From sequence record MK250021.1: a stretch of DNA of 64,000 bases; one strand, 5' to 3'. Positions 1 through 64,000 of this stretch are shown here, piece by piece. The position numbers and the translations under genes are program-made. The notes beneath the pieces were generated by a model. The model was not told the DNA's origin, did no database searches, and saw only the letters and a program-made list of their open reading frames with translations. How positions within the stretch are numbered: position 1 is the stretch's first letter; every line of letters starts with the position of its first letter.

Positions 1-3000
1 AGTATTTAAATTTTCTTTTGTTTCTATATTTGTAGAATAATTTTCATACTTATAATATGTGTTTAAATTAGCTGGTTTTTCAGTTACTATATTTATATTT
101 GAATTTGGTTCTGTGTCTTTTGCATAAAGTTCAACTTCAATATTTGACTATGCATTATAATATACTGATAATGTATGATTTATATAATTTTTCTAACCTG
201 TATATTGAGAATCTTTAAAATAATTCCAATTTTCATTAAATGATTCATTATTTATAAAATGATTAAATATTGCGGATGTTAAATTTATAGTTATAACTGT
301 ATTACCTTGATTAATATCAGAAATATTATATGAAGAATCTGAATAATTAACAGATAATATGTCATTCGCAGTAGGATAAACAAATTTATTAATTAATATA
401 TAATCATTATGAATAACCATACAGTGTGAACCTAAGAATGATTTATCATCAATTCCTGTTTTATGTCCATCAATACTTATATAATCATTTTCATTAAGAT
501 ATTTACGATAATAATTATTATCCCATGTCGCGCTTAATAATGAACGATTATCTACTAAATAATAATTTTTATTTAATCTCTATAAATTAGTGTCTTCAAA
601 TACTTTATTACCTGGATAATTCTGTATTCTATTAATATTTTTTATTTTTGTATTAGATTGCAATAAATCAACATTAAGAATATCTCGTAATTCATCATCT
701 ATATAAAAATCAACCATATTATTCGTATTAGGTGTAAACCATCCGTAATTAAATTTAATCTAATTAGGTATTGATAATGTAAATATTAATGGATTATATT
801 CTTCTGTATTATGTATTAATTTAACCTCTGCTTTTTCTGGGATAATATATATATCAATATCATTAGTAAATGTATCAACATATCGTTTTAACTTATCCTT
901 CGGTGTTTCTAATGATATTAATTTTGATATATACTTCTTAAAATGTGTTAAATTAGTTCCTGTTATCAATTTCGTGTTAGTTAATAAGTTTGTTTTATCA
1001 TTTTTATATGATATAATAAACTAATCACTATTAAGAATATTTGATAATTTTATATTGTTAACATTATTTACATTATTTTGTTTCTTTATAGTTAATCCTA
1101 ATTTATTTTCATTTAATGTTATTAATTTCGGATTTAATACATTTGTTATATTTAAATGCTAACTTATATTTTTTCCTATAGTTGTAGTACGTCTTATAAC
1201 ATTTTCAAGGATCTATTTAGCTGTATGATTATATTCACCATCTGCCTTTGTAATAATATACGCATGACTATTACTTGATATTGAATTTACATGAGTTAAT
1301 GTACCTGGATAATCAATATACTCATAATTTGTTAATACACCAATATCATTATAATTATTAACAGAAACATATTCATTACAATCAACTGAATTTTCCATAT
1401 TAAATGAAACAAACTATGGTGAATTAGTTGATAATGTTGTATTTACTATCGGTACATCATACTATGTAAATAATGAAGACCATAAATTATGTTCATCTAT
1501 TAATGACATTAATTGTTTATGAAAATTATTCTTCTTATGAGCATGAATACCATTATTCATACAGTTAAGTGTCCTGAAATCAATATCATATGGTGCGTTA
1601 AGAACTGCATAATCAGCATAACTCTAATATTCATTTGTTGTAACATTCTTTATGTTAGATGTGCCTTCATGTGCATAATCAATATAGAACTAATGATTAA
1701 TCAATAAGATGAACCTTTCTTTTAACGATATATAAATCTCATTAGTTTTTGATAAATCATAATCGGTTAAAACAAATGCTTCAAACCCTGAATAATCTTC
1801 AAGATGAATATAACTATTAACAACCTTTGTATTTAACTTAATATTAAATTTAATACCGGAAAATATAAACTCAAGACTTTTAATATTAGAATTATAATAT
1901 ACAGATGCTGTATCAATATTAGTATTATCTATCAATAATTTTTTAATGGAATGCTGTACAGAACCATTTAATATACTTTCCTTATATGTAATTGATTCAT
2001 TATTAATATACAATATATTATCTACTTTATTAGTTACATATTGATTTGTATCATAATCTGCTACATTATAAGTATTTTCACAGAAATTACCATTAAATTC
2101 ATAATTTTCATTTAATGTATTAACATCTAATATGTTATTATTATCATAATATTGTCCATTAGATTTCCATAAACATTGTACAGATGGAACAATAGGATAT
2201 AATAATTCACTATTACCTGTATTATTAGGATTTACAAAATAATTATTTGATTTTAATTCTGGAATTACAGTATCATAATTATATTCCTAATATTTTTGTT
2301 TGTCTGCTATTTTTAATTTAGTATTTTCTATAACAGATATTGAATTCAAATTATTTACGTTTATAGTTGTACTTATATATGCTGTTTTAGAAGGTGTTAT
2401 TATAAATGTCGTTCCTTTAGACACATTTACTTTATTGAATTTAAGTTTACCATCTAAAACTTCATACATCACTCCATGTTGTATTCTATAATCCGTTTCA
2501 TCTGTTGCAATAGTTTCACCTGCCGGAATATCAATATATAAATTATCCTCATTATGTAATGTTCTGCTTAAATCAATAGTTGTATCTATATCTTTAATAT
2601 TAGTAATACCCATTATAGCAACTGCGACTTCTGTAGGTTTATACAAATGAATCTTATTAGTTATTAATAACGAAGGATTAATAGTAGAAATCATGCATGT
2701 ATTTACATCATATGGATTTGTTATTACGCATAAATCCTATGTTTTATTAATAAACTACTATTGATTATCTAAACTATAATTCTTATAATTATCTGGTTCC
2801 CATACATTATTTCTCAAATATCCATTTGTAATATTAAATACATTAACTGTATCATAAATACCATTTGTGTTATAAATTAATGGATACTTAATTTTATTAA
2901 CTAAGTCACTAATATCTGTATTAACAGAATATGTATAATTAAGTTCTTTTGTTGATTTAAACTTAACAACATTATTGTAACGCCAACCTAATGTTTCAAA

Positions 3001-6000
3001 ACAATAATTGGAGAATGCACAATAATAATTATCAAAATAATCTGATTGATTTGTCAATGCATGCATTTCATAAGTTATATTACTATTAAAATATGAAATA
3101 GTATCATCTTTAATATTAACAGGATCTTCTGATTCAACATAACAATGTAAATCACTTATATTATTTAAATAATTATGTTCAGAATTATTATCTATATTCT
3201 TTATCCAATCATTTTCATTATCATCCGGTTGTATATCATTTTCAATATATTTAATACCATTATGTTTAATAAATGAAATACTGTTATTATATTCTTTATT
3301 TGTTGTATATAATGATGATACAAGACCATTTACTTTATCAAATCCAAAATAATCATAATGAAAATCATCAAACTTTGGTGCTAATATATGTTGAACATAC
3401 ATATTATCATATGATGAAATTATAGAAATACTCTTATCATTATAAGATCCAACTTTAATTATATTAGTATTAAATTTCTCAATACATTTTATAATACGAT
3501 TAATCTGTACATCTAATGTTGCAGTTATATCATTATATTCCAAATCCTATGAATAAAATGAAATTCTATAGAAATAAGTATTTTCAGAATATCTACATTT
3601 CTATTTGGCAACATATGGATTTATATTATAATCAGTCTCTAATAATCTATCATCATTTGATGCAATTATTTCATATACAATATGTTCAGTTGTAAACTTA
3701 TTTGTTTCATATGTATTACCAGCATTAGTAACAGAAGATTTAATAGGATAATCCTATGCAATAAATTTAATATGTTCACCACATTCAATAGGTTTATTGA
3801 AATGTAATATTATAAAACTTTTATCAGTATCTTTATCTATCTTAATTTCTGATGAATCTAATGACATTAAATTTGAGTCTGGAGTATTAGTGACATAATT
3901 CTTAAAGAAATTCTTTAAATCAATATCAGTCTAAACTCTACCTACATTATTATTTGTTATTGCGAAGAATAATCTATCATAATATTTCTTATCGAATATT
4001 ACTTTATAAATATTCTCATCTCCTTTATAAATATCACCATTTTCATCATATTTAGTTAATACTGTATTTCCTGTACTATTCTTAGAAGAAACAACATAAC
4101 CATAATTAATGAAATCATTTGCAGTTAAATATAATCCAAAATAACGATGCATAGAATATTCTTCCATATCATTATCATCAAACATAAACTCAAGGTTTAT
4201 AATATTGGAATATATAAGATTATGTCTTTCAAAGCCAGCAATAATATAATTATTAAACATTTCTTGTTTATTAGCTATATCTGAATTTAATATTTTAGAT
4301 CCAAAATATGTTGTCTCTGACTAATTAACAAGAATGCCTCTATCTACTGATATACCTTTCCATATATTATTGCCTTGTCTATAATAAGGAGAATTCTAAT
4401 TATAATCCTGTTCAATAAATTGCAAATAACATTGTCCATAATTAGACAACATATTCTTATAATTATTAAGATATTGTCCAATAGATGTTGTTGTTCTTAA
4501 ATCAAATGTCTTTATAACCTTTGATTCTTTAATTAATTTCTTTAATTTTTCTGTATCATTAATTCCTTCACCTGAATATGTCTCTTCATTAAATATATCG
4601 TCATATCTGAATATCGCGAAGAATTCTGGTACATTATTTCCTATATGTAATGGTGCGAGAATCTTCATATTTTCAGAATAAAGACTATCTGTATTTGTTT
4701 CTGCACCATATTCATACATTGTTTCATATTGATCTTTATAATCAGTATAAACCTTATGTGCTTTCAGAGAATTTTCTGGTAATCCAAATAAATTTTTAAT
4801 AGGAATTTTACTGAATACCTTTTTTATATCTCTTGGATAATTACCATCAGATGAAATAGGGTATTTACGAACATTCTTATTATTTAATACAGCATTAGCT
4901 TTAAATGTATCAAGATATAAGTTATAATCTTTATCTACAACTAATTTAATATTTCCAGATAACTTTGGATTTGCTCTTAATAACATTGATGAATGATGTT
5001 GTGTATTAAGTTCATAACCTTTATTATCATAATTTGTTAGATGCTTTTCATTTTCATCATTAGTAACTATTAATCGTCCGTTTATTTTATTGCTAGATTT
5101 ATCAGTAATAGTTAAAACAATATCTTCTGATGAGCTAATAGGATAATCATCATCTAAACTTATTGTAAATATACCAGGTTCTATCCTATTTTCAAATATA
5201 ATATTATTATCTGTTTTATTTATGAAATCATTAATATGAACACCATTAATTCTTAAATAATTTTTCAAAGCATTATTCTATAATGTTATAATATAATTTG
5301 AAGGAGTTTCTGTTTTTACACGAATATTACTTCCATATACAGATATTTTATTTATAACAGACTATGTATTAATATCAGATATTTTTTTATCTTTTAAAAC
5401 TATCATATCCGGTACTTGTTCTTTTAATTTATCCTAATCAATTATCAACTAATCTGTAATTTTGTCAACATATGAAATTTCTAAATTTGCTTCAATATCT
5501 GTTAAACTTTTATCGGATACTTCTTTTTCTGTATTTGTATAATCATATACATCTGTTAAATAAATATAATTTCCAGATAAAATAGGATATACACCATATC
5601 TAGGAATTTGTTTTGTTAAAGGATTCGCACATTCTTTTGTTTCAATACTATGTCCGTCTTCATCTATGTCTATTTCATAATTATATAATTTTTCATTATT
5701 GTTTATATCGTCATTACCAGTTGCTATTTCATACTTAGGTTTATCTTCATCCGTATTTATTAATACATAACGATGATATATAGCTCTATAAGAACTGTCT
5801 ATACAACTTATACTCTTTTCACCTAATGTTATTAATTTTGTGTTATCAGCTATATTACCATTATTAGGATAATCGTTATTATCTTGGACAGGTACACTAT
5901 AAATTATAGTATCTTTATTATTAATAGTAGTATCATTATACTTATTACATATACGATTACTAAAATTATACATTTCTTTATAATCATTGAAGAATTCGGT

Positions 6001-7263
6001 TTCATCCTAATCAAAAAACACGCTTGAATCAAATCGATTATATATTCTATATGAATTATTATGTGTACAAAAATTCTTGATTATAAAATCATTAATACTA
6101 AAGCTATAATTTTCAGCATTATTATGATATATTTTTATATTAGTTCTATATGTCTTAAAAGGCTCTTTATCATTATTAAACGTAAATGAGCCGTTAATAT
6201 TAAAAGTATAAAAATCATTCTATGCATCCTTATCAACTTTAGTCGTAATATTTCTATCTTTAATATAAGTATTATATACAGTAGGAGACCAGATAAAAAC
6301 AGGTTTATAATATATAAATTTTAATGGTACTGATTTTTGTTTATATCCTAAATAAGCATTCTAAGAAACAACACATTCTGTATATGCACTAACAGACAAT
6401 AATGATTTAGGATCTGTATATATTGCACTAATTTGAAACCTTAATACATTTCGGTCTTCCTATATAAAATTATCAGGTACATACAATAAATTTGTATGTG
6501 GTATTAATGTATTATTATCTGTATTATAATCAAATGCTGGTAATAATAATGTATTGTTATTAAGTTTATCATCTTTCCATTTTGGTAAAGTTATATCCTT
6601 AATTGCCTCTTGTAATTTCTGCTCTTCTATATTAATTTTATTATTATTATATAAAATTACGGGTTTAATAATTAATTTAAATGGAAAGTCACCTATATTT
6701 TTATCATATAAATTCCAATTAGTTAATGAATCATTAATATGTGATTTATTATCGCTCCAATATATTTTAACATTAATCTTATAATTTGCAACATAATGAT
6801 CATCAATATAACCTCCATTAAAATTTGAATTAAATGCACTTGGTAAATCATTACCAATATTTACAAATGTACCTTCATCATATGTAGAATCGTCAGAATG
6901 AAATAATAAATCACTAAATATATTATTTGCTATATTTTTATTAACATTAATATTATTTAATGGGAATATATTTCCATAAATTATTTTATTTGAATTTTTC
7001 TCTGAATTCTTTCCATAAAAAGGTAATTTATCAAATTTTGCTGTTAATTCCATTTTAACAGGATATGGTAAATCACTATTTATATTTTCTTTATCTTTAA
7101 ACTAAAACGAATCAGGGTCATATACATATCCTAATTTATCTGTATTCATGACAGGAATTGGATATTCTACATCTTCATACCCATTTATTAAAACAGATGA
7201 ATTAATAACAACATCTCTCTTATTTGGTGTTAACTTAAATAAATATTTCTTTTCTTTTGCCAT
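1..7263 (-). CDS. Giant hypothetical virion protein, >2421 aa, runs off window; code 15
   Basis: Ten track fragments share one frame and each ends at TAG; ATG at 7263 (MAKEKKYLF); the joins I translated had no TAA/TGA; open to base 1. Confidence 0.85.
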
Positions 7264-7365
7264 TTGTATCCTTAAATCAAATTCGTTTCATTATTTATTA
7301 GATGAAAAAAGAGATATTACTTTTTATATTGAAGTAATATCTCTTTTCATTAAAATTATTTTTAT

Positions 7366-9621
7366 TTAATCATCTTCTGAAACACTAATATCATAATTAA
7401 TATAATTAATACTTGCAATATCTCCAAGATAACCAACGCTATCAAACTCTTTATCGATAGTATCAACTTTATCCTATAATGATATAGAAGTAATTACTTT
7501 TGTTCCTGATGATTCATCTGTATTCTCATACGCAATGTTCTTCGCTATATGTTTAAAATACAAACCATTAACTGAATTACTATTAGGTATTGTATCATCA
7601 AGATGCGAAGTAACTCCAGACGAACTTAATGTATTATTAATAGCGATAGTTAACGCATCATCATTTACATCCTTAATTAAATCTGCAATTTCATTTGTTG
7701 ATGAAAGATTATCAGGAAATGATATAATAATAGAATTAGACCAATCTGATCTTAAAGGATTTGTTGGATAACCTGCTTCTGATATTGATCTTACTTTAAT
7801 CTCTACACGTTCACCTTTCTAGATAGGTATATCTATTTGATTAATGTTAACTTCCGTGGAATCTGCGACATTCTCAACAACCCATTTATAGCCGTTACCA
7901 TCATTTACTTTTGTCTTCATCTATGACTATGATATATTCCAATCAGAGAATGTACCTGTAACGCTTGAACCTGTATTCTAATCATTATATGTAAATGTAT
8001 TTAATAATACAGGTGTATTATCTTCTTTAACATAACGATATGCAATATCAAATCCTATAATTTCTTCTTGTAATTCAGAATTTCCTATACGTGTTTTCTA
8101 TACAGGGATAGAAAAGAAACCTCTGATTCTATATTTAGGATCTGTTAATAAGGCACCATTTGAACGAACTTCAGACTAAAACGCAGAAACATTACTTGAA
8201 TAACTAGACTATGCATTCTATAATTCCAATGTTTGTGTGTTTATTTGCTCCTGTTTCGCGTTATAATCACTGATGTTAGTAATATTCTATAACTCTGATT
8301 TTAAGTCCGCTATGGCAGATTTAAGGCTATCTATCTTTGTCTTATCATCTGCAATAAGAGCTGCTGTATTCTTAATAGTTGTTGTGTCAATTGCCGCATT
8401 AATTTGTGTGTTAACCTATACGACTCTCATATCGGATTCTGATAATGTTGGTGCATTTGGTTTCTAACCACTCCAAGCGGTAACAGTTCTCTCCTTAGCC
8501 TCATCAATCATCTTTGCACCCCAATCAACTACATAATTACTGTAATATTCAGATAATGAAGTTGTTGATACATTACCATTATTATCTTCATATAAAAGAT
8601 TATCAGTATCAACTCTAATCGGTGTTGACCATGTATCTCCTTGAAGATTATATGCTTCTGAAATACCTTTTACATATATAATATCATATTCATGTGCACC
8701 AACTCTTACAGAAATAACTTTACTTCTGAATGGATCTTCATAATAATTAAGTGTCGCATAAACACCTGGCAAAGTCGCTCCTGTAATTCTCTTTAATCTT
8801 ACCTTACTTGAATTCTGGTTAATCGCTATAATCTCAAATATTGAATCACTATATGATAACTAATCTCCAATAGATAACACATTATTTTTCCCCTAATCTA
8901 TACCTTCGTTTGATATTGTAGAATATGTTATATTATCCAATGTATACCAAACATTACCGTTAATAATATCTGGATCCTATATAATCTAGAAAATTCCTGA
9001 TTTAGTATTTCTTACTAATGGTAGTTGAACAATCTCTTCATCTTCAGAATATGAAATATTATTATTAGCTAATAATGATTTCAATGAAAGATAATCCATA
9101 CCAGATGTTATTTGATTATTATTCCACAATGTTGTAGCTGAATCATCATTAGAATTAAGAATTACCCTTACAACCTTAACTCTATCTGCATCATCTTCTA
9201 TCTAACCTGTTAAATCAATATCGACAGTTAATCCTGGAAACATTAAGTCTTCAAAGAACCAATTAGTATCTAATTTAAATGTAGATGGATCTTGTAAACC
9301 AGCAATCTATGTCGGTGTCTAAGGAATCGAGCTCAACTTAATAGTTCTTCTTGAACCATCGTTAAGATTAATTGTTCCTTTACCGGTTGAAAGTGAATTA
9401 AGCGAATCTTCAACAGCTTTCAACCTATTAACAATCGAAGCATAACTTGGTAATTGATATTTAGAATTTGTTCCCTATGTATCTTGATATTCATAAGTTA
9501 CGAATGTATCATTAGTTGTTAAAGATCTTTGCATAGCGGATAATAATGAAAGTTCATTAGTTTGCTATGCAATAGTCTTACGCATATTCTCTGCAAAACT
9601 GTTTATATTATTTGTACTCAT
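7366..9621 (-). CDS. Hypothetical structural protein, 751 aa; code 15
   Basis: ATG 9621 (MSTNNINSF) to TAA 7366 with TAG read as Gln; includes track ORF 8464-8772; central coiled coil. Confidence 0.85.
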
Positions 9622-9634
9622 CTTATATTATCCG

Positions 9635-11515
9635 TTATTTATTTTCTAATTCTTGTATTCTATTATTTAAATCTTGTATATATTTAATCATTAATGGTAT
9701 CAATGACTCATAATTGACAAATGTTGTTCCTCTCTCATTATCATTTGTTTCATCACCTGTTCTATATACTAACTTATCAAATCCAAATCCTTGTAATATA
9801 TACTATGGTAAATCAATACTTGGATATACATTATTGTTATATGTATAATAATTAACCTAAATACCGTTTATAATATCATTTATATTACCATTATCTGTTG
9901 TCCATTCACCTAATGCAGTATCAGCTTGTGATTCAACATTAAATATAGGTTTATAAACAGAAGGAACATTATAAGTATATTCATCATTCAAAATTTTTAT
10001 TGGAGGCGTATAAGATGAACCTTGATATATAGATGTATTGATAAAATCATTTTTTAAATTATTAAGTTGAATCTTAATAACATTATTGCCATCGCTTGTA
10101 GTTGAATCTGTAGACGTGTCTGTAATAGGTAATATAACATTTGTCTTTACATTCTATGCAATAATACCAGATGTTTTTGAGCCATTAAGGTAACCATCTA
10201 ATTTAGTTTCTAGTTCCTCTAATTTTTGTTTATTTTCATCTGTTAACTTAAGTGTTGTCATATAAGCATCTTGAATAGCCATTGTTGACTAAACATTAGT
10301 ATTCATCACATCAATAGCTCTGTTAAGATTACTAACAACATCAGAAAAATCAACACTATTAATAGAAGACATTGTTGTATTATCCTATATCATCGCATCT
10401 GTATTATCATATACAGATAAAGTCTTTATATTAACACGGAATGAATAACTATTACCAAAGAAATTTGCCTTATTAGGACCTCCAAATGATTTCTTCTTAG
10501 TTAATGTAGGAATCTTAATACCTTCTGCTGTACTTTTTGGTGAATCTAAAAATACAATACCAAAAAGATTTATTGCATATGCTGATTTCGTAGTATCATT
10601 CTAATCATAAACACTATAATAAAGAAGAATTGCATTAAAACCAAATTCACATGGTTTTGATGTAATATCACAGAATTGATCTTTAAACTAATTATTAGCA
10701 TCAATATTTACATCATCATAAGAATTAATCTATATTTGATTATTTTTGTCATTACAAAAGTTTCTACAGGCAGTTTGTATCTATGTAATATCCTTTACTA
10801 TTTCATATGCGTCATTCAACTGATAATTTGAATTATTAACATTATCATATCTAGGTTTTGTATCACTTAATATTTTTAATGTATCTACATTATTTGTTCT
10901 TCCTTGTAAATGTTCATTATCACCACAATTATATGTATGCCCATATATATAATTAGTTTCTGCTGAATCCTAAACCTATTTAAAAAATACAGGACCATTA
11001 CCATAACTAGTTGGAATATTAACATAAGTTTCATTAAACATACCAAATTCTGTACTTAATGAATTACCTGCATCTATTGCTCCAAAACATTGAACAGTCC
11101 TTGTTTTATAATTGCCGTTATCTCCTTTTTCTCTATAATAAACGTCATTATTCTTTTGATTTCTCTCTAATGTTAATAAATTATTAATATGTCTATTCTC
11201 AAATGATTTTAACCAATGAAAGAAACAACGCTCAGTAACTGTATGGTATTCTTGATAATTATACTTATCATCATTTAATAATCTTGTTTCAAGATTCATC
11301 ATATAATTCTATAAATCAGTTGCAATTGCTATTGATTCCTATTTAAGATCTGTATTACCAAACATTCTTGGAAGATTAAGTAAAGCATAATGTGACATTG
11401 CAACACCTGTTGCTCGACTATTTAAATTCAAACCAATATCTTCATTAGCAGATGGGAAAACATATAATGTTGCACCGTTATCTCTCAACGGTCTTAATAA
11501 AGGTGTTCTAATCAT
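9635..11515 (-). CDS. Structural protein, 626 aa, with degenerate intramolecular-chaperone (S74-like) C-terminus; code 15
   Basis: MIRTPLLRP... to ...FVNYESLIPLMIKYIQDLNNRIQELENK-TAA; in frame with track ORF 10976-11302. Confidence 0.8.
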
Positions 11516-11533
11516 TTTCTTTAAAAATTAATT

Positions 11534-12505
11534 TTATTTTCTCTCTATCATAATATCATCTGCTGAACGAACTGAATAATCTAATACATCCCAAGATGAT
11601 CCATATTCATCATCATTGGCAATACATTTCAATGTAATTCTATTTAATTCATCCTTTGATATTCTTAAAAATTTATTTTCTTCCCTTGATAATACAACTC
11701 TATAAAATGCTTTTGATTTACTATCATTAAATCTTAATTTAACTATAGAACCAGGAATTCCATTTATAGAAGCAGTATGTTCATCATTTATAGTAACCGT
11801 ATGATTGTAATCATAATAAGTATATATAAATCCAGATTTAATATCATTGTATTGATATTTTGGTAAATTCATTCTTTTTAACTAAATAGCAGTTGCAAAC
11901 AGCATACTCTAATCAAAAGTAAATGACTAAGGTTCATTCAAACTCTACTCAGATGATTTACTTGCGCCATATAAACCAATATAACCTTGTTCATCAGAAT
12001 AACTATTACTAAACTATTTCTTTAAACTATCAACACTACTTATAATCTATTCTAATGTATCAGCCAATGACTAAACGGTTCCATTTCCTAATTCAACACC
12101 AATAGCGCCAGAATTATGTGCATACTTATTCATATCTGAATTAATTTTATCATATGGTACAGTTTTTAATAAGCCACCATCATTATATAAATAACGTCCA
12201 TTTAATGCATCATGGTTTATACCTTCATTATTACTACCACCAGATCTAATAATCTATTCAAGACTTTTTGTATCTTCAACTGAAAACTATTTAGCTGTTA
12301 TTTTATTAAATACACCAGTATTAGCCTTTACATAAGATTTCTAATCATCTGTATTATCTATATTAACTTTAATACATTGTTTATTACTATCATATATATT
12401 ATCTATATAATCAGATATTGATTGATTATTCTCATTAATAATTCTTGGAAGCTAACCAATCATTGTTCTTATAGATATATCATTTAATTTCTCTTTTAAA
12501 CTCAT
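11534..12505 (-). CDS. Hypothetical protein, 323 aa; code 15
   Basis: ATG 12505 (MSLKEKLND) in frame with track ORF 11534-11872 via TAG read-through. Confidence 0.8.
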
Positions 12506-12764
12506 CTATATCAAATAAAGATTTTATTTACTTATTTATTTAGAGAAAATCATACATGTCAAAATTAAATTGATTATTTAAAATAAATTAAATAAAACTT
12601 TATTATATTATATATTTTACTAAACTTTTCTAATAATGTTTATCTATATATAAAATAAAAAAATGATATAATAAAGAAAAAATTCTAAATTACATCATCT
12701 ATATTAATTTCAAAAATATTTTACATTTTCCAAGGATCTACCTTTCTAAAAATATTATTTAATA

Positions 12765-13140
12765 NNNNNNNNNNNNNNNNNNNNNNNNNNNNNNNNNNNN
12801 NNNNNNNNNNNNNNNNNNNNNNNNNNNNNNNNNNNNNNNNNNNNNNNNNNNNNNNNNNNNNNNNNNNNNNNNNNNNNNNNNNNNNNNNNNNNNNNNNNNN
12901 NNNNNNNNNNNNNNNNNNNNNNNNNNNNNNNNNNNNNNNNNNNNNNNNNNNNNNNNNNNNNNNNNNNNNNNNNNNNNNNNNNNNNNNNNNNNNNNNNNNN
13001 NNNNNNNNNNNNNNNNNNNNNNNNNNNNNNNNNNNNNNNNNNNNNNNNNNNNNNNNNNNNNNNNNNNNNNNNNNNNNNNNNNNNNNNNNNNNNNNNNNNN
13101 NNNNNNNNNNNNNNNNNNNNNNNNNNNNNNNNNNNNNNNN
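12765..13140. other. Scaffold gap (376 N)
   Basis: Run of N. Confidence 1.
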
Positions 13141-13284
13141 TGAAAAAAGTCTACATTATTTTAAATTATTTTTTAATTATTTTTAATGTAATTTTAACTA
13201 ATAAAATAGACTTTTAATTAAGACTTTAATATAATTATGCTATATAAATATAAGAAGAGAAAATTATACATATATAAAAGTAAA

Positions 13285-14310
13285 ATGAAAGTTGATATAA
13301 CATTTGACAACAAATGGTTTGTTGTCAGTTCAAATTATCTATTTGAACTTAATGTTATACGCAGAGCTTTTACAAGAGAAATTCCAAATGCGTGGATGTT
13401 AAAGAAGATTACTGACATACAAATTACTGATAGAGAATTCATGAACAAATATAATATGATTTCTACTAATTTGTGGTTAGAAATTATTAAGGTTGCTAAA
13501 AAGTTCAATATAGCAATGGAAATGACTCCAGCTGCACAGAATTATTTAAATTAGTTTACATTAAAGTTTGAAGATTTTAAGAGTTATATAGATGATATTT
13601 TTGAAGGTGCAGAAACAGATGAAGGAAAAGAATTTAGACCATATGATTATCAAATAAAAGCGGCGTATACATTATTAAAATATAAAAAATGTTGTGGAGA
13701 AATTTCTACTTCAGGTGGAAAAACATTAATTTCATTCATGATATTTAAATATTTAATTGATACACAAGGTATAGATAATATTCTATATATTGTTCCATCA
13801 GTTGACTTAGCTAACCAATCAGCTGAACAATATGAACGATATGAGTCTTACCTTAAGAAACATAATCATAATTGGGAAATAGGAATTCTTAGGTCTGGTT
13901 TAACAAAGAAACAAAAAGAAAAAGTCGAATCATGTAACATATTGTTTGGAACTTTTCAAAGTCTTTGTAAACGTAAAAAAGAGTTTTTTGATAGATTTGA
14001 ATCATGTATAATAGATGAGTGTTGTCATCCAGATACATTAATAACAATGGCAGATGGAAATAAAAAGAAAATTTCTGATGTTGTAGAAGGCGATAAAGTA
14101 TTTACGTATAATGAAAACACAAAGAAAAAAGAAATACATGAAGTTGAGTATGTATATAAAAATTTATCATCACATGATGTAATATATGAATTAGAAAAAG
14201 AGGATGGTACATTTATTAAATTAACAGGTAATCATAAAGTTTTAACAAAAAATAGAGGTTATGTACGTGTTGATGATTTAAATATAGATGATGATATTTT
14301 AGAGTTTTGA
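13285..14310 (+). CDS. uvsW: UvsW-like SF2 helicase, N-terminal half fused to split-intein IntN; code 15
   Basis: PYDYQ, Walker A EISTSGGKTL, IIDE then intein; one TAG at 13552; ends TGA 14310; alternative ATG 13237. Confidence 0.9.
14020..14310 (+). mobile_element. Split intein N-fragment (96 aa)
   Basis: Block A CCHPDTLITMADG directly after DE; block B TGNHKV; ends DDILEF-stop. Confidence 0.9.
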
Positions 14311-14318
14311 TTTTTTAC

Positions 14319-14358
14319 TTCTAACATGATGTTTAATTATTTATTCATCATGTTAGAA
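14319..14358 (+). promoter_or_regulatory. 13-bp hairpin occluding the endonuclease start codon
   Basis: ttctaacatgatg (14319-31) / catcatgttagaa (14346-58) perfect inverted repeat; ATG 14350 in 3' arm. Confidence 0.65.
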
Positions 14359-15567
14359 GATATGGGTCTAAGAGAAGTTAATATGGATCAATTAAATGAT
14401 AAATCAATTTTATAGAATGTATTAAAAAATGTAGATATGTCTATACATGTTTGGAATAAACATGATTTTCTTATCAATAATAAAATTAATATAGATTTAT
14501 ATAACAATGTATTTTTTAATTTTATCAAAAAATTAAGATTAGATGTTTATAATTTTTTAAAAGATAATTATACGGTAGATACAGTATAGGAATTATATAA
14601 CATGGTTTATGGTAAATCATCTATATGTAAAAAATGTGGTAAAAAATTAGAATTTATAAGATTTAATTAGGGATATAAAGATTGTGATAATTGTTATAAA
14701 TTAGAAGCAAATAAATTAGGTACAAAAGACAAAATAATAGATTATATTAATAATACACAAAATACTATACCACTTATATAGTTTATATATAAACATCCTG
14801 TTTTAAAAATAGTTTTTTCAAAATTTCCTAAAATTAATACAGAAGAAGAATTATATTTATTTTTATATAATGATAAACCACATACATGTGAATGTTGCGG
14901 TAATAAAACAAAGTTTGTTAGATTTAGACCATTTCATACATACTCTGTATGGCCATATCATTAGTTTTGTTCAATTGAATGTAGAAATAAATGGTGGGCA
15001 TAGAAACAGTGTGAAAATAATACAATATATAGAGCAAATGAAGAAACTTTAAATAGAGTTAAAAATGAGAATAGTATTAGAATGAAATAGAAGATTAAAG
15101 ATGGTGAATTTACACCATGTTCAACTAATTCCTGGTGCCATTCTAGATATAAAATAAAATTTATTCAAAATAATAAATTAGTTACAAAATTTTTAAGGTC
15201 TTCATGGGAAGTTATATTTCAATTATTAAATCCTAATTTATTATATGAAAAGTTAAGAGTACAGTATATAGGAAAAGATAATAAATTACATAATTATATA
15301 GTTGATTTTATAGATATTGATAATAAAATTGTATATGAAGTTAAGCCTGATAGTTGTAAAGAAGTTAGAGATAATATATTAAAAAATAATGCTTTAATTA
15401 ATTGGTGTAAACAAAATAATTATGAAATGCATTATATAGATGAAAATTATTTTTAGAAACATATTTTTAATGTTTCTTTATTAAAATATACAGATAAAGA
15501 ATATAAAGATAAATTAGTAAATTTAATTAAAAGATATAAAACATTTAAGGTTGATTATGAAAATTAA
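14350..15567 (+). CDS. Putative PD-(D/E)xK homing endonuclease with Zn-finger motifs, 405 aa; code 15
   Basis: CKKCG, CECCG, FCSIEC; RSSWE...YE...HNYIVDF...VYEVKP; about 8 in-frame TAG; absent from ORF track; alternative ATG 14326. Confidence 0.8.
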
Positions 15568-15673
15568 GAATATTAGAGTTTTAGAATATAAAGGAGATGT
15601 ATATAATTTGAGAATCAAAAGTGAGAATGAGTAGAATCATAATTATTATGCTAATGATTTATGTATAAGTAAT
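15557..15673 (+). mobile_element. Split intein C-fragment (39 aa)
   Basis: Block F VYNLRI, block G HNYYAN..ISN, +1 Cys at 15674; TAG at 15632. Confidence 0.9.
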
Positions 15674-16534
15674 TGTCATCATGTAGGTGCTGCAAAAAGT
15701 TTTAAGGATATTTTACAAAAAACAGAAAATTTAAAATATTCTATAGGTGTAACAGGTACATTTCCTAAAGAAAGTATGTATGAGAATTTATATATACAAT
15801 CTATTATAGGACCTGTAATATATAAGTTAACAGCAAATCAATTAATTAATACAGAGAAAAGAGGAACACCTATATATGCAGTAATTCAATATCTTAAATG
15901 GGCAGATCAAAAAACAAAGGAAACAATGTATATCTATAGAGCAAATAAAAATCCTATGGATATAGGCGCAGGTAGTAAGGTTCTGAAGATCGAAAGGAAA
16001 ACGGTTAATGAATCATATACAAGATTAAAGTATATTTGTGATCAAGTTATCAAGACAAAGAAAAATGCTTTGGTACTATTTGGCGATATTAAATATGGAT
16101 ATGGTAGAAAAGTATATGATTATATAAAAGATAATTCAGATAAAAATGTTTATTATACAGATGGAAATACACCAAATAAAACAAGAGATTATTATAAAGC
16201 AGAAATGGAAAAAGATACTTCTGGAAATACAGTGATAGTGGCGTCTATCAATACATTTGGTGAAGGTATCGATATTAAAAATCTTTGGTCTATTTTTTTG
16301 GTTGATACAGCGAAGTCTGAAAGATTAGTAAGACAAATATGTGGTCGTGGAATTCGTTTGTATCCAGGAAAAGATAAAGTTGTTATTTTTGATTTCGTAG
16401 ATGATTTGAGATATTCTGCAGATCCTAATAAGAGATATAAAGATAATTATTTATGGAAACATGGTCAAGAGAGAAAGAAAATTTATCTTGAACAACATTT
16501 CCCTGTATATGAGCAGAAGATAGATTTTAAATAA
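15557..16534 (+). CDS. uvsW: Split-intein IntC fused to helicase C-terminal half; code 15
   Basis: MKIKNIRVLEYKGDVYNLRI...HNYYANDLCISN then CHHVG, VTGT, TFGEGIDI, RQICGRGIR; different frame from N-half. Confidence 0.9.
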
Positions 16535-16591
16535 TTTAAGAAATTATCGTTTAAAGAATAAATAATTAAACGATAATTTTAAATTTTTATT

Positions 16592-18073
16592 ATGTTGTTA
16601 AGTGAAGTCTTATATATAGCAAAAAATATAAATAAATATAAATCTCTTAATGAATCACTTAAGTCTAATATATTATCTGATATATTTCATAAGTTTGATT
16701 ATTCTAATATAACTATTGAACCTGTTAATAAAAACTATTATATAGGTTATACTGATAAGGGCGTTTCATTTTTTGATGTCAAATTTGAATATCAAAGGTT
16801 AGCAGAAAGAAATTAGTTAACACAAGATATGTGTGATACAGTGGAAGGAAGATAGAAAATTATTAATTGTGATTATAAAAAGAAAAAACGTAAGAAATTA
16901 TGGAATGGAACTTATGAAGATAATGGAATAATATATATGATTATGGAAGCTATCAAAAATAAGTCAACACATAAAATCGGTTTATCTGATATAACAGATT
17001 CAGAATTAATAACTATATCACCAATAGACGCAAAGAAAAAAATATATAAAACTGGATTACAATTTTGGGTTGATTATGATAATAATCTTAGAGCTGTAGT
17101 AATAGATAACACAATAATATTATATATTTAGCAATTAAATCAATATAATTCATGGTTGAAACCAAATCCAGATTATCACGAGAAAACAGATTTCTCTACA
17201 TTTGCTGATAATAGGAATGATGAGTATTTAGAAAATTTTATAAATAAAGCATTTATTAAAATACCAGTTTATAATATATTAACATCTAATGTAGAATTAA
17301 AGAAAGAATTAGGTGCAAATAATGTTAAATCATTATAGAATGTTCCAGGAATATCAAAAGTATATGTGGTAAATACAGAAGGTATGGAAAATTCCAATAT
17401 AGAGGAAAAACTAAAAACAAGAAGAGATTATAAAATATTTTTAGAGAGTCAAATAGATCTTAATAAGAAAAATATTGAAAGATATTAGAATGAATTAAAA
17501 ATTAGGCGTTCGCAAGGTGTTGATTCTAAAATTATAAATAAGATTTATGATTTCCTTGATGTTTGTATGGATACAACAATAGAATTATAGAATTTAGATA
17601 ATGATGTATTGACAAATAAATCCGCCGATGATTTTATAGGAGATACCTATTGGCATTCTGCACCATTAGATTATGTATATTCATCTGCTTTAAAACGAAT
17701 ATATCCAGATAGAAGTTTTTTTGATTCAAAAGTAAGAAATATGTATGGTAGAGGAACACATATGGAAACTAATTGGTCTTTTAATTCTATAGGAGATTGC
17801 TTGGTTGTGGCTAATTTAAAAGTTGAAAAATGTATAGAATATTCATAGTCTATAATTGATAGATATGACAAATATAATAATATAAAGAATAAAGCTGATA
17901 TTTCTTAGGATGAAATATTATATGAGTTGAATATATTAAAATCAAAGTATAAAGAATTAGAAGATTTTCTATCTTATAACTCATCTGTATATAATGAAAT
18001 AAGAAGGCAATTAGATAAAGCTAATATAGATCTTGATAAGATAATGACAAAAATAGATAATTTTCAATTTTAA
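16592..18073 (+). CDS. Hypothetical protein, 493 aa; code 15
   Basis: Four track fragments in one frame joined at TAG; TAA 18071. Confidence 0.8.
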
Positions 18074-18080
18074 TATAATA

Positions 18081-18113
18081 AAGGGATAAGAAATAAATCT
18101 TACCCCTTTTTAT
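18081..18113. terminator. Bidirectional hairpin between convergent genes
   Basis: aagggataaga/tcttacccctt stem plus T tract. Confidence 0.55.
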
Positions 18114-18325
18114 TTTTTATAAACAATTAAAGGTAATTGTTGAATACCGTTGAATGAATGTTGTACAGGAGGTTTTGAATAAATTTTCTTATTCTTATTT
18201 TTTGATTTCTTTCCTATACCACCATTAAATCTATCACCAGAACCAAAAGTTCCCATACCAGCAGGAACTGGATCACCTATTCCTATTGTATTCATAGGCG
18301 TATTATAAACTACTCCTTCACACAT
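18110..18325 (-). CDS. Small Gly/Pro-rich hypothetical protein
   Basis: Track ORF directly downstream of 18328-19083. Confidence 0.65.
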   Translation of the reverse strand: MCEGVVYNTPMNTIGIGDPVPAGMGTFGSGDRFNGGIGKKSKNKNKKIYSKPPVQHSFNGIQQLPLIVYKK

Positions 18326-18327
18326 AA

Positions 18328-19083
18328 TTATCTTAAACCATTGTTATTTTTAGGTAATGAAACTCCTATACCATTGGGTGCTCTTCGAGATAAAGACTAT
18401 AAAGCATTTATCTTATGTTTAACTGAAATACCAGGATGCTACTTACTTTCATATTTAGGATTATCTAAATCTAAGTATTCACTGTTTCCATCCTTATATG
18501 GATCATATTCCTTAGATATTAATTCTCTTTCACCATTAGCATTTCTTATATATACATCATAATAGTTATAAACAAAAGACCATGTAAATGTATTGAATGT
18601 ACCCATTCTGGCTGCATAAGACATAGATAAGTCTCCTATACTTGTTGGTGTTAACTATTGATAACAATAACTAACAGTTTCAAATCCACCATCATCCAAT
18701 AAGGAAACAGTTATATTAGGTAGATATAAAGGTGTTAACTATCCTAACCTTAAATATAAATCATATTGATGTCTAGCGACAAAATAACTAATATAACTTT
18801 CTGCAGTTTTAACAGTCAATGTTAATGTTTTCTCTAATAACATGTCTTCCTATTTACCTGGACGTTTCTATATTTTATATTCTCTACCTTGCTATATAAC
18901 AGAACCTGAATTTAAACCAGGAAAATTAATTGATGCTATCTATGCGTTGAAAAAATCTTCTAATGTTACATAAGGTAAATACATCCTATTTAATATTGGC
19001 ATCCACTTTTCTGTAACATCTGGATAAAACCAATTGAAATCCAATGCTATTACGAAATTTTGATCTAGATTATTTAATAACAT
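18328..19083 (-). CDS. Tail-tube-like (T4 gp19-fold) protein, 251 aa; code 15
   Basis: ATG 19083 to TAA 18328; LTLTVK..ESYISYF, VSLLDDGG, PTSIGDLSMSYA, FTWSFVYNY resemble the gp19/gp54 pattern; ORF solid, product tentative. Confidence 0.55.
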
Positions 19084-19151
19084 TTTTAATTAAACTATAT
19101 GATTGTTTGTATATTTATTGAAGATTATTTTTTATTTTCAAATATTTTATG

Positions 19152-19159
19152 TATCTTTG
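19152..19159 (+). promoter_or_regulatory. Bacteroidota sigmaA -7 element
   Basis: TATCTTTG fits TAnnTTTG; upstream of 19201. Confidence 0.7.
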
Positions 19160-19200
19160 TGTTGTTAATACAAATAATAAACAATTTAAAATATAAAATA

Positions 19201-19389
19201 ATGAGTGATATTACATTATATAAAGTAAAAACAGATAGAGGTTTTTTCATAGTGAATGCAATTGATGAAGTAGAGGCACGTTCACTTATGGAGAAGAACG
19301 GTGAATATGTTCATACATGTGACAAAATCATAATTAAAGAAAATGATATTATACCATATAATTTATTTGATTCATGTATTAAATATTAA
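19201..19389 (+). CDS. Small hypothetical protein
   Basis: ATG 19201 (MSDITLYKV) within track ORF. Confidence 0.7.
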   Translation: MSDITLYKVKTDRGFFIVNAIDEVEARSLMEKNGEYVHTCDKIIIKENDIIPYNLFDSCIKY

Positions 19390-19399
19390 ATTATGTGTT

Positions 19400-19579
19400 A
19401 TGAGTAAAAAGAAAACGTATTCAGAGAAAGTAAAAGATTTATGTGATAAATTTTGGAATGATTATCAAGTTACATGTGATATAGAATTTGTTGATAGAAC
19501 AATAAAATATTATATTGGAAGATTTAAAGCTATCGCAAGGTCTGCAGATAAAGAAATAGAAAAGTTATCTCAAAAATAA
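19400..19579 (+). CDS. Small hypothetical protein
   Basis: ATG 19400 (MSKKKTYSE) within track ORF. Confidence 0.65.
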   Translation: MSKKKTYSEKVKDLCDKFWNDYQVTCDIEFVDRTIKYYIGRFKAIARSADKEIEKLSQK

Positions 19580-19679
19580 AACTTTTTATATATTTAATGT
19601 ATAATACAAATATAATAGTTAACTGAGTTAATAATCCTCTAATAAAATTAACTTAATTAATAAAGAAAGGAATATTACT

Positions 19680-20525
19680 ATGGGTAAGCAAAAAAGAAGT
19701 GAAAATACGTATCAGAAGATTAACACAATCTTTAAGAGAGATGCGAATAATGTAATTATGCCTTATGATGAGTTTGCACTTCCCGAATTGGAATGGATGC
19801 GAAATTGTAAGTTTGATGCAGAATCTAAAATCGATGGTACTAATACTCGTATTGAGGTAACTCGTGAATTTATTACATCTGATATTGGTAATAATGAAGG
19901 TATTAGATGGAGTGTTGCATATAAGGGAAAGACTGATAATGCACAAATTCCAAAGATGTTGTATACTTATCTTACTACTGTTCTTACAGAAGATAAAGTT
20001 CTTAATTCACTAGGACTTACAAAAGAGATGTATGTCAATGATGAGTTGATGAAAGAAAAAGGGTGGTCTGTATTGAATGAACAGTTTAATGTATATGAAT
20101 TGGATGAAACAAAGATTCCTAAGAGATATACATTGTATGGTGAAGGTTACGGAAATGGAATACAGTCTGGTGGATACTACAGACAAGATAATTCTTTTAT
20201 CGGATTTGATGTAAAAGTTGATGATATGTATCTCCTTCGAGAAAATCGTGATGAGATCTTTAATAAATTAGGTGTTGATATTGTTCCATTTGTAGGACAA
20301 CTTACTATTGACGAAGCAATTGAAATGGTAAAGAAAGGATTTAGATCTAAAATTGCAAAAGATGATCATCTTGAAGAAGGATTGGTTCTTCGTACACCTA
20401 TGGGTTTGAAGAATCGTAGAGGTGAAAGAATTATATTTAAAATTAAAACATGTGATTTCCAGAAATATTTTTCAAAGTATGGAACATATGATAAGGTAGA
20501 TCAACCAAAGAATGAAAACTTTTAA
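19680..20525 (+). CDS. Rnl2-like RNA ligase
   Basis: Motif I ESKIDGTN, LYGEGYG, FIGFDV, EEGLVLR, IFKIK. Confidence 0.85.
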   Translation: MGKQKRSENTYQKINTIFKRDANNVIMPYDEFALPELEWMRNCKFDAESKIDGTNTRIEVTREFITSDIGNNEGIRWSVAYKGKTDNAQIPKMLYTYLTTVLTEDKVLNSLGLTKEMYVNDELMKEKGWSVLNEQFNVYELDETKIPKRYTLYGEGYGNGIQSGGYYRQDNSFIGFDVKVDDMYLLRENRDEIFNKLGVDIVPFVGQLTIDEAIEMVKKGFRSKIAKDDHLEEGLVLRTPMGLKNRRGERIIFKIKTCDFQKYFSKYGTYDKVDQPKNENF

Positions 20526-20528
20526 TAT

Positions 20529-20666
20529 ATGATAGAAATTATTGAAATATGGTTTCCTATTATTGCATTTATTGCATGTTCATATTTAATATATATGGAT
20601 AGAAAACATTTTAAGAAAGTTGAAAAAGAATTAGATAAAATAGAAAAAGATATTCATCATGAATAA
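20529..20666 (+). CDS. Small membrane protein, 45 aa
   Basis: MIEIIEIWFPIIAFIACSYLIY hydrophobic stretch; below track cutoff. Confidence 0.5.
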   Translation: MIEIIEIWFPIIAFIACSYLIYMDRKHFKKVEKELDKIEKDIHHE

Positions 20667-20703
20667 TTTTTTGATTTTATTTTTTTGTTTGAAATAAAAT
20701 ATG

Positions 20704-20711
20704 TATCTTTG
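20704..20711 (+). promoter_or_regulatory. Bacteroidota sigmaA -7 element
   Basis: TATCTTTG with upstream TTTG; before 20759. Confidence 0.75.
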
Positions 20712-20758
20712 TATTGTTAATAAAAATAATATTAATTAATTTTTAAATAATAAAAAAT

Positions 20759-21229
20759 ATGATTACACGTAAGGAACTTGTTGCTAAGTACAAGATTGCA
20801 GTTAAGCGAGTAAATGAGTTGGAGAACAAGAAGTATGAGTATAAGACTAATCGACCATGTGCTCCATTTGGTAATGTGAAGAATATGAATATTCCTGACA
20901 TTATTAGAGCTGGCGCAAATGTGCATGATAGTGATGCTAATGTAACAGAGCGTATTAAGCAGTATGGTATTCTTCCAGAGGATTTGAAGAATGCAAATGA
21001 TCATTTGTATGAGGGATTTGCAATTTCTACATGGGACCACGATTTTAAACTTCGTGTAGAGCAAATTCACGATGAGAAGAAGTTGAAGACATATAAGGAA
21101 GTAATGAATAAGTTGTCTGCTAACTTTACTGATGAGGATCGCTTCATGATTGAGATGGGTGAGATTGATGCACTTGACATCGATTTGGATGATGATGCAC
21201 CATCAGATGAAGTAAAGTCTGAAGAGTAA
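20759..21229 (+). CDS. Hypothetical coiled-coil protein
   Basis: Track ORF, TAG-free, AAG/GAG-rich codons. Confidence 0.85.
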   Translation: MITRKELVAKYKIAVKRVNELENKKYEYKTNRPCAPFGNVKNMNIPDIIRAGANVHDSDANVTERIKQYGILPEDLKNANDHLYEGFAISTWDHDFKLRVEQIHDEKKLKTYKEVMNKLSANFTDEDRFMIEMGEIDALDIDLDDDAPSDEVKSEE

Positions 21230-21323
21230 TATTTGTTACTTAAACAAATATATGTATGGTTAATACTTAACCCAATGTGGTTGGGTATTAACCATTTTTC
21301 ATTTTTAATTAAATTAAACTAAT

Positions 21324-21623
21324 ATGGATGAATTTTTAAAACAACTCATATCTAAATATAAACCAAAGTTTTCTCGTGATAAACTTTTTGGTGGATATGA
21401 TATTGATGTATATGATAGAGATCAGATAAAGCACGAAACAATTAATTATTTAAATGAACATTTTCAAAATCCTGATATAAAAAGTGAAGAGTATCATGAT
21501 TATTATAAGAAAATGTTAATAATTAAAGAGTTCGCAGAAACATTTGAAACATATTTTGCAAATTTAAGTTTTAGATTACCAGTACCATCAGGTACAGAAG
21601 TTTATTGTTCACAACGAGATTAA
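21324..21623 (+). CDS. Hypothetical protein
   Basis: Track ORF in operon. Confidence 0.75.
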   Translation: MDEFLKQLISKYKPKFSRDKLFGGYDIDVYDRDQIKHETINYLNEHFQNPDIKSEEYHDYYKKMLIIKEFAETFETYFANLSFRLPVPSGTEVYCSQRD

Positions 21624-21626
21624 TAT

Positions 21627-22025
21627 ATGAATAGTTTTATTAAGTTAGATAATGGAATAGTTCTTAATATTTCACAAATAGAAACATTCGGACCAATTTG
21701 GCCATTTGACTTACTAGAGTTCGATGATTCACAACCTATAGGTGATAATATTGGCGATTCTGTTAAACGTTTATTTCAAGATAAAGAACATAATAATATT
21801 GCAAAAGAAATGGTTAGAACTTCATTTGCTACACCATTAAATTGCAATGATAATATGAGAAAATACGGTGAAGGCAAAATACTTAATTATACGGTTCTCT
21901 TAAAATCTGGTCATAAGTTTTTTATTACTGAAGCAGAATATAATAATATTTTGGAAGTTATGAATTTATCTGCAAATAATGTATATTCTAATGTAGATAA
22001 AAAGTATACTAAATTTGATTTTTAA
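21627..22025 (+). CDS. Hypothetical protein
   Basis: Track ORF in operon. Confidence 0.75.
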   Translation: MNSFIKLDNGIVLNISQIETFGPIWPFDLLEFDDSQPIGDNIGDSVKRLFQDKEHNNIAKEMVRTSFATPLNCNDNMRKYGEGKILNYTVLLKSGHKFFITEAEYNNILEVMNLSANNVYSNVDKKYTKFDF

Positions 22026-22027
22026 TT

Positions 22028-22642
22028 ATGAATTTTGAATACGAAACAACATGTTATAAATTTACAGACAATGATACATATGTCTCTATTGATGATATAT
22101 TGGATGAGATTGATAAGCATGCTATAAAAATAGGTTGTAGTACTAATAGACCAAAATCCGCAAATGAAATTATAAATGATAATTTGAAACAATGGAATAA
22201 TTTTGAGCCTTATTCAAATACATTTAGAAAGAAACATATTTGTTGGTTTCCTGTATATATACAAATTGGTTTAGATAAAGATCTTGCTGATTATTTTGTA
22301 TTGAAAGATATTAGTAATGATTATCATAGAGCAATTTATTATAAGATTTCGGGTGAATATGCGTTTACATTGTGTTATGATGGTTATATATATAAGAGAG
22401 AATCGTTCTCAGATTATTGTGATTATCTTCCATGTTATGTATTACCGTGTACAGCAAAAGATGTATTAGCACATAATTCATGTTGTAAGTTAAAAGATAC
22501 TGCATTATTGCTGAAGGAAATTTGGGAAGATGTAAAAAAGAACTATTCTGATGCAATTGAGCAAAACATATGGTTTGAAAATGGTTATTACTACCATACA
22601 GAACATTATATAAAAAATAAGTTTATTCATTTTGATTTTTAA
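22028..22642 (+). CDS. Hypothetical protein
   Basis: Track ORF in operon. Confidence 0.8.
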   Translation: MNFEYETTCYKFTDNDTYVSIDDILDEIDKHAIKIGCSTNRPKSANEIINDNLKQWNNFEPYSNTFRKKHICWFPVYIQIGLDKDLADYFVLKDISNDYHRAIYYKISGEYAFTLCYDGYIYKRESFSDYCDYLPCYVLPCTAKDVLAHNSCCKLKDTALLLKEIWEDVKKNYSDAIEQNIWFENGYYYHTEHYIKNKFIHFDF

Positions 22643-22650
22643 TTTATTAT

Positions 22651-24033
22651 ATGTCAAAACAATACGATAAATTTAATTTGGAAGTTGAACAAGATCCACT
22701 TGTTCAACTTCATAAAACTGATTATAATAATTATAGTGATTTGTCACATTTTGTAGATGAATACTATAAAGCGCAAGCACTTATAAAGGAATGTGGTAAT
22801 TTTTATAAATCTTTTCTTTTAAGTAAACTTTTAACCTATTCTAAACTTACAAATACTTCATACAAAGAAAATGAATATAATTTCTTTAATATTCATATAA
22901 CAGGAATACCATATAAAGCTGAAACATATTGTCTATATGATATGTTTGATGATTTGGATAATAATTATAAAGGGTATTATAATTATAAGTCATTGAAGGG
23001 ATATGAAAAACTTGCATATTCACGTGCAGTATTTAAGTTTAAGGAATTTTGTGATAATTCTAAAGATAAGTTATTTACTATAAGAATTGAATGTAACAGA
23101 ACTTCATATTTTCCAGGAGATAAAGATAAAGAAACAAATTATTATTTTACATTTAATGATTATATTTTTAAATCATGTATGTGTGAACATTATATTTCAT
23201 CATATAGTTCTATAACATATAATAATAAGTATGATGATGTAAATAATAAAGATCTTCAATCTAAATTAAAAAAACTGGTTGATAAAGAAAAGAAATCTTT
23301 ATATGATTATATGAAAGAACTTGATTTTTTATATAAAAAAGAATTTGATACATTCTATAAAGATGAATTAAAAAAATTATTTAAAACTATAAATGTTCCT
23401 ATTATTTATATAAATATCGATAATGATTTAAAGGATTGTGCATATTCGTCATATAATTCATATAAGAAAAAAGTTAAATCAAAAGATATAGATAAAGATA
23501 TTAAAGAACTTACAGAAAAGTATAATAATGATGGTGAGCGAACATCATTATATTTAAGTGAAATATTATCTGATGATGAAATTGATAATATGTTTGATTC
23601 TTTTGAATATAAAGGTTGGTATAGTATGTATGATTGGATCCTGAAATATATTAATGATAATTATTATAATAAGATTATTGAACTTGTAAAACGTAATATT
23701 GCAGATTCTACATATGCATATAGAACTATTATAAGAACATGTTCAGAATATAATAATAATCAAAAATTATATATTATAGGTAAACATAATGAATCACATT
23801 ATTTTTGTAATCAAAATGATGTAGATAAAATTAAAATAGAACTTATAGAAAGAGAATTAGTATGTACATATATAAAAGTTAATAAACATCTTAAATACAG
23901 TTGGCCTTCGAATGCACCAACTGTTGTAAATGAATTGACGCGAACAGTTAAGTTTAATGTAGATACAAATTCTGTAAGTTCTTTTAAAGAATCAACAGAT
24001 ACATATGAAATAGCAAATAAAGATAGATATTAA
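22651..24033 (+). CDS. Hypothetical protein, 460 aa
   Basis: Track ORF, TAG-free. Confidence 0.85.
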   Translation: MSKQYDKFNLEVEQDPLVQLHKTDYNNYSDLSHFVDEYYKAQALIKECGNFYKSFLLSKLLTYSKLTNTSYKENEYNFFNIHITGIPYKAETYCLYDMFDDLDNNYKGYYNYKSLKGYEKLAYSRAVFKFKEFCDNSKDKLFTIRIECNRTSYFPGDKDKETNYYFTFNDYIFKSCMCEHYISSYSSITYNNKYDDVNNKDLQSKLKKLVDKEKKSLYDYMKELDFLYKKEFDTFYKDELKKLFKTINVPIIYINIDNDLKDCAYSSYNSYKKKVKSKDIDKDIKELTEKYNNDGERTSLYLSEILSDDEIDNMFDSFEYKGWYSMYDWILKYINDNYYNKIIELVKRNIADSTYAYRTIIRTCSEYNNNQKLYIIGKHNESHYFCNQNDVDKIKIELIERELVCTYIKVNKHLKYSWPSNAPTVVNELTRTVKFNVDTNSVSSFKESTDTYEIANKDRY

Positions 24034-24037
24034 AATT

Positions 24038-24074
24038 AATCTGTTACCTAAGTTTTAGGTAACAGATTTTTTTA
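24038..24074 (+). terminator. Intrinsic terminator
   Basis: 14-bp stem aatctgttacctaa/ttaggtaacagatt plus T run. Confidence 0.8.
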
Positions 24075-24090
24075 TTTAAAATATTTGATG

Positions 24091-24098
24091 TATCTTTG
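24091..24098 (+). promoter_or_regulatory. Bacteroidota sigmaA -7 element
   Basis: TATCTTTG before 24138. Confidence 0.7.
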
Positions 24099-24137
24099 TA
24101 ATATAATAAATAAGTTAGATAATTAAAAAATAAAATT

Positions 24138-24344
24138 ATGATTAAATATATTTTTGCGTTTGTAATGTTCCTTATGGTATTTGGAATTATCTGTTTGCCA
24201 TTTTATGTAATTTATCAAGGATTCGTATTGGTTGCATCTGGTTCACTATGGGGAATTCTTTCTGTTGCCGTAGGATTGATTATACTTAGGTTGTTTAAAC
24301 CTATTTCAAATTTGTATGAAAATAAAGATTTTAAAATATTTTAA
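24138..24344 (+). CDS. Small two-TM membrane protein
   Basis: Two hydrophobic stretches. Confidence 0.75.
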   Translation: MIKYIFAFVMFLMVFGIICLPFYVIYQGFVLVASGSLWGILSVAVGLIILRLFKPISNLYENKDFKIF

Positions 24345-24347
24345 CAT

Positions 24348-24767
24348 ATGGTTTACATTGATATTAAAACAGTTTCATATAATGAACTTAAGAATTTGAT
24401 TAATTCAGAAGCATTTATGTTTGATAATGAAAATGATTCAAATGTAAATCTTACTAAATTGATTCAACCGATGTTTATTAAAATTATGTGCAGAGATACA
24501 TTACGTATTAACGCATATAAGGATAATATTGGTAAAGTTCATATTATGAATGGAGAGAATGAATTTTCAGCTATTAATGAATTGATAAGTGGAAATATTT
24601 GTATTACAGATTTTCCTGAATCATTTAAGCAGTTCAATAATCTTCCATATAATGAATGGCATTCATATAATAAGAAACAAATAGAGATTACACCTGTATT
24701 TGAACTTCATATTTTGGAATGTCCTAATGAAGATGAAAAACAGTTTTATTTAAATATGATTAAATAA
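24348..24767 (+). CDS. Hypothetical protein (faint DUF262-like pattern)
   Basis: Track ORF; HIMNGENEFSAI loosely echoes VIDGQQRLTAI. Confidence 0.7.
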   Translation: MVYIDIKTVSYNELKNLINSEAFMFDNENDSNVNLTKLIQPMFIKIMCRDTLRINAYKDNIGKVHIMNGENEFSAINELISGNICITDFPESFKQFNNLPYNEWHSYNKKQIEITPVFELHILECPNEDEKQFYLNMIK

Positions 24768-24829
24768 ACATTTTTATTGTTCTTCATTATAAATAGTTGT
24801 GAAAGATTAAAATAAAATAATTAATAACT

Positions 24830-25378
24830 ATGGACGATCAGAAACAATATATACAGGATGATAATGAGAATGTATATAAGGTTATGCCAACTCATTATCT
24901 TAAATTATCTCCATGGAATGATGGTGAGGATCGTCGTGTAATGGAGAAAGATATAAATGGATATAAGTATATATCATATAAAAACGCATGTATGATTATT
25001 AATAATCAATTTGCGAATAAGACAGAAAAATGGACACATAATGGTAAGGAGTACATTGCATCAAAAATAAATGAAGATAAATCTGTAGATGAATATACAG
25101 CTTTAATCAGTATGCTACCAAACCATAAAGCTATCCTTCATGATAGCAAGAATCTCATGAAACATTTTAAAGATGAAATGTCTCTTACAATTACATCTGA
25201 GGATAATAGTACAGAATTGAAAATGGTTAAACATAAGGGAAAGATTTATTATATTCTTCTTTTAAATAAACCATGTTCTCGAGTAAAAGCATATAATCTT
25301 TTTGGAGAATTTGTTCAATGGGTAGGAATTAAAGATTGCAAACCTATTTTTTGTGAAACAACTAAAAAATATATTTAA
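24830..25378 (+). CDS. Hypothetical protein
   Basis: Track ORF. Confidence 0.8.
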   Translation: MDDQKQYIQDDNENVYKVMPTHYLKLSPWNDGEDRRVMEKDINGYKYISYKNACMIINNQFANKTEKWTHNGKEYIASKINEDKSVDEYTALISMLPNHKAILHDSKNLMKHFKDEMSLTITSEDNSTELKMVKHKGKIYYILLLNKPCSRVKAYNLFGEFVQWVGIKDCKPIFCETTKKYI

Positions 25379-25380
25379 TT

Positions 25381-25866
25381 ATGAAATTACATAACGGCAT
25401 TTATCATACAAGAAATTCATATAGTAAAGACTGTAAATTTTGGAAAGAAAAGTGTATTCCTTATATTGAATGGTATAAGAAACATCGACTTAGAAATATT
25501 CAATTGAGAGAACATAGAATTCCAGATGATTATGATAAGAGAGATGTTATGTCTCATCTTATGCATTGTTATACAGATTTATATATGCAATCACATATTG
25601 GACGTGTAAAGAAATCTGTTATACGAAAAATATTTAATTATTGGTATAAACAACCGGGCGCATATCTTAAGAATGATGAATATCTTAATTATGATATTTT
25701 AACACCATATCCTATGTATACAGGAGATAGAGATGATGTTAGATTCCCTGTAGGTGAACCGGGTTGTTTTATTCTCTATATTACATTATTTAAAAGAAAT
25801 AAGAATGCTCTTACGAAGAAACAACAAAAATTATTGAATGAACTTCATTCATATAGAGAAAAATAA
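25381..25866 (+). CDS. Hypothetical protein
   Basis: Track ORF. Confidence 0.75.
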   Translation: MKLHNGIYHTRNSYSKDCKFWKEKCIPYIEWYKKHRLRNIQLREHRIPDDYDKRDVMSHLMHCYTDLYMQSHIGRVKKSVIRKIFNYWYKQPGAYLKNDEYLNYDILTPYPMYTGDRDDVRFPVGEPGCFILYITLFKRNKNALTKKQQKLLNELHSYREK

Positions 25867-25887
25867 ATAATTAAAAATAAATTTATT

Positions 25888-26742
25888 ATGAATAATTTTG
25901 ATGATGCAATAAAAAAGAAATTATTAGAAGATGTTAATAATTTCAATGATATAATTTATAATAGAAAGACTATTAATGAAAGTTCTATTAATAGAATGTT
26001 TTATTGGATTAATACATGTGATTGCGCATTTATTACTGCATTTAGATATGAATTAACAAATGTAGTAAATCCTGATAAAACATATTACGGACCTAATAAT
26101 GATTGGAAAGATAAAAAGATATTCACTCATGAAGAGAATCGCATGAAGAATAAATTGCTTTATGGTGAATTACTTAAATTAAAATATGGTGTTATCAAGG
26201 TAAAAGGTGTATATCCAGAAGGTATGGATAAAGAATCATCTGAAGAAAGTTATTTAGTTGTAAATAGATTTAATGATCTTGAATTTTTAAATAATATTTT
26301 AAGATTAGGAGAATTTTATAATCAAGACTCTATCTATTATAAGCCGAAGAATAAAACATATGGTTATCTTATAGGCACGAATAATGCATACCCAGGTTAT
26401 CATAAGAAAGGAGATGAAAGTACATTAAAATTAGGTACTGCTTCAAATTTTATGTCACGACTTGGAAATAAAGCATTCTCATTTATTCCAAAAAATGCTA
26501 TTAAATTTAATAATAAAGAAGATGCAGTAAATACAGAATCTGAATATCAAAAGTATTGGACAGATTATTCAGGAACGTCATTTAAAGATAGAAAAAAGAA
26601 CAGAACAATAAATCCTAAATTACAAGAAGCTTTAGAATTTTGGAGAACTAATTTAGGTGGTATTGATATTATTGAAAAAATGCATCCAAAAACAAGATTA
26701 TGTATGTTTAGTTTTTTAAGAGAAAATTTAAATAATGAATAA
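25888..26742 (+). CDS. Hypothetical large-phage protein
   Basis: Track ORF; AFITAFR...EESYLV...YNQDSI. Confidence 0.8.
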   Translation: MNNFDDAIKKKLLEDVNNFNDIIYNRKTINESSINRMFYWINTCDCAFITAFRYELTNVVNPDKTYYGPNNDWKDKKIFTHEENRMKNKLLYGELLKLKYGVIKVKGVYPEGMDKESSEESYLVVNRFNDLEFLNNILRLGEFYNQDSIYYKPKNKTYGYLIGTNNAYPGYHKKGDESTLKLGTASNFMSRLGNKAFSFIPKNAIKFNNKEDAVNTESEYQKYWTDYSGTSFKDRKKNRTINPKLQEALEFWRTNLGGIDIIEKMHPKTRLCMFSFLRENLNNE

Positions 26743-27745
26743 TAAAGATAATTAGATAATTTCAAAATATATAGAAAATAATTCTATTAAAAAGAATTGT
26801 CAATATTGGAATCATATAGATACAGATGATCAAATTTATATTAAAGATAAATTTAAACATATCAAAGATATAAAATTATCAGAATGTCTCTATATGATTC
26901 TTCATCATTTAGATAATAGGCCAATTTGTCCTATATGTCATAAAGAAATAAAACTAGAAAGATTCTCATTAGGATACAAAACATTTTGCTCTAATACATG
27001 TAAATATTCAGATAAAGGAAAACAACTTATTCATGAAAAACAAAAGGAGACATGTTTAGAAAAATATGGAGTTAATAATCCAATGAAAGATATTTCTATC
27101 AAAAATAAATCTATATCTAAATGTAAAGAAACAAATAAACGAAAATACAATGTTGAATATAATTTTCAACGTGAAGATATAAGAAAACAAATTATTCAAA
27201 CAGTAAAAAATAAAACCGGTTATGAATATGCGTTTTTAAATAAAGAAAAAGTATTATATACATTACATAATAAATATGGCTCTGGTATAGATAATGTATT
27301 TCAATTAGATAGCATTAAAGATAAATCGAATAAAACAAAAGAATTAAATAATAGTTTTAATACTTCTAAATATGAAGATTTAACATATGAAATATTAAGA
27401 GAACATTATAGTAATGTAATAAGACAATTTAAATCAGAATTATATCCATTTAATTGTGATTTTTATATTGTAGATAAAGATACATATATAGAAATAAATG
27501 CAAGTTGGACACATGGCAAACATCCATTTAATGAGGATGATTTAAATGATGTTAAACTTTATAATGAATGGATGAATAAATCAGACTATTATAAGAATTC
27601 TGCTTATAATTGGAGATTTATAGATACAAAGAAAAGGAATATTGCAAAAGAAAATAATTTAAGATATTTTGAAATATTCCCTATAAATATAGAAGATTTA
27701 AAAAATAAATTGAAAAAAATTATTCAAAAAATAGACAATTTATAA
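26735..27745 (+). CDS. Putative Vsr-like/PD-(D/E)xK homing endonuclease, 336 aa; code 15
   Basis: ATG 26735 with TAG at codon 7; CPIC, FCSNTC, CLEKYGVNNP, YPFNCDFYI..YIEINASWTHG. Confidence 0.75.
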
Positions 27746-27787
27746 AATTTCTTCTATAAATAGATAGAATAAAGAAAATTAGGAATA

Positions 27788-28912
27788 ATGCCTAAGAAAG
27801 TTTAGTTTGAAGAATTTGAGTAGAGATTAAAAAATAAATTTGGTGATAAGTTTAAATATATTGATTTAAGTTTAATAGATAAAGAAAACTTTAATTATTT
27901 AGATAAGTATCCTATTAAATGTTTAATACATAATAAAATAGCATATAAAGAGCCGAAAATCTTTTTAAGATCTACAACATTAAATATATGTAGTAAATGT
28001 CAAAGGGAATAGCAAGTTCGTGATTCACATAAAATGCATGAAGGTAAAGAAAGACATTATACATCAGTTGATGAATTTCTAGAGCGTTTATATTAGAAAT
28101 ATAAAGATAAAATAACTATTGATAAAAATGATATTTTATTAAATAAAAATGGTTCAGTAAATTTTTCATAGAAAATGAAATTTATATGTCAAAAACATGG
28201 TGAATTTTATTGTAAACCATCCGATATATTTCGTTCAACTCATGGATGCTCAAAATGTGCTAATGAATATATGAAATTAAAAAATATTCAATATGGTGAA
28301 GAACGAAGATAGTCATTTATAAATGATGCTATTAAAATTCATGGTAATCAATATGATTATTCAAAGGTTGATATAACAGGTAAACTAAAAAAAGTTGAAA
28401 TTATATGTAAAGATCACGGTTCATTTTTTATGATGCCATCTTTACATTTAAGAGGTGAAGGTTGTAAACTTTGTAATAAAACAAATTTATTAAATTGTGA
28501 ACGACGTTTATATCAAATATTAATTGATAATTTTCCTAATGAAGAAATTATTAAATAGTATCATAACTTTTTAGGAAGACAAAGTTTAGATTTTTATTTT
28601 CCTAAATATAAAATAGGAATAGAATATCAAGGTAAGCAACATTTTGTTACTAGTGAATATTTACATAATGACACAAGGCATTCATTAAAACATTAGAAAG
28701 AACTTGATGAAAAGAAGTTCAATAAATGTAAAGAACATAATGTTACACTTTTATATTTTACATTTGATAAATAGTATGAAAATATTGAATATTACTCAAA
28801 ACTATATGTAAATATAAAAGACTTAATTGAAAAAATACAATATATAATAAATAATTACAATGTTTGCGTTAATAGTAATACAGACATTGAGCAACAAAAA
28901 TTAAATACATAA
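27788..28912 (+). CDS. Putative Vsr-like homing endonuclease with Zn-ribbon repeats, 374 aa; code 15
   Basis: CQKHGEF..GCSKC, CKDHGSF..GCKLC, SLDFYFPKYKIGIEYQGKQHF; several TAG; absent from track. Confidence 0.8.
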
Positions 28913-28918
28913 TAAATT

Positions 28919-29512
28919 ATGAGCAACAAAAAAGTAGTTGGAATTGATTTAGGTACTGGAAACAGTGCGGTAGCCATCATTGAGAATGGCGTAGCTAAAG
29001 TAATTGAAAATGCAGATGGTTATAAGACAACTCCATCTGTTGTGTACATCAAGGGTGATGAAACAAAAATTGGTGCAGCCGCAAAACGTGGTATGGTAAT
29101 GAATCCAAAGAATACCATTTCATTTGTAAAGCGTTTTATGGGTGCTAAATGGGATGATCCTGATGTACAGAAGATGTTAAAGATGGTAACATATGATGTT
29201 ATCGATGAAAATGGAAATCCTCGTCTTAAGATTGACGATAAAACATATTCACCAGAGCAAATTTCATCTATGATTCTTAAGAATATGTATGAAGTTGCAA
29301 AGGGATTCTATGGAACAGAAGATTGTAAAGACGCTGTTATTACTGTTCCTGCATGGTTTAATGATATTCAGCGTAATGCTACAAAGGTAGCAGGTCAGTT
29401 GGCTGGTTTGAATGTTCTTCGTATTATTAATGAGCCAACTGCAGCAGTTCTTTCTTCAAATATTGATACAAAATCAGGAGACAAGATTGTTCTTGTTAAT
29501 GACCTCGGTTGT
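28919..29512 (+). CDS. dnaK: DnaK (Hsp70) exon 1
   Basis: GIDLGTGNS, TTPSVV, VITVPAWF, LRIINEPTAA, ends VNDLGC. Confidence 0.95.
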
Positions 29513-29860
29513 AAACATTCTGTTACTGCATCCGCGCTTGCTGCTTAATCACTAAAGCAAGTGTAAAGTTAAAAACCCGTTAATTGCTGAGAGTCCCACG
29601 TTAGATATATACTAATGATAAAAATGGTCTTAAATACCGCTATTAGATGGTGACATACTAATTAGCACCAACTTTAATGTGTTGGGTATGGTAAAAAGTT
29701 TAAGAATTGGGTGACCGCCGTAAATCTTAAAATATATTAAGATAGAGCATCCAAGTATCTTGGTAACAAGATAAAGGTTCAACGACTAGAAAAAGTAATC
29801 CTATTAATTTAGGAAGAAATTTCCACGAATGCGGGTTAGTTTGGAAGTGGTACAAGTGAT

Positions 29861-29894
29861 ATAAGATAAATATTAAAAAGAATGTTTATCTTAT
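29861..29894 (+). promoter_or_regulatory. Hairpin covering the intron ORF start
   Basis: ataagataaatatt/aatgtttatcttat stem, TAAATA in 5' arm, ATG 29893. Confidence 0.55.
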
Positions 29895-30963
29895 GATTAA
29901 TACAGAGTTCTTTGATTTATTGATTAAACATATACTTAAATTATATGATGAAAATAATAATGAAATTAAATTTAATGAAATAACATATAAATTTGAAAAA
30001 CGAAAATTTTCATCAGTTACAAGTTTAGTTATATATGTAGATAATATATCACTAACATAGAAATAGTATCGTTCATATTTTATATTATATAAATGTAGAT
30101 GTGGTCGAGAACATAAAATATTATTACAAAAATATTTCTTAAAAAAGAAATTACATTGTATTAATTGCTGTTAGGATAGAAGTTTTGATGATTATGTAAT
30201 AGCGTATTATAAAGGTAAAATTAAAGAAAATAAACAAATAATATTAAAAGAATTTGATGAATATGATGATTAGTTTAAAGAAAATTATAAAAGAAATCAT
30301 TTATCAAATGAAGAATTTAAAAAATATTTACCTTATATTTATAAAATTAATAATCATTTAATAACAGAAGATATATTAAATAATATAGTATATTATTATA
30401 CAGAACATGTTAATAATCAATTTAAATTTACTGTTAATATTTCTTTTGATAATGGTATTACAAAAGAACCTATAAAATAGTTATATTTAAAATGTAATAC
30501 ATGTGGACGTATATTTAAAATACATACAAATAATATAAGATTACAAGATTTATCAAATATTCAATGTAGAAAATGTAAATTAGTAAATACTACATATCCT
30601 ATTAAAAAATATAAAAATACTAATATAACATATTAGTCAGGAATTGAAAAAGAATTTATTGATTTTTGCTTTTCTAATAATATTGAAATTGAAAATGGTA
30701 AAGAAATTATTTATGAATTTGATAATAAAGTAAGAACATATATAACAGATTTTTATTTACCATAGTTTAAATATATTATAGAACTTAAAGCTAAAAATAA
30801 GTTTTATAGAGATGATTTAAAATCTGGTAAAATTGAAGCAAAAAATAAGGTATGTATTGATTATTGTAATAAAAATAATTTAGAATTTAAGTTTGTGTTT
30901 GATTATGAATTAAATGAATTTAATCAATAGCTTCTAAATGAAAGAGATAGTCTTGAGGAATGA
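29893..30963 (+). CDS. Intron-encoded PD-(D/E)xK-type homing endonuclease, 356 aa; code 15
   Basis: CRCG, CNTCG, CRKC; YQSGIE...RTYITDFYLP...IELK; about 8 TAG; reads through S element to TGA. Confidence 0.8.
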
Positions 30964-31013
30964 AAGTTCCTCGGTAAGATAAAGAGCTTACAAAGTTAAA
31001 TAGAAACAAATAG

Positions 31014-32384
31014 GGTACAGAGGATGTTTCTATTGTTGAGATTTCTGATGGTATGATTGAGGTTCTTGCATCTGATGGTGATGTGTTCCTTGGCGGTCAG
31101 AATTATGATAATGCCATTGTTCAGTGGCTTATCGATGAGTTTAAGAAAGATACAGGTATTGATTTGAGTAAGGATAAGATGGCATATGCACGTCTTGTAG
31201 AGGCAGCAGAGAAAGCAAAGTGTGAGTTGTCAACTACTACTCAGACAGAGATTAACCTTCCTTATATTACTGTATCTGATGGTGTTCCTCAGATGTTGAT
31301 TAAGACTCTTAATCGCGCTACATTTGAGAGACTTACAGAAGATCTTACAAATAAGGTTGTAGAGATTGCACATCGTGCTGTAGAGAAGGCAGGTATTACA
31401 GAGGATCAGATTAGTGAGATTCTTCTTGTTGGCGGCTCTTCACGTATTCCTTCAGTTCAGGATGCATTGGAGAAGTCATTTAACAAACCTTTGAATAAGA
31501 CCTGTAATTTTGATGAGGCTGTTGCACTTGGTGCTGCTATTCAGGCAAATACACTTGCAGGTAATGCAACAGAGGATTCAGTACTTCTTTTGGATGTTAC
31601 ACCAATTTCACTTGGTATTGAGGTAAATGGTTGTGAGATGGCTAAGTTGATTGAAGCTAATACAACTATTCCTACACGTAAGTCACAGACATTTACAACT
31701 GCAGTAGATAATCAACCAGCTGTAACTATTAAGGTACTTCAGGGTGAACGTCCAATGTCCGCTGATAATAAGGTAATTGGTACATTTAATTTGGAGGGTA
31801 TTGCACCAGCTCCTAAGGGTGTTCCTCAGATTGAAGTAACATTTGATATTAATGCGGATGGTATTCTTGAAGTAACTGCAAAGGATAAGGGTACAAATAA
31901 GGAACAGAAGGTAACAATTCAGTCTCCTAACGCACTTTCTGATGAAGAGATTGCACGTATTAAGGCAGATGCTGAGAAGTTTGCAGAAGCAGATAAGAAG
32001 AAGAAAGAGGAAGTTGATAAGTTGAATACTGCAGAACAATATGCAACACAGGTTCAGAAGTATATTGATGATGAGAAAACAGGTGCATCTGTTCCATCTG
32101 ATAAGAAAGAAACATTGAAGACAAAGATTACTGCAGTTCTTGATGCAGTTTCTAAGAAGGATGTATCAGCAGCAGAGACTGCACGTGCAGATCTTGAAAC
32201 TGTATTTAAACCTATTGTTGAGGAAATGTATAAGAATGCAGGTGGTGCAACAGCAGGTCAACCTCAGAATGAATCACAGGGAAATCCATTTGCTAATGCA
32301 GGATTTGGTGATGCAAATGCTTCAACTTCTGATACTAAGGCAGATGATGACGTTCAAGAGGCAGATTTTGAGGAAGTAAAGTAA
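31014..32384 (+). CDS. dnaK: DnaK exon 2 (spliced product 654 aa)
   Basis: GTEDVS, LGGQNYD, LLVGGSSRIP, LLLDVTPISLG, GVPQIEVTFDI. Confidence 0.95.
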   Translation, partial: GTEDVSIVEISDGMIEVLASDGDVFLGGQNYDNAIVQWLIDEFKKDTGIDLSKDKMAYARLVEAAEKAKCELSTTTQTEINLPYITVSDGVPQMLIKTLNRATFERLTEDLTNKVVEIAHRAVEKAGITEDQISEILLVGGSSRIPSVQDALEKSFNKPLNKTCNFDEAVALGAAIQANTLAGNATEDSVLLLDVTPISLGIEVNGCEMAKLIEANTTIPTRKSQTFTTAVDNQPAVTIKVLQGERPMSADNKVIGTFNLEGIAPAPKGVPQIEVTFDINADGILEVTAKDKGTNKEQKVTIQSPNALSDEEIARIKADAEKFAEADKKKKEEVDKLNTAEQYATQVQKYIDDEKTGASVPSDKKETLKTKITAVLDAVSKKDVSAAETARADLETVFKPIVEEMYKNAGGATAGQPQNESQGNPFANAGFGDANASTSDTKADDDVQEADFEEVK

Positions 32385-32568
32385 TAAAAATATAAGGTCT
32401 TGAAATATAGACCTTATTCTAAATAAGTTATATATATTATAACAATATACAATTTAGAAATAATGAAAACTATTAAAGGTGAGTAAAAGTATGTAAAGAA
32501 GGGACGTTATCATGAGAATTGTATAACGTCCCTTTTTATGTTTAAACATTAATTTATTTGATTTAAAT

Positions 32569-33657
32569 ATGACAAAAGACTTGTATGATATATTAGGTAT
32601 TGAGAAAGGTTGTAATGATCAGAAAAAGATTAAAACTGCATTTAGACAACTTTCTAAGAAATACCATCCAGATATGCAGAGAGGAAAATCAGATGCAGAG
32701 GTAAAGGAAGCTGAGGAAAAGTTTAAGGATGTTAACCATGCATATGAAGTTTTGAGTGATCCTCAAAAGAAAGAGAATTATGATAATTTTGGTGATGAAA
32801 ATGGAAGACCAAATCCATTTGGTGGTTCCGGTGGTTTTAATCCATTTGGTGGTGATTTTGATCCATTTGGAGGATTTAATCCATTTGGAGGATTTGGTGG
32901 AAGTTCACGTCAGAAGAAAAATCAGGTTCAACCAGGTAGGGATATTCAGATGAAGATTCCTGTATCTATTGAAGATATATTTAAGGGAGTTAAGAAGAGT
33001 GTTAAATTTAAGAGAAACGTAAGGTGTTCTGTATGTCATGGTGCAGGTGGAACTGGTCAGAAGACATGTCCAAAGTGTCATGGAACTGGTAGAATTATTC
33101 ATCAGCAGCAATTTGCAATGGGGTCATTCTCTATTCATGAAGAAGTTTGTCCATTGTGTCATGGAACTGGTTTTTATGTAGAGAACAAATGTGATAAGTG
33201 TGGTGGTTCTGGATTTGATAAGAAAGAAGTAAAACTTGATATTGAATTACCATCTGGAGTACAGAATGGAGAATATCGTGTATATAGTGGTGAAGGATCC
33301 GAATCAAAGAATATTTCAGGACCTAATGGTAATTTTATCGCTATTGCAGATTATACGTTTGATACAGATAGGTATCAGGTTGATGGGTTGAATGTAGTTG
33401 AACATATTCATGTCCCTTATTATAAATTGTTGCTTGGCTGTTCATATACTCTTAATATTCCTTCTGGTGTAAGTAAGGTTGTTAAGTTGAAGAGTTGTAT
33501 TAAGGAAGGAACAATTATGAGATTAACCGGCGAAGGACTTAAGAGGTCTGATGGCCAAAAGGGTGATTACTTCATTTGTGTTCATTATCAATTTCCAGAA
33601 GACCTTAGTGCGAATGATAGAGCATTGCTTGAAGTTATAGAGAAAAACAATAAATAA
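32569..33657 (+). CDS. dnaJ: DnaJ
   Basis: J domain with HPD, G/F region, four CxxCxGxG repeats. Confidence 0.95.
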   Translation: MTKDLYDILGIEKGCNDQKKIKTAFRQLSKKYHPDMQRGKSDAEVKEAEEKFKDVNHAYEVLSDPQKKENYDNFGDENGRPNPFGGSGGFNPFGGDFDPFGGFNPFGGFGGSSRQKKNQVQPGRDIQMKIPVSIEDIFKGVKKSVKFKRNVRCSVCHGAGGTGQKTCPKCHGTGRIIHQQQFAMGSFSIHEEVCPLCHGTGFYVENKCDKCGGSGFDKKEVKLDIELPSGVQNGEYRVYSGEGSESKNISGPNGNFIAIADYTFDTDRYQVDGLNVVEHIHVPYYKLLLGCSYTLNIPSGVSKVVKLKSCIKEGTIMRLTGEGLKRSDGQKGDYFICVHYQFPEDLSANDRALLEVIEKNNK

Positions 33658-33723
33658 TATTTATTAAAACAATTTAGCTATTTTTATATATAAATAAAAA
33701 TAGCTATTTTTATTTTGTAAACC

Positions 33724-34110
33724 ATGGAAGATTTTAGTAAAGTAGAAGGTATTAAGACTAAAGGTGGAAAACCTTATGTGTAGAATAAAGAACTTATGAA
33801 AGAGATTGTACTTTCAAAGTAGAGAGATGAACTTACATATAACGCTGTTGTTATGCTTTAGTTAATTGCCGAAAATTTAGCAAAGAAAAAACATTATAAA
33901 TGTCAAGAGGATAAAGAAGATTGCATACAAACAGCAATGATGGATGTTGCCATGTATTGGAGAAGCTTTGACCCTGAGAGATTTAATAATCCATTTGCTT
34001 ATTATACAAGTATGTTATGTAATGGATTATCAAAAGGATGGAATAAGATATATGGTAAATTTAAAGCATCTGAGATGACAAGTCTTGACAACAATATACA
34101 TTCATTTTAA
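33724..34110 (+). CDS. T4 gp55-like late sigma factor, 128 aa; code 15
   Basis: YVQNKEL, ELT..A..MLQLIAENL, KEDCIQTA, SFDPERFNNPFAYYT; three TAG; absent from track. Confidence 0.8.
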
Positions 34111-34129
34111 AATTAAATAATATAAATTT

Positions 34130-34663
34130 ATGCCTGCATATGATAGTTATATTGCAGAACATGGAACTGCAATAAGTGATTTAACATTGAAGAAAATGTT
34201 AGTTAATAAAAAAGATATTTAGGATAAAATTAATAATACATTTGCATATGAAGATACGCCAGCTGTAATTCCTGGTAAATCTATTGATGATACAATAGAT
34301 AAACAATTAGATTCTTTGAATGAAGATACTGGTATGAATTCATTGATTACACAAGCAGCAATGATGAAAGCAAAAAGCGAGACTGATAAAAAAGAAGATT
34401 TAAAACAAAAAACAGAGCGACGTAAGAATTTCATTGAATCTATGATGTATCAGCAAGGTGAACTTTATTATCAACAACATCATTATTTTATGGATGGTAA
34501 GACAAAACGTAGAGTTCGTAAAGCAGTTGAACGTGCATATGATAAAGGTAAGTATAATAAGAGCGGAATTTATTTTGAACAACCACAAACAAAGACTATT
34601 ATTAGAAAACCAAAGAATACTAATAAGGAACCAGTAAATATGCAAGATATGTTAAAGATGTAA
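34130..34663 (+). CDS. Hypothetical protein, 177 aa; code 15
   Basis: ATG 34130, one TAG, in frame with track ORF 34316. Confidence 0.75.
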
Positions 34664-34720
34664 AAATAATATATATGCTCTATTAGATATTTGATTTCTG
34701 ATAGAGCATTTAATTTATAT

Positions 34721-35482
34721 ATGGATAAAGATTTAGATACTATATTAAAAGAAAAGTTTGATATTTGTTATATATTAACTTTAAGTGATAGAGAAGATAG
34801 ACGTAGTAGAATGCAATATCAATTTCATAAGATGTATTTAGATGATATAGATAGAAGTGATTTTTATCATTATCATTATACTACTAAATTTCCTTATAAT
34901 AAGTTAATTGCAAATGCGTTTAATGAATCAGGTTTAGGTAGATTTACAAAACCTAATGAGTATGATTGTTCAAGGAATCATTATTCTATTGTAAAGGAAT
35001 GTTATGATAGAGGATTTAATAATATTTTAATAATGGAAGATGATTTAAAATTCTTAAATAATAATCAGACTTTTACTAATTTTATTGATAATATTCCTGT
35101 AGATTATGATATACTTCAATTTGGAGGATTTACTACAGATCCAAAAGCAAAAGGTATATTAGAAAAATATAATGAGAATATTTATTGGGTAAAACATAGA
35201 GATATTGGTTTATGGAATGCGTCTATGTATGCTTTATCACGAAAAGGTATGGAATATTACATTGCATTTATGGATAAATTCTTTTGGGTTGCAGATGGAC
35301 CATTATTTAAAGCTCCGATAAATGATAAGTTGGTAAATACATACGTTTCTACTATACCTTTAGTTATTCAGGAAAATAAAAATATTGTTTTATCAGATAT
35401 AAGAAATAATGTGAATGATAAAATAGATTATCAGAATGACAATGTATATGAATCACAAGTTAAGTTATCAGACTACTATTAA
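34721..35482 (+). CDS. Glycosyltransferase, GT25-like
   Basis: YILTLSDREDRR, CSRNHYSI, ILIMEDD, YALSRKG; start uncertain (TTG 34691 or ATG 34721). Confidence 0.75.
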   Translation: MDKDLDTILKEKFDICYILTLSDREDRRSRMQYQFHKMYLDDIDRSDFYHYHYTTKFPYNKLIANAFNESGLGRFTKPNEYDCSRNHYSIVKECYDRGFNNILIMEDDLKFLNNNQTFTNFIDNIPVDYDILQFGGFTTDPKAKGILEKYNENIYWVKHRDIGLWNASMYALSRKGMEYYIAFMDKFFWVADGPLFKAPINDKLVNTYVSTIPLVIQENKNIVLSDIRNNVNDKIDYQNDNVYESQVKLSDYY

Positions 35483-35537
35483 AAATTAATTTTTGATTTT
35501 TGTATAAATAAGAAAATAATTTTATATAATAATCTAA

Positions 35538-35903
35538 ATGACTATGATTAACATGTATGACGAGGCTAATATAGATTTAGAAGAAATGATGTACCTTCAA
35601 GATGTTCAGGATGAAATAGAAGGTGATGAAGAACAAATTGAAGACGATGATATTTATGAAGATGATTATGATTTAACTTCTTCTTTTTTAGATAAACAAT
35701 CTTTATTAAAAGATGATGAGCGTAGACATATAAAAGTTTTACATAAACCAACGGGAAAAATATTTTCTGGAAAGTTATATGGTAAATGCGCTGGTATTCC
35801 TGATAAGTATGTATTTTCTATGCGAGAGGTGATAGATAATAAGGAAGTTGAGCCATTGAAGACTAAGATCTTTAAATTGTCAGATCTTGTGAAGAAAAAA
35901 TAA
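35538..35903 (+). CDS. Hypothetical protein with acidic N-terminus
   Basis: Track ORF. Confidence 0.75.
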   Translation: MTMINMYDEANIDLEEMMYLQDVQDEIEGDEEQIEDDDIYEDDYDLTSSFLDKQSLLKDDERRHIKVLHKPTGKIFSGKLYGKCAGIPDKYVFSMREVIDNKEVEPLKTKIFKLSDLVKKK

Positions 35904-35936
35904 ATATCATAACTAAATTATTAATAAAGGAAACTA

Positions 35937-36119
35937 ATGGTAAAGAAAATGGCACCGCGACGGGTAAAGATTTGTCCAGGATGTCCCTCAAAAGGATTGG
36001 ATTTTGATGTGACTCCACAATTTAATTTCGTTCCAGAGAAAAAACGAGATACTAAAAAAATTACAATTATCAGTGATGTAAAAAATCATATTAAAGGAAA
36101 GATTTCATCATTGTTTTAA
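35937..36119 (+). CDS. Small hypothetical protein
   Basis: Track ORF followed by hairpin. Confidence 0.55.
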   Translation: MVKKMAPRRVKICPGCPSKGLDFDVTPQFNFVPEKKRDTKKITIISDVKNHIKGKISSLF

Positions 36120-36164
36120 TAAAATAAGAGATTATAGTTTTTTGTATACTATAATCTCTTATTT

Positions 36165-36611
36165 TTATAAATCTAAATCATATGTATCTAAATTAATCAT
36201 CTATAAATGTAATGTATCATGCTCTTTATCGAATTTCTATTCTATTTTCTTTATTCTTCCTTCAATTTGTGACCAATTTTTATTTGCATGATTTATTGTA
36301 TCTACCATGTGATTAATTACATTTTTTTGTTTAACTACATCATGATGAATATGTTCTAAATCTCTATCCATATCCTATCCATTTTTGAATATAATGTTAC
36401 CAGCACCTTTTAAATTACCGAATGCAGTAATAGCATTTATACCAATTAATGAGTTTTCATCAAAATAATATGCAACAGCTTGTTCACCAGGGGATAAATG
36501 TTTTGACATTAAATTTTGATATGCTTCTTCATAACATACGAATGGATAACGGTTGTATGAATTTATATTTGATTTAGCTGTAGGTAATATTTCGTATTGA
36601 TTGTTATTCAT
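36165..36611 (-). CDS. Hypothetical protein, 148 aa, paralog of 57188 N-domain; code 15
   Basis: Reads through TAG 36375 to TAA 36165. Confidence 0.75.
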
Positions 36612-36683
36612 CTTAATTAAAACTAAACTTTATATATTTATTGAAAAACAATAAATAGAATAAAGGTTTAATATCATAAAATA

Positions 36684-37208
36684 ATGGAAAAAGATATTAT
36701 ATTAGCTAAAGGTAATATATAGAATGTGCTTAAACGAATAGGCGTATATAAAAGTAATTTATTTTGTATAGGTGAAGATGATATAACAAAATCAGGTGTT
36801 ATTGTATGTAACGGTGATATTATTTCTTCACGTATATTAGATATTACTATAAAGGCCGGTGGTGCAACTGGTAGTATGTTATCATATAATTAGAATTATA
36901 TTAATCATATAGATGTAAAATATGTTGATCCTAATGATAAAGATATAAAAACAATGTCATTTAATATACTTGATAATGATGCTTTAATTGAAATTATTAA
37001 GTTTATCACAGAAAAATAGCAAGATAAAGAAAACATCGAAAAAATTGAGAAAAACTAGCTAATTTTTGATGAAAAACTTAAAAAAATCTAGCAATTTTTA
37101 ATCGAAAATAAAACACAGATAGAATGTATTGGAGAATTGAAAAACTAGATTTTAGATATGAATAATAAACTTGATGTTTTACTTACAGAAAGAAGTTTAA
37201 GACATTAA
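36684..37208 (+). CDS. Hypothetical protein with C-terminal coiled coil, 174 aa; code 15
   Basis: ATG 36684 to TAA 37206; several TAG. Confidence 0.7.
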
Positions 37209-37306
37209 TTTAATTTTACAATATAATTTATATGATGAAGAAATAGAATAATAAATTTGTATCATTTTATGATTATAAGAAAAGTAATTCATTAAGATAT
37301 AAATTA

Positions 37307-38176
37307 ATGAATGAAAATATAAAGTATAATTATGAATATACATCCTATAAGAATGAAATGATATAGTTATATGAAGAATATATAAATAGATATTTTTTAA
37401 ATACAAGTATATTTAATCCATATGATAATTATATTGATTCATTAAATGAAGGATTAATTATGTCATATAATTATGATATATTTGCAGAATATCTTGAGAA
37501 ATATTCAGGTATAACGGTATTGGATATTAATTATGTTGATAATAATGATGCAGATACAAAAATGTTATATTTTATTACATATGAAGATGAATATAATAAG
37601 TATAAAGATAAGTTAAAAACGTATATTAATAAATGCGGTTATTTTATTTCATTATTAAATAAGTATACATATCAAGGATTAAAGCTAGTAGATATATAGG
37701 TTGAACCAAAATTTATTGTGGAAGTAACATCAGGTATATATGATAAGTATGATTTAATATATGATAAAGAAAATGATGGTATTAAAAATAAATGTAATGG
37801 TATTTTATATCATATAACTTTGGATGCAAAATATAATAAAATAAAAGATAATGGGTTAATACCAAAATCAGGAAATAAAAAATCTATTCATCCTGAAAGA
37901 ATTTATTTTTATCCATCAAATCTTATAGATAAACCTGATATATCATTAATTTCACAAGCAAAATTTTTATATAAACCTAATGGAAAATATATAAATTCTG
38001 TTATGAAATATGTAACGAAAAAAGGGTTAAAAATAGATATATTAAAAATTGATTTATATAAGTATCAAAATATAAAATATAGATTTTTTCAAGATCCTAA
38101 TCATCCACAAGGAATATTTACATATGAACCTGTACATCCAGAATGTGTAGAATTATATAAATCATTTTATGTTTAA
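37307..38176 (+). CDS. ART-fold (Tpt1/KptA-like) domain protein, 289 aa; code 15
   Basis: Joins track ORFs 37460 and 37718; LYHITL..KIKDNGLIPKS..RIYF; ORF solid, fold tentative. Confidence 0.55.
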
Positions 38177-38298
38177 AATATGAGTAAAGAAACAAATATA
38201 CATTTGAAAGCAATAATATAGGTAATTATATTATTTTTAATTTTAGGAATAATATATTTTATAATAACTTTATAATTCAAAATTAAATCTATTTAAGC

Positions 38299-38805
38299 AT
38301 GGATCGTGGTGAACGACGTTATCGTCAAAAGAAAAAGTGGATTTCTCGTTTAAAGAAATTATGGAATTCACATGTATTTTGGAATTATATTTCTCCTGTA
38401 AAGAAAAAGAAACCAAAATGTATTAGAGAAATGAAAGAACATAGAGCTACATCATGGCAAGATTTTACGAAGGATCATTTTGGTGTATTAGTTAAAAATA
38501 CAGGAACTGTTATGACTGATAATAAACGTTTGGATATTACAGAAGAACATAAGAGAAAAATGCAAAACAGAAAACTTACAAAGGAAGATCAAGAAGAAGT
38601 TGATGAATATCTTGATAGAAAAGAACATCCATATAGGTTTGAAGATTTTTGTTGTAATTGTGATAATTTTCCTGGAGATAGATTATATGAATCTAGAGAA
38701 TACGATGGTAAAGATGTTTGTCCATTTGTAGAAAGATTTAAATCTGGTGAATTAAATGGAGATACAGAATGGCAGAAGTTAGGATGTGAAAGTTTTATTG
38801 ATTAA
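38299..38805 (+). CDS. Hypothetical protein
   Basis: Track ORF; C-terminal CCNC...CPF...C. Confidence 0.8.
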   Translation: MDRGERRYRQKKKWISRLKKLWNSHVFWNYISPVKKKKPKCIREMKEHRATSWQDFTKDHFGVLVKNTGTVMTDNKRLDITEEHKRKMQNRKLTKEDQEEVDEYLDRKEHPYRFEDFCCNCDNFPGDRLYESREYDGKDVCPFVERFKSGELNGDTEWQKLGCESFID

Positions 38806-38903
38806 TTAAATATTATTATAGGTGATTAGCAAATTATAGTTAATCACCTATAACTTTTTATATATTTTCTTATATAATCTTTAACTAATAATATTTTTAA
38901 TTT

Positions 38904-40625
38904 ATGACAATGATGAAAACAGATATTGAAATTTCGCAGAGTGCACAACTTCAAAGTATTGATTATGTATTTGAAAAACTTGTTCCTTATGATGATCGTA
39001 TAAAAAATGGATATATTGAGCAGTACGGTAATTATATGGGTAAAATTCCATTGACATATTTAAAATCAGGAATGGAATGTGCAAATAAACATCTTATTCT
39101 TGTAACTTCAATTAGTCCTACTAAATCTGGTATTGGTAAGACAACTGTAAGTGTAGGATTGAATGATGCACTTAAGAAATTAAAGAAAAATTCCATTGCG
39201 GTATTGAGAGAACCTTCTCTTGGACCATGTTTTGGTATGAAAGGAGGCGCATGTGGAGGTGGTTATTCACAAGTAGTACCAATGGATAAGATTAATCTTC
39301 ATTTCACGGGAGATTTTCATGCAATTACAACAGCAAATAATATGATTGCTTCTGCAATCGATAATTATTTCTATCATAATCCAGAAAAAGAATTAGATAT
39401 AAAGAAAATTACATTTAGACGCTGTTTAGATATTAATGATAGGTCTCTTAGAACTATTTACACAACACAGCGATATGGAAAACTTATTCAAACAGGATTT
39501 GATATTACGCCAGCATCAGAAATGATGGCAATTTTTTGCATGGCATATGATATAGATGATTTACGTAAACGTATTGATAAAATTATCATTGCAGAGCGAG
39601 AAGATGGTAGTTTTATGTATTGTAAAGAATTAGGAATAACCGGTTCAATTGTTGCATTGTTATCAGATGCGATTAAACCTAATTTAGTACAGAGTCTTTA
39701 TAATAATCCTGTTATTATTCATGGTGGTCCATTCGCTAATATTGCACATGGTTGTAATTCAGTTATCGCAACACGTATGGGATTGTCATTATGCGATTAT
39801 GTTGTAACAGAAGCAGGATTCGGTTCAGACCTTGGTGCTGAAAAATTCATTGATATTAAATGTAGAACTGCAGGTTTTTCACCAGATGTTATTGTATTGG
39901 TTGTGGCTATTCCAGGTTTGAAAAATCAAGGTGGTTGTAAAGATATAACAAAGGAAGATACAAGATCACTTGAGATAGGACTCAAGAACCTTGATCAACA
40001 TTTGAATGCACTTAATACATTTGGTTATAAGATTATTGTCACTAATAATGTATATGATACAGATACGCGAAATGAACAGATAATTCTTGAGAATTTCTGT
40101 AAGAGTAGAAAGGTAAAGTGTATTAAGAATACATGCTATGTAGATGGTAGAGATGGAGCATTAAATTTAGCACAAGAAGTTATTGATACCATTGATAATA
40201 CGAAGCATATAGCATTTCCAAATTGGGCATATCAAAAATATGATAATATAAAAGATAAGATTTCAGATCTTTGTGAAAATATTTATGGTATAAATTCAGA
40301 TAATATACGTTATTCATATAAGGCTGAAAAGTTTATTGAGAAATATGATAAGACATATGAGAATTATAAGGATGAATTAATTCAGGAAATTAGTGAATAT
40401 CCTATTTGTATGGCAAAGACACAATATTCATTTTCAGATAATCCATCAGTATTGCCAGTGCCAACACATGATACTACATTTACTATTGATGAAATTAAAA
40501 TTAATAGAGGTGCTGGATTTTTAGTTGTTATTGCAGGTAATATGATGCGAATGCCTGGTTTACCAAAAGAACCAGCAGCAAAGAAAATAGATTATGTTGA
40601 TGGAAAAATTACAGGATTGAATTAA
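38904..40625 (+). CDS. fhs: Formate-tetrahydrofolate ligase
   Basis: SPTKSGIGKTT, LREPSLGP, KGGACGGGYSQV, HGGPFANIAHG, TEAGFGSDLGAEKF, MPGLPKEPAA. Confidence 0.97.
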   Translation: MTMMKTDIEISQSAQLQSIDYVFEKLVPYDDRIKNGYIEQYGNYMGKIPLTYLKSGMECANKHLILVTSISPTKSGIGKTTVSVGLNDALKKLKKNSIAVLREPSLGPCFGMKGGACGGGYSQVVPMDKINLHFTGDFHAITTANNMIASAIDNYFYHNPEKELDIKKITFRRCLDINDRSLRTIYTTQRYGKLIQTGFDITPASEMMAIFCMAYDIDDLRKRIDKIIIAEREDGSFMYCKELGITGSIVALLSDAIKPNLVQSLYNNPVIIHGGPFANIAHGCNSVIATRMGLSLCDYVVTEAGFGSDLGAEKFIDIKCRTAGFSPDVIVLVVAIPGLKNQGGCKDITKEDTRSLEIGLKNLDQHLNALNTFGYKIIVTNNVYDTDTRNEQIILENFCKSRKVKCIKNTCYVDGRDGALNLAQEVIDTIDNTKHIAFPNWAYQKYDNIKDKISDLCENIYGINSDNIRYSYKAEKFIEKYDKTYENYKDELIQEISEYPICMAKTQYSFSDNPSVLPVPTHDTTFTIDEIKINRGAGFLVVIAGNMMRMPGLPKEPAAKKIDYVDGKITGLN

Positions 40626-41710
40626 TGAATGATAAAATAATAGATATAAATGAGTGGTTGAGATGGGTGATTTCCTTACACTCATCTCAAAAACAAATTA
40701 ATACCATAAAACCATATTGGAAATGTAAATCTATGGGAGATTATCTTAAAGTTTTTAAAAACGATATAGGAAAATTTGGTAAGACTATACCGGATATTAA
40801 TGATACTGAATGGATAGATGGTAAATATTCATGGGAGTTAGATAGATTATTTGATATATATAAATTTGTTCCTAATTGTGAACAACTCGCAAAGGTTAAT
40901 ATAGGATATTTTGTATTAAAAGAAACATTAGACAATGATAAATGGAAATATTATATTCAAGTGATAAAACAATATGATAAAGAAGTGAAAGATTATAAAG
41001 GTGGTCCATTTACATTTAGAATTATAATGGTAGACTTTGGTATTTTTAAATTATACGCACGTCAAACAAGAGAATTAGAAGGTGACCATAAACATGTAAT
41101 GTATTCTAATATTAAAAATAAAGAATTAGAGGAACAAAATAAGTTTATTGAATGCTGGAGTGATGATCAATGTATATTCATATCTATACCAGGACTAAAA
41201 ATCAATAAAGATTTAATAAAAGGTAAATCTCAAAAAATTGAATTACAAAAAGAAAAACGTTTATATTGTTTTAATGATAATAATGGAAACAAATATCAAT
41301 TACCAGAATTATATTATCCTACAAATATAAGAACATTTATTGATTATTGTATAGATAAAAAAATATTACCATTTTCAAAAACTGTTAGAATTTGGTCTAA
41401 AACTGATTATTATGAGATATATTCAGACCCTGAAAATAAATCGTTCAAAGATTATATGTCAGAGGACGAAATGTTATATCGTTATCCATTTCCTATGATG
41501 AATATTAAATCAAAAAAAGAAATAAAAGAATATATTAATGATAGGAAGCAAAAACATGCATGGGAAATAAATCGAGGTTTACCAAAAACAGTTACAATAA
41601 ATTATAATATAAATGATATATTCGTACCTATTGATTCAATTACGCAAGATATATGTAATGAATTTATATATAAGATGAATAATAGTAAATTATATGAAAT
41701 AATACAATGA
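40625..41710 (+). CDS. Hypothetical protein
   Basis: Track ORF coupled to fhs. Confidence 0.8.
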   Translation: MNDKIIDINEWLRWVISLHSSQKQINTIKPYWKCKSMGDYLKVFKNDIGKFGKTIPDINDTEWIDGKYSWELDRLFDIYKFVPNCEQLAKVNIGYFVLKETLDNDKWKYYIQVIKQYDKEVKDYKGGPFTFRIIMVDFGIFKLYARQTRELEGDHKHVMYSNIKNKELEEQNKFIECWSDDQCIFISIPGLKINKDLIKGKSQKIELQKEKRLYCFNDNNGNKYQLPELYYPTNIRTFIDYCIDKKILPFSKTVRIWSKTDYYEIYSDPENKSFKDYMSEDEMLYRYPFPMMNIKSKKEIKEYINDRKQKHAWEINRGLPKTVTINYNINDIFVPIDSITQDICNEFIYKMNNSKLYEIIQ

Positions 41711-42201
41711 ATAAGGAATTACAACAATATATACATAAAGCAGATAATTCTCAAAATATAAAGTATTTTGAGAATATGATGAATGCTTTATATAATAAAG
41801 CATATGAATATCGTAAATTAAGAGATGAAGCAATTATATCTAATAAAGATTTGAGAGGAAAATATGTAAGGTTATCAAAAGAACGAGATTATGATAATCC
41901 AGTATATATGCATGTAGTTAATCAGTTCGTTACAAATGATGGTGGTAGAGATAGATACCAAGTATATCTTGAAGGATTAACATTTAGATATAGTGATGCA
42001 ACTATATATTTGGATAATATATGGCAAGAAGTAGATGGATGTAGACAAATTCATTATGATATTCATGAATTTGAAAATCTTCAAGTTAAATATTTAACAG
42101 AAGGAGAATTCAGAAAGTTATATATGGAAATGGTTAGTAATATGGTATCTATTTATGAACATGCAGAAAAGTTAATAAATAATAAAATTTCATCAAAATA
42201 A
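41707..42201 (+). CDS. Hypothetical protein
   Basis: Track ORF, ATGA overlap. Confidence 0.8.
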   Translation: MNKELQQYIHKADNSQNIKYFENMMNALYNKAYEYRKLRDEAIISNKDLRGKYVRLSKERDYDNPVYMHVVNQFVTNDGGRDRYQVYLEGLTFRYSDATIYLDNIWQEVDGCRQIHYDIHEFENLQVKYLTEGEFRKLYMEMVSNMVSIYEHAEKLINNKISSK

Positions 42202-42344
42202 TTTTAGACTTTATTAATATAATTATATATAAAATACATAACGAATGTTAATTATAAGTTAAGTTATTTTAATTATTAAAATTAAAATTAAAAATATTTT
42301 AGACTTTTTTAACATTCTTATGTAAAATATACATAAGATTTTAA

Positions 42345-42755
42345 ATGATTGAATTTCTATATAAAGGACAAAAATGTTTTACTAATAATCTTCCGAAGAA
42401 ATTAAAGAGAATGAAGATTACAGAGAATGATATTGAAATCCTTAGAGAATTTGATGAAACACAGAAGAAAGTAAAACCAGAAGATAATAACAATGAATTT
42501 GATAATTGGACTAAAGTTGTATATTGGGATCCTATTACAAATTATACACATATTGGTTTTACACATGGTATGAATAAACCTGATAAAAATGAATTTTTTA
42601 AAAATTCTAAATGGAATGAAGAAACAAAAACAGGGTTAAAATATTGTACTAAAGAATGGATTGATAATGTTGTTTTGTTAAATGGAATACCTAAATATCC
42701 TATTGTAATAGGTGATGATGGTAAACCTGTGTTAGAAACAAAATATAATTGGTAA
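42345..42755 (+). CDS. Hypothetical protein
   Basis: Track ORF. Confidence 0.8.
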   Translation: MIEFLYKGQKCFTNNLPKKLKRMKITENDIEILREFDETQKKVKPEDNNNEFDNWTKVVYWDPITNYTHIGFTHGMNKPDKNEFFKNSKWNEETKTGLKYCTKEWIDNVVLLNGIPKYPIVIGDDGKPVLETKYNW

Positions 42756-42761
42756 TTATTA

Positions 42762-43523
42762 ATGTCTAAAGATGATTTAGTAAATATACAAGAACAACCA
42801 GGAATTTATATGATTTAGAATGATATAAATAAAAAATGTTATATAGGCTAGAGTATAAATTTACATACAAGATTGTTACATCATATAAATAATTCTATAA
42901 ATAATCGTTATAATGCACCAATATATAGAGCATTTAAAAAATATGGTATAGAAAATTTTTCTGTATATATTTTAAAAAAATTTGATAATCCTATAACTAC
43001 ATATATTAAAGAATAGTTAGATATTTATGAGAAGAAATATATTAATGAATATAATAGTTATGGAAGCACGGGATATAATCAAACAAAAGGTGGTGATGGA
43101 GGTATAGATGGATATAAATTTACTAAAGAACAAAAATTAACAATTTCTAAAAATTCGTATAAAATATAGAATGATGGTAGAAATACAATATATTGTTATG
43201 ATATAAAAAATAATAAATTTATTGAATCAACATCATTATAGGAATTAAAACGATAGTTAAATGTTAATTTTAGAACAGGATGTATTAGAAATTTATTAAT
43301 ATATAATCAATATATTTTATCACGTTCAAAAGATGATTTATTATAGAAAATTAATAAGTATAATAATAAATTATAGGAGTATAATACAAATGGTTGTAGT
43401 AAATTAACTCATGAAATGAAAGATGATATAATTAATAATATATCAGAAAAAGAATTTCTTAGTAAATATAATGTATGTAAATCTACATATTATCATTATA
43501 AAGAAAAATTAAATATATCTTAA
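42762..43523 (+). CDS. GIY-YIG homing endonuclease, 253 aa; code 15
   Basis: PGIYMIQN..KCYIGQS..R, KYGIENF, EKKYI, GYNQTKGG; about 8 TAG; absent from track. Confidence 0.9.
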
Positions 43524-43546
43524 TTGCGTGTATTAAGATATAGTAT

Positions 43547-43618
43547 TGGGGATTAGTATAGTGGTCAGTACAGAGGTCTCTAAAACCTTTAGGCCGAGTT
43601 CGAGTCTCGGATCCCCAA
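43547..43618 (+). tRNA. Amber suppressor tRNA (anticodon CTA), Gln-type
   Basis: TGGGGAT/ATCCCCA acceptor, loop ctCTAaa (43580-82), T arm ccgag-ttcgagt-ctcgg. Confidence 0.95.
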
Positions 43619-43660
43619 CAATTAAATGACATAAGTAATATTTTAAAGATTTGATGAATT

Positions 43661-43945
43661 ATGAAGCAGAAGACAATTATTAAGACAGAATATTACGCAG
43701 ATGATGGTAGAGTATTTAATAATGAGAATGATTGTAAGTTATATGAGGATAAAGTGAAAATTCCAAAGATTGGATTATACTCGGTTATTGATAAGTATGA
43801 CGCTAAATCAGTTGTTAATTATATAGATTTGATTTTAGGACAATATAATGTTATTGGAGATTCATATATTAGAGATACTAAAATTAAAAATATGTTAACA
43901 CATCTTCAAAAACAATTTTCTAGTTATTTACCGGATGAAAAGTAA
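43661..43945 (+). CDS. Hypothetical protein
   Basis: Track ORF. Confidence 0.75.
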   Translation: MKQKTIIKTEYYADDGRVFNNENDCKLYEDKVKIPKIGLYSVIDKYDAKSVVNYIDLILGQYNVIGDSYIRDTKIKNMLTHLQKQFSSYLPDEK

Positions 43946-43991
43946 TATATAAGATGTCTTATTCTATTAAAAATAATAGTGAGATGATTTA

Positions 43992-44210
43992 ATGAATAAG
44001 GAAGATATATTGAAGAATGAATATACAGAAATTGCAGACTTAGCAACAAGAATGATTAATAATGCAAAAGAAGCAGAAGCATTATATAATGAAGTAAAGA
44101 GAATTAATAGTATGCAATTAATAGAAGATAATTTATTTAACCTTCAATTTGTAATGAATTGGCAGGATATTTTGAATAAGGTATCTATTACACAGGTTGA
44201 AGATTGTTAA
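43992..44210 (+). CDS. Hypothetical protein
   Basis: Track ORF. Confidence 0.7.
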   Translation: MNKEDILKNEYTEIADLATRMINNAKEAEALYNEVKRINSMQLIEDNLFNLQFVMNWQDILNKVSITQVEDC

Positions 44211-44217
44211 GAAATAT

Positions 44218-44251
44218 AAAGTCGAGATTATTTTTTAGTCTCGACTTTTTT
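44218..44251 (+). terminator. Intrinsic terminator
   Basis: aaagtcgaga/tctcgacttt plus T run. Confidence 0.75.
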
Positions 44252-44268
44252 AATTAAAATATTTTATG

Positions 44269-44276
44269 TATCTTTG
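44269..44276 (+). promoter_or_regulatory. Bacteroidota sigmaA -7 element
   Basis: TATCTTTG before 44304. Confidence 0.7.
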
Positions 44277-44303
44277 AATTGTTAAATATAAAAATAGAAT
44301 TTT

Positions 44304-45104
44304 ATGAAAGCTAAATCATATATATTTGTACATAATAAAGAAAAATCTACATATAATATTCCAGACGAATATTTTGTAGATAATACAAATCTTAGAATAA
44401 CTCATTTTAATACAGAAAATAGTTATTTTAATATATCTGCATATGGATTTCTTATTAAGAAAGATATTTTTGATAAAGAATGTAAATCATTTTATACATT
44501 AAATCCTGTATCTAAATATACAAATGGTAATATTAATGGAAGACGCATTGCATTTGTAAAAATTAATAAAGAATTACCAAAATATGATTTAACAGGAAAT
44601 GCTATTAAAAGTTCTTTATCTTCAGATAATTGGACAGTTGTAAATGTTATAGATAATACATCAAGATGGACAAGAATTCCAGATGATTGTTATTTACTTA
44701 CACCAAAGTTTAAATCAAGTGGACTTAAAATTCGGTGTTTTGAAAAAGAAGAAGATGCTATTGCTGAATATAATAAAAATGAAGAGAAAAAATCAGCAAA
44801 TAAAAAAGCAAAATGGAACGCAATAAATACGGCGCCAAATAATGGTAATATCAATTTAGCAACACTTAAATATAAAGTTGAACGAATTCATATAAAGACA
44901 AATTATTTGAAGGATGTTCATGAAGGTGATATTATATATGGCGTTATTTCTGTATTAGAGAATGGTAAGAATAAACTTAATGTATCATCTCATTATGCAA
45001 ATTATGTAGATGTATATGTTAATGATAAATTATATAAAACAGTTCCCATGAATGTATTTGGAGATTTACTTTCAAAACATTTACAATTATCTGTTTTTGT
45101 TTAA
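44304..45104 (+). CDS. Hypothetical protein
   Basis: Track ORF. Confidence 0.8.
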   Translation: MKAKSYIFVHNKEKSTYNIPDEYFVDNTNLRITHFNTENSYFNISAYGFLIKKDIFDKECKSFYTLNPVSKYTNGNINGRRIAFVKINKELPKYDLTGNAIKSSLSSDNWTVVNVIDNTSRWTRIPDDCYLLTPKFKSSGLKIRCFEKEEDAIAEYNKNEEKKSANKKAKWNAINTAPNNGNINLATLKYKVERIHIKTNYLKDVHEGDIIYGVISVLENGKNKLNVSSHYANYVDVYVNDKLYKTVPMNVFGDLLSKHLQLSVFV

Positions 45105-45130
45105 TTAATAATCTTAAAAATAATTTTAAT

Positions 45131-45433
45131 ATGAAATTTTCAACATATATTAATAATATAATAGATGCAATATTTTTTCCGAATTTTCTTATTGAAGAAC
45201 GGGAAGATAATAAGAAATTAAATGAATCATATGAAAATTATATCAAATCAGTTAATGATTATGGTGATTCAGGATGGAAAGAAGCAACTAAATATGCGAA
45301 GTTAGTAGATAATTTAAGTTATCAACTAGATGTATTAGCAAGGGATTATAAGAATTTAACAAATATAAATAGAGATTTAAAAAGAAAATTAGAACGGTAT
45401 TATAAAACAGGAAAAAATTCTAAGAAAAAGTAA
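45131..45433 (+). CDS. Hypothetical coiled-coil protein
   Basis: Track ORF. Confidence 0.7.
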   Translation: MKFSTYINNIIDAIFFPNFLIEEREDNKKLNESYENYIKSVNDYGDSGWKEATKYAKLVDNLSYQLDVLARDYKNLTNINRDLKRKLERYYKTGKNSKKK

Positions 45434-45474
45434 ACTATTTTATATTTCTTATATATAAATAATATAATTATTAA

Positions 45475-45881
45475 GGGGATGAATTTGGATTTGCTTATTA
45501 ATTATGTGGTAATAAATCGTGTAGGAAAGTTAATAGCCTTTTGTAGTAATACAAAGAAACTTAGCAAATAAATTTAAATGACGACGAAATAGAATTTCGT
45601 ATGGCAGCTTAATCCTGATAGGATTGGTAATATACACCCATTGAAGCATTTGCTCCTTATACGGTAAGTTTGAGCATTGCCACGGAGTTCGTAAGAGTGA
45701 TAATCTCTGTTAAATAAAACTCTTACATATACTTATTCATTGTCCAATAAGAGTGATTATGACATTAAACTGTTTAACTCTAATAACACAGATATAAATG
45801 AAAACTAATAAAGACATACGCACGTAGATAGTTTATTATTGACATGTTAGTAATACGTGGTTTCGAGTACCACCATCTCCA
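45475..45881 (+). ncRNA. ssrA: tmRNA
   Basis: GGGGATG/CATCTCC acceptor with G3.U70, GGATTTG, T arm gtggt-ttcgagt-accac, tag ORF 45580-45612 DDEIEFRMAA-TAA. Confidence 0.92.
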
Positions 45882-46020
45882 CATTTTTAGATTATATTTC
45901 ATAATATAGAATTTTTAATTGTTTAATTTTGTAAATGAGTTGTATGTTTAGATAAACATATGACTCATTTTTTTGTATAATAATAAATAAGATAATAAAA
46001 CTAAATATAAGCATAAATAT

Positions 46021-47907
46021 ATGCCAACTAAATTTATAGCAAGAAAGTTTAATCCAGGGAAAGCAGATCATAATAAAATAAATACACTTATTAATCTGTC
46101 TTCACTTAGTTTAAATTCAGCATAGAGTATTCTTAAAACTTCATTGGCTTTAGGTTCTACTCAAACAAGTAATTATTCTGGTGATTCATTAACACCGTTT
46201 AATGATATTTTAAATCAAGATTAGAATAAGTTTACATAGTATGCAGATATTACTAAAAATACAAGTTAGTCTTATGCATACTATGATTTGTCATATCAAT
46301 AGAGAAGAGAATAGTTAAGGTAGTTTGCTTCACAACAAACTATTTCATTTGTTTTAGATACTATTGCAGATGAATCTATTATATTGGATGAAAATAATTA
46401 TTTTGCATAGTTAGATTTAAATCTTCTTAAATTAAAACTTAATACTAATTATAAAGGTGCAAATGGAGAAACTGCAGATGATTTAATAAAGAATTGTCAG
46501 AAAGCATTTAAGATTATATATTCAACATATGGATGGGATAAATCTAATGATGCATGGAATTATTTTAAGAAATTTCTTATAGAAGGTTATCTTGCATTTG
46601 AGATTGTTGTTGATAATCTTATGAAACCTACAAGAATCATAGGTATGAGGGAATTGGATCCTGCTACATTGGAACCAGATATTGAAATTGATCCAATGAC
46701 AAATAAAGAAGTAAAGGTTTGGTATCAATATAAAGGTGACGCATAGTTAGAAAGGAAAATTCCAGATTCTAATATTGTATATATATCATGGTCAACAGGT
46801 ATGTATGGAGAGTAGTCACGTGTATCATATCTAGAAGGTTTAATAAGATCATATACAATGTTAACATAGTTGGAGACTTCTCGTATGGTATGGAATATCA
46901 TGAATGCATAGAAAAGAGTTAAAGTTGGTATTCCTGTTGGTAATATTTCTTAGGATAAAGCTCGTGCACGCGTAAATGAAGTTAAAGCAGATTGGAATGA
47001 AGAAACAACAGTTGATGAAATATCAGGTGAGATGGTAGTAAATGGACAACCACGATTCTCTTTTTCAAAGACACATTTCTTCCCTGTACGTGATGGTAAT
47101 TCAATGACTATAGAAGAAATCCCTACAGAAGGATATGATTTAAGTGATATTACTCCATTGAAATATTTCTGGAGGCGTTTCATATTAGAAACTAAAATAC
47201 CCGCTAATAGATTTATGATTGACCCTGCAGCTGAAGGTGCACATCCATTAGGTGGTGATGATGCAAGTATAACACGAGAGGAATATGCGTTTGGACGTTT
47301 TATTAGTCGTGTTAGAAATATATATCGTGAAATTTTGTTAAAACCATTATGGGTACAAATATGTTTAATGATGCCAGAGTTAGCAAGTTCTGAATTATTG
47401 AAACAATGTATAGGTATTGTTTTTAATGAAGAAAATATGTTTGTTAAAGCAAAAGAAAGAACTGCGTTAAAACAAGGCGCGGAAATTATAGGTACATTAG
47501 CATAGATTCAATTAGGTGAGAATAAACCATTCTTTAGTATGAAATTCTTAATTGAGAAATTCTTAGGTATGTCTGATGAAGATTTTGCACTTAATGAGAA
47601 ATATAAACAAGGTGAAATTATAGAGCGCTTAGAACAAGCTAAAACTATTAAACAACATCAAGAAATGGGTAAACAAGTTGGTGAACAACAAGGTAATGGA
47701 ACTCCTGGTGAAATGGATTTCGGCGGAGGTTCTGATGCAGGTGGCGGAAGTTCATTTGACGATTCATTTGGAGGCGGTTCTGATGCAGGCGGTGATTTTT
47801 CTGGAGGTGATGAAGTATTCTCTGGTGGCGACACTGGTATGGGATCCGGTGGTTCTGAAATTGCAGATACTGGTGGAGGTGATGAAGGCGGAGGTGACTT
47901 CGCTTAA
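46021..47907 (+). CDS. Portal protein (T4 gp20-like), 628 aa; code 15
   Basis: IADESI, FLIEGYLAFEI, ELDPATL, SYLEGL, KYFWRR, ITREEYAFGRFI; Gly/Asp-rich tail; many TAG. Confidence 0.88.
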
Positions 47908-47916
47908 TCAAAATAT

Positions 47917-47950
47917 TAAAGGATTAGATAATTCAATATCTAATCCTTTA
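47917..47950 (+). terminator. Terminator-like hairpin
   Basis: 14-bp taaaggattagata/tatctaatccttta. Confidence 0.7.
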
Positions 47951-47991
47951 TTCATTTAAAAATAAATATATTAAAATATATTATTATAATA

Positions 47992-48621
47992 ATGAGTGAT
48001 AAATAGAAATATTTTTATGGATGTTTACCATCTAAATTGGATGGTACAGAACATATAGTAAATGTTGATTCAAAAATAGTATTGCCAGATGAATTTTCAT
48101 TGCGTGATGTAATGCCACCAGTCAGAGACCAAGGAAACACATAGACATGCGTATGTTAGTCTTTAACTGCAATGTTGGATTTCCTTCATAACAGTAAAGT
48201 AGGAACTGATGGTAAATGTAATAATTATTCTATAAATGATTTGTATAGATAGAGATCTAATTATCCATAGGAAGGTATGTCTATTAAAGAAGCTATGAAA
48301 ATTCTTAAGGATAAAGGTCTAAATGGAGAAAAGATTAATTCATACGCATTAGTTCCATCAGTAGAAGTTATGAAAAGAACTTTAGTTATGTTTGGACCTT
48401 GTTGCGCTGGATTACCTGTGTATTCTGATAATGATCCATATTTTTGGAAGAAAGGACGTGAATACGCAGGGGGTCATGCGATCTGTATTTGTGGATATAA
48501 TAAAAGAGGATTTATTATTAGAAATTCGTGGGGAAGTTCATGGGCAGATCATGGATATATAACTATTCCTTATGATGAATATGAAGATTCTGTATTTGAA
48601 GCATGGACTGCAATTTTATAA
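47992..48621 (+). CDS. Papain-like C1 cysteine peptidase, 209 aa; code 15
   Basis: LPDEFSLR, VRDQGNTQTC, GGHAICICGY, IRNSWGSSW. Confidence 0.9.
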
Positions 48622-48689
48622 TAATATATTAAAGATGATTAGTAATGTTAAATGTTACTAATCATTTTTTTATTATAATATAATTTATG

Positions 48690-48697
48690 TATCTTTG
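48690..48697 (+). promoter_or_regulatory. Bacteroidota sigmaA -7 element
   Basis: TATCTTTG before 48734. Confidence 0.7.
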
Positions 48698-48733
48698 TAT
48701 AAACAATTTTATATTTAATTTATAATATTTAAT

Positions 48734-49189
48734 ATGATGAACTTTAATCATCCTTATAATGAAGATAAGTGTATAGAAAGACTTATGAAAGAATATCATA
48801 AGCATAATAATTTAATAGTAGCATTTGATTTTGATAATACAGTATTTGATTACCATAATGATGGTGGTGATTATTCAGATATTATAGATATTTTGGATTT
48901 ATGTCATCAGTTAAAATTTACATTGGTATTATATACATGTGAAACAAGTACAAAAAAATTAGCATGGAAAATAAATTGGTGTAAAGAACATATGGGATTT
49001 AAACCAGATTATGTAAATAGTTCTCCTGTATTGAATAATATTACATCTAATGGTAAAATATATTATAATATACTCTTAGATGATCGTGCAGGACTAAATG
49101 AAGCATATTCTATACTTGTACATGTTATTTCAAATATAGAAGAAGAAAAAGGTATTTATTTAGAACCACAATGGGATAAAGAAAGATAA
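48734..49189 (+). CDS. HAD-superfamily hydrolase
   Basis: FDFDNTV motif I, LLDDRAG motif IV. Confidence 0.75.
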   Translation: MMNFNHPYNEDKCIERLMKEYHKHNNLIVAFDFDNTVFDYHNDGGDYSDIIDILDLCHQLKFTLVLYTCETSTKKLAWKINWCKEHMGFKPDYVNSSPVLNNITSNGKIYYNILLDDRAGLNEAYSILVHVISNIEEEKGIYLEPQWDKER

Positions 49190-49224
49190 TAAAATAATAA
49201 TATTAATTTTAAATAATTTAGAAA

Positions 49225-50094
49225 ATGAAGACTATAGATCTTATTAATGGTAATAAGTCAGAAGTAAAGTATGAACTTACTACATTCCCTGATGGTGAAC
49301 CACATATTAAGTTCCTTGATGATATTAATCGTAAGGATTCTTATAACGTTAAGTGTCGTATTACAAATCCATCAGAGTTGTTTGTTGTAATGCAAGTTGG
49401 ACATATTCTTAAGCGACAGGCTGTAGAGTTTAATCTTTATATTCTGTATCTTATGAGTATGCGTATGGATCGTGTTATTAATTTCAATGAAGCTTTTACA
49501 TTGGAGATTGTTGCTAACATGATTAATAGTTTTGAAGCTGAACATGTGTATATTTTCGAGGCACATTCTGAACGTACATTTAAGTTGATTAAGAATTCTG
49601 AACCATATTATGTGTTGAGTATGTGTGAAGATTATAATAAGATGCGTGAAGATTGTTATGAAGTAGAAAATGCAGTTATTTGTTTCCCTGATCATGGTGC
49701 ATATGAGCGTTATTCAAAGGATTTCTATCCAACATCTGCATACATTTGTATGAATAAAGTTAGAGACCTTGATAATAAGGGCGTTATTAAGTCCATGGAG
49801 ATTTCAAAGATGCAACTTCCATTTATGCATGAGGAAGATGTTGAACAGATTACTATTGTAGATGATTTGTGTGATGGTGGTGGAACATTCTGTTGGGCTG
49901 CTAGTATTCTTAAAGAAAGATTTCCTAAAGCAAAGTTGAATATTTTTGTTAAACATATGGTAAATCCTATAGGATTAAAGAAACTTATAGGTTCATTTGA
50001 TAATGTTTATATTACAGATTCATATAGAGATTGGACATCTGAAATTGAAGTAAATGTTAATTCAACAGATAAAGTTCATATTATCCATTTGTAA
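49225..50094 (+). CDS. prs: Ribose-phosphate pyrophosphokinase
   Basis: TFPDGE, YLMSMRMDR, FPDHGAYERY, IVDDLCDGGGTF. Confidence 0.88.
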   Translation: MKTIDLINGNKSEVKYELTTFPDGEPHIKFLDDINRKDSYNVKCRITNPSELFVVMQVGHILKRQAVEFNLYILYLMSMRMDRVINFNEAFTLEIVANMINSFEAEHVYIFEAHSERTFKLIKNSEPYYVLSMCEDYNKMREDCYEVENAVICFPDHGAYERYSKDFYPTSAYICMNKVRDLDNKGVIKSMEISKMQLPFMHEEDVEQITIVDDLCDGGGTFCWAASILKERFPKAKLNIFVKHMVNPIGLKKLIGSFDNVYITDSYRDWTSEIEVNVNSTDKVHIIHL

Positions 50095-50101
50095 AAAATA
50101 T

Positions 50102-50140
50102 AAAGTCTAGATGATTTTCTTGATTATCTAGACTTTTTCT
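50102..50140 (+). terminator. Intrinsic terminator
   Basis: aaagtctagat/atctagacttt plus T run. Confidence 0.7.
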
Positions 50141-50186
50141 TTTTAACCTAATATATAATATATAATTAATTTTTAATAATAAGAAT

Positions 50187-50789
50187 ATGAAAGAAAACGA
50201 ATTTATTGATGAAGTCGACGAGACAGAAGTAAATCCAGATATTGAAAATAATAACACAGAAGATACAAGTTCAGATATTAATGAAGATGATATTGTTACA
50301 GATGAAGATGATAATGAGTATGTAACAAAAGAATATGCTGATAATCTTATTAATGAACTTAATAAAGCAAAGCAAGAAGCAAAATCATGGAAAGACCGTT
50401 ATACATATCTTTATTCTGATTGGGATACATATAAGCGTAGAGTATTAAGAGAAAAAGATAATATTTCTAAATATGGAAGTGAGAAAGTGATTAAGGATAT
50501 TCTTCCTATTATTGATGATTTTGATAGAGCATTTATGCATATGTCTGATGAGCAGAAGGAAGGAATTTCTATTATTTACAAGAATTTTATTTCTGTATTG
50601 GAGAATCATGATGTTACTATCATTCCTGCAAATCATGGTGATGATTTTAATGATAATCTTCATGAAGCTGTTTCAGTTGTACCTTCAATGGATGATAGTG
50701 AGAAAGGTAAGATTGCTGATTGTATCACAAAGGGATATATGTTGCATGATAAAGTTATTAGATATGCAAAGGTAATTGTATTCAATTAA
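50187..50789 (+). CDS. grpE: GrpE nucleotide exchange factor
   Basis: DWDTYKRR, LPIIDDFDRA, FNDNLHEAV, KGYMLHDKVIRYAKV. Confidence 0.92.
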   Translation: MKENEFIDEVDETEVNPDIENNNTEDTSSDINEDDIVTDEDDNEYVTKEYADNLINELNKAKQEAKSWKDRYTYLYSDWDTYKRRVLREKDNISKYGSEKVIKDILPIIDDFDRAFMHMSDEQKEGISIIYKNFISVLENHDVTIIPANHGDDFNDNLHEAVSVVPSMDDSEKGKIADCITKGYMLHDKVIRYAKVIVFN

Positions 50790-51033
50790 TATATCTAATA
50801 TCATCGTCATCATATAATTGTTTAAGCATATCATCAATATTCAATTTTTGAAATTGTTTCTACTATATACTCATATCAAAATTAAATCTATTTTCTGATT
50901 TATTATATTTTGCAATAGTTTTATCAAAATCAAATTGATTATCAGTATCAAATATAGAACGGAGTGTATAGTTTTTACCATTATGACGTAATGTTTTTAC
51001 AAATTCTCTATTAGTTGGATATTTTCTATTCAT
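50782..51033 (-). CDS. Small hypothetical protein, 83 aa; code 15
   Basis: MNRKYPTNREF... with TAG TAG, ends TGA; TAAATA upstream. Confidence 0.5.
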
Positions 51034-51138
51034 CTTTAAATATATACATTAATTATAATTTATTTATTCAGAATTATTAATGAATATTAAATATAGAAAA
51101 TAACTAAGTAAATATTTTTATATTTAGAAAATATGTTG

Positions 51139-51146
51139 TATCTTTG
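51139..51146 (+). promoter_or_regulatory. Bacteroidota sigmaA -7 element
   Basis: TATCTTTG before 51171. Confidence 0.7.
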
Positions 51147-51170
51147 CAGTGTTAATAATTATTAAAGAAT

Positions 51171-51701
51171 ATGAATACAAATGAAGCAAAAGTAATCAAC
51201 TGGTTTGATATTAAGGACGATGTAAAAGTCATTAATGAGAATACTAAACATAAAAATAATGTTGAGAATAAAGTAAAACATAATCATGCAAATAATATTA
51301 ATATATTTGATGGGTCTATTCAAGTAAATCATGCTATTTGCAAAAAAACTACTGCAAAGATTATTGAGTCATTTGAAAGTGTACTTGTACATAATGTAGC
51401 TGATAAAGTAAAGTATCATTGTGATGGTGGCATCTTTAATGGTAAGACAGTTTGTATTAAATGTCGTGCTAATGCATATAATACAGGTGGAAACTTTACA
51501 TTCACAGAAGATGATTTAACAGCGGATATGATTGCTGTTTATTACTATGATGAGAATAGTAATCTTGGACATTGGTTTATTTGTGATAGAAATCGTTTGA
51601 GCAAGAATAAGATGAAACAATCACAAAATATTTATATTGTTCATCAAGATTATATTAAGAAACATGCATGGTGTGAATATACGGTAACGTTTAATAAATA
51701 A
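51171..51701 (+). CDS. Hypothetical protein
   Basis: Track ORF. Confidence 0.8.
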   Translation: MNTNEAKVINWFDIKDDVKVINENTKHKNNVENKVKHNHANNINIFDGSIQVNHAICKKTTAKIIESFESVLVHNVADKVKYHCDGGIFNGKTVCIKCRANAYNTGGNFTFTEDDLTADMIAVYYYDENSNLGHWFICDRNRLSKNKMKQSQNIYIVHQDYIKKHAWCEYTVTFNK

Positions 51702-51802
51702 TTTTTAATTTTTTGAGAAAAAAGTTTGTAAAATTATAGACTTTTGAAAAAAATTTAGATATATATTATATAGAATAAATTAAAATAATAAATAAGATAA
51801 TT

Positions 51803-51931
51803 ATGAAAACTTTAAATATGACATATTGTATACATCCAGTTTGTGGTATGGTTCACATGTTCCCATGTGGAGGTGGTCGACCTATGTCTTTACTTGAGGA
51901 TTTAAAGTTTTCTTGTATGTTGCAATCATAA
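51803..51931 (+). CDS. Putative leader peptide, 42 aa
   Basis: MKTLNMTYCIHPVCGMVHMFPCGGGRPMSLLEDLKFSCMLQS just before a terminator. Confidence 0.5.
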   Translation: MKTLNMTYCIHPVCGMVHMFPCGGGRPMSLLEDLKFSCMLQS

Positions 51932-51960
51932 CCGGTTAACTCAACATATATACAATTTTT

Positions 51961-52010
51961 AAACCTCAAGTAGAAAATAGCAGAAAATCTACTTGAGGTT
52001 TTATTTTTTA
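51961..52010 (+). terminator. Terminator/attenuator hairpin ahead of tRNA cluster
   Basis: 14-bp aaacctcaagtaga/tctacttgaggttt plus T tract. Confidence 0.8.
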
Positions 52011-52014
52011 ATAT

Positions 52015-52087
52015 GGTCCGTCTGGTGTAATTGGTAACATGACAGATTGTGGTTCTGTTGTTCAGGGTTCGAGCCCCTAACGTGACC
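52015..52087 (+). tRNA. tRNA-His(GTG), irregular acceptor stem
   Basis: acaga-ttGTGgt-tctgt; G-1:C73. Confidence 0.8.
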
Positions 52088-52106
52088 CAAAATATTATTA
52101 ATATTT

Positions 52107-52183
52107 AGCGTAGTGGCCCAGTTGGTCTAAGGCACCTGTTTTGGGAACAGGTTAGATCGCACGTTCGAATCGTGTCTACGCTA
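52107..52183 (+). tRNA. tRNA-Pro(TGG)
   Basis: agcgtag/ctacgct; cctgt-ttTGGga-acagg. Confidence 0.92.
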
Positions 52184-52297
52184 CAGAATAGAGTTCTTAT
52201 GTTATCCTTACATAACTAAAAGAACTAAAACTTAAGATGGTAAGGCATCTATATAATGGAAGTTCACGCCCAAGGGAAGATTTATAAGTTATAATTT

Positions 52298-52372
52298 ACT
52301 CTGTTAACTCAATTGGATTAGAGTATTTCGCTACGAACGAAAAGGTTGTGAGTTCGATTCTTACACAGAGTA
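52298..52372 (+). tRNA. tRNA-Arg(ACG)
   Basis: actctgt/acagagt; tttcg-ctACGaa-cgaaa. Confidence 0.92.
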
Positions 52373-52381
52373 CAAGTAAAT

Positions 52382-52454
52382 ATCTCTATAGCTCAAAAGA
52401 ATAGAGCAGTTCTCTCCTAAAGAACAGATAACAGTTTGATTCTGTTTGGAGATA
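52382..52454 (+). tRNA. tRNA-Arg(CCT)
   Basis: atctcta/tggagat; gttct-ctCCTaa-agaac; T loop TTTGATT. Confidence 0.85.
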
Positions 52455-52541
52455 CAAACAAAATTAACATTATTAATATAGACTTTTATCTATTAATTGA
52501 ATATATTATAATGTAATTTGAATTTTAAATACTATTAAAAT

Positions 52542-52950
52542 GTAGGGGAGTAGAGTTCCCATCATTTAAAGAGTTTCGAGAAGAAGGTATTGTATGTAAA
52601 AGCATTAAGTTTCGTTTAGCTGACGAAATGTGACCACGCGGTGATGGTATTCATGTACATAGGTCCATCCGTATAACTTCAGGGAATCGTAAGCATTAAT
52701 CTTGGCGAGTACAGTTTTTAGTCTGAAATGACGAATTTTCCTACTGGTTGCTCAATATGATATTAAGAGTCGGAGATAATTATTTGTAAGTTCCACAATT
52801 ACGAGAGGAAAATGGAATTAAGTTGAAGGAATAACGTGATTATTCTTGGTGTGATTAGGAGAACGAAAATAACCAGTATGTATGGTGTACGTGTGCATAC
52901 AGAAACAAAGCAAATAATAGCCCTTAGAGAATTTGCCGAGTAAAGGACAT
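52542..52950 (+). ncRNA. Unidentified structured non-coding region
   Basis: GC-richer, several hairpins, closing stem 52542-49/52737-44. Confidence 0.45.
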
Positions 52951-52971
52951 TAATAGTATTTTTATTTATTT

Positions 52972-53049
52972 GCAGTATTGGTGTAGCTGGAGGCGCATTC
53001 CTGACTTCCACTCAGGCGGCTTGCGCGAGTTCGATTCTCGCATACTGCT
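52972..53049 (+). tRNA. tRNA-Gly(TCC)
   Basis: gcagtat/atactgc; cctga-ctTCCac-tcagg; U73. Confidence 0.92.
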
Positions 53050-53123
53050 CATAATAAGGTAGAGTATCAATGAATGATAGAGAATAAGTTCCTGTCTGAG
53101 ATCAACCTATCTGTAGTATTTAG

Positions 53124-53149
53124 ATAATTTTATGTATACATAAAATTAT
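53124..53149. repeat. Perfect 26-bp palindrome
   Basis: ataattttatgta|tacataaaattat. Confidence 0.9.
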
Positions 53150-53258
53150 AACGAAGTTTATATTACCTGTAGTCGTAATATTCAAATCGTTCGTTGACAT
53201 AGTTATTCCGTGATGTAGTAGAGAGTTATAATCAGCATATAACAGACGGAATATTTTT

Positions 53259-53331
53259 GCGGAAGTATATCAATGGTTAGATAGATACGTTGCCAACGTA
53301 TAGGTTGTGAGTTCGAGTCTCATTTTCCGCT
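53259..53331 (+). tRNA. tRNA-Gly(GCC)
   Basis: gcggaag/tttccgc; atacg-ttGCCaa-cgtat; U73. Confidence 0.92.
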
Positions 53332-53474
53332 CTATAAACGTTTCGAGGTTTTAAAGTTGAATGTACCACCTTGCGCTTGTGTTACTATTCACCTTTGAGT
53401 AATAGTAAAAAACTTATGGTATCAAGGATGTTTTCTACGTTGTTACATCCATTTTTTTGAATATGATAGAATAT

Positions 53475-53621
53475 GAGAGTCAATACAGCAAATTAAATTG
53501 ATAGATAATGTTTGAAGATTATACACAAAAAGACTCTTGAATCAAATTATAATGGGAGGCAATACAGCAAATTTTGTATTAAGGATTATTTTGCTAAAAT
53601 AATATTCTATACGCCTCCTGA
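53475..53621 (+). repeat. Two tandem structured AATACAGCAAATT elements
   Basis: 13-nt identical core, different but self-complementary closing stems, each followed by TGA. Confidence 0.75.
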
Positions 53622-53626
53622 TACTT

Positions 53627-53710
53627 GACGAGTTGCTGAGAATTGGTTAATCGCACGATCTGCAAAATCGTTGGTCATATGACATGTCGGTTCGAGTCCG
53701 ACACTCGTCT
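53627..53710 (+). tRNA. tRNA-Cys(GCA) with long variable arm
   Basis: gacgagt/actcgtc; acgat-ctGCAaa-atcgt; 14-nt variable region; U73. Confidence 0.88.
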
Positions 53711-53743
53711 CTTTAGATTAATATTTTAAAATACTATTATAAG

Positions 53744-54004
53744 ATGAAGAAATTATTTTCTTTTATATTTTGTACAATAATGATTACATCATTATTTGGA
53801 TGTGCAACAAAACAAGATACAATTAGTTACCTTGATAATTATGTACATAAAAATATTTCTGAAAATTGTATAAACATTTTCAGTAATCAAAGATATAATG
53901 AATATATTGATACTGTTACTAATATTAAATATTATGTTTATATAGATTATAATAGTAACATCAATATAATAGATAAAAGATTTCCGAGGTATACAGCTCG
54001 TTAA
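53744..54004 (+). CDS. Small putative lipoprotein
   Basis: MKKLFSFIF...LFGC lipobox-like. Confidence 0.65.
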   Translation: MKKLFSFIFCTIMITSLFGCATKQDTISYLDNYVHKNISENCINIFSNQRYNEYIDTVTNIKYYVYIDYNSNINIIDKRFPRYTAR

Positions 54005-54302
54005 AAGAGGTTGACTTGTATATTCTACATTACCTACTGTATAACAATATATGAGTGTACATGTGAAAAGATACACCATGTTCTATTAATATAAAAATGT
54101 ACATATATAGGGTAACAATTATATTAATATCAGATGCATGACATATATGAATATAATAACGAATTCGTGAAATGACTATTGTTTTTAGTTGCTTGGAAAC
54201 GGCGAACTTAGTTTTATCAATAGAGGAAGTATAATATTAAAACAGTTAAATGTAAATCTTTCTGAGACAATGGGGACAACTTGTAGTAAGAGAGTATTTT
54301 TA

Positions 54303-54417
54303 GCTAGTATAGTTTAGTGGCAAAACACCCAAATCCCAGGGATAAGAGATGGTTTGAGTTGTAGTGTACAATACAATATACAGAAGATTTTAGTGAGTTC
54401 GATTCTCACTGCTAGCT
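54303..54417 (+). ncRNA. tRNA-like RNA with expanded anticodon/variable region
   Basis: Acceptor gctagta/tgctagc, D arm and T arm intact; ~65 nt between D and T arms. Confidence 0.7.
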
Positions 54418-54423
54418 CAATAT

Positions 54424-54551
54424 GAAGTGCGTAGTTTAAATGGTAAAACATCCTTTGAGTAGGACTCTGACGAGAGATAGATAACAATGCTAGACTCTAT
54501 TTAATTCCATTGTTTTATTAATGAGTATAGGTTCGAATCCTATGGTACTTC
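54424..54551 (+). ncRNA. tRNA-like RNA with multi-stem insert replacing anticodon arm
   Basis: gaagtgc/gtacttc, D arm and T arm atagg-ttcgaat-cctat intact; ~76-nt insert. Confidence 0.7.
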
Positions 54552-54841
54552 CAAATTTATATAGATAAAAAGATTCTGGTGATTAGATAAAACATTATAA
54601 GAAAAGAGAAAAAACTTAGGTAACTGCAGATAACTAAGGGTCGTAAGAGTATATGAAGAAAGATGAACTATGGATACCTCCTTATAATGCGTTTTATCAA
54701 TAATTAAAGTAGTCTATAATATAAGTTCATTAACGTTATAGAAAAAACGAATATTGATAAGTCTACTATGCAGATGGGGCATTGAGAATGCCGTATAGTT
54801 CTAAAGCATCGTAAAACAGTTTATTTATATATTTTTAATAT

Positions 54842-54916
54842 GGCTAGATAGCTCAGTTCGGTTAGAGCGCGTGATTCATATCCACGAGGTCGTGTGTTCG
54901 ATCCACACTCTTGCTA
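54842..54916 (+). tRNA. tRNA-Met or Ile2 (CAT)
   Basis: ggctaga/tcttgct; loop ttCATat; T arm gtgtg-ttcgatc-cacac. Confidence 0.85.
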
Positions 54917-54995
54917 CAGTGTTTTTAGTTGTTTATTAATGATTTGAGATATATCAATTTTTGGTATATCTCTTTTTTATTTAGAAAATAATTTG

Positions 54996-55003
54996 TATCT
55001 TTG
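54996..55003 (+). promoter_or_regulatory. Bacteroidota sigmaA -7 element
   Basis: TATCTTTG before 55030. Confidence 0.7.
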
Positions 55004-55029
55004 TATTATTAATTTAAATTTAATAGATT

Positions 55030-55521
55030 ATGAAGAAATATAAAGTATATCAACTTCGTCGAGAAAATGAAGTTATTATCGATGATAATGAAATATATGA
55101 TGCAAGAATGAAAGTTATTGCAGAGTATGAAATTAAATCAGATAGAATTGATTTTGATATTATTTCAGAAGATATATGGCATTTATGTAATGTTCATTGT
55201 TGGGATAGATCATGGCATGCAGGTGAAGGTGTTCAGAAAGATGATATTATATTAACTCCTACATCTGACTTTGATGGTTTCTGTAATAGTGATATTGTCG
55301 TAGAAACCGAAGATGGACTTTATCTTGCAGAATCATTTGGATTTATGAAAGTAAATTCGTTAGAAGATGCATCATATAGAATCATTGCGAGATTTCCGTT
55401 TATTTCGTGGGATAATATGAGAAATAAGAATGAATATGATAAAGATAAACTATCTGAAGTAAAACGTAAGATTGATTATGAGAATAAATTGATGTTAGAA
55501 GAATATAAAAATAAAAAATAA
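55030..55521 (+). CDS. Hypothetical protein
   Basis: Track ORF. Confidence 0.8.
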   Translation: MKKYKVYQLRRENEVIIDDNEIYDARMKVIAEYEIKSDRIDFDIISEDIWHLCNVHCWDRSWHAGEGVQKDDIILTPTSDFDGFCNSDIVVETEDGLYLAESFGFMKVNSLEDASYRIIARFPFISWDNMRNKNEYDKDKLSEVKRKIDYENKLMLEEYKNKK

Positions 55522-55571
55522 TTTTTTGGAATAATTTCTCCTAAATATTTTTTTATTTAAAAAAGAACATG

Positions 55572-55579
55572 TATCTTTG
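55572..55579 (+). promoter_or_regulatory. Bacteroidota sigmaA -7 element
   Basis: TATCTTTG before 55627. Confidence 0.7.
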
Positions 55580-55626
55580 TATTGTAAATAATAAACATAT
55601 AATAAACAATTAAAAATATAAAAATT

Positions 55627-56064
55627 ATGGCAACAGTTAAGATTTCTCCAGCACAGGTTTTTCCAGTAGCAAACAAGATTCGTGCAGCAAAGCACATCTC
55701 AATGAAGGAAGCATACGCAGAAGCAAAGGCACAGCTTATTGCTGAAGCAGAGAATGCAGTTAAGACAGCAGAGACTGTAGTTGAAGTACCTACTAATGTT
55801 GTAGAGATTCCTGTAAATATGGAGTTGCATGCACAGCTTGTAGAGAAGATGCAGAATGCAAATGTAAAGTTCGTATTCTTGAACAATAAGGGTAAGAAGA
55901 TTATCACTACTGGTACTTTGAATATGTCAAAGGTTCCTACAAACCGTAAGGTACAGGGACGTAAGGAAGCAAAAGATGAGAACACACAGGTATTCTATGA
56001 TGTTCGTCATGGTGTATATCGTTCATACCAGAAGGATAAGTTGGTAGAGATTATCTCTAAGTAA
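55627..56064 (+). CDS. DUF2693-like SH3-barrel protein
   Basis: VKFVF..KGK...TGTL...VFYDVRHGVYRSY. Confidence 0.65.
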   Translation: MATVKISPAQVFPVANKIRAAKHISMKEAYAEAKAQLIAEAENAVKTAETVVEVPTNVVEIPVNMELHAQLVEKMQNANVKFVFLNNKGKKIITTGTLNMSKVPTNRKVQGRKEAKDENTQVFYDVRHGVYRSYQKDKLVEIISK

Positions 56065-56457
56065 AATATTAAGTTATTAGTAACAAAAGGAAATAACAGG
56101 TTGTTTATTGAATGTAGACAATTTGTTATTTCCTTTATATAATATATAAATCGTTTCTGATAATAAATATAGAAGTGATTTTTATTTAATATGTTTATGA
56201 ACTGATATTTTGCTAAGCATATGTCTGAATTGGAAAGCATATGTAATTTTCGTGCAATGTTCAATTTTAATTAATTTTAATTTTGATAGGTTAAGGAGTA
56301 AGCCTATAAGTGCGAATAATAAAGTCGTATTGAAAATCAAATTTTGATTCCATAAAAGTTGGAATATGGTTTTTGAAGGCTAAGATGAAGTTATAAGAGA
56401 TATTTGATATATTTCTTTTCATCGAATAATAAAAAATAACATAGAAACAATTAATTT

Positions 56458-57060
56458 ATGAAGAAAAAAATGATGTTAAAGAAAATTTTATTATTTACGC
56501 TATTGTTTTTATTACCTTTCATATCAATAAATGCCAGAACTATTGATAGTAATAATAATGCGTATGAAGAAGTAAATACAAAGGCAACTACAGTAGTTAA
56601 ACATACAAAGTCTAGTATTGAAAATTCACTAGTAGAAGAAGCTAGAACATATATCAAGTCGTTATATCCTGGTTGTCCAGATATAATTCCTAGTTATATT
56701 GTGAAAGCAGGTTTAGCAAATGGTATTGATATTTGTTTTATGCTTGCTCAAACTCAATTAGAAACTACCTTTGGAAAGGCAGGTGTGGGAAGAACAACCT
56801 CAAGACGTTCTTTGTTTGGTATCGAGAAAAGATACTATAAAAATTATAAAGAGGCTATTAATGCGTATGTAGACACATTAAGAACCAAATATTTAGTAAA
56901 AGGCCGTACAGAACAACATCTTATGAATAATTATGTTAATAAAGACGGTCATCGTTATGCTGGTAATCCTAAGTACGAAAGTCAACTTAAGAAACATTAT
57001 AATACAATTGCGTCTAAAACAAAAATAAAGCAATTGCAACACCAGTACAAGAGATTATAA
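56458..57060 (+). CDS. Glucosaminidase-like cell-wall hydrolase with N-terminal signal/anchor
   Basis: LAQTQLETTFG, SLFG, YAGNPKY; hydrophobic N-terminus. Confidence 0.75.
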   Translation: MKKKMMLKKILLFTLLFLLPFISINARTIDSNNNAYEEVNTKATTVVKHTKSSIENSLVEEARTYIKSLYPGCPDIIPSYIVKAGLANGIDICFMLAQTQLETTFGKAGVGRTTSRRSLFGIEKRYYKNYKEAINAYVDTLRTKYLVKGRTEQHLMNNYVNKDGHRYAGNPKYESQLKKHYNTIASKTKIKQLQHQYKRL

Positions 57061-57187
57061 TTTTGAATAATCTCAAATCTTCTAGCAAATCAATTTATTC
57101 ATATTAAATATAAAATAAGGGTGATGTTCATATTATTTGAGCATTACCCTTTTCTAATAAATATAATAAAGAATTTTTATTAAACAG

Positions 57188-58027
57188 ATGGCTTTATTCT
57201 TAAACAACAATATGCAATATGGTTCTGATAATAAGACATATAGTGATTCTATTGTAATGTGTTATAATAAATAGTTTTTCTCTGATTATGACGCAGCCAA
57301 AGAAGCGTTAATAAATAAAAACTCATTACCTGGTGAAGTTACATTTGCTTATTATTATGATAAAAATTCAGAGTATGGTCAAAACGCCATTTTTTCTGTA
57401 GGTCCATTAACACAAGGTTCAAATATCATATATAAAAATGCTAATGAAATAGATGCAGTCGTAGATTCTTTAAATGAAACTATTGCAGATATAAATTCAA
57501 GTATATCTAATATAGAATAGAATATAAATGTAAGCATAGATTTATATAATACATCTATAAATACATCATTATCTTATATTTCTGATTATATATTAAATAT
57601 AGAAAATGAAATATAGTTATTAGATGCATCAAATAATGCAAAACATAATGAAATTATAACATATATGGATGATGTTTCTAATAATTTATCTTAGAAAATT
57701 AATAAGACATCAAATAATATAATTCAATATATTAATACAACAATATATAAATTAATTTCTGATAATAACACATCAACAAATTAGAATATAATAGATACAA
57801 GTACAGCATTGCATGAAATTATATATAATTATAAAGATGAATTAAATAGTACAATTAATGATATATCTATACGTCTAAATAATTTTAGTTTAACAAATAA
57901 TATTATTTAGGTTCCAAAAAATACAGAAGATATATCAATATTGACTCATCGTTTATTAAAAATAGAAGATGATATTTTACATATAAAAACTAAATTAAAT
58001 ATGACAGAAAATAATTATGGAATATAA
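57188..58027 (+). CDS. Coiled-coil structural protein, 279 aa; code 15
   Basis: ATG 57188 to TAA 58025; several TAG; absent from track. Confidence 0.8.
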
Positions 58028-60992
58028 AAGTAAATTAGTTTAGGAATTAATTTCTATTTTGGATAAACGAACATATCTCGCAAAGTAGGAATTAAATAAA
58101 GCTATTAATTTTGTAAAAACATATGATACATCTATAACAAATTTTATAAATAATGACTAGTTAAGATAGGATAATGTTGTAAATAACAGAATAGATGAAT
58201 TATCTAGAAAACATACATCTGATTTAACAACTTTAAATAATAATATAGATGATAAATTTACAAATGTAAAATCAGAAGTTAATAAATCAATTAAAGACAC
58301 AAAACGTGAATTAGAACAAAATATCATCAATACAAAAAATGATACATATGATTATATCGATGATTAGCAGGATTTAACAGATAGATCAATAAGATCTATT
58401 GATACTAAATATAAATTATTAGTTGACGATTTATCTACAAGAACAGATACGAGTATACATGATTTATATACAAAGCTTACTAATGGTATTGATGATTTAT
58501 ATTAGAAGTATGATGCATCGATAAAAGATATATCAAGTCGTGTAGATTCATCTTTTAGAACAATGATACATTATATAGATACATCCGTAGCAATTCTAAG
58601 AGAACAAACTATTACAAATGCAAAAATATTAGAAGATAATTTAAATGCATCTATTAATAGAATTAAAGGCGGATTAGATGTTAATATTACAAATATATAT
58701 GATTATATAGACGATTAGTTAGATGATATTGATAATAAATTTGGTGATATTAAAAAAGAACAAAATGTTCAAAATATATCCATAAATGATATAAGTTCTA
58801 ATGTTGATATTAAATATAAGTATTTAGAGACATTAATTAATAAATCATCCGGTGATATGGGTGATATAGTTGTAGATGGTATAGCGGGATTAAATAAAAA
58901 AATCGAAGAACTGACATTAACAGTTAATAATAATTATACTGATGTTACCGGGAAAATTAATAATACAAATACAAGTGTAACAAAATTGGAAGAAGGAACT
59001 TCTTCCATTTCTGATACATTAAAAAACCATATAAAAGAAGCTAAAGAATATTAGAATAATACAAATAGTAGTATTAGAACAATAAATTCATCTGTTAATG
59101 ATTTGGAAAATCTCACAAATAAGTTAAAAACAACAGTTTCTGAACATACAGATAATATAGGAGATTTAAAGAAAAAAGTAGTTAAAAATATAGAAAATAT
59201 AGATAACGCTAATACATCTATTAATATATTAGAAAGAACTACAAAAAATATAAGTACCGATTTAAATTCATTAAATAAAAAATTTGATACTTTAGTTAAT
59301 TCAGAAAACACTAATAATGTTATAGACACATTTAAGGAAGTAGAAAGTTTTCTTGATTCTATATCAGATTCAAGTACATTAACAGAAATGTTAAAAAATA
59401 TGTCTGATGATATTAGTAATAATATTAATATAAAAATAGAAGAATTAAATAAAAATATTACTGATATTAAAACTGATATTACAGGAAATGTTTCTATAGA
59501 TATTAATGCTATTAAAGATACAATAAAAATAATTAATACATCTATTAATAAAATAGATTCATCATTATTAGATATTAGTACCAAGTTAAATTCATCTATT
59601 AATGAAGTATATAATTATGTCAATACTGTAGTAATTAATAATATTAATAGTTCATTTAATACAGTTAATACATCAATATTAGATATATCTAATAGATTAA
59701 ATAATTTAAATAAGTCTTATAATAAGACTTTAATTTTTGCAAATGATATTAATTCATCATTAAATGATATTTCTACAAAATTCAATGAATTTAAAGACAA
59801 TATAATAACTAATAATGAAAATATAAATAGTTCAATAATTAATATAAATTCATCTATTTTAATTATTGATAATTCTATAGATCTTATTAATACATCTATT
59901 TTAGATATATCATCAAAGTTAAATGATGCTACTAACAATTTAACAAATACAACAAGTAGAGTTGCAAATTTAGAATTAAATAATGTTACAAGTTTAACTA
60001 ATACTACAGGTACGGAAACAAATATATGGAATGATGATAATTAGATAAACCAAAATTCATATGTCATTGATAAAAATATATTTAATGTCACAGAAAACGG
60101 AGTTAAAATAGAAAAAGAGATAAAAACAGTAAATCCTAATATTATAAAGGAAATTACAAATAATGAGAAAATAATAACATCTACATTAAATAATATTAAT
60201 TCAAGTATTAATATTATAAATACTAGTGTAAATACATTAGAAACAAACATTGATTCAATTAAAAATGAATTTGAAAATATTGATGTATTAAATACAGAAT
60301 ATTTTAATAATAAAAATGAAGAAACGACAAATGGATTTAATACTATAGGTACATGCTTTGATTTTATTATTGATAATATGTATTATAAAAAGCCAGAAAA
60401 TATTAATGTGTCATTTAATGTTTCACCAACTAATATTATAAAAGGTAAACGTACAAATGTAATATTTACATATAAAATTAATAATTATACAGATTATATT
60501 GAAGATATTAAATATAATAATATCAATACAGATTTATTAGAAAATACAGAAAATTTAATAATAAGTGATAATATTAGCAGAGTATTATATATAAAAACAA
60601 ATTATAAAGATAAGAAAGGTGCATAGCCTGAAAATAATCCTTATAATATTACGAAAACAGTTATAGCAACATCAGAATTATATTATTGGACATCTGATAA
60701 TATAGTATTTGAATCTAATTATACAAATGAAAATAAACCTAATTGGGTCTTATATACAGGAACATCATTTACATTTGATAATAAAGGTATTAACAAATAT
60801 GTGTTCTTTGTATCAACATTAAATAAGCAGGAATCTGAATTCTTTATTTATAAGCATGGTAGTAGTCCTACATTAGGCGGTGGTATTACAAATTTGGGCA
60901 AAATAACAATTAAAATATATGATGATATACTTACCTATTATTTATATAGAACGAATAATGTATTAGGAGGTAATTATGATATTAAATTTTAA
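58017..60992 (+). CDS. Long coiled-coil fibre-like protein, 991 aa; code 15
   Basis: Track ORFs 58857, 59103, 60378, 60801 share one frame joined at TAG; ends TAA. Confidence 0.85.
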
Positions 60993-61020
60993 TTTATAAA
61001 TATAAAAATATAATATTAAT

Positions 61021-64000
61021 ATGGCAATACAATTAGCAGATACACTAAGAACTGATAATAATACATATCCCATAGCATTGTCAGAAGAAATAAAAGGTGG
61101 TATGCGTGGCGTTGAAACTGTTGATGATTTATAGAAAATAAATAGTGCTTTAATATCTTCTGGTATGCTTGTTTGGGTAGATTCTGAAAAATCATATTAT
61201 AAGTATACAGATAGTGAATGGAGTATATTAAAAACAGGTTCAATGGGAAATGATAGTGTATAGATATTTACATCTAAACAAATAAAAATTTTAAAAGAAC
61301 AAGATGCATTACCTGAATAGTATATATGGATACGTACAAAGGATGATATAGATTATGATGGTGAAATAACAGATAATATATATAAAACCACAAAAAATGG
61401 CAATTACATTGATATTTTATTTCAAGCTATAAGGCAGTTACAAACAGAAGTTGCTAAAATGAGAAATACATTCAAATATGGTATGTATTCTTGCACCAAT
61501 AAAGAAATGGCAATATCAAATGTTGTTAATGATATGAAAGTAACAGCTGCAGAAGAACCATTATGGGCAATTGAGGAAGATGGACTATCCTATATAGATT
61601 CAATAGATTTTAGTGGTAATATAAGCTTAATTAATAAAGATGACGCAATATCTATAGATAATACTTCTGGTACTTATTATGATATAAATACAAAATTATC
61701 AGATAAAAAAATATTTTGGAGTCATCAACCATCCGAGACTGATGATGATCTTGTAGGTACATGTGAAGATCCAAAATTATTTATATATTTAACTATAGGT
61801 ATTAAATAGATTTAGTCATTAAAATATTTTTTAGATTTTTCTTTGGAACTTGAAACAAACGAGAAAATAGAAGATGATGAAAATGATGAAACGCATCAAT
61901 CTCAAAATATTTTAGGAGACATAACATTTAATAATTTATTACAATCTTCATATGATACTGTTAATATAATGTTATTATTAAACAGAAAATAGGAGAAAAA
62001 TGGTTAGTTGTATGGTAATAATTATTTATATGTTTCTATCAGTGATTATATAACTAATAATGTTATTTTATCTGGATATTATAATCCAGATGATAAACAA
62101 TTACATAAGGATATACAAGAATTAAAATACCAATATTTTTTTAGTAAAATATATTTTGGTAATATTATATTAAGTAAATTTACGATATATTCAAGATATT
62201 AGGATTTTACAAAATTTATAAATGAAACTGATAAGTCTATTAAACCGAATATACCAAATGATAGTGACTATAGATATAAAGTAGCACATATAACAATTCG
62301 TTCTGTTACGGATGAAAAAGAATTATCGGAAATAAAACAATATTTACCTAGTAATGAATTAATATGGGTAGAAGAAACGAGAACATTATGGATTAAAACT
62401 AAAAATAAAGTTATACAAATTGGTGGCAATGGTTCATCAAGTGGTGATGACGATAATAAAGATAATATGACAAAAGAAGAATTAATAACAGCTCTACAAG
62501 AAATGGGTATTATTTATGAATCTGACAATGGATTAGAATTATAGCAAGCAAAAGTAGAAGATATTACTTTTGTAAATTCTAATTTATCAGAAAAATATGT
62601 ATATTCATTAGATTCCGAAGGAAATTTACATTCATCAGTTATTCCAGAAACAACTTTGAAAAATAGAATTGATGACTCTAATTTATATGATAATAATACA
62701 ACGGTTGGAAGTAAAATGAATATCCGTGGATTTGTAGCGAATCTTGTATGTAAAGAACATGGCAAAGATGCAAATTCAACTGGTGCAATTATGGATGAAA
62801 CAGACCGTATTCATATTTCTCAATTCTATGCGCCATTATCAACGGATATTGAAGAAGGAAAAATAGGATGTTCACATGCATTCATTGAATTGACAAATAC
62901 ATCAAAATACGATTTTCAATTAGATGGATGTTATTTGCATTTCTTTAGTTTAAGCGATCAATCAAAAGAAACATATTATAAATTAGCGTTATCTGGAGTA
63001 ATACCTGCAGGAAATACTTTCTTAATCAGGGGGAAAAAATATATAGATTATAAAAATTCAAATGTATTTATAAAAGTAGAATCATATGATTAGGAATGGT
63101 TTACTGATAAAGATACATTAATAGATTTAACAGTAAACGTATCTTATAAAGCATATGGATTAGCTTTAACATATGGAGATACCGTAAATGGTGAATCCAT
63201 TACGCCTACAACAATATTAGCAAAAACGGATACATCAAAAACATGTTTATATGTTGATAATTATATAGATGGTATTTTATATTCTATTTCGGCAGCAAAT
63301 ATACCAGAATCGCATAGAAGATGGGCGATATATCAAGCGGGATATAATGTTCAATCAAATAGTTTATTTAGAGAAACATTTTTGTTAGATCCTGCAAAAC
63401 AAGGTTTTCAAGCATTACAATCAGCATGTAAAGATACTTCAAGATCAAGACATGCAAAAGATACTGACTTTACAATGTTATCATTGGCAAATGAATTTAT
63501 AGAATTCCCTAAATCTTATAATATAAAAGCAGTATCAGATTATACTCCAAAAGCATCTTATGAACATAAAACAGTTATTACTGAAAAATCAAATATTGAT
63601 TTAAATAAACCAAATATGATTACATGTGCATTTGGTATAGATATGTTAAAAACAAGATGTTTTAACTGGATTTCTGGTGGTATATTTGATGAATTCATTT
63701 GGATAAGAGAAAAAGGTACATCAGAATGGTAGTGTAGATATGAATCGTATACAAGTTCTAAATGCTCTATATAGACAGAAAAAATAAATGAAAGTATTAC
63801 AAAGAAAACTTTTGATGAAACCGATCAAAAATAGAAAGAAGTTAAACAATATATTTATGATAGAATAACCGGAATATTTCCTGGTACAAAAACACAATAT
63901 ACTGCGCATAAAGTAATAATAAATTTACCAACTCCTTCTTCTAGTACTAAAGTATATGAATATTGTGTAGGGCGTTCATTATTAAATGGTAACCCTGATC
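61021..64000 (+). CDS. Large virion/fibre protein, >993 aa, partial; lamin-tail-like and phosphatase-N-like segments; code 15
   Basis: Four track fragments in one frame; MAIQLADTL; HAFIELTNTS..QLDGCYLHF; HKVIINLP...YEYCVGR. Confidence 0.8.

Follow-up and report, generated by a model that had tools for sequence, protein, structure and literature searches.

Attenuator-like leaders at the heads of the two large tRNA gene clusters of Lak megaphages

Organization of the locus

The stretch of DNA analyzed here (the window, 64,000 nucleotides of record MK250021.1) corresponds to a Lak-B2-type megaphage of gut Prevotella and presents a G+C content of 25.6%. Sequence comparison revealed that bases 51100-52500 were 100% identical to Prevotella phages Lak-B2 and Lak-B4, 99% identical to the other Lak-B genomes, and about 81% identical to Lak-A1, A2 and C1, none of these records being annotated. 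A run of 376 N is found at 12765-13140. On the + strand, a cluster of tRNA genes (52015-54917) encodes tRNA-His, Pro, Arg(ACG), Arg(CCT), Gly(TCC), Gly(GCC), Cys, two intron-bearing tRNA-like genes, and Met, and is closed by a hairpin and T-tract at 54946-54982. The two tRNA-like genes (54303-54417 and 54425-54551) carry 40-55-nt inserts in the anticodon arm, were scored by Rfam at 37.5 and 30 bits, and were missed by ARAGORN; their amino acid identity could not be read from the sequence, and therefore the tRNA set given for this cluster is incomplete. The tRNA-Cys(GCA) gene (53627-53711) is unusually long, with 85 nt, and its best Rfam match was the tRNA-Sec model, below the gathering score of that model (38.3 against 47 bits). 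An 86-codon ORF with a lipoprotein-like signal (Cys at residue 20) and only faint family matches lies inside the cluster (53744-54004), between tRNA-Cys and the intron-bearing tRNA-like genes.

The region preceding tRNA-His, also on the + strand, starts with a conserved promoter-like block (51709-51770) with a 28-nt core at 51738-51765, whose promoter function is inferred. The attempt to assign this block by eye to the Bacteroidota (–33/–7) or the σ70 (–35/–10) spacing favored neither, and a generic promoter scan did not single it out. The block is followed by an A/U-rich and indel-prone 5′ untranslated stretch (51771-51802) and by an ATG-initiated ORF of 42 codons (51803-51931) ending in TAA, with 4 Cys, the motif HMFPCGGGRP, and a core (H11-R26) rich in His, Pro, Cys, Gly, Met and Arg codons. 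A central hairpin of 8 bp with a TTCC loop, which could be a pause hairpin, lies inside the ORF (51852-51871), and another hairpin (51914-51950) carries the stop codon in its loop. Downstream, a putative intrinsic terminator is formed by a 14-bp stem (51961-51974 / 51988-52001; 13-nt loop, –18 kcal/mol) and a T-tract running to 52009, 5 nt before tRNA-His (52015). The ORF, the terminator and the first tRNA lie within 215 nt, and there is no room for a promoter between the T-tract and tRNA-His, so that the tRNAs must be made by read-through. After the TAA of the leader, the frame stays open through the 5′ arm of the terminator up to a TAG at 51971-51973 (window 51929-51973; sequence L015 1557-1629). 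Since Lak phages carry a tRNA with a TTA anticodon, which reads TAA, as well as the TAG suppressor, stop codon read-through would drive ribosomes into the terminator, a feature that the second leader described below does not share. The TAG-suppressor tRNA itself (43547-43619, anticodon CTA) is preceded by a 35-codon ORF (43416-43546) whose stop codon lies in a 10-bp hairpin devoid of a T-tract, with neither promoter block nor terminator at that site.

Pairing between the leader ORF and the terminator

An initial sequence-only reading had claimed that the 42-codon ORF preceded a 14-bp terminator and that bases 51891-51903 could pair instead with the terminator 5′ arm (51961-72) by 9 perfect bp plus 3. 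The observation was confirmed, all of these features being found where they had been placed. Bases 51891-51899 are an exact copy of the 3′ arm of the terminator and pair with 51964-51972 (9 bp); after a 1-nt bulge, the pairing continues through 51901-51907 with 51957-51963, and therefore the helix (51890-51907 with 51957-51973) reaches 16-18 bp and is longer than that reading had stated. The duplex energy was –16.8 kcal/mol, against –7.4 ± 1.8 kcal/mol in 2000 dinucleotide shuffles of the leader, of which only 1 was as good (fraction 0.0005).

The other terminators of this phage were used as natural controls. A total of 17 strong hairpin and T-tract elements was found in the window, 11 of which started 34-92 nt after the stop of a same-strand ORF of at least 70 codons and none of which lay inside one, indicating that this phage uses intrinsic terminators and that the leader hairpin is of the same form. 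Considering these elements and those from three other stretches of the Lak-B7 genome, 21 of 22 ordinary terminators, including the one closing the tRNA cluster (z +0.7), had no complement to their 5′ arm in the preceding 170 nt (z between –0.7 and +1.3), whereas the terminator of the leader presented a z of –4.4. The single exception (z –4.4) lies at 32465-32540, between a dnaK-like ORF (31053-32384) and a dnaJ-like ORF (32569-33657), where a 7-codon mini-ORF (32465-32488), which begins with the same nine bases as the tRNA leader (ATGAAAACT), sits just before a strong terminator (T-tract at 32533), and it may be another attenuator, in front of dnaJ.

A second leader built to the same plan

The genome of Lak-B7 (550,702 bp) presented 34 tRNA matches, nearly all of them in two clusters, at 125.3-134.2 kb and at 422.5-425.4 kb, the latter being the cluster of the window. 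The 28-nt core of the promoter-like block occurred exactly twice in this genome with up to 3 mismatches allowed, once at the head of each cluster, and its 25-nt form occurred exactly twice in each of three other complete Lak genomes (Lak-A1, Lak-C1 and a 553-kb IMG/VR genome), always at the head of a tRNA cluster. The block is near-identical between the two heads. At the other head (positions 2506-2790 of L013, the stretch carrying the other cluster), the block is followed by an A-rich spacer, an ATG at about the same distance, a 37-codon ORF (2568-2681) that is unrelated in sequence, a different hairpin and T-tract (2728-2777) and, 14 nt later, tRNA-Trp, the first of about 20 tRNAs (Trp, Ile, Asn and others). 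The similarity in spacing is only approximate, since the distance from block to ATG varies by indels, and in some variants (metagenome contigs L023 and L032) an A/T-rich insertion of roughly 230 nt, which looks like a small mobile insert, separates the block from the leader at both the His-type and the Trp-type head.

In this second leader, the last third of the ORF (2648-2666) pairs with the 5′ half of its own terminator (2730-2747) by 17 bp at –18.8 kcal/mol, which was matched by 0 of 2000 shuffles, with a z of –3.8 to –4.3 against the natural controls. Neither cluster has a strong terminator inside it and each ends with an ordinary one (about 11959 in L013), and therefore each cluster looks like one operon. 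Two unrelated sequences built to the same plan, behind the same otherwise unique block, constitute the strongest argument that the plan is functional. An ordinary 5′ leader with a leaky terminator or a structural hairpin, which would only damp read-through from upstream genes or stabilize or process the tRNA precursor as an RNase P/E substrate, with an alternative pairing that merely helps folding, is an unlikely alternative. It agrees with the need to make the tRNAs through this hairpin in any case, and no experiment shows regulation; however, it does not explain why only the two tRNA-head terminators, out of 24 tested, have a strong upstream complement placed inside an ORF.

Predicted folding and ribosome position

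In silico folding revealed a four-segment arrangement. In the full-length minimum-energy fold of the leader of the window, the terminator forms and segment 1 (51806-51816, codons 2-5) pairs by 11 bp with 51901-51911, an anti-antiterminator that the sequence-only reading had missed and that completes the classical design. Segment 2 (51889-51911, codons 30-37) can pair either with segment 1 or with segment 3 (51957-51974, the 5′ arm of the terminator plus flank), and segment 3 pairs either with segment 2 or with segment 4 (51988-52009, the 3′ arm, 51988-52001, and the T-tract). Without the 3′ arm, the minimum-energy fold presents the antiterminator, which encloses the hairpin carrying the stop codon. 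Folding of the growing transcript gave 1:2 first, then 2:3 once segment 3 was out, and then 3:4 (–57.2 kcal/mol as the unconstrained optimum; –55.7 with 1:2 also enforced), whereas the antiterminator state was at –52.7 kcal/mol. Similarly, in the second leader, region 2 paired first with 2576-2596, then with 2730-2747, and then the terminator formed (–47.6 against –41.3 kcal/mol). The final states are thus only 4.5 and 6.3 kcal/mol apart, a fine balance that a passive leaky terminator leaves unexplained, although at equilibrium the terminator state always wins in free RNA.

The position of a stalled ribosome was modeled by removing everything up to 12 nt past the first base of the A-site codon and computing pair probabilities. 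With no ribosome, the terminator probability in the leader of the window was 0.999; with the A site at codons 6-26, the antiterminator probability was 0.26-0.93, highest at codons 17-23 and dipping to 0.18 at codon 24; and from codon 27 on, where segment 2 is covered, the terminator probability was 1.0. The permissive stretch contains both His, two of three Pro, three of four Cys, all four Gly and the Arg codon, and therefore the earlier claim that stalling near the Cys, Gly, Arg, Pro and His codons would leave the antiterminator free holds, except for Pro27 and beyond. In the second leader the effect was weaker, with antiterminator probabilities of 0.08-0.37 at codons 7-12 and 0.15-0.36 at codons 18-22, which include the single Trp codon. 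These are equilibrium numbers, and in the cell the order of synthesis would favor 2:3.

Conservation of the leaders

A total of 23 distinct His-type and 8 Trp-type DNA variants was collected from Lak phages; searches of viral contigs for more distant relatives with degenerate back-translated patterns returned only the same Lak contigs or chance hits (contigs L038-40). The layout was conserved in all 23 distinct Lak variants, and the pairing partner was the same in every variant of both leaders, but in the A/C clades the bulge of the antiterminator shifts and its energy drops to –12.4 kcal/mol. Comparison of the window with the A clade and the two most distant variants gave a DNA identity of 93-95% for the leader ORF, 83-93% for the spacer to the terminator, 76-93% for the terminator including its variable loop, 82-96% for tRNA-His, 47-66% for the 5′ UTR (but 100% in the B-like variant L042), and 78-81% for the upstream 176-codon gene. 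The conservation of the whole 129-nt ORF region is also not explained by a passive leader.

Loops and the 5′ UTR vary while the stems do not; for example, all 9 stem pairs of the hairpin at 51914-51950 are invariant in the 23 variants. The only stem changes preserve pairing as G.U, two of them in the terminator of contig L041, one in helix 1:2 of variants L049/L050 (C-G to U.G in segment 1), and a further one in the inner stem of the second terminator in variant L027. Such changes are tolerated only in RNA of this strand and point to it, but there is no two-sided compensation, and covariation, which had been proposed beforehand as a check, neither supported nor refuted the structures. In contrast, tRNA-Trp (L013 2791-2882, 92 nt) and its relatives show a clean compensatory change (G-C to A-T) in the anticodon stem between Lak clades, so that the divergence is enough to show covariation where changes are tolerated.

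Coding potential and composition of the leader ORFs

ATG-ORFs of these lengths arose in 3% (42 codons) and 1.5% (37 codons) of shuffles of the two leaders, a joint chance of about 4e-4. The frame remained open in all 23 His-type and 8 Trp-type variants, one of which (L041 1501-1629, the same contig with the two G.U-preserving changes in the terminator) has TAG at codon 8 and is open only under the Lak code (TAG=Gln). The only length changes in the ORF were in-frame 9- and 18-nt tandem duplications, with one or two extra copies of the unit ATGGTTCAC (L047-L050, equivalent to window 51848-51856), which add Met-Val-His repeats; as duplications of a 9-nt unit, they would be in-frame regardless of coding. 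Indels are common just outside the ORF. On the other hand, substitutions showed no coding signature, with nonsynonymous to synonymous alleles of 24:8 and 12:4 spread evenly over codon positions, which indicates that the amino acid sequence as such is not protected. This is expected of the functionless peptide of an attenuator, but equally fits an untranslated RNA.

These substitutions, together with the absence of any PHROG or NCBIfam match and of homologues other than Lak leaders, argue against functional micro-proteins, for example a metal-binding peptide, that merely sit in front of the tRNA clusters, each with its own terminator. Although the ORFs are conserved, were called as genes in many assemblies, and one of them is rich in Cys, His and Met, which are typical metal ligands, the residues Cys9, Cys14 and Cys33 vary, the two unrelated peptides occupy the same slot, and no room for a tRNA promoter remains after the terminator, so that this possibility is considered very unlikely.

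Excluding the start codon, 19 (B clade) to 21 (A clade) of 41 residues of the His-type peptide (46-51%) are His, Pro, Gly, Cys, Met or Arg, exactly the amino acids of the identified tRNAs in its cluster, against a background of 16.8% in 31 long ORFs of the window (binomial P 1e-5 to 4e-7), and only 2 of 6316 proteome windows of 41 residues reached 21. The other leader presented 1 of 36 His/Pro/Gly/Cys residues, and its cluster has no His, Pro, Gly or Cys tRNA (Fisher P 0.0004). A passive leaky terminator does not explain this match in composition either. However, this test was post hoc, the G+C-rich Gly, Pro and Arg codons lie in and beside the central hairpin, so that part of the composition could be a by-product of RNA structure, and the make-up of the second leader was not distinguishable from the proteome average. 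Moreover, individual putative sensor codons are lost in some variants (Arg26 to Gln in 4, Pro21 to Gln or Ser, and Cys14 to Tyr).

Ribosome-coupled attenuation as the favored interpretation

The element is almost certainly, judging from sequence, a functional and conserved two-state leader gating both Lak tRNA operons. Ribosome-coupled transcription attenuation that senses the supply of the charged tRNAs of the cluster is the explanation that accounts for the most features, namely the ORFs, their position over segments 1 and 2, the permissive codons and the composition, with a probability of about 0.5. In this view, each cluster would be one operon running from a cluster-specific promoter block, through a leader, to a tail terminator. 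A ribosome translating the leader without delay would run over segment 2 to the stop codon, keeping 2:3 from forming, so that 3:4 would form and transcription would stop. Conversely, a ribosome held up in the middle of the ORF (codons about 6-26 in the leader of the window) would cover or separate segment 1 and leave segment 2 free, 2:3 would form as soon as segment 3 is made, and RNA polymerase would continue into the tRNA genes. Since the middle of the ORF of the window is packed with codons read by the tRNAs of the same cluster, the circuit would be a negative feedback, in which too little of these charged tRNAs gives more cluster transcription and enough gives termination. This view supposes that transcription and translation are coupled in Prevotella, whichever RNA polymerase reads the promoter, and a sensor for 6 to 15 amino acids at once would be unlike the classical one-amino-acid leaders.

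What the analysis demonstrates is the sequence layout, its conservation, its duplication in the second cluster, and the predicted energetics, whereas the transcription start, translation of the ORFs, termination at the hairpins, ribosome stalling, the dependence of read-through on translation and charged-tRNA supply, and the physiological signal are inferred for this uncultured phage. In fact, a search of sequencing runs found no RNA dataset containing the locus, one wastewater run presenting 5% of the query words and the remainder being unclassified contigs. The interpretation offered by the sequence-only reading, that the phage senses tRNA depletion or cleavage and induces its own tRNAs, was thus partly supported: the mutually exclusive layout is real and statistically unusual, the cluster does supply the His, Pro, Arg, Gly and Cys tRNAs it had listed, and the match between peptide and tRNAs is significant, but the sensing itself remains inference.

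A conditional terminator that does not use translation is the main alternative, although an unlikely one. In this case, the same two-state RNA would be switched by a phage or host antitermination protein, an RNA (for example a tRNA), or polymerase speed, timing or tuning the expression of both tRNA operons, which also share the promoter block, and the ORFs would be tolerated rather than read. The two-state RNA, its conservation and its duplication are what the data actually show, no coding signature is seen, and the invariant 19-nt loop and spacer (51923-51960), with a 10-nt palindrome, are more conserved than attenuation requires and could be a binding site. Against it, two unrelated leaders both carry an ATG-ORF of 37-42 codons that spans segments 1 and 2 and is kept open in every variant, the composition of the peptide of the window matches its cluster, and no Rfam family, including T-box, matched at E ≤ 1.

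It is possible, at slightly less than even odds, that Lak megaphages regulate their own tRNA supply by leader-peptide attenuation, each tRNA operon being preceded by a test mRNA whose codons sample the tRNAs that the operon encodes. The phage would then transcribe a cluster only while those charged tRNAs are limiting, for example early in infection of a host with a different codon usage, or when host tRNAs are depleted or cleaved. This would be the first attenuator known to control tRNA genes, the first multi-amino-acid one, and the first in a phage of Bacteroidota. Why phages carry tRNAs, and how they deploy them, is an open question, for which the usual candidates are codon-usage compensation, replacement of degraded host tRNAs, and escape from anticodon nucleases. 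A built-in sensor coupling tRNA-gene transcription to the decoding speed of matching codons would show that tRNA supply is actively kept in balance during infection, would extend leader-peptide attenuation to a new class of regulated genes and to a new host phylum, and would give a simple, portable part (promoter block, leader, terminator) reporting the availability of defined charged tRNAs. In addition, the present analysis defines the predicted transcription units of the two Lak tRNA clusters, which had not been annotated.

Comparison with known systems

Large phage-encoded tRNA sets arranged in clusters are found in T4, T5 and huge phages, and the Lak tRNAs, their introns and the TAG recoding were described in two papers (PMC6784885 and PMC8346664), which never mention a promoter, terminator, attenuation or leader. 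Full-text searches found no description of attenuation in front of tRNA genes in phages or bacteria, and E. coli pheV, where a leader was looked for, has only a plain promoter. T-box riboswitches also provide a terminator/antiterminator switch that responds to tRNA status upstream of translation-related genes; however, they bind uncharged tRNA directly, need no ORF, have specifier-loop and T-box motifs, and are found mainly in Firmicutes, whereas here an ORF is conserved and a covariance-model search of 50500-56000 against Rfam at E ≤ 1 returned only tRNA-clan matches.

Leader-peptide control is documented for amino acid operons and for some aminoacyl-tRNA synthetase genes. Among the latter are pheST/pheM of E. 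coli. Another case is the His-leader of hisS/hisZ in bacilli (PMC2965389). In these synthetase systems a component of the translation apparatus is controlled by how fast ribosomes read cognate codons, giving feedback on the charged-tRNA pool, but those leaders control the charging enzyme for one amino acid, whereas here the tRNA genes themselves, for many amino acids, would be controlled. The trp, his, leu, thr, pheA and ilv leaders of Proteobacteria share with the Lak leaders a short ORF, enriched in codons tied to the regulated product (an enrichment that in Lak was observed in the His-type leader but was not distinguishable from background in the second one), four segments with mutually exclusive 1:2, 2:3 and 3:4 pairings (predicted in Lak), an intrinsic terminator (also predicted in Lak) just before the first regulated gene, and a segment 2 overlapping the end of the ORF. 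They differ in that no sequence similarity to the Trp, His, Leu or Thr leader families of Rfam was found, the genes regulated in Lak would be tRNAs and not enzymes, the element is in a phage of a Bacteroidota host, the leader has 37-42 codons with many different putative sensor amino acids rather than a run of one, and the two Lak leaders share a dedicated promoter-like block.

What the first reader, a model, noticed from the sequence alone, without database searches (positions are those of the whole stretch)
53475..53621. Tandem novel RNA module: covarying stem, AATACAGCAAATT core and anticodon-like loop
Copy 1 closes with agagtc/gactct and copy 2 with ggaggc/gcctcc: different sequence, same pairing. 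Both share the 13-nt core and a 3' TGA. Each holds an inner hairpin. Copy 2 is ttatt-ttGCTaa-aataa, a 7-nt anticodon-type loop; copy 1 has a less perfect loop gttTGAag. GCT and TGA are both Ser anticodons. Candidate anticodon-stem-loop decoys for host anticodon nucleases, or protein-binding small RNAs embedded among tRNAs.
Basis: partly seen in the sequence, partly recalled or inferred. Interest (0 to 1): 0.78.

Follow-up and report, generated by a model that had tools for sequence, protein, structure and literature searches.

The report
Y-RNA-like small RNAs in megaphage
The two tandem elements in this Prevotella megaphage (Lak-B2) tRNA array belong to a widespread, undescribed phage small-RNA family that travels with a Ro60-like (DUF2828) protein gene and has the same design as the enigmatic Class I RNAs of Dictyostelium.

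Summary
The window is Prevotella phage Lak-B2. At 53475-53541 and 53554-53621 (+) lie two ~67-nt modules. Each has a 7-bp closing stem, a 3-nt linker, an invariant ACAGCAA, a variable hairpin, the 3' stem strand and then UG.

They are not tRNAs and reach no Rfam threshold. They are not orphans either. The same module type lies on the gene's strand beside a PF11443/DUF2828 gene in 27 of 31 phage loci (52 hits on that strand, 2 on the other, about 3 in shuffles).

A covariance model built only from six non-Lak modules ranks the two window modules first and second in the 64 kb (E 5e-5 and 9e-3). Across 35 distinct sequences the stem is 98.8% paired, and every pair shows compensatory changes.

The DUF2828 protein folds like Ro60/TROVE+vWA; its 13 best PDB matches are all Ro60. 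Neighbouring genes include RtcB and RNA ligases, plus tRNA arrays. Longer family members carry YrlA-like tRNA mimics.

Best reading: these are Y-RNA-like partners of a phage Ro60-like protein acting in tRNA repair or quality control. The "Ser anticodon decoy" idea is not supported as stated.

The motif, stem and termini match Dictyostelium Class I RNA (GTTGRC-CTTACAGCAA...GTCAAC-TG).

The parts
53475..53541 (+). Module 1 (copy 1): a complete small-RNA unit of the ACAGCAA family
   Evidence: Sequence. Hit of model R1, built without Lak sequences: 21.6 bits, E 0.009, second best in the window. Conserved in Lak-A1, A2 and C1.
53475..53481 (+). Module 1 closing stem, 5' strand GAGAGTC; pairs with 53532-53538 (GACTCTT)
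   Evidence: 7 bp including the outer G.U. These stem columns covary across the family.
53485..53491 (+).
   Evidence: Invariant in the alignments. Predicted unpaired.
53505..53522 (+). Module 1 variable inner hairpin (ATAAT / 8-nt loop / ATTAT)
   Evidence: Present in the fold. Not conserved in Lak-A or Lak-C, which have a different hairpin with a TGGG loop.
53532..53541 (+). Module 1 closing stem 3' strand GACTCTT followed by GAA
53554..53621 (+). Module 2 (copy 2): a complete small-RNA unit of the ACAGCAA family
   Evidence: Best hit of model R1 in the window: 30.3 bits, E 5.3e-5. MFE z = -3.0. Sub-threshold hit to Rfam Dicty_Class_I_RNA, 19.9 bits.
53554..53560 (+). Module 2 closing stem, 5' strand GGGAGGC; pairs with 53613-53619 (GCCTCCT)
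   Evidence: Compensatory changes in Lak-A and Lak-C (GGGAGAT / GTCTCCT). In run X3, 53559 G>A occurs with 53614 C>T.
53564..53570 (+). Module 2 invariant core ACAGCAA (the 13-mer is 53561-53573)
53582..53608 (+). Module 2 long inner hairpin: AGG + ATTATT / loop TTGCTAA (53591-53597) / AATAAT + ATTCT
   Evidence: The inner stem covaries between lineages: TATT/AATA in Lak-B, CATA/TATG in Lak-A, CGAT/ATCG in L128. The loop YUGCUAA recurs in distant phages.
53259..53332 (+). Flanking tRNA-Gly(GCC), upstream member of the tRNA array
   Evidence: ARAGORN and Rfam.
53627..53711 (+). Flanking tRNA-Cys(GCA); it starts 6 nt after module 2, so its 5' processing would define module 2's 3' tail
   Evidence: ARAGORN. 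The processing step is inference.
53426..53458 (+). Conserved terminator-like hairpin (GGATGT...ACATCC) plus a U7 run, just upstream of module 1; it ends a conserved element that begins near 53353
   Evidence: Two compensatory pairs between Lak-B and Lak-A/C.

Best explanation
The two modules are small non-coding RNAs of about 65-70 nt. They belong to a phage RNA family that acts as the Y-RNA-like partner of a Ro60-like ring protein, the product of the PF11443/DUF2828 gene. In Lak phages that gene lies elsewhere in the genome and has a third module about 110 nt upstream of it.

Proposed mechanism:
1. The modules are transcribed with the tRNA array.
2. They are released by the enzymes that trim the neighbouring tRNAs.
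3. The 7-bp terminal stem and the adjacent single-stranded ACAGCAA form the docking site for the Ro60-like protein, as the terminal stem and 5'-strand motif of Y RNAs do for Ro60.
4. The variable body is either a plain or anticodon-arm-like hairpin, as in the two Lak modules, or a permuted tRNA mimic, as in longer relatives. It gates the protein or tethers it to tRNA-handling enzymes or substrates.
5. The resulting particle works with RNA ligases (RtcB, Rnl) in repair or quality control of tRNAs during infection, possibly against host tRNA-cleaving defences.

Shown here: the family, its structure, its link to the gene, the protein's fold, and the gene neighbourhood. Inferred: transcription and processing, direct binding, and the biological role.
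For: 1. The family exists and the window modules belong to it.
- My descriptor (stem, ACAGCAA, stem, UG) gives 52 hits on the gene's strand against 2 on the opposite strand in 31 DUF2828 loci (181 kb). Shuffles give about 3.
- Model R1, built from six non-Lak modules, ranks the two window modules first and second of 128 kb searched (E 5.3e-5 and 9e-3).
- All 39 R1 hits at E <= 0.05 across the loci lie on the gene's strand.
- The stem is 98.8% paired. All 7 pairs show double changes; 0 of 500 shuffles reach this, and slid controls give 36-46%.

2. The associated protein has the Ro60 fold.
- All homologues carry PF11443 and PF25043.
- It matches phrog_850, 'RNA-binding protein'.
- The AlphaFold model has pLDDT 85.5.
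- The 13 best Foldseek PDB hits are all Ro60/TROVE over the full length (E 3e-8 to 4e-5). The best are the Thermus phage phiLo Ro60 entries.
- The profile search of PDB sequences puts Ro60 on top.
- Atlas clusters mix TROVE and DUF2828.

3. Whole Lak genomes hold exactly three modules: the pair in the tRNA array and one upstream of the DUF2828 gene.

4. Context.
- RNA ligase (L152), RtcB (L155) and RNA ligase (Salmonella phage 7t3) lie next to the gene.
- tRNA arrays follow the modules in many loci.
- In E. coli Felixounavirus ECML-1 the modules are interspersed among tRNAs, as in Lak.

5. Longer members contain T-arm, capped acceptor and D-arm in YrlA order. They give full-length sub-threshold YrlA hits (41 bits at E 8e-6; 37.8 bits at E 7e-5).

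6. Precedent. Phage phiLo Ro60 binds two phage-encoded Y-like RNAs and recruits host PNPase (PMC12135203). Bacterial Rsr, YrlA and RtcB are encoded together (PMC4201824). TROVE proteins in jumbo phages have been placed in RNA repair (PMC7824862).

7. Weak hint of expression. A contig of an RNA-seq library covers 53408-53574.
Against: - No direct evidence of transcription, of the RNA ends, or of binding. The RNA-seq contig could derive from DNA in the library.
- The pair is not adjacent to the DUF2828 gene in Lak. The third module and gene are at about 59 kb and the pair at about 424 kb in Lak-B4, so the link is in trans and rests on family membership.
- The canonical Ro60-binding motif (GNCGAA) is absent. 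ACAGCAA as the docking site is inferred only from its position and invariance.
- Copy 1 alone folds no better than shuffled sequence.
- No RNA ligase or RtcB gene was found among the ten window ORFs scanned.
- The alignment used for the pair counts was fitted to the model.
Confidence: 0.62

Rival explanations
1. Anticodon-stem-loop decoys. The inner hairpins mimic anticodon arms of particular tRNAs and soak up host anticodon nucleases, independently of any Ro-like protein.
For: - Hairpins with 7-nt YU...R. loops are enriched in the family: 28 of 48 modules against 4.2 +/- 1.9 in shuffles.
- Recurrent loops read like anticodon loops: YUGCUAA, CUGUUAA, CUGUAAA, CUUUUAA.
- The modules sit in tRNA arrays.
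- RNA-repair ligases are neighbours in other phages, which fits a conflict over tRNA cleavage.
Against: - The invariant parts are the closing stem and ACAGCAA, not the loops.
- Copy 1's loop is not conserved even within Lak.
- Orthologous copy-2 loops read GCU, UUU and UGU.
- Many members have no such hairpin, or carry T/D-arm mimics instead.
- The loop consensus is also complementary to the core (UUGCU with AGCAA), which offers a structural reason for its conservation.
- The tight link to the DUF2828 gene goes unexplained.
Confidence: 0.12
2. Degenerate tRNA genes or tRNA-derived relics in the array with no function of their own. In this view the closing stem is an old acceptor stem.
For: - They lie between tRNA genes.
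- The 7-bp terminal stem is followed by an unpaired purine.
- Copy 2 in Lak-B can be drawn with a D-arm-like hairpin (TACA/TGTA) and an anticodon-like arm.
- ARAGORN in mitochondrial mode calls copy 2, though on the minus strand.
- Some relatives embed true tRNA-like domains.
Against: - No tRNA call by ARAGORN in standard or relaxed mode, nor by Rfam tRNA at E <= 10.
- There is no T-arm.
- The D-arm-like pairing is absent in Lak-A.
- The same stem + ACAGCAA + UG design is kept in Mycobacterium, Staphylococcus, Campylobacter, E. coli and Prevotella phages with compensatory changes. That indicates selection on this design, not decay.
Confidence: 0.04
3. Cis-acting processing or punctuation elements, or a leader-peptide or attenuator unit (ATG AGA GTC ...), that control expression of the tRNA array rather than acting in trans.
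For: - Each Lak module begins with ATGAGAGTC or ATGGGAGGC.
- A conserved terminator-like hairpin with U7 lies just upstream.
- The modules abut tRNA genes.
Against: - The reading frame is not kept. The linker between stem and core is 2, 3 or 4 nt, and Lak-A1 and C1 copy 2 lack the ATG.
- The modules also occur upstream of, or directly downstream of, the protein gene without tRNAs.
- Family members with YrlA-like tRNA mimics point to trans-acting RNAs.
Confidence: 0.05

Closest known systems
Bacterial and phage Y RNAs (YrlA/YrlB, Rfam RF02553) bound by Ro60/Rsr, including Thermus phage phiLo Ro60 with Yrl1 and Yrl2
   Same: - Small RNAs encoded next to, and on the strand of, a Ro60-fold (TROVE + vWA) protein gene.
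- A terminal stem with a short conserved motif on or next to its 5' strand.
- A variable body that in many members is a permuted tRNA mimic (T-arm, capped acceptor, D-arm).
- Several different RNAs per genome.
- RtcB or RNA ligase genes nearby (PMC4201824, PMC12135203).
   Different: - The protein is the divergent DUF2828/PF11443 branch, about 10-13% identical to solved Ro60s.
- The conserved motif is ACAGCAA, not GNCGAA(N)G or CGAA.
- The two Lak modules have no tRNA-like domain and do not match RF02553.
- Even the tRNA-like relatives reach only 25-41 bits against a threshold of 69.
- The Lak pair is unlinked from the protein gene and sits inside a tRNA array.
Dictyostelium Class I RNAs (Rfam RF01414)
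   Same: The design matches almost point for point.
- Length is about 60 nt.
[quoted passage not shown] Its innermost pair is C-G and it has a purine start.
- An unpaired motif ending in UUACAGCAA follows the 5' strand directly.
- The interior is variable.
- The 3' end is CUG(U).
- The D. discoideum search pattern is GTTGRC-CTTACAGCAA...GTCAAC-TG (PMC5054030; PMC7919456).
- The RF01414 model hits phage modules over its full length: 35.1, 30.4, 27.5 and 24.6 bits. Window copy 2 scores 19.9 bits. RF01414 gave no hits outside the modules.
   Different: - All hits fall below the 41.5-bit threshold.
- The host is a eukaryote with its own DUSE promoter.
- The known direct binder is an RRM protein, Rnp1A.
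- The published view is that the class is unique to Dictyostelia.
- I could not test whether Dictyostelium has a DUF2828 protein.
- Lak-B has AAU where Dictyostelium has CUU before ACAGCAA.
Stable small RNAs encoded within phage tRNA clusters (T4 'species 1 and 2' RNAs; recalled from memory, not tested)
   Same: Small stable RNAs of unknown function co-located with phage tRNA genes, presumably processed with them.
   Different: No sequence comparison was done here and no known link to a Ro-like protein exists. This is only a lead.

Membership tests
ACAGCAA small-RNA family linked to DUF2828 genes (defined here) | 7-bp closing stem joining the 5' and 3' ends, with innermost pair C-G and outermost pair R-U | tested here: met
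   Copy 1 is GAGAGTC/GACTCTT and copy 2 is GGGAGGC/GCCTCCT. Family-wide covariation is shown.
ACAGCAA small-RNA family linked to DUF2828 genes (defined here) | Invariant ACAGCAA 2-4 nt after the 5' strand, and UG after the 3' strand | tested here: met
   Both copies have the linker AAT, then ACAGCAA, and the stem ends ...T followed by G.
ACAGCAA small-RNA family linked to DUF2828 genes (defined here) | Significant score with a covariance model built without the candidate sequences | tested here: met
   Model R1, from six non-Lak modules, gives 30.3 bits (E 5.3e-5) and 21.6 bits (E 9e-3). These are the top two hits of the window.
ACAGCAA small-RNA family linked to DUF2828 genes (defined here) | Location next to a PF11443/DUF2828 gene on the same strand | tested here: not met
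   The window has no such gene (tblastn). In Lak the gene lies far away with its own third module. The genome does encode the gene. In Felixounavirus the modules likewise spread into the tRNA array.
YrlA / Y RNA-like (Rfam RF02553) | Score at or above the Rfam gathering threshold (69 bits) | tested here: not met
   No hit on the modules at E <= 10. Relatives with tRNA-like inserts reach only 25-41 bits.
YrlA / Y RNA-like (Rfam RF02553) | tRNA-like domain with T-arm and D-arm | tested here: not met
   Neither window module has a T-loop or a D-arm. Related modules do.
YrlA / Y RNA-like (Rfam RF02553) | GNCGAA(N)G motif near the 5' end (PMC4201824) | tested here: not met
   The motif at that position is ACAGCAA.
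YrlA / Y RNA-like (Rfam RF02553) | Binding to a Ro60 orthologue | not testable with these tools
   Only the genomic association with a Ro60-fold protein is shown.
Dicty_Class_I_RNA (Rfam RF01414) | Score at or above the Rfam gathering threshold (41.5 bits) | tested here: not met
   Copy 2 scores 19.9 bits (E 2.6 in 3.4 kb) and copy 1 gives no hit. The best phage relative scores 35.1 bits.
Dicty_Class_I_RNA (Rfam RF01414) | Short terminal stem plus an adjacent 11-nt motif (CCUUACAGCAA), with T3, C6, C9, A10 and A11 nearly invariant | tested here: inconclusive
   The stem is met. In Lak-B the motif positions C6, C9, A10 and A11 are met, but position 3 is A. Lak-A copy 2 and many relatives have (A/C)UUACAGCAA, matching 9-10 of 11.
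Dicty_Class_I_RNA (Rfam RF01414) | DUSE promoter about 60 nt upstream; dictyostelid genome | tested here: not met
   The source is a phage genome, Lak-B2. This feature cannot apply.
tRNA (RF00005 / ARAGORN) | Cloverleaf with a T-arm, detected by tRNA finders | tested here: not met
   No call by ARAGORN in standard, intron or relaxed modes, nor by Rfam at E <= 10.

The most novel reading that the evidence does not exclude
The phage ACAGCAA RNAs and the Class I RNAs of dictyostelid amoebae may be one RNA family: Y-RNA-like ligands of Ro60-like DUF2828 proteins. If so, Class I RNAs would not be unique to Dictyostelia. They would gain a candidate protein partner and a candidate function, an RNA quality-control or repair particle. 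Phages with tractable hosts (E. coli, Staphylococcus, Mycobacterium) would become models for them.
Probability: 0.4. Interest if true: 0.9.

Novelty: new variant of a known kind. Interest (0 to 1): 0.78.

Why it matters
- It gives a function-linked identity to unannotated sequence in the tRNA arrays of megaphages and of common laboratory phages (Felix O1-like coliphages, Staphylococcus, Campylobacter and mycobacteriophages).
- It pairs a large family of 'DUF2828 / RNA-binding protein' genes (526 phage records) with a specific RNA ligand and a recognisable docking motif. Binding, structure and phage-fitness experiments can therefore be designed at once.
- It extends the Ro60-Y RNA principle to a divergent protein branch with a different RNA motif, set in a tRNA-repair context that is relevant to phage-host conflicts over tRNA cleavage.
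- If the match to Dictyostelium Class I RNAs reflects common descent or a common partner, a 20-year-old question about those RNAs becomes directly testable.

Tried and rejected
- The 14-mer CAATACAGCAAATT in viral contigs gave only chance hits. The longer pattern with the stem was needed.
- The window's own assembly is not held, and the nearest record, G001, lacks the region.
- tRNA reading: rejected.
- CRISPR-like repeat reading: rejected because the spacing between copies varies (72, 79 and about 113 nt) and each unit is closed by its own stem.
- Leader-peptide reading (MRVxTAN): rejected because the frame between the ATG and the core is not kept.
- A conserved D-arm-like hairpin in copy 2: rejected because it is absent in Lak-A.
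- Pairing of AAAUU with the 3' side, seen in L128 copy 1, is not conserved.
- MAFFT alignment of all modules misplaced the 3' strands. I therefore seeded the model with six modules of like length.
- Other R1 hits in the window and in the Lak genomes (42917-42972 minus strand, W03 91690, W02 139758, W01 414128) lack the core or lie in coding or AT-rich sequence: noise. The descriptor hit at 33920-34023 lies in coding sequence.
- The sequence search of PDB with the single protein found nothing. The profile and fold searches were needed.
- NCBIfam has no model for the protein.
- The Avesson 2011, Sim 2020 and Burroughs & Aravind 2016 papers and the Chen 2014 supplements are not held.
- I could not establish whether Dictyostelium encodes a PF11443 protein.
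- Public runs gave only contigs, so no RNA ends or strand could be read.
Full report
**Identity of the window.** Window positions 51900-55000 are 100% identical to Prevotella phage Lak-B2 (MK250021.1, 423900-427000). They are 99.2-99.5% identical to the other Lak-B genomes. Lak-A1, A2 and C1 match at about 80%. The records carry no annotation.

The finding lies in a + strand tRNA array holding His, Pro, two Arg, two Gly, Cys and Met genes. Its immediate neighbours are tRNA-Gly(GCC) at 53259-53332 and tRNA-Cys(GCA) at 53627-53711.

**The observation.**
- Copy 1 runs from 53475 to 53541. Its stem is GAGAGTC/GACTCTT, 7 bp with an outer G.U. A linker AAT and the core ACAGCAA follow, then an inner hairpin with an 8-nt loop, then the 3' strand followed by GA.
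- Copy 2 runs from 53554 to 53621. Its stem is GGGAGGC/GCCTCCT, with the same linker and core. A long inner hairpin ends in the 7-nt loop TTGCTAA, and the 3' strand is again followed by GA.
- The exact 13-mer occurs only at these two places in the window.
- Folding energy alone is convincing only for copy 2 (z = -3.0, against -0.6 for copy 1).
- Rfam has no match at gathering thresholds. At E <= 10 it gives only a weak match of copy 2 to Dictyostelium Class I RNA.
- ARAGORN finds no tRNA here in any sensible mode.

**Close relatives.** Lak-A1, A2 and C1 keep both copies at the same place.
- Copy 1's stem is unchanged, but its inner hairpin is replaced by a different one with a TGGG loop.
- Copy 2's stem becomes GGGAGAT/GTCTCCT, with one double and one single compensatory change.
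- Copy 2's inner stem changes from TATT/AATA to CATA/TATG, and the loop from TTGCTAA to CTTTTAA.
- A further Lak variant in a metagenome run changes 53559 G>A together with its pairing partner 53614 C>T. It reads TTTGTAA in the loop.
- The stems are therefore under selection for pairing. The 'anticodon' triplet is not conserved: GCU, UUU, UGU.

**The lead that opened the case.** A pattern made of part of the stem plus the core found a third, single module in Lak-A-like genomes. It lies about 110 nt upstream of a 453-aa ORF. The pattern also found three tandem modules directly downstream of a homologous ORF in an unrelated 99-kb viral contig, L128.
- That ORF matches phrog_850, 'RNA-binding protein' (E 1e-42).
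- All its homologues carry PF11443 (DUF2828) and PF25043 (DUF7788).

**Association of RNA and gene.** I fetched 31 viral loci that encode the protein at 24-100% identity. I scanned them with a simple descriptor: a stem of at least 6 bp, a gap of 0-4 nt, ACAGCAA, the returning strand within 140 nt, then UG.
- It gives 52 hits on the gene's strand and 2 on the other strand. Shuffled loci give 1-5 hits for both strands together.
- 27 of the 31 loci have at least one module, usually 1-4 in tandem, within about 430 nt up- or downstream of the gene.
- The tabulated termini show a common design: R-R-N-N-N-N-C, then 2-4 nt, ACAGCAA, the variable body, G-N-N-N-N-Y-U, and G(U/A).

**Independent membership test.** I built a covariance model (R1) from six modules of like length from five non-Lak contigs. 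Only the 7-bp stem was annotated.
- In the 64-kb window its two best hits are 53553-53622 (30.3 bits, E 5.3e-5) and 53474-53541 (21.6 bits, E 9e-3). The third hit is AT-rich noise.
- Over 28 sources, all 39 hits at E <= 0.05 lie on the gene's strand.
- On that alignment (35 distinct sequences) 98.8% of cells pair, and all 7 pairs show changes on both sides. There are 82 doubly changed cells against 25.5 +/- 3.7 in shuffles (0 of 500 reach the observed value). Sliding the partner by 1-3 columns drops pairing to 36-46%. The alignment is fitted to the model, but the margin is very large.
- In the complete Lak-B4, A1 and C1 genomes the model finds exactly three credible modules each: the pair in the tRNA array and the one upstream of the DUF2828 gene.
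- The window itself has no DUF2828 gene. In Lak-B4 the gene is at 58123-59469.

**The protein.**
- An AlphaFold2 model from a 21-sequence alignment has mean pLDDT 85.5.
- Its 13 best Foldseek matches in the PDB are all Ro60/TROVE proteins aligned over the full length. They are Thermus phage phiLo Ro60, Xenopus and human Ro60, and Deinococcus Rsr (E 3e-8 to 4e-5). vWA/MIDAS domains alone follow.
- A profile search of PDB sequences also puts Ro60 first (E 0.005).
- ESM-Atlas clusters mix TROVE and DUF2828 annotations.
- Homologues occur in 526 phage records. They include Felixounavirus, KVP40-like Vibrio phages, Campylobacter Fletchervirus, Staphylococcus phages, and mycobacteriophages where the gene is annotated 'Ro-like RNA binding protein'.

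**Neighbourhood.**
- Next to the gene lie an RNA ligase (L152, phrog_968, E 5e-63), an RtcB ligase (L155, E 1e-125), a phosphoesterase (L163) and an RNA ligase (Salmonella phage 7t3).
- tRNA arrays follow the modules in many loci.
- In E. coli phage ECML-1 the modules are interspersed among the tRNAs after the DUF2828 gene, which is the Lak arrangement.
- Staphylococcus phage S-CoN_Ph6 has three tandem modules. Campylobacter phage CP30A has one. Mycobacteriophage MiniMac has three, the middle one enclosing a tRNA-like domain.

**Two body types.**
- Minimal members, like the two Lak modules, carry one or two hairpins.
- Longer members carry a T-arm, a capped acceptor stem and a D-arm in the permuted order known from YrlA. 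They give full-length sub-threshold YrlA hits: 41 bits (E 8e-6), 37.8 bits and 25 bits, plus a partial hit in MiniMac.
- Hairpins with 7-nt YU...R. loops are enriched: 28 of 48 modules against 4.2 +/- 1.9 in shuffles. Some are T-loops. The others cluster around YUG(C/U)(U/A)AA.
- The loop YUGCUAA of Lak-B copy 2 recurs in gut-phage contigs, in CP30A and in MiniMac.
- These loops are more complementary to the core than shuffled loops are (UUGCU with AGCAA; mean 3.7 against 2.8 bp). A loop-core pseudoknot is therefore an alternative to 'anticodon mimicry'. That test is confounded by common descent and remains only an idea.

**Comparison with what is known.**
- Y RNAs bind Ro60 through a terminal stem and a 5'-strand motif: GGUCCGA in animals, GNCGAA(N)G in bacteria. 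Bacterial YrlA adds a tRNA mimic and is encoded with rsr and rtcBA (PMC4201824).
- Phage phiLo Ro60 binds two phage Y-like RNAs that were found through a CGAA motif, and it recruits host PNPase (PMC12135203).
- Jumbo-phage TROVE proteins have been assigned to RNA repair (PMC7824862).
- The present family keeps that logic, but with a divergent protein branch and a different motif. The literature search for DUF2828 returned only unrelated plant and tardigrade papers. No Rfam family covers these RNAs.

**The Dictyostelium match.** The only Rfam model that recognises the minimal modules is Dictyostelium Class I RNA (RF01414).
- It gives full-length hits of 35.1, 30.4, 27.5 and 24.6 bits on phage modules and nowhere else in those loci. 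Window copy 2 scores 19.9 bits.
- The published description fits point for point: about 60 nt, a 6-bp covarying terminal stem, a conserved 5' G preceded by A, an unpaired 11-nt motif next to the 5' strand, a variable interior and a CUGU end (PMC7919456).
- The D. discoideum search pattern is GTTGRC-CTTACAGCAA ... GTCAAC-TG (PMC5054030).
- That class is reported as unique to Dictyostelia, and its function is unknown. I could not test whether dictyostelids encode a DUF2828 protein, so homology remains a hypothesis.

**Mechanism.**
- Shown: the RNA design and its covariation; the link to the Ro60-fold gene; the ligase and tRNA context; the tRNA mimics in relatives.
- Inferred: co-transcription with the tRNA array and trimming by tRNA-processing enzymes (tRNA-Cys starts 6 nt after module 2); docking of the Ro-like protein on the stem plus ACAGCAA; a role as gate or tether in tRNA repair or quality control during infection.
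- Expression evidence is limited to one contig of an RNA-seq library that covers 53408-53574.

**Verdict.** It is partly wrong: they are not Ser-anticodon decoys. The element is a new variant of the Ro60-Y RNA kind, widespread in phages and undescribed, with a possible and striking tie to Dictyostelium Class I RNAs.

Noticed in passing
window 53353-53460: Between tRNA-Gly(GCC) and module 1 lies another element conserved between Lak-B and Lak-A/C. It has a long-range pairing GTACCA/TGGTAC and a terminal hairpin (GGATGT...ACATCC) with two compensatory pairs, followed by U7. It looks like an intrinsic terminator or a further small RNA. No Rfam match.
   Followed up: partly
window 53627-53711: The tRNA-Cys(GCA) is 85 nt long. 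Rfam scores it as tRNA-Sec-like (38.3 bits, below threshold) rather than as an ordinary tRNA, which suggests an unusual long-arm structure.
   Followed up: no
window 54303-54417; L120-L122: Rfam finds a 115-nt tRNA (37.5 bits) that ARAGORN misses, probably because it contains an intron. In Lak-A and Lak-C, ARAGORN calls intron-containing tRNAs (Ile, Asn, and an 'Ala' with an 87-nt intron where Lak-A1 has tRNA-Gly(TCC)).
   Followed up: no
window 43547-43619 and 45475-45884: A suppressor tRNA with anticodon CUA (called 'Pyl' by ARAGORN) and a tmRNA gene (47.3 bits, just at threshold) lie upstream of the tRNA array. This fits TAG recoding (code 15): many long ORFs in the window are open only when TAG is read through.
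   Followed up: partly
L149 4174-4241, L158 3948-4009 and 4087-4164, window 53555-53620: The Rfam model of Dictyostelium Class I RNA recognises the minimal phage modules over its full length (up to 35 bits; threshold 41.5). The stem, the UUACAGCAA motif and the CUG(U) end coincide with the published Class I design.
   Followed up: partly
window 53591-53597 with 53566-53570; other modules listed: The recurrent loop YUGCUAA is complementary to the invariant core (UUGCU with AGCAA; CUGU with ACAG). A loop-core pseudoknot is possible and would compete with the 'anticodon mimic' reading.
   Followed up: partly
L190 2980-3069 and 3199-3327 (Staphylococcus phage S-CoN_Ph6): Two short annotated 'hypothetical protein' CDSs overlap the three tandem RNA modules downstream of the 'RNA-binding protein' gene. 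They are probably mis-annotations of the RNA genes.
   Followed up: no
L163 2899-3009: One module encloses a sequence that matches the ordinary, non-permuted tRNA model over its full length (54.6 bits). It has an anticodon-like loop CUUUAAC, so it is a whole tRNA-like body held inside the ACAGCAA closing stem.
   Followed up: no
L128 (reverse strand) ~3090 onward: In this 99-kb viral contig the three modules are followed by a gene for elongation factor Tu (its product begins [27 protein letters not shown]). This is an unusual neighbour, and the contig may be a provirus or host-derived.
   Followed up: no
L136 5481-6497: Downstream of the Lak-A-like DUF2828 gene lies a 338-aa ORF with six TAG codons read through. 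Its N-terminus looked to me like a GIY-YIG-type nuclease; this was not tested.
   Followed up: no

Follow-up and report, generated by a model that had tools for sequence, protein, structure and literature searches.

Two oversized tRNA-like RNAs in the tRNA array of phage Lak-B2 are probably non-decoding tRNA mimics

The tRNA array of the megaphage Lak-B2 contains two adjacent, oversized tRNA-like genes, here called A and B, which have the outer arms of a tRNA and carry other conserved modules where an anticodon arm would be. Selection maintains the structure of both, the + strand is the functional strand, the locus is strongly represented in RNA libraries and neither element bears signatures of splicing. 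We consider it probable that A is a selected, unspliced tRNA mimic which does not decode, with B as its twin. An original prediction for A had listed three options (an intron-containing tRNA, a tRNA mimic or a decaying tRNA), and the evidence favours the second.

Lak megaphages are among the largest phages of human and animal guts, and they rewire translation by TAG recoding, suppressor tRNAs, a tmRNA of their own and a CCA-type enzyme. If our reading is right, part of the Lak "tRNA" inventory is not tRNA, since A and B would display other conserved modules on a tRNA frame. It would also correct an automatic tRNA-Gly(CCC) annotation and set A and B apart from the intron-bearing tRNAs of Lak phages. 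The two would then be a small, defined pair of candidates for tRNA mimicry by a phage of bacteria, a setting with hardly any known RNAs of this kind.

Genomic setting and prior annotation

The DNA analysed (the window) is a stretch of 64,000 nucleotides from sequence record MK250021.1, and coordinates given without another label refer to it. Its positions 52000-55000 match Prevotella phage Lak-B2 (MK250021.1, 424000-427000) with 100% identity; identity is 99% with the remaining B-type Lak genomes from baboons and ~79% with the A and C types from humans. G+C content is ~25%. Many long frames of the window stay open only if TAG codes for an amino acid, and the window also encodes a suppressor tRNA(CTA) (43547-43619), so the genome itself shows the TAG recoding that is the published code of Lak phages. 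TAG=Q was assumed solely for reading neighbour genes, the products of which include a T4-like portal protein, a GrpE homologue and a glucosaminidase, among others. Long genes with 10-30 in-frame TAG codons adjoin TAG-free genes (1-12514 and 57188-63999), and this is the known Lak mosaic of recoded and standard-code genes. A normal tmRNA, separate from A and B, lies at 45475-45884, and the tRNA array occupies 52015-54917.

Both elements have been catalogued before. In Table S2B of Devoto et al. 2019 (PMC6784885), A (Lak-B2 426303-426417) is listed as "Gly CCC, 27.53" and B (Lak-B2 426425-426551, i.e., 54425-54551 of the window) as "Undet ???", while the Lak-A1 homologues appear as "Gly CCC 39.69" and "Pseudo TTG". 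These are automatic tRNAscan-SE calls which that paper leaves uncommented, and they fall outside the tRNA introns that it discusses (Tyr GTA, Phe GAA, Thr TGT and Gly TCC). Our literature search found A and B catalogued as low-scoring tRNA, and no description of them as a covarying RNA pair centred on anything other than tRNA. The Gly CCC call arises because counting from the D arm places U-CCC-A at positions 33-37, and we judge this annotation of A to be unlikely.

Detection and anatomy of A

The Rfam tRNA model (RF00005) covers A end to end (54303-54417, + strand, 115 nt) at 37.5 bits, against a gathering score of 29. In that alignment, Infernal skips 17 anticodon-arm positions and places a 57-nt local insert there instead. 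ARAGORN called nothing at A in its default or intron modes, the latter being a check that the original prediction had suggested. With the -ps90 option, it offered a Gly(ccc) model that we rejected as poor, having a 22-nt intron and a mismatched anticodon stem. An Rfam search of 51500-55500 at E values up to 10 found no other family at A, B or their flanks. This holds for YrlA, the bacterial Y RNA (RF02553), too, the weak matches of which fall on ordinary tRNAs.

The outer arms are canonical, as had been claimed, and both the RF00005 match and covariation bear this out. The 7-bp acceptor stem (54303-54309 with 54410-54416) is 100% paired in 12 variants, with 3/7 pairs changed on both sides and one alternating between U-A and U.G, and position 73 is a U at 54417. 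The D arm (54312-54326) has an invariant 4-bp stem and a 7-nt loop with GG, in which one position varies. The T arm (54393-54409) combines a canonical 7-nt T loop with a 5-bp stem that is likewise 100% paired and has double changes in 4/5 pairs.

Between the D and T stems lie 66 nt (54327-54392), close to the ~65 nt of the original prediction. A single A at the place of position 26 directly precedes hairpin H1 (54328-54341), which sits where an anticodon arm would and consists of an invariant 3-bp CCC/GGG stem and an 8-nt loop. Positions 7-8 of this loop vary (CA, AA, AG), with changes in lineage L037 and in pig RNA contigs. The purine-rich 9-nt joint J1 follows (54342-54350) and is identical in 12/12 variants while the adjoining stems change. 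Next comes the expansion arm H2 (54351-54381, 31 nt), the length of which is 31-32 nt in B types, 20 nt in A/C types and 10 nt in lineage L039. The distal 6-bp helix of H2 (54358-63 with 54372-77) has double changes in 3/6 pairs among B-type lineages, and the A/C-type helix varies between A-U and G.U. The ttgta/tacaa hairpin noticed in the original prediction is real and belongs to this covarying helix. The 11-nt joint J2 (54382-54392) is invariant except for its last base (A/G); it may pair weakly with J1, forming the base of H2. No anticodon arm with a 5-bp stem and 7-nt loop (U33, purine 37) can be drawn, in agreement with the original prediction, and the 3-bp/8-nt hairpin is all that the sequence allows.

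Conservation and covariation of A

We collected variants of A and B from GenBank records, IMG/VR and JGI metagenomes (A/C-type and B-type), and we reached further lineages (L033, L034, L035, L037 and L039) via homologues of a neighbour gene at 55030-55521. This gave 12 distinct versions of A and 9 of B, which represent few Lak lineages. In A, the structure comprises 25 pairs in five helices, and 100% of the 258 pair cells in the 12 variants are standard pairs. As a control, sliding the partners by 1-3 columns left 38-48% paired. Changes on both sides of a pair were found in 10/25 pairs. The U.G and G.U variants pair in the + strand RNA and would not pair in its complement, which identifies the + strand RNA as the molecule under selection.

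In addition, clades with ~23% divergence over the region share an identical stretch of 24 nt in A, which reaches from the D stem through J1. The original prediction had argued from the intact outer arms to selection; this was correct, and it is covariation that supports it. Because the stems and joints concerned are invariant, covariation cannot test the inner fold of A (H1, and J1 with J2). Thermodynamic z-scores are weak, from -0.7 to -1.9 in 5/6 folds (the sixth, B of L039, reaches -3.6), so the case for structure in A and B rests on covariation and not on folding energy.

These comparisons also bear on whether A might be a decaying tRNA pseudogene. Decay would account for the low tRNA scores and the lack of an anticodon arm. 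However, compensatory changes have preserved all stems of A across the Lak lineages, the acceptor, T and inner hairpin stems among them; the inner core does not vary, and A is highly represented in RNA libraries. The random stem decay in homologues that the original prediction had named as a contrary sign was not seen, all pairs being kept in the 12 variants. Compensatory changes together with an invariant core refute the decay option, which we regard as extremely improbable.

Scans of IMG/VR and JGI metagenomes found element A in Lak phages only and in no other phages. A search with the core of A against one genome from each of 185,579 prokaryote species returned no homologue, just one chance match. 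We also looked in Lak genomes for an antisense target of an invariant 12-mer in A and found only one-mismatch matches, at the control level.

The twin element B

B (54424-54552, + strand) is a paralogue of A that lies 6 nt downstream of it and has six covarying helices. Its 8-pair acceptor (54424-31 with 54544-51) is followed on the same strand by the same D arm as in A (54434-49), and then by H1 (54451-64), a small hairpin H1b (54465-76), H2 (54483-54514) and the T arm (54527-43). We built a covariance model of B from six sequences and realigned it on nine variants. The resulting 29 pairs in six helices (acceptor, D, H1, H1b, H2 and T) are 100% paired and 12 of them are double-changed. None of 500 shuffles (0/500) reached this, a comparison in which fitting the alignment to the model favours the structure; the compensatory changes are also plain by eye.

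The twin is informative about the part of A that does not vary. H1 of B comes directly after the position-26 A, as in A, and it covaries (U-A, C-G, A-U), which supports the homologous CCC/GGG stem and is the sole covariation support for H1 of A. B too has no anticodon arm, and its 6/8-nt loop holds no stable anticodon-like triplet. At the top of its acceptor is an extra constant G(-1):C73 pair, as in tRNA-His; at the bottom of the stem, most lineages have G.G and two have A-U. The B model matches A at 24-31 bits, which is consistent with common descent of A and B. A hammerhead-like motif in B, CUGACGAG, is not conserved in the A/C type and was treated as chance.

RNA libraries and maturation signals

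We compared contigs from four metatranscriptomic runs (pig and other gut samples) with the A/C-type copy L006. Single contigs run colinearly, with no joints, through A, B and a conserved noncoding element upstream of A; these being assembled contigs, ends are invisible in them, rare forms are dropped and DNA may be included. Very long contigs (one of 82 kb) indicate that DNA was present in at least one of the libraries. In one pig run, a 1328-nt contig carrying the upstream element, A and B has a mean depth of 4036, which amounts to ~5 million letters or ~3% of the 158-million-letter run. Covering a 540-kb genome evenly at that depth would need ~2.2 billion letters. The depth therefore does not reflect uniform genome DNA, and the A/B locus is strongly over-represented, as expected for abundant RNA. 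This agrees with the highly expressed intergenic regions that have been reported (10.1101/356790).

A and B also look like the neighbouring tRNAs at their ends. All nine true tRNAs of the window, as well as A and B, have a trailer of N73-C (3' flanks at, e.g., 52089, 54418, 54552 and 54918), with A as the next base in 9/11 cases, including A and B. All 11 genes have AT-rich leaders and none encodes CCA. Lak genomes do encode a nucleotidyltransferase of the PolyA_pol family (CCA type), and a search of them for a class IIa synthetase core found none. After tRNA-Met, a terminator-like hairpin (54946-54972), which with its T run extends over 54946-54982 (+ strand; one found, 0.3 expected in shuffles), is the likely end of the tRNA/ncRNA transcription unit. 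The trailers, the leaders, the nucleotidyltransferase and the terminator-like hairpin together suggest that A and B undergo the same synthesis and trimming as the tRNAs beside them.

Two of those neighbouring tRNAs have oddities of their own. tRNA-Cys(GCA) (53627-53711) is 85 nt long with a long variable arm; in Rfam it matches tRNA-Sec best, at 38 bits, which falls short of the gathering score. tRNA-His(GTG) (52015-52088) has an irregular acceptor, in which a bulged U separates two runs of 3 pairs and G(-1):C73 is added. The Lak-C1 copy is identical, and Rfam aligns only positions 8-63 of this tRNA.

Is A spliced?

The original prediction's first option was an intron-containing tRNA. On this reading, A is a tRNA-Gly(CCC) from which 40-50 nt are removed, as proposed for the 'enigmatic introns' of Lak phages. 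Its attractions are that U33-CCC-A37 lies at canonical spacing from the D arm, that tRNAscan-SE calls Gly CCC and that Lak tRNA-Tyr, Phe, Thr and Gly(TCC) carry inserts at 37/38. We tried the removal of every single block between the D and T stems, requiring a 5-bp stem, a 7-nt loop and a 4-5-nt variable loop. The best excision restores only 1-2/5 anticodon-stem pairs in A and 3/5 in B. The original prediction had proposed a partner for the 5' strand in the pairing cccaa/ttgag, but this occurs in some B-type genomes only and is missing in the A/C type, L033 and L035. As it is not conserved, it is probably due to chance.

Other evidence points the same way. A group I intron would need far more sequence than the insert of A provides, and the Rfam search (E up to 10) gave no intron match. 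The supposed anticodon is CCA in two lineages. Neither a tRNA splicing endonuclease (PF01974) nor RtcB (PF01139) was found in two complete Lak genomes (Lak-C1 and one of 553 kb), while control genomes were positive. The assembled contigs of the four RNA libraries are unspliced and show no joints, in data from which assembly drops rare forms.

The published Lak introns also differ from what is seen here. The 'enigmatic intron' tRNAs (PMC6784885) resemble A and B in being oversized tRNA-like genes of the same genomes, but they have a complete anticodon stem, with perfect pairing in the host tRNA, and an insert of 79-93 nt at 37/38 which contains its own acceptor/T-arm minihelix. A and B, in contrast, have no restorable anticodon arm and no nested minihelix. 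We therefore hold splicing of A to be very unlikely.

Could A decode or be charged?

An unspliced A might still work as an unconventional tRNA of glycine type, in which the anticodon stem is short, the loop has 8 nt and the variable arm is very long; such a tRNA might read a four-base codon or cause a frameshift. The classical frameshift suppressor sufD is a tRNA-Gly with an 8-nt loop. We keep this reading as a rival because A conserves U33, U73 and letters like C35/C36. Neither U73 nor G1:C72 varies, and a UCC in the H1 loop is kept in all variants; these we take to match part of the bacterial glycine identity set. The layout of H1 plus H2 also resembles that of a class II tRNA.

Several features of A are nevertheless hard to reconcile with decoding. 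The H1 stem has only 3 bp, and the extra loop base lies 5' of the U, which puts the loop off U-turn geometry. Pairs 2:71 and 3:70 depart from the glycine set, and 2:71 varies. The would-be positions 36/37 vary as well: CCC becomes CCA in L037 and in the pig RNA contigs, and in the latter the base following the triplet is also changed. A glycine tRNA would not tolerate such changes. The phage already has tRNA-Gly(TCC) and tRNA-Gly(GCC), and the loop of the twin B offers nothing stable to read with. On balance, a decoding A seems to us distinctly unlikely.

A and B could also be tRNA mimics that are aminoacylated while reading no codon. The lower acceptor-stem pairs of A and B drift across lineages. 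At the acceptor ends, A keeps G1:C72 and U73 (glycine-like), and B keeps G(-1):C73 (histidine-like) together with its first three pairs. What is retained at these ends is precisely what synthetases recognise. If aminoacylated, A and B could tie up synthetases or EF-Tu, or supply amino acids for use outside the ribosome, and their charging would be part of the megaphage's take-over of host translation. We rate this version of mimicry as rather unlikely.

Flanking conserved RNAs

The noncoding element upstream of A (54149-54296, + strand, ~148 nt) ends 6 nt before A and is nearly invariant among Lak clades. It shows 85% identity to an intergenic stretch of an unrelated crAss-like phage, cr130_1 (L004:2501-2644), where the copy lies ~60 nt upstream of a suppressor tRNA(CTA), annotated as tRNA-Gln. 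Among IMG/VR sequences it occurs only in Lak phages and cr130_1. No covariation was seen in it and it has no Rfam match. It shares RNA-library contigs with A and B and is probably part of the same transcript as A.

On the other side, the stretch between B and tRNA-Met is also noncoding and conserved. Within it (54560-54840) there is a possible 16-codon frame at 54653-54703, in which two proline codons differ between clades at the third base only and an indel shifts the frame near the end.

These neighbours raise the possibility that A and B serve as processing signals only, i.e., as tRNA punctuation, with cuts by RNase P and RNase Z freeing the conserved flanking RNAs and with no function of their own. 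The upstream element, ending so close to A, fits this, as do its place ahead of a real tRNA in cr130_1, the conserved noncoding ~285 nt between B and tRNA-Met, and the trailer and leader signatures that A and B have in common with true tRNAs. However, punctuation needs the top half of a tRNA only, which leaves the invariance of H1, J1 and J2 in A unexplained, and likewise the covariation of four inner helices in B and the conservation of its loops. The ordinary tRNAs of the array could also serve the purpose. Punctuation as the whole function of A and B is thus unlikely in our view.

Proposed role and comparison with known RNAs

The reading that we prefer, non-decoding tRNA mimicry by A and B, can be put as a sequence of steps. 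A and B would derive from tRNAs and have kept the top half (the acceptor stem, T arm and D-arm elbow) while losing the decoding arm. In A, the anticodon arm would have given way to a short hairpin (3-bp stem, 8-nt loop), a hairpin of variable length and two joints that are purine-rich and invariant. Transcription of both elements would run along the + strand within the tRNA array of the phage (52015-54917, with the terminator at ~54946), and the RNAs would be excised like tRNAs by RNase P and 3' processing, and given CCA by the nucleotidyltransferase of the phage or of the host. They would then accumulate unspliced as stable, tRNA-shaped RNAs which read no codon. The tRNA frame may display the invariant inner segments to a partner whose usual ligands are tRNAs, making A and B mimics or decoys; the choice of any specific partner would be far less certain than the mimicry itself. 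Their excision might also set the ends of the conserved flanking RNAs (the 148-nt upstream element and the ~285 nt before tRNA-Met).

The nearest structural relatives among ordinary tRNAs are those of class II (Leu, Ser, bacterial Tyr and Sec), which share with A a five-arm layout with an extra hairpin before the T arm. However, class II tRNAs retain an anticodon arm of 5 bp and 7 nt, with short joints; in A, the hairpin measures 3 bp and 8 nt and the joints 9 and 11 nt. B departs further from class II in having two extra hairpins.

Non-decoding tRNA-shaped modules within a longer noncoding transcript are known from the TMER vtRNAs of the herpesvirus MHV68 and from the mascRNA of MALAT1, and recognition of these modules by RNase P and RNase Z releases the neighbouring RNAs. 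Those systems are eukaryotic and use Pol III or Pol II. In A and B, by comparison, the processing is putative and the inner modules are conserved in their own right.

The tRNA-like domain of tmRNA and engineered tRNA scaffolds likewise keep the top half of a tRNA and have another module in place of the anticodon arm. A and B differ from tmRNA in having no mRNA-like part and in retaining a full D arm. The likeness to engineered scaffolds is one of analogy only.

Other oversized tRNA-like genes

Further oversized tRNA-like genes came up in the comparison. In the Lak-B4 record there are three, at 30616-30713, 30934-31027 and 202321-202416 (L041:57-154, L041:375-468 and L042:42-137); one of them has a 32-nt insert in place of the anticodon arm and the other two have long extra arms. 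An unrelated phage, on a 136-kb IMG/VR contig, has a ~95-nt tRNA-like gene (L032:4609-4706, minus strand) that ARAGORN does not call; its D-arm sequence is the same as that of A, and it has a UAU anticodon-like loop and a long, G+C-rich extra arm.

The tRNA-Gly(TCC) of Lak-C1 (L001:3063-3221) carries an insert of ~85 nt at 37/38 which is missing in Lak-B2 (52972-53050) and Lak-A1. Like the published introns of tRNA-Tyr and tRNA-Phe, this insert has an acceptor/T-arm minihelix of its own, which suggests that the Lak inserts with a minihelix form a family of tRNA-like insertion elements.

Follow-up and report, generated by a model that had tools for sequence, protein, structure and literature searches.

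Introduction

Can a gene that begins and ends like a tRNA, with a multi-hairpin domain where the anticodon arm should be, still give rise to a tRNA, and if not, what is the RNA for? This question is raised by positions 54424..54551 (+ strand) of the window analyzed here, a stretch of 64,000 nt from Prevotella phage Lak-B2 (MK250021.1), in which a window position equals the record position minus 372000. Lak phages are megaphages of ~550 kb, which read TAG as Gln (PMC6784885). The initial annotation, made from the sequence alone, described the gene (RNA B) as the second of two adjacent tRNA-like RNAs and suggested that it may belong to a class of elbow-preserving tRNA mimics.

The gene has left a trace in the earlier record. 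Table S2B of Devoto et al. 2019 lists RNA B in Lak-B as 'Undet ???' at 426425-426551 (20.2) and its Lak-A counterpart, uncommented, as 'Pseudo TTG'; the upstream neighbor, RNA A, appears there as 'Gly CCC' with 27.5 bits (PMC6784885). Hence RNA B is already known as an unclassified tRNA from a supplementary table of 2019. What is new is an architecture supported by covariation and, as judged by comparing orthologues, the exclusion of the readings as an intron-bearing tRNA or a pseudogene.

Predicted architecture of RNA B

RNA B extends from G-1 to the discriminator C73 and is 128 nt long. The tRNA family model RF00005 matches it at 54425-54551 with 30.0 bits in a search of 501 nt (gathering score 29; model positions 1-71); the match is not listed in the gathering search of the whole window. 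Among the orthologues the Lak-B1 copy scored 29.9 bits, and the Lak-A1 copy fell below E = 0.1. tRNA was the sole Rfam family matched at E <= 10 in 54200-54700, and ARAGORN in default mode made no call at RNA B. The acceptor stem, the D arm with G18 G19 and the T arm with its UUCRA loop, all features of RF00005, are present in RNA B; an anticodon arm with U33 and a stable anticodon is not. In the RF00005 alignment, 69 nt stand in place of 15 model nt, and across the orthologues the 17-nt anticodon arm of a tRNA is replaced by three hairpins (69-77 nt).

The individual elements, all on the + strand, can be read as follows. The 5' strand of the acceptor helix consists of G-1, A1, A2, G3, U4, G5, C6 and G7 (54424..54431); it pairs with the 3' strand at 54544..54551, which includes C73 (54551) and was placed in a hand-segmented alignment. 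The D arm (54434..54449) has the stem GUUU/AAAC and the loop AAAUGGUA with G18 G19. Hairpin 1 (54451..54464; UCCU, a 6-nt loop UUGAGU, AGGA) sits where the anticodon stem would begin, and hairpin 2 (54465..54476; CUCU, GACG, AGAG) abuts it without a linker. Hairpin 3 (54483..54514) is made of AACAAUG, an 18-nt loop and CAUUGUU. Its loop keeps YUAG on the 5' side and an AUUAAUY-type motif on the 3' side (AUUUAAUUC in the Lak-B2 window). The linker that follows (54515..54526) has the conserved UAAUGA(G)U at its end, with TAATGA invariant in 10/10 sequences, and its final nucleotides occupy the variable-loop positions 44-48 (G46- and U48-like). The T arm (54527..54543; AUAGG, UUCGAAU, CCUAU) leads back to the acceptor helix. 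A CCA end is not encoded; CAA follows C73.

The nucleotides of the tertiary core are also present, namely U8, A14, A15:U48, G18, G19, the T loop UUCGAAU and a G at the position-46 equivalent. As read from the sequence, U48 can pair with A15. The kept helices, the fit of UAAUGA(G)U to positions 44-48 and these core nucleotides together indicate that RNA B has the L-shaped body of a tRNA; instead of positions 27-43 it is predicted to contain hairpin 1 and hairpin 2, then the linker AUAGAU, hairpin 3 and the second linker.

The stems tcct/agga (54451-54454/54461-54464), ctct/agag (54465-54468/54473-54476) and aacaatg/cattgtt (54483-54489/54508-54514) lie where the initial annotation had placed them, and each is supported by covariation. 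The same holds for its main point, a multi-hairpin domain instead of an anticodon arm: three covariation-supported hairpins lie between an intact D arm and an intact T arm. In every respect that was tested this earlier anatomy of RNA B is correct.

The sister gene RNA A

RNA A (54303..54417, + strand; 115 nt) is likewise tRNA-like, ends in U73 and matches the whole RF00005 model with 37.5 bits; 57 nt stand in place of 15-17 model nt. Its plan is that of RNA B: a CCC/GGG hairpin, whose loop AAAUCCCA has 8 nt, is followed by a long arm with a variable hairpin. Covariation was found in its acceptor, T stem and middle hairpin; the inner hairpin of the long arm covaries and is nearly deleted in one contig (L040). 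The loop varies between AAAUC[C/U/A]CA and AAAUCCAA inside an otherwise invariant 27-nt block.

The two genes are separated by 6 nt (54418-54423, CAATAT), RNA B starting with G-1 at 54424; this is the spacing given in the initial annotation. The D stem GTTT/AAAC, which had been noted as common to both, indeed occurs in RNA A and RNA B and in 0/31 other Lak-B1 tRNAs inspected. A search with the covariance model R1 returned RNA A as the sole relative of RNA B. RNA A is probably a paralogue of RNA B, which always adjoins it.

Orthologues and covariation

The fold energy of the single RNA B sequence is no better than that of its shuffles (z = -0.70). The lone sequence is therefore no proof of a structure, and the proof has to be supplied by comparative data. 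We collected 10 distinct RNA B orthologues and 13 distinct sequences of RNA A, which together represent five Lak sub-lineages. The first copies came from the GenBank genomes of Lak-A, Lak-B and Lak-C, and these were followed by pattern scans of IMG/VR and of metagenomes. Further copies were found on contigs that encode relatives (61-87% identity) of a 163-aa protein located just downstream. The IMG/VR scan yielded only Lak-A-like copies, and the metagenome scan added one copy (L024) plus a truncated one (L020/L022); seven 17-mer matches in the pattern scans were chance hits. A covariance search with model R1 returned a single copy of RNA B per Lak genome, and the orthologues scored 121-142 bits. 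Hairpins 2 and 3 of the Lak-A and L040 rows end up in the wrong place when they are aligned with MAFFT or with the covariance model. All base pair counts for RNA B were therefore taken from an alignment that had been segmented by hand, hairpins included. The diversity sampled in this way consists of five fairly close lineages, all of them Lak.

The tRNA-like part of the molecule is well preserved in these sequences. The acceptor helix (8 bp, -1:73 to 7:66) is paired in 72/80 cells of the 10 orthologues, with compensatory changes at 4:69 and 6:67, while 7:66 is either G.G or A-U. Its four top pairs, G-1:C73, A1:U72, A2:U71 and G3:C70, are identical in 10/10, an invariance that was in part imposed by the regular expression (GAAG...CTTCC) used for collecting. 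The D stem is paired throughout (40/40 cells) with no compensatory changes, and the T stem is paired in 50/50 cells with three compensatory positions.

The replaced part is preserved in the same manner. Hairpin 1 is paired in all 41 of 41 cells and has 2 compensatory positions; its loop occurs as UUGAGU, UUGAAU, UUGAUU or UUAGAU. In hairpin 2 (35/35 cells) all 4 stem positions show compensatory changes, and the loop is unconserved (GACG, UGCG, AUUU, UUUUA). Hairpin 3 is paired in 62/70 cells, with compensatory changes at pairs 4 and 5 from the loop and at pair 7, the stem base. The paired changes recur in contigs from four independent public runs, for example U>C at 54451 together with 54464/54465, which is also present in run X14. 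These contigs derive from DNA runs, and no RNA run contained the locus. Among the five lineages the identity of the neighboring protein drops to 61-63%. The comparison thus indicates that the fold of RNA B is a selected structure, which is neither a chance product nor a decaying pseudogene.

Every RNA A locus gave a match to RNA B except one. In this natural variant, a 2.2-kb Logan contig (L046), RNA A is kept, and RNA B is gone together with ~300 nt downstream. Unless the contig is misassembled, this deletion means that RNA B is dispensable in at least some settings.

Genome setting and probable transcription unit

RNA B lies in a 3.3-kb island which is nearly without reading frames (51.7-55.0 kb) and which also harbors tRNA-His, Pro, Arg (two), Gly (two), Cys and Met. 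A phage tmRNA (45475-45884) and a CUA suppressor tRNA are located upstream of the island. A 140-nt element ends 5 nt before RNA A. On the other side, the region between RNA B and tRNA-Met (54553..54841, +) is a conserved, structured non-coding stretch with 13 predicted pairs in which both sides have changed; it is this stretch that was lost along with RNA B in the natural variant. tRNA-Met (CAU; 54842..54917, +) is the final gene ahead of an intrinsic terminator (54946..54982, +), which has a 12-bp stem plus T tract and is the sole convincing one 3' of RNA A and RNA B. Because the only strong terminator follows tRNA-Met, RNA A, RNA B, the 290-nt stretch and tRNA-Met probably form one precursor.

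The neighboring proteins (portal, C1 protease, GrpE, glucosaminidase, WYL_2 and a tape-measure-like protein) gave no hint of a partner for RNA B. A cluster of the motif RTAAGAGW near RNA B is not enriched in the window. The sequence CUGACGA in hairpin 2 resembles a hammerhead core; it is restricted to Lak-B and is unconserved in the other lineages, and we therefore consider it a chance match and not a hammerhead.

Which kind of RNA is RNA B?

On balance we favor the view that RNA B functions in the Lak megaphages as a tRNA mimic that does not decode, its tRNA body acting as a chassis for processing, stability and recognition by proteins. We assign this interpretation a probability of roughly 0.55. 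The category "elbow-preserving tRNA mimic", suggested in the initial annotation, appears to be the most reasonable one for an RNA with this anatomy.

The main rival is that RNA A and RNA B are mere processing punctuation, i.e. signals for RNase P and RNase Z with a functionless hairpin module, whose cuts free the flanking RNAs, namely the 140-nt element on the 5' side and, on the 3' side, the structured RNA of 290 nt. tRNA-like punctuation of this kind is known from mitochondria and from MALAT1/mascRNA. The setting fits this explanation, since the two RNAs are flanked by conserved non-coding elements within what is probably one transcription unit, the upstream element stops only 5 nt short of RNA A, and the natural variant has lost RNA B jointly with the downstream RNA. 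However, punctuation requires only an acceptor, a T arm and an elbow, whereas hairpins 1-3 are also compensated, with 138/146 cells paired, and the linker and loop motifs AUAGAU, UAAUGA and YUAG...AUUAAUC are conserved as well. Furthermore, ordinary tRNAs of the same island could serve the same purpose. We consider pure punctuation unlikely, though it is a serious possibility.

It is quite improbable that RNA B is a decaying tRNA pseudogene, a relic which was disrupted by insertions and is heading for loss. Such a relic could account for the tRNAscan-SE labels 'Undet' or 'Pseudo', for the fold energy at shuffle level and for the natural deletion of RNA B; a truncated 5' half resembling RNA A, found on an unrelated 140-kb phage contig, is in line with it. 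It could hardly account for the fact that more than 30 base pairs are held via ~15 compensatory substitutions across five lineages, in which the flanking protein has 61-87% identity, or for a tertiary core whose nucleotides are intact.

A further explanation treats the 55-60 extra nt as one or more introns, which a host pathway or an unknown one removes to leave an ordinary tRNA. There is a precedent in the same phages: some of their tRNAs are oversized and bear inserts at position 37/38 (PMC6784885 Table S6), for which Devoto et al. proposed introns (PMC6784885). Moreover, with relaxed thresholds ARAGORN models RNA B as tRNA-Lys(UUU) with a 55-nt intron, and RtcB is present in the host phylum, where Bacteroides thetaiotaomicron scored in the control. 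Against it, no single excision restores an anticodon arm. When all split points were considered, the RNA B orthologues reached at most 3-4/5 anticodon-stem pairs (mean 2.9), and RNA A reached at most 2/5. The initial annotation had named an ordinary tRNA made by splicing as the outcome that would speak against its proposal, and in silico this outcome fails for any single excision.

The remaining evidence on introns points the same way. The tRNA-Lys model of ARAGORN contains three non-Watson-Crick positions in the anticodon stem and puts the intron at 33/34. The tRNAs that the published Lak introns interrupt are otherwise canonical, and the introns themselves contain a T-arm-like minihelix; the RNA B insert has none. 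The insert had been judged too short for a group I intron; at merely 69-77 nt this exclusion by size stands, and no Rfam intron, group I included, matched. Neither the splicing endonuclease (PF01974) nor RtcB (PF01139) is encoded by the complete genomes of Lak-B1 and Lak-A1, according to searches in which positive controls scored, and the would-be anticodon of RNA B varies between close relatives. Judged on these sequence criteria, RNA B cannot become an ordinary tRNA, and we regard the intron explanation as very improbable.

Some of the searches for splicing signals deserve a comment. No bulge-helix-bulge candidate was found at homologous positions in all lineages; the strict scan also matches 294/300 shuffles, and such a scan is without power in AT-rich sequence. 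The relaxed intron mode of ARAGORN offered, beside tRNA-Lys(UUU), a tRNA-Gly(CCC) with a 22-nt intron; both models were rejected because their anticodon stems are mismatched. A tRNA-Leu(CAG) proposed for the L040 copy of RNA A was equally poor. In a search of the phage for T4 Rnl1 the controls were silent.

The least probable explanation is an unorthodox decoding tRNA, which would be charged (e.g. with His via G-1:C73) and would use its non-standard loop for recoding or frameshifting: the phage has indeed reassigned TAG to Gln and has suppressor tRNAs (PMC6784885), the RNA A loop keeps U-CCC-A like tRNA-Gly and has 8 nt like +1 frameshift suppressors, and Lak-B1 has another tRNA with an 8-nt UUUU loop. 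In most lineages, however, hairpin 1 of RNA B falls short of an anticodon stem by 1 bp, and with its 6-nt loop it has the wrong shape for the A site of the ribosome. Two extra hairpins lie at the junction of RNA B, and its 'anticodon' would correspond to Leu, Phe, Ile or Ser codons across close relatives with an unchanged acceptor. The wrong geometry together with the unstable 'anticodon' argues against decoding, and a hairpin 1 of 4-5 bp with a 6-nt loop that changes among relatives suggests that RNA B would be unable to read codons. That the loops vary inside strongly conserved flanks could be due to relaxed constraint or, alternatively, to diversifying selection.

Proposed maturation and role

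If RNA B is a mimic that does not read codons, its tRNA body would allow it to be processed and stabilized, and to be recognized by proteins which read the elbow and the acceptor end. In the pathway that we envisage, RNA A, RNA B, the 290-nt structured RNA and tRNA-Met would be made as one precursor, which ends at the terminator at 54946. Host RNase P would excise RNA B in such a way that G-1 is left in place, as in bacterial tRNA-His, and 3' nucleases would trim the other end. CCA would then be added either by the host enzyme or by a phage enzyme of the CCA-adding family; the phage encodes such an enzyme (PF01743), which in MK250020.1 is placed in the region 320205-320594.

The His-type end, which had been recognized in the initial annotation, is real in the sense that the G-1:C73 pair extends the acceptor to an 8-bp helix and is present in 10/10 orthologues, partly owing to the collecting pattern. 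In bacteria G-1:C73 is the chief identity element for HisRS, and it shifts the RNase P cut one position earlier. Since the pair is invariant, HisRS or a factor that targets tRNA-His may be the most likely partner of RNA B. On the other hand, the end may be just an 8-bp helix unlinked to histidine. The D arm of RNA B is nearer to that of RNA A than to that of any tRNA-His, and the phage encodes no HisRS.

The most likely role of the mimic, a speculative one, would be that of a decoy or sponge for a host factor that binds or cleaves tRNAs; alternatively, it might be a carrier in which the tRNA scaffold displays the hairpin module. Either role, decoy or scaffold, is plausible for RNA B. A bolder version holds that RNA A and RNA B define a new class of phage RNAs built on a tRNA chassis, which mature like tRNAs, may be charged (RNA B with His), do not decode and act as decoys for host tRNA-directed immunity factors or for a synthetase. 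We find this version doubtful. If the decoy idea is true, an RNA-based counter-measure would join the known contest between bacteria and phages over tRNAs. The loop of hairpin 1 (UUGA[G/A/U]U) and that of RNA A (AAAUC[C/U/A]CA/AAAUCCAA) would then be the record of an arms race, with anticodon-loop nucleases or similar factors as the targets of the decoy.

Whatever its role, selection maintains RNA B in the largest gut phages of humans and animals, and it may be a tractable model for phage tRNA mimics, be they decoys, scaffolds, processing signals or synthetase ligands. It also illustrates that 'Undet' or 'Pseudo' calls by tRNA finders in genomes of huge phages can conceal real structured RNAs.

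Comparison with known systems

Stable RNAs of obscure purpose have long been known from phage tRNA clusters, and RNA B is a cleaner case of these. The closest phage analogues of RNA A and RNA B are rnaD (species 2, 119 nt) and rnaC (species 1, 139 nt) of T4. Like the Lak pair (115 and 128 nt, 6 nt apart), they form a tandem at the end of a tRNA cluster with a spacing of 6 nt. The T arm of rnaC is perfect (CCGGGUUCGAAUCCCGG) and is accompanied by a 3' acceptor-like strand; rnaD terminates in CCA. However, there is no sequence homology between rnaC and RNA B; model R1 scores rnaC with 14.2 bits, which is less than it gives to real T4 tRNAs. Unlike RNA B, the two T4 RNAs fall short of RF00005. 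Also, rnaC is tRNA-like only in its 3' two-thirds and carries a 5' extension, whereas RNA B is tRNA-like from end to end and has a full D arm. Both T4 species are still called RNAs of unknown function (PMC9697503).

A canonical tRNA has the acceptor, D arm, T arm and tertiary core in common with RNA B. The likeness is closest in some respects to bacterial tRNA-His, which has the same G-1:C73 and 8-bp acceptor helix; the loop of hairpin 1, UUGAGU, even resembles the loop UUGUGGU of the phage's own tRNA-His. Yet RNA B has no GUG anticodon and no anticodon arm of 5 bp and 7 nt, and it has two extra hairpins. Like RNA B, class II tRNAs (Leu, Ser, Tyr, Sec) have extra helices between the anticodon arm and the T arm. 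True class II tRNAs of Lak phages (96-101 nt), in contrast, have a normal anticodon arm and one variable hairpin, while the first arm of RNA B is truncated and followed by two extra hairpins. tRNA-Sec has the same count of 8 acceptor and 5 T-stem base pairs, but RNA B differs from it by a D stem of 4 bp instead of 6 bp, by the lack of UCA and by the absence of a match to RF01852.

The 'enigmatic introns' of the same phages are oversized tRNA predictions which, like RNA B, bacterial tRNA finders fail to classify (PMC6784885). They reside in Tyr(GTA), Phe(GAA), Thr(TGT) and Gly(TCC) tRNAs with canonical exons, and each insert, 79-114 nt at position 37/38, has its own acceptor-like stem and T arm (PMC6784885). 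The insert of RNA B, unlike these, has no internal T loop, and RNA B is absent from their intron table.

The initial annotation also compared RNA B with bacterial Y RNAs and with the tRNA-like domain of tmRNA. As a concept this comparison holds, in that YrlA and the tmRNA domain keep the elbow and/or the acceptor and replace the anticodon part; membership in either family does not. The ends of YrlA form the Ro-binding stem, whereas those of RNA B form an acceptor helix; no Rfam Y RNA matched at 54200-54700, and no Ro60/TROVE protein was found in the Lak genomes. The tmRNA domain, which continues into an mRNA-like region, lacks a genuine D stem, and RNA B has no match to RF00023.

A last parallel comes from biotechnology. 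Ponchon and Dardel reportedly engineered in 2007 a 'tRNA scaffold' for the expression of recombinant RNAs. In such a scaffold a foreign structured RNA takes the place of the anticodon stem-loop, and the tRNA machinery processes and stabilizes the product; the scaffold is man-made, whereas RNA B is natural.

Sequences flanking RNA A and RNA B

The stretch between RNA B and the downstream tRNA-Met (window 54553-54841, + strand) is kept across all Lak lineages, and 13 of its predicted base pairs are changed on both sides. Among these pairs is a hairpin whose loop, AUAACUGCAGAUAA, is conserved. The stretch matched no Rfam family; it is probably a further structured RNA. A natural Lak variant, the Logan contig SRR20981859_68117 (~990-1030), has about 35 nt in place of RNA B and some 300 nt downstream of it. 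The first 5 nt of RNA B are still present in this contig and the rest is replaced; RNA A and tRNA-Met are retained.

Directly 5' of RNA A lies a roughly 140-nt non-coding element (window 54160-54298, + strand), which had no Rfam match. Lak-A and Lak-B do not differ in its final 52 nt, and variation in the element is too low for judging structure. A counterpart with 85% identity over 147 nt occurs in cr130_1, an unrelated crAss-like phage (NC_055901.1, ~1112-1247); there the element again lies 5' of a tRNA, in this case tRNA-Gln.

Variation and a truncated relative of RNA A

Within RNA A a 27-nt block is invariant except for the middle nucleotides of the loop at window 54331-54338, which read CCC, CUC, CAC or CCA (loci L024, L039 and L020/L022, and sequencing run X8). 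The 5' half alone of an RNA-A-like gene is found in L022, another tRNA-rich phage contig (ERZ808277 NODE-18, 140 kb; ~8880-8927, reverse strand), and also in L020. Besides the acceptor 5' strand and the D arm, this half comprises AUAAGAGAU and the CCC-loop-GGG hairpin; the L022 sequence is identical to the Lak copy at 44 of 48 positions. The 3' half was absent from the 12-kb locus.

Other tRNAs, tmRNA and a tRNA enzyme of Lak phages

The published 'introns' of the Lak-A1/Lak-A2 tRNAs for Tyr, Phe, Thr and Gly all start with a short hairpin, after which come a stem resembling an acceptor stem and a T arm of the GGTTCGAATCC type (PMC6784885, Table S6); they therefore look like nested tRNA-like elements.

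The phage tRNA-His (GUG; window 52015-52088) scored 32.2 bits against the Rfam tRNA model, over model positions 8-63 only, and on visual inspection one U has to be bulged for its acceptor strands to pair. In one Lak-B1 tRNA (MK250020.1, 201405-201478, - strand) the anticodon loop, AUUUUUAA, is 8 nt long; ARAGORN reported this tRNA as tRNA-???(tttt), and it could be a four-base decoder or a frameshift suppressor. Lak phages also encode a PF01743 protein of about 425 aa (80-84 bits; MK250020.1, 320205-320594; MK250015.1, 397198-397587), a member of the CCA-adding enzyme/poly(A) polymerase family. The window further contains a phage-encoded tmRNA (45475-45884), whose 47.3 bits slightly exceed the gathering score, as well as an amber suppressor tRNA (CUA; 43547-43619); these are consistent with recoding of TAG as Gln.
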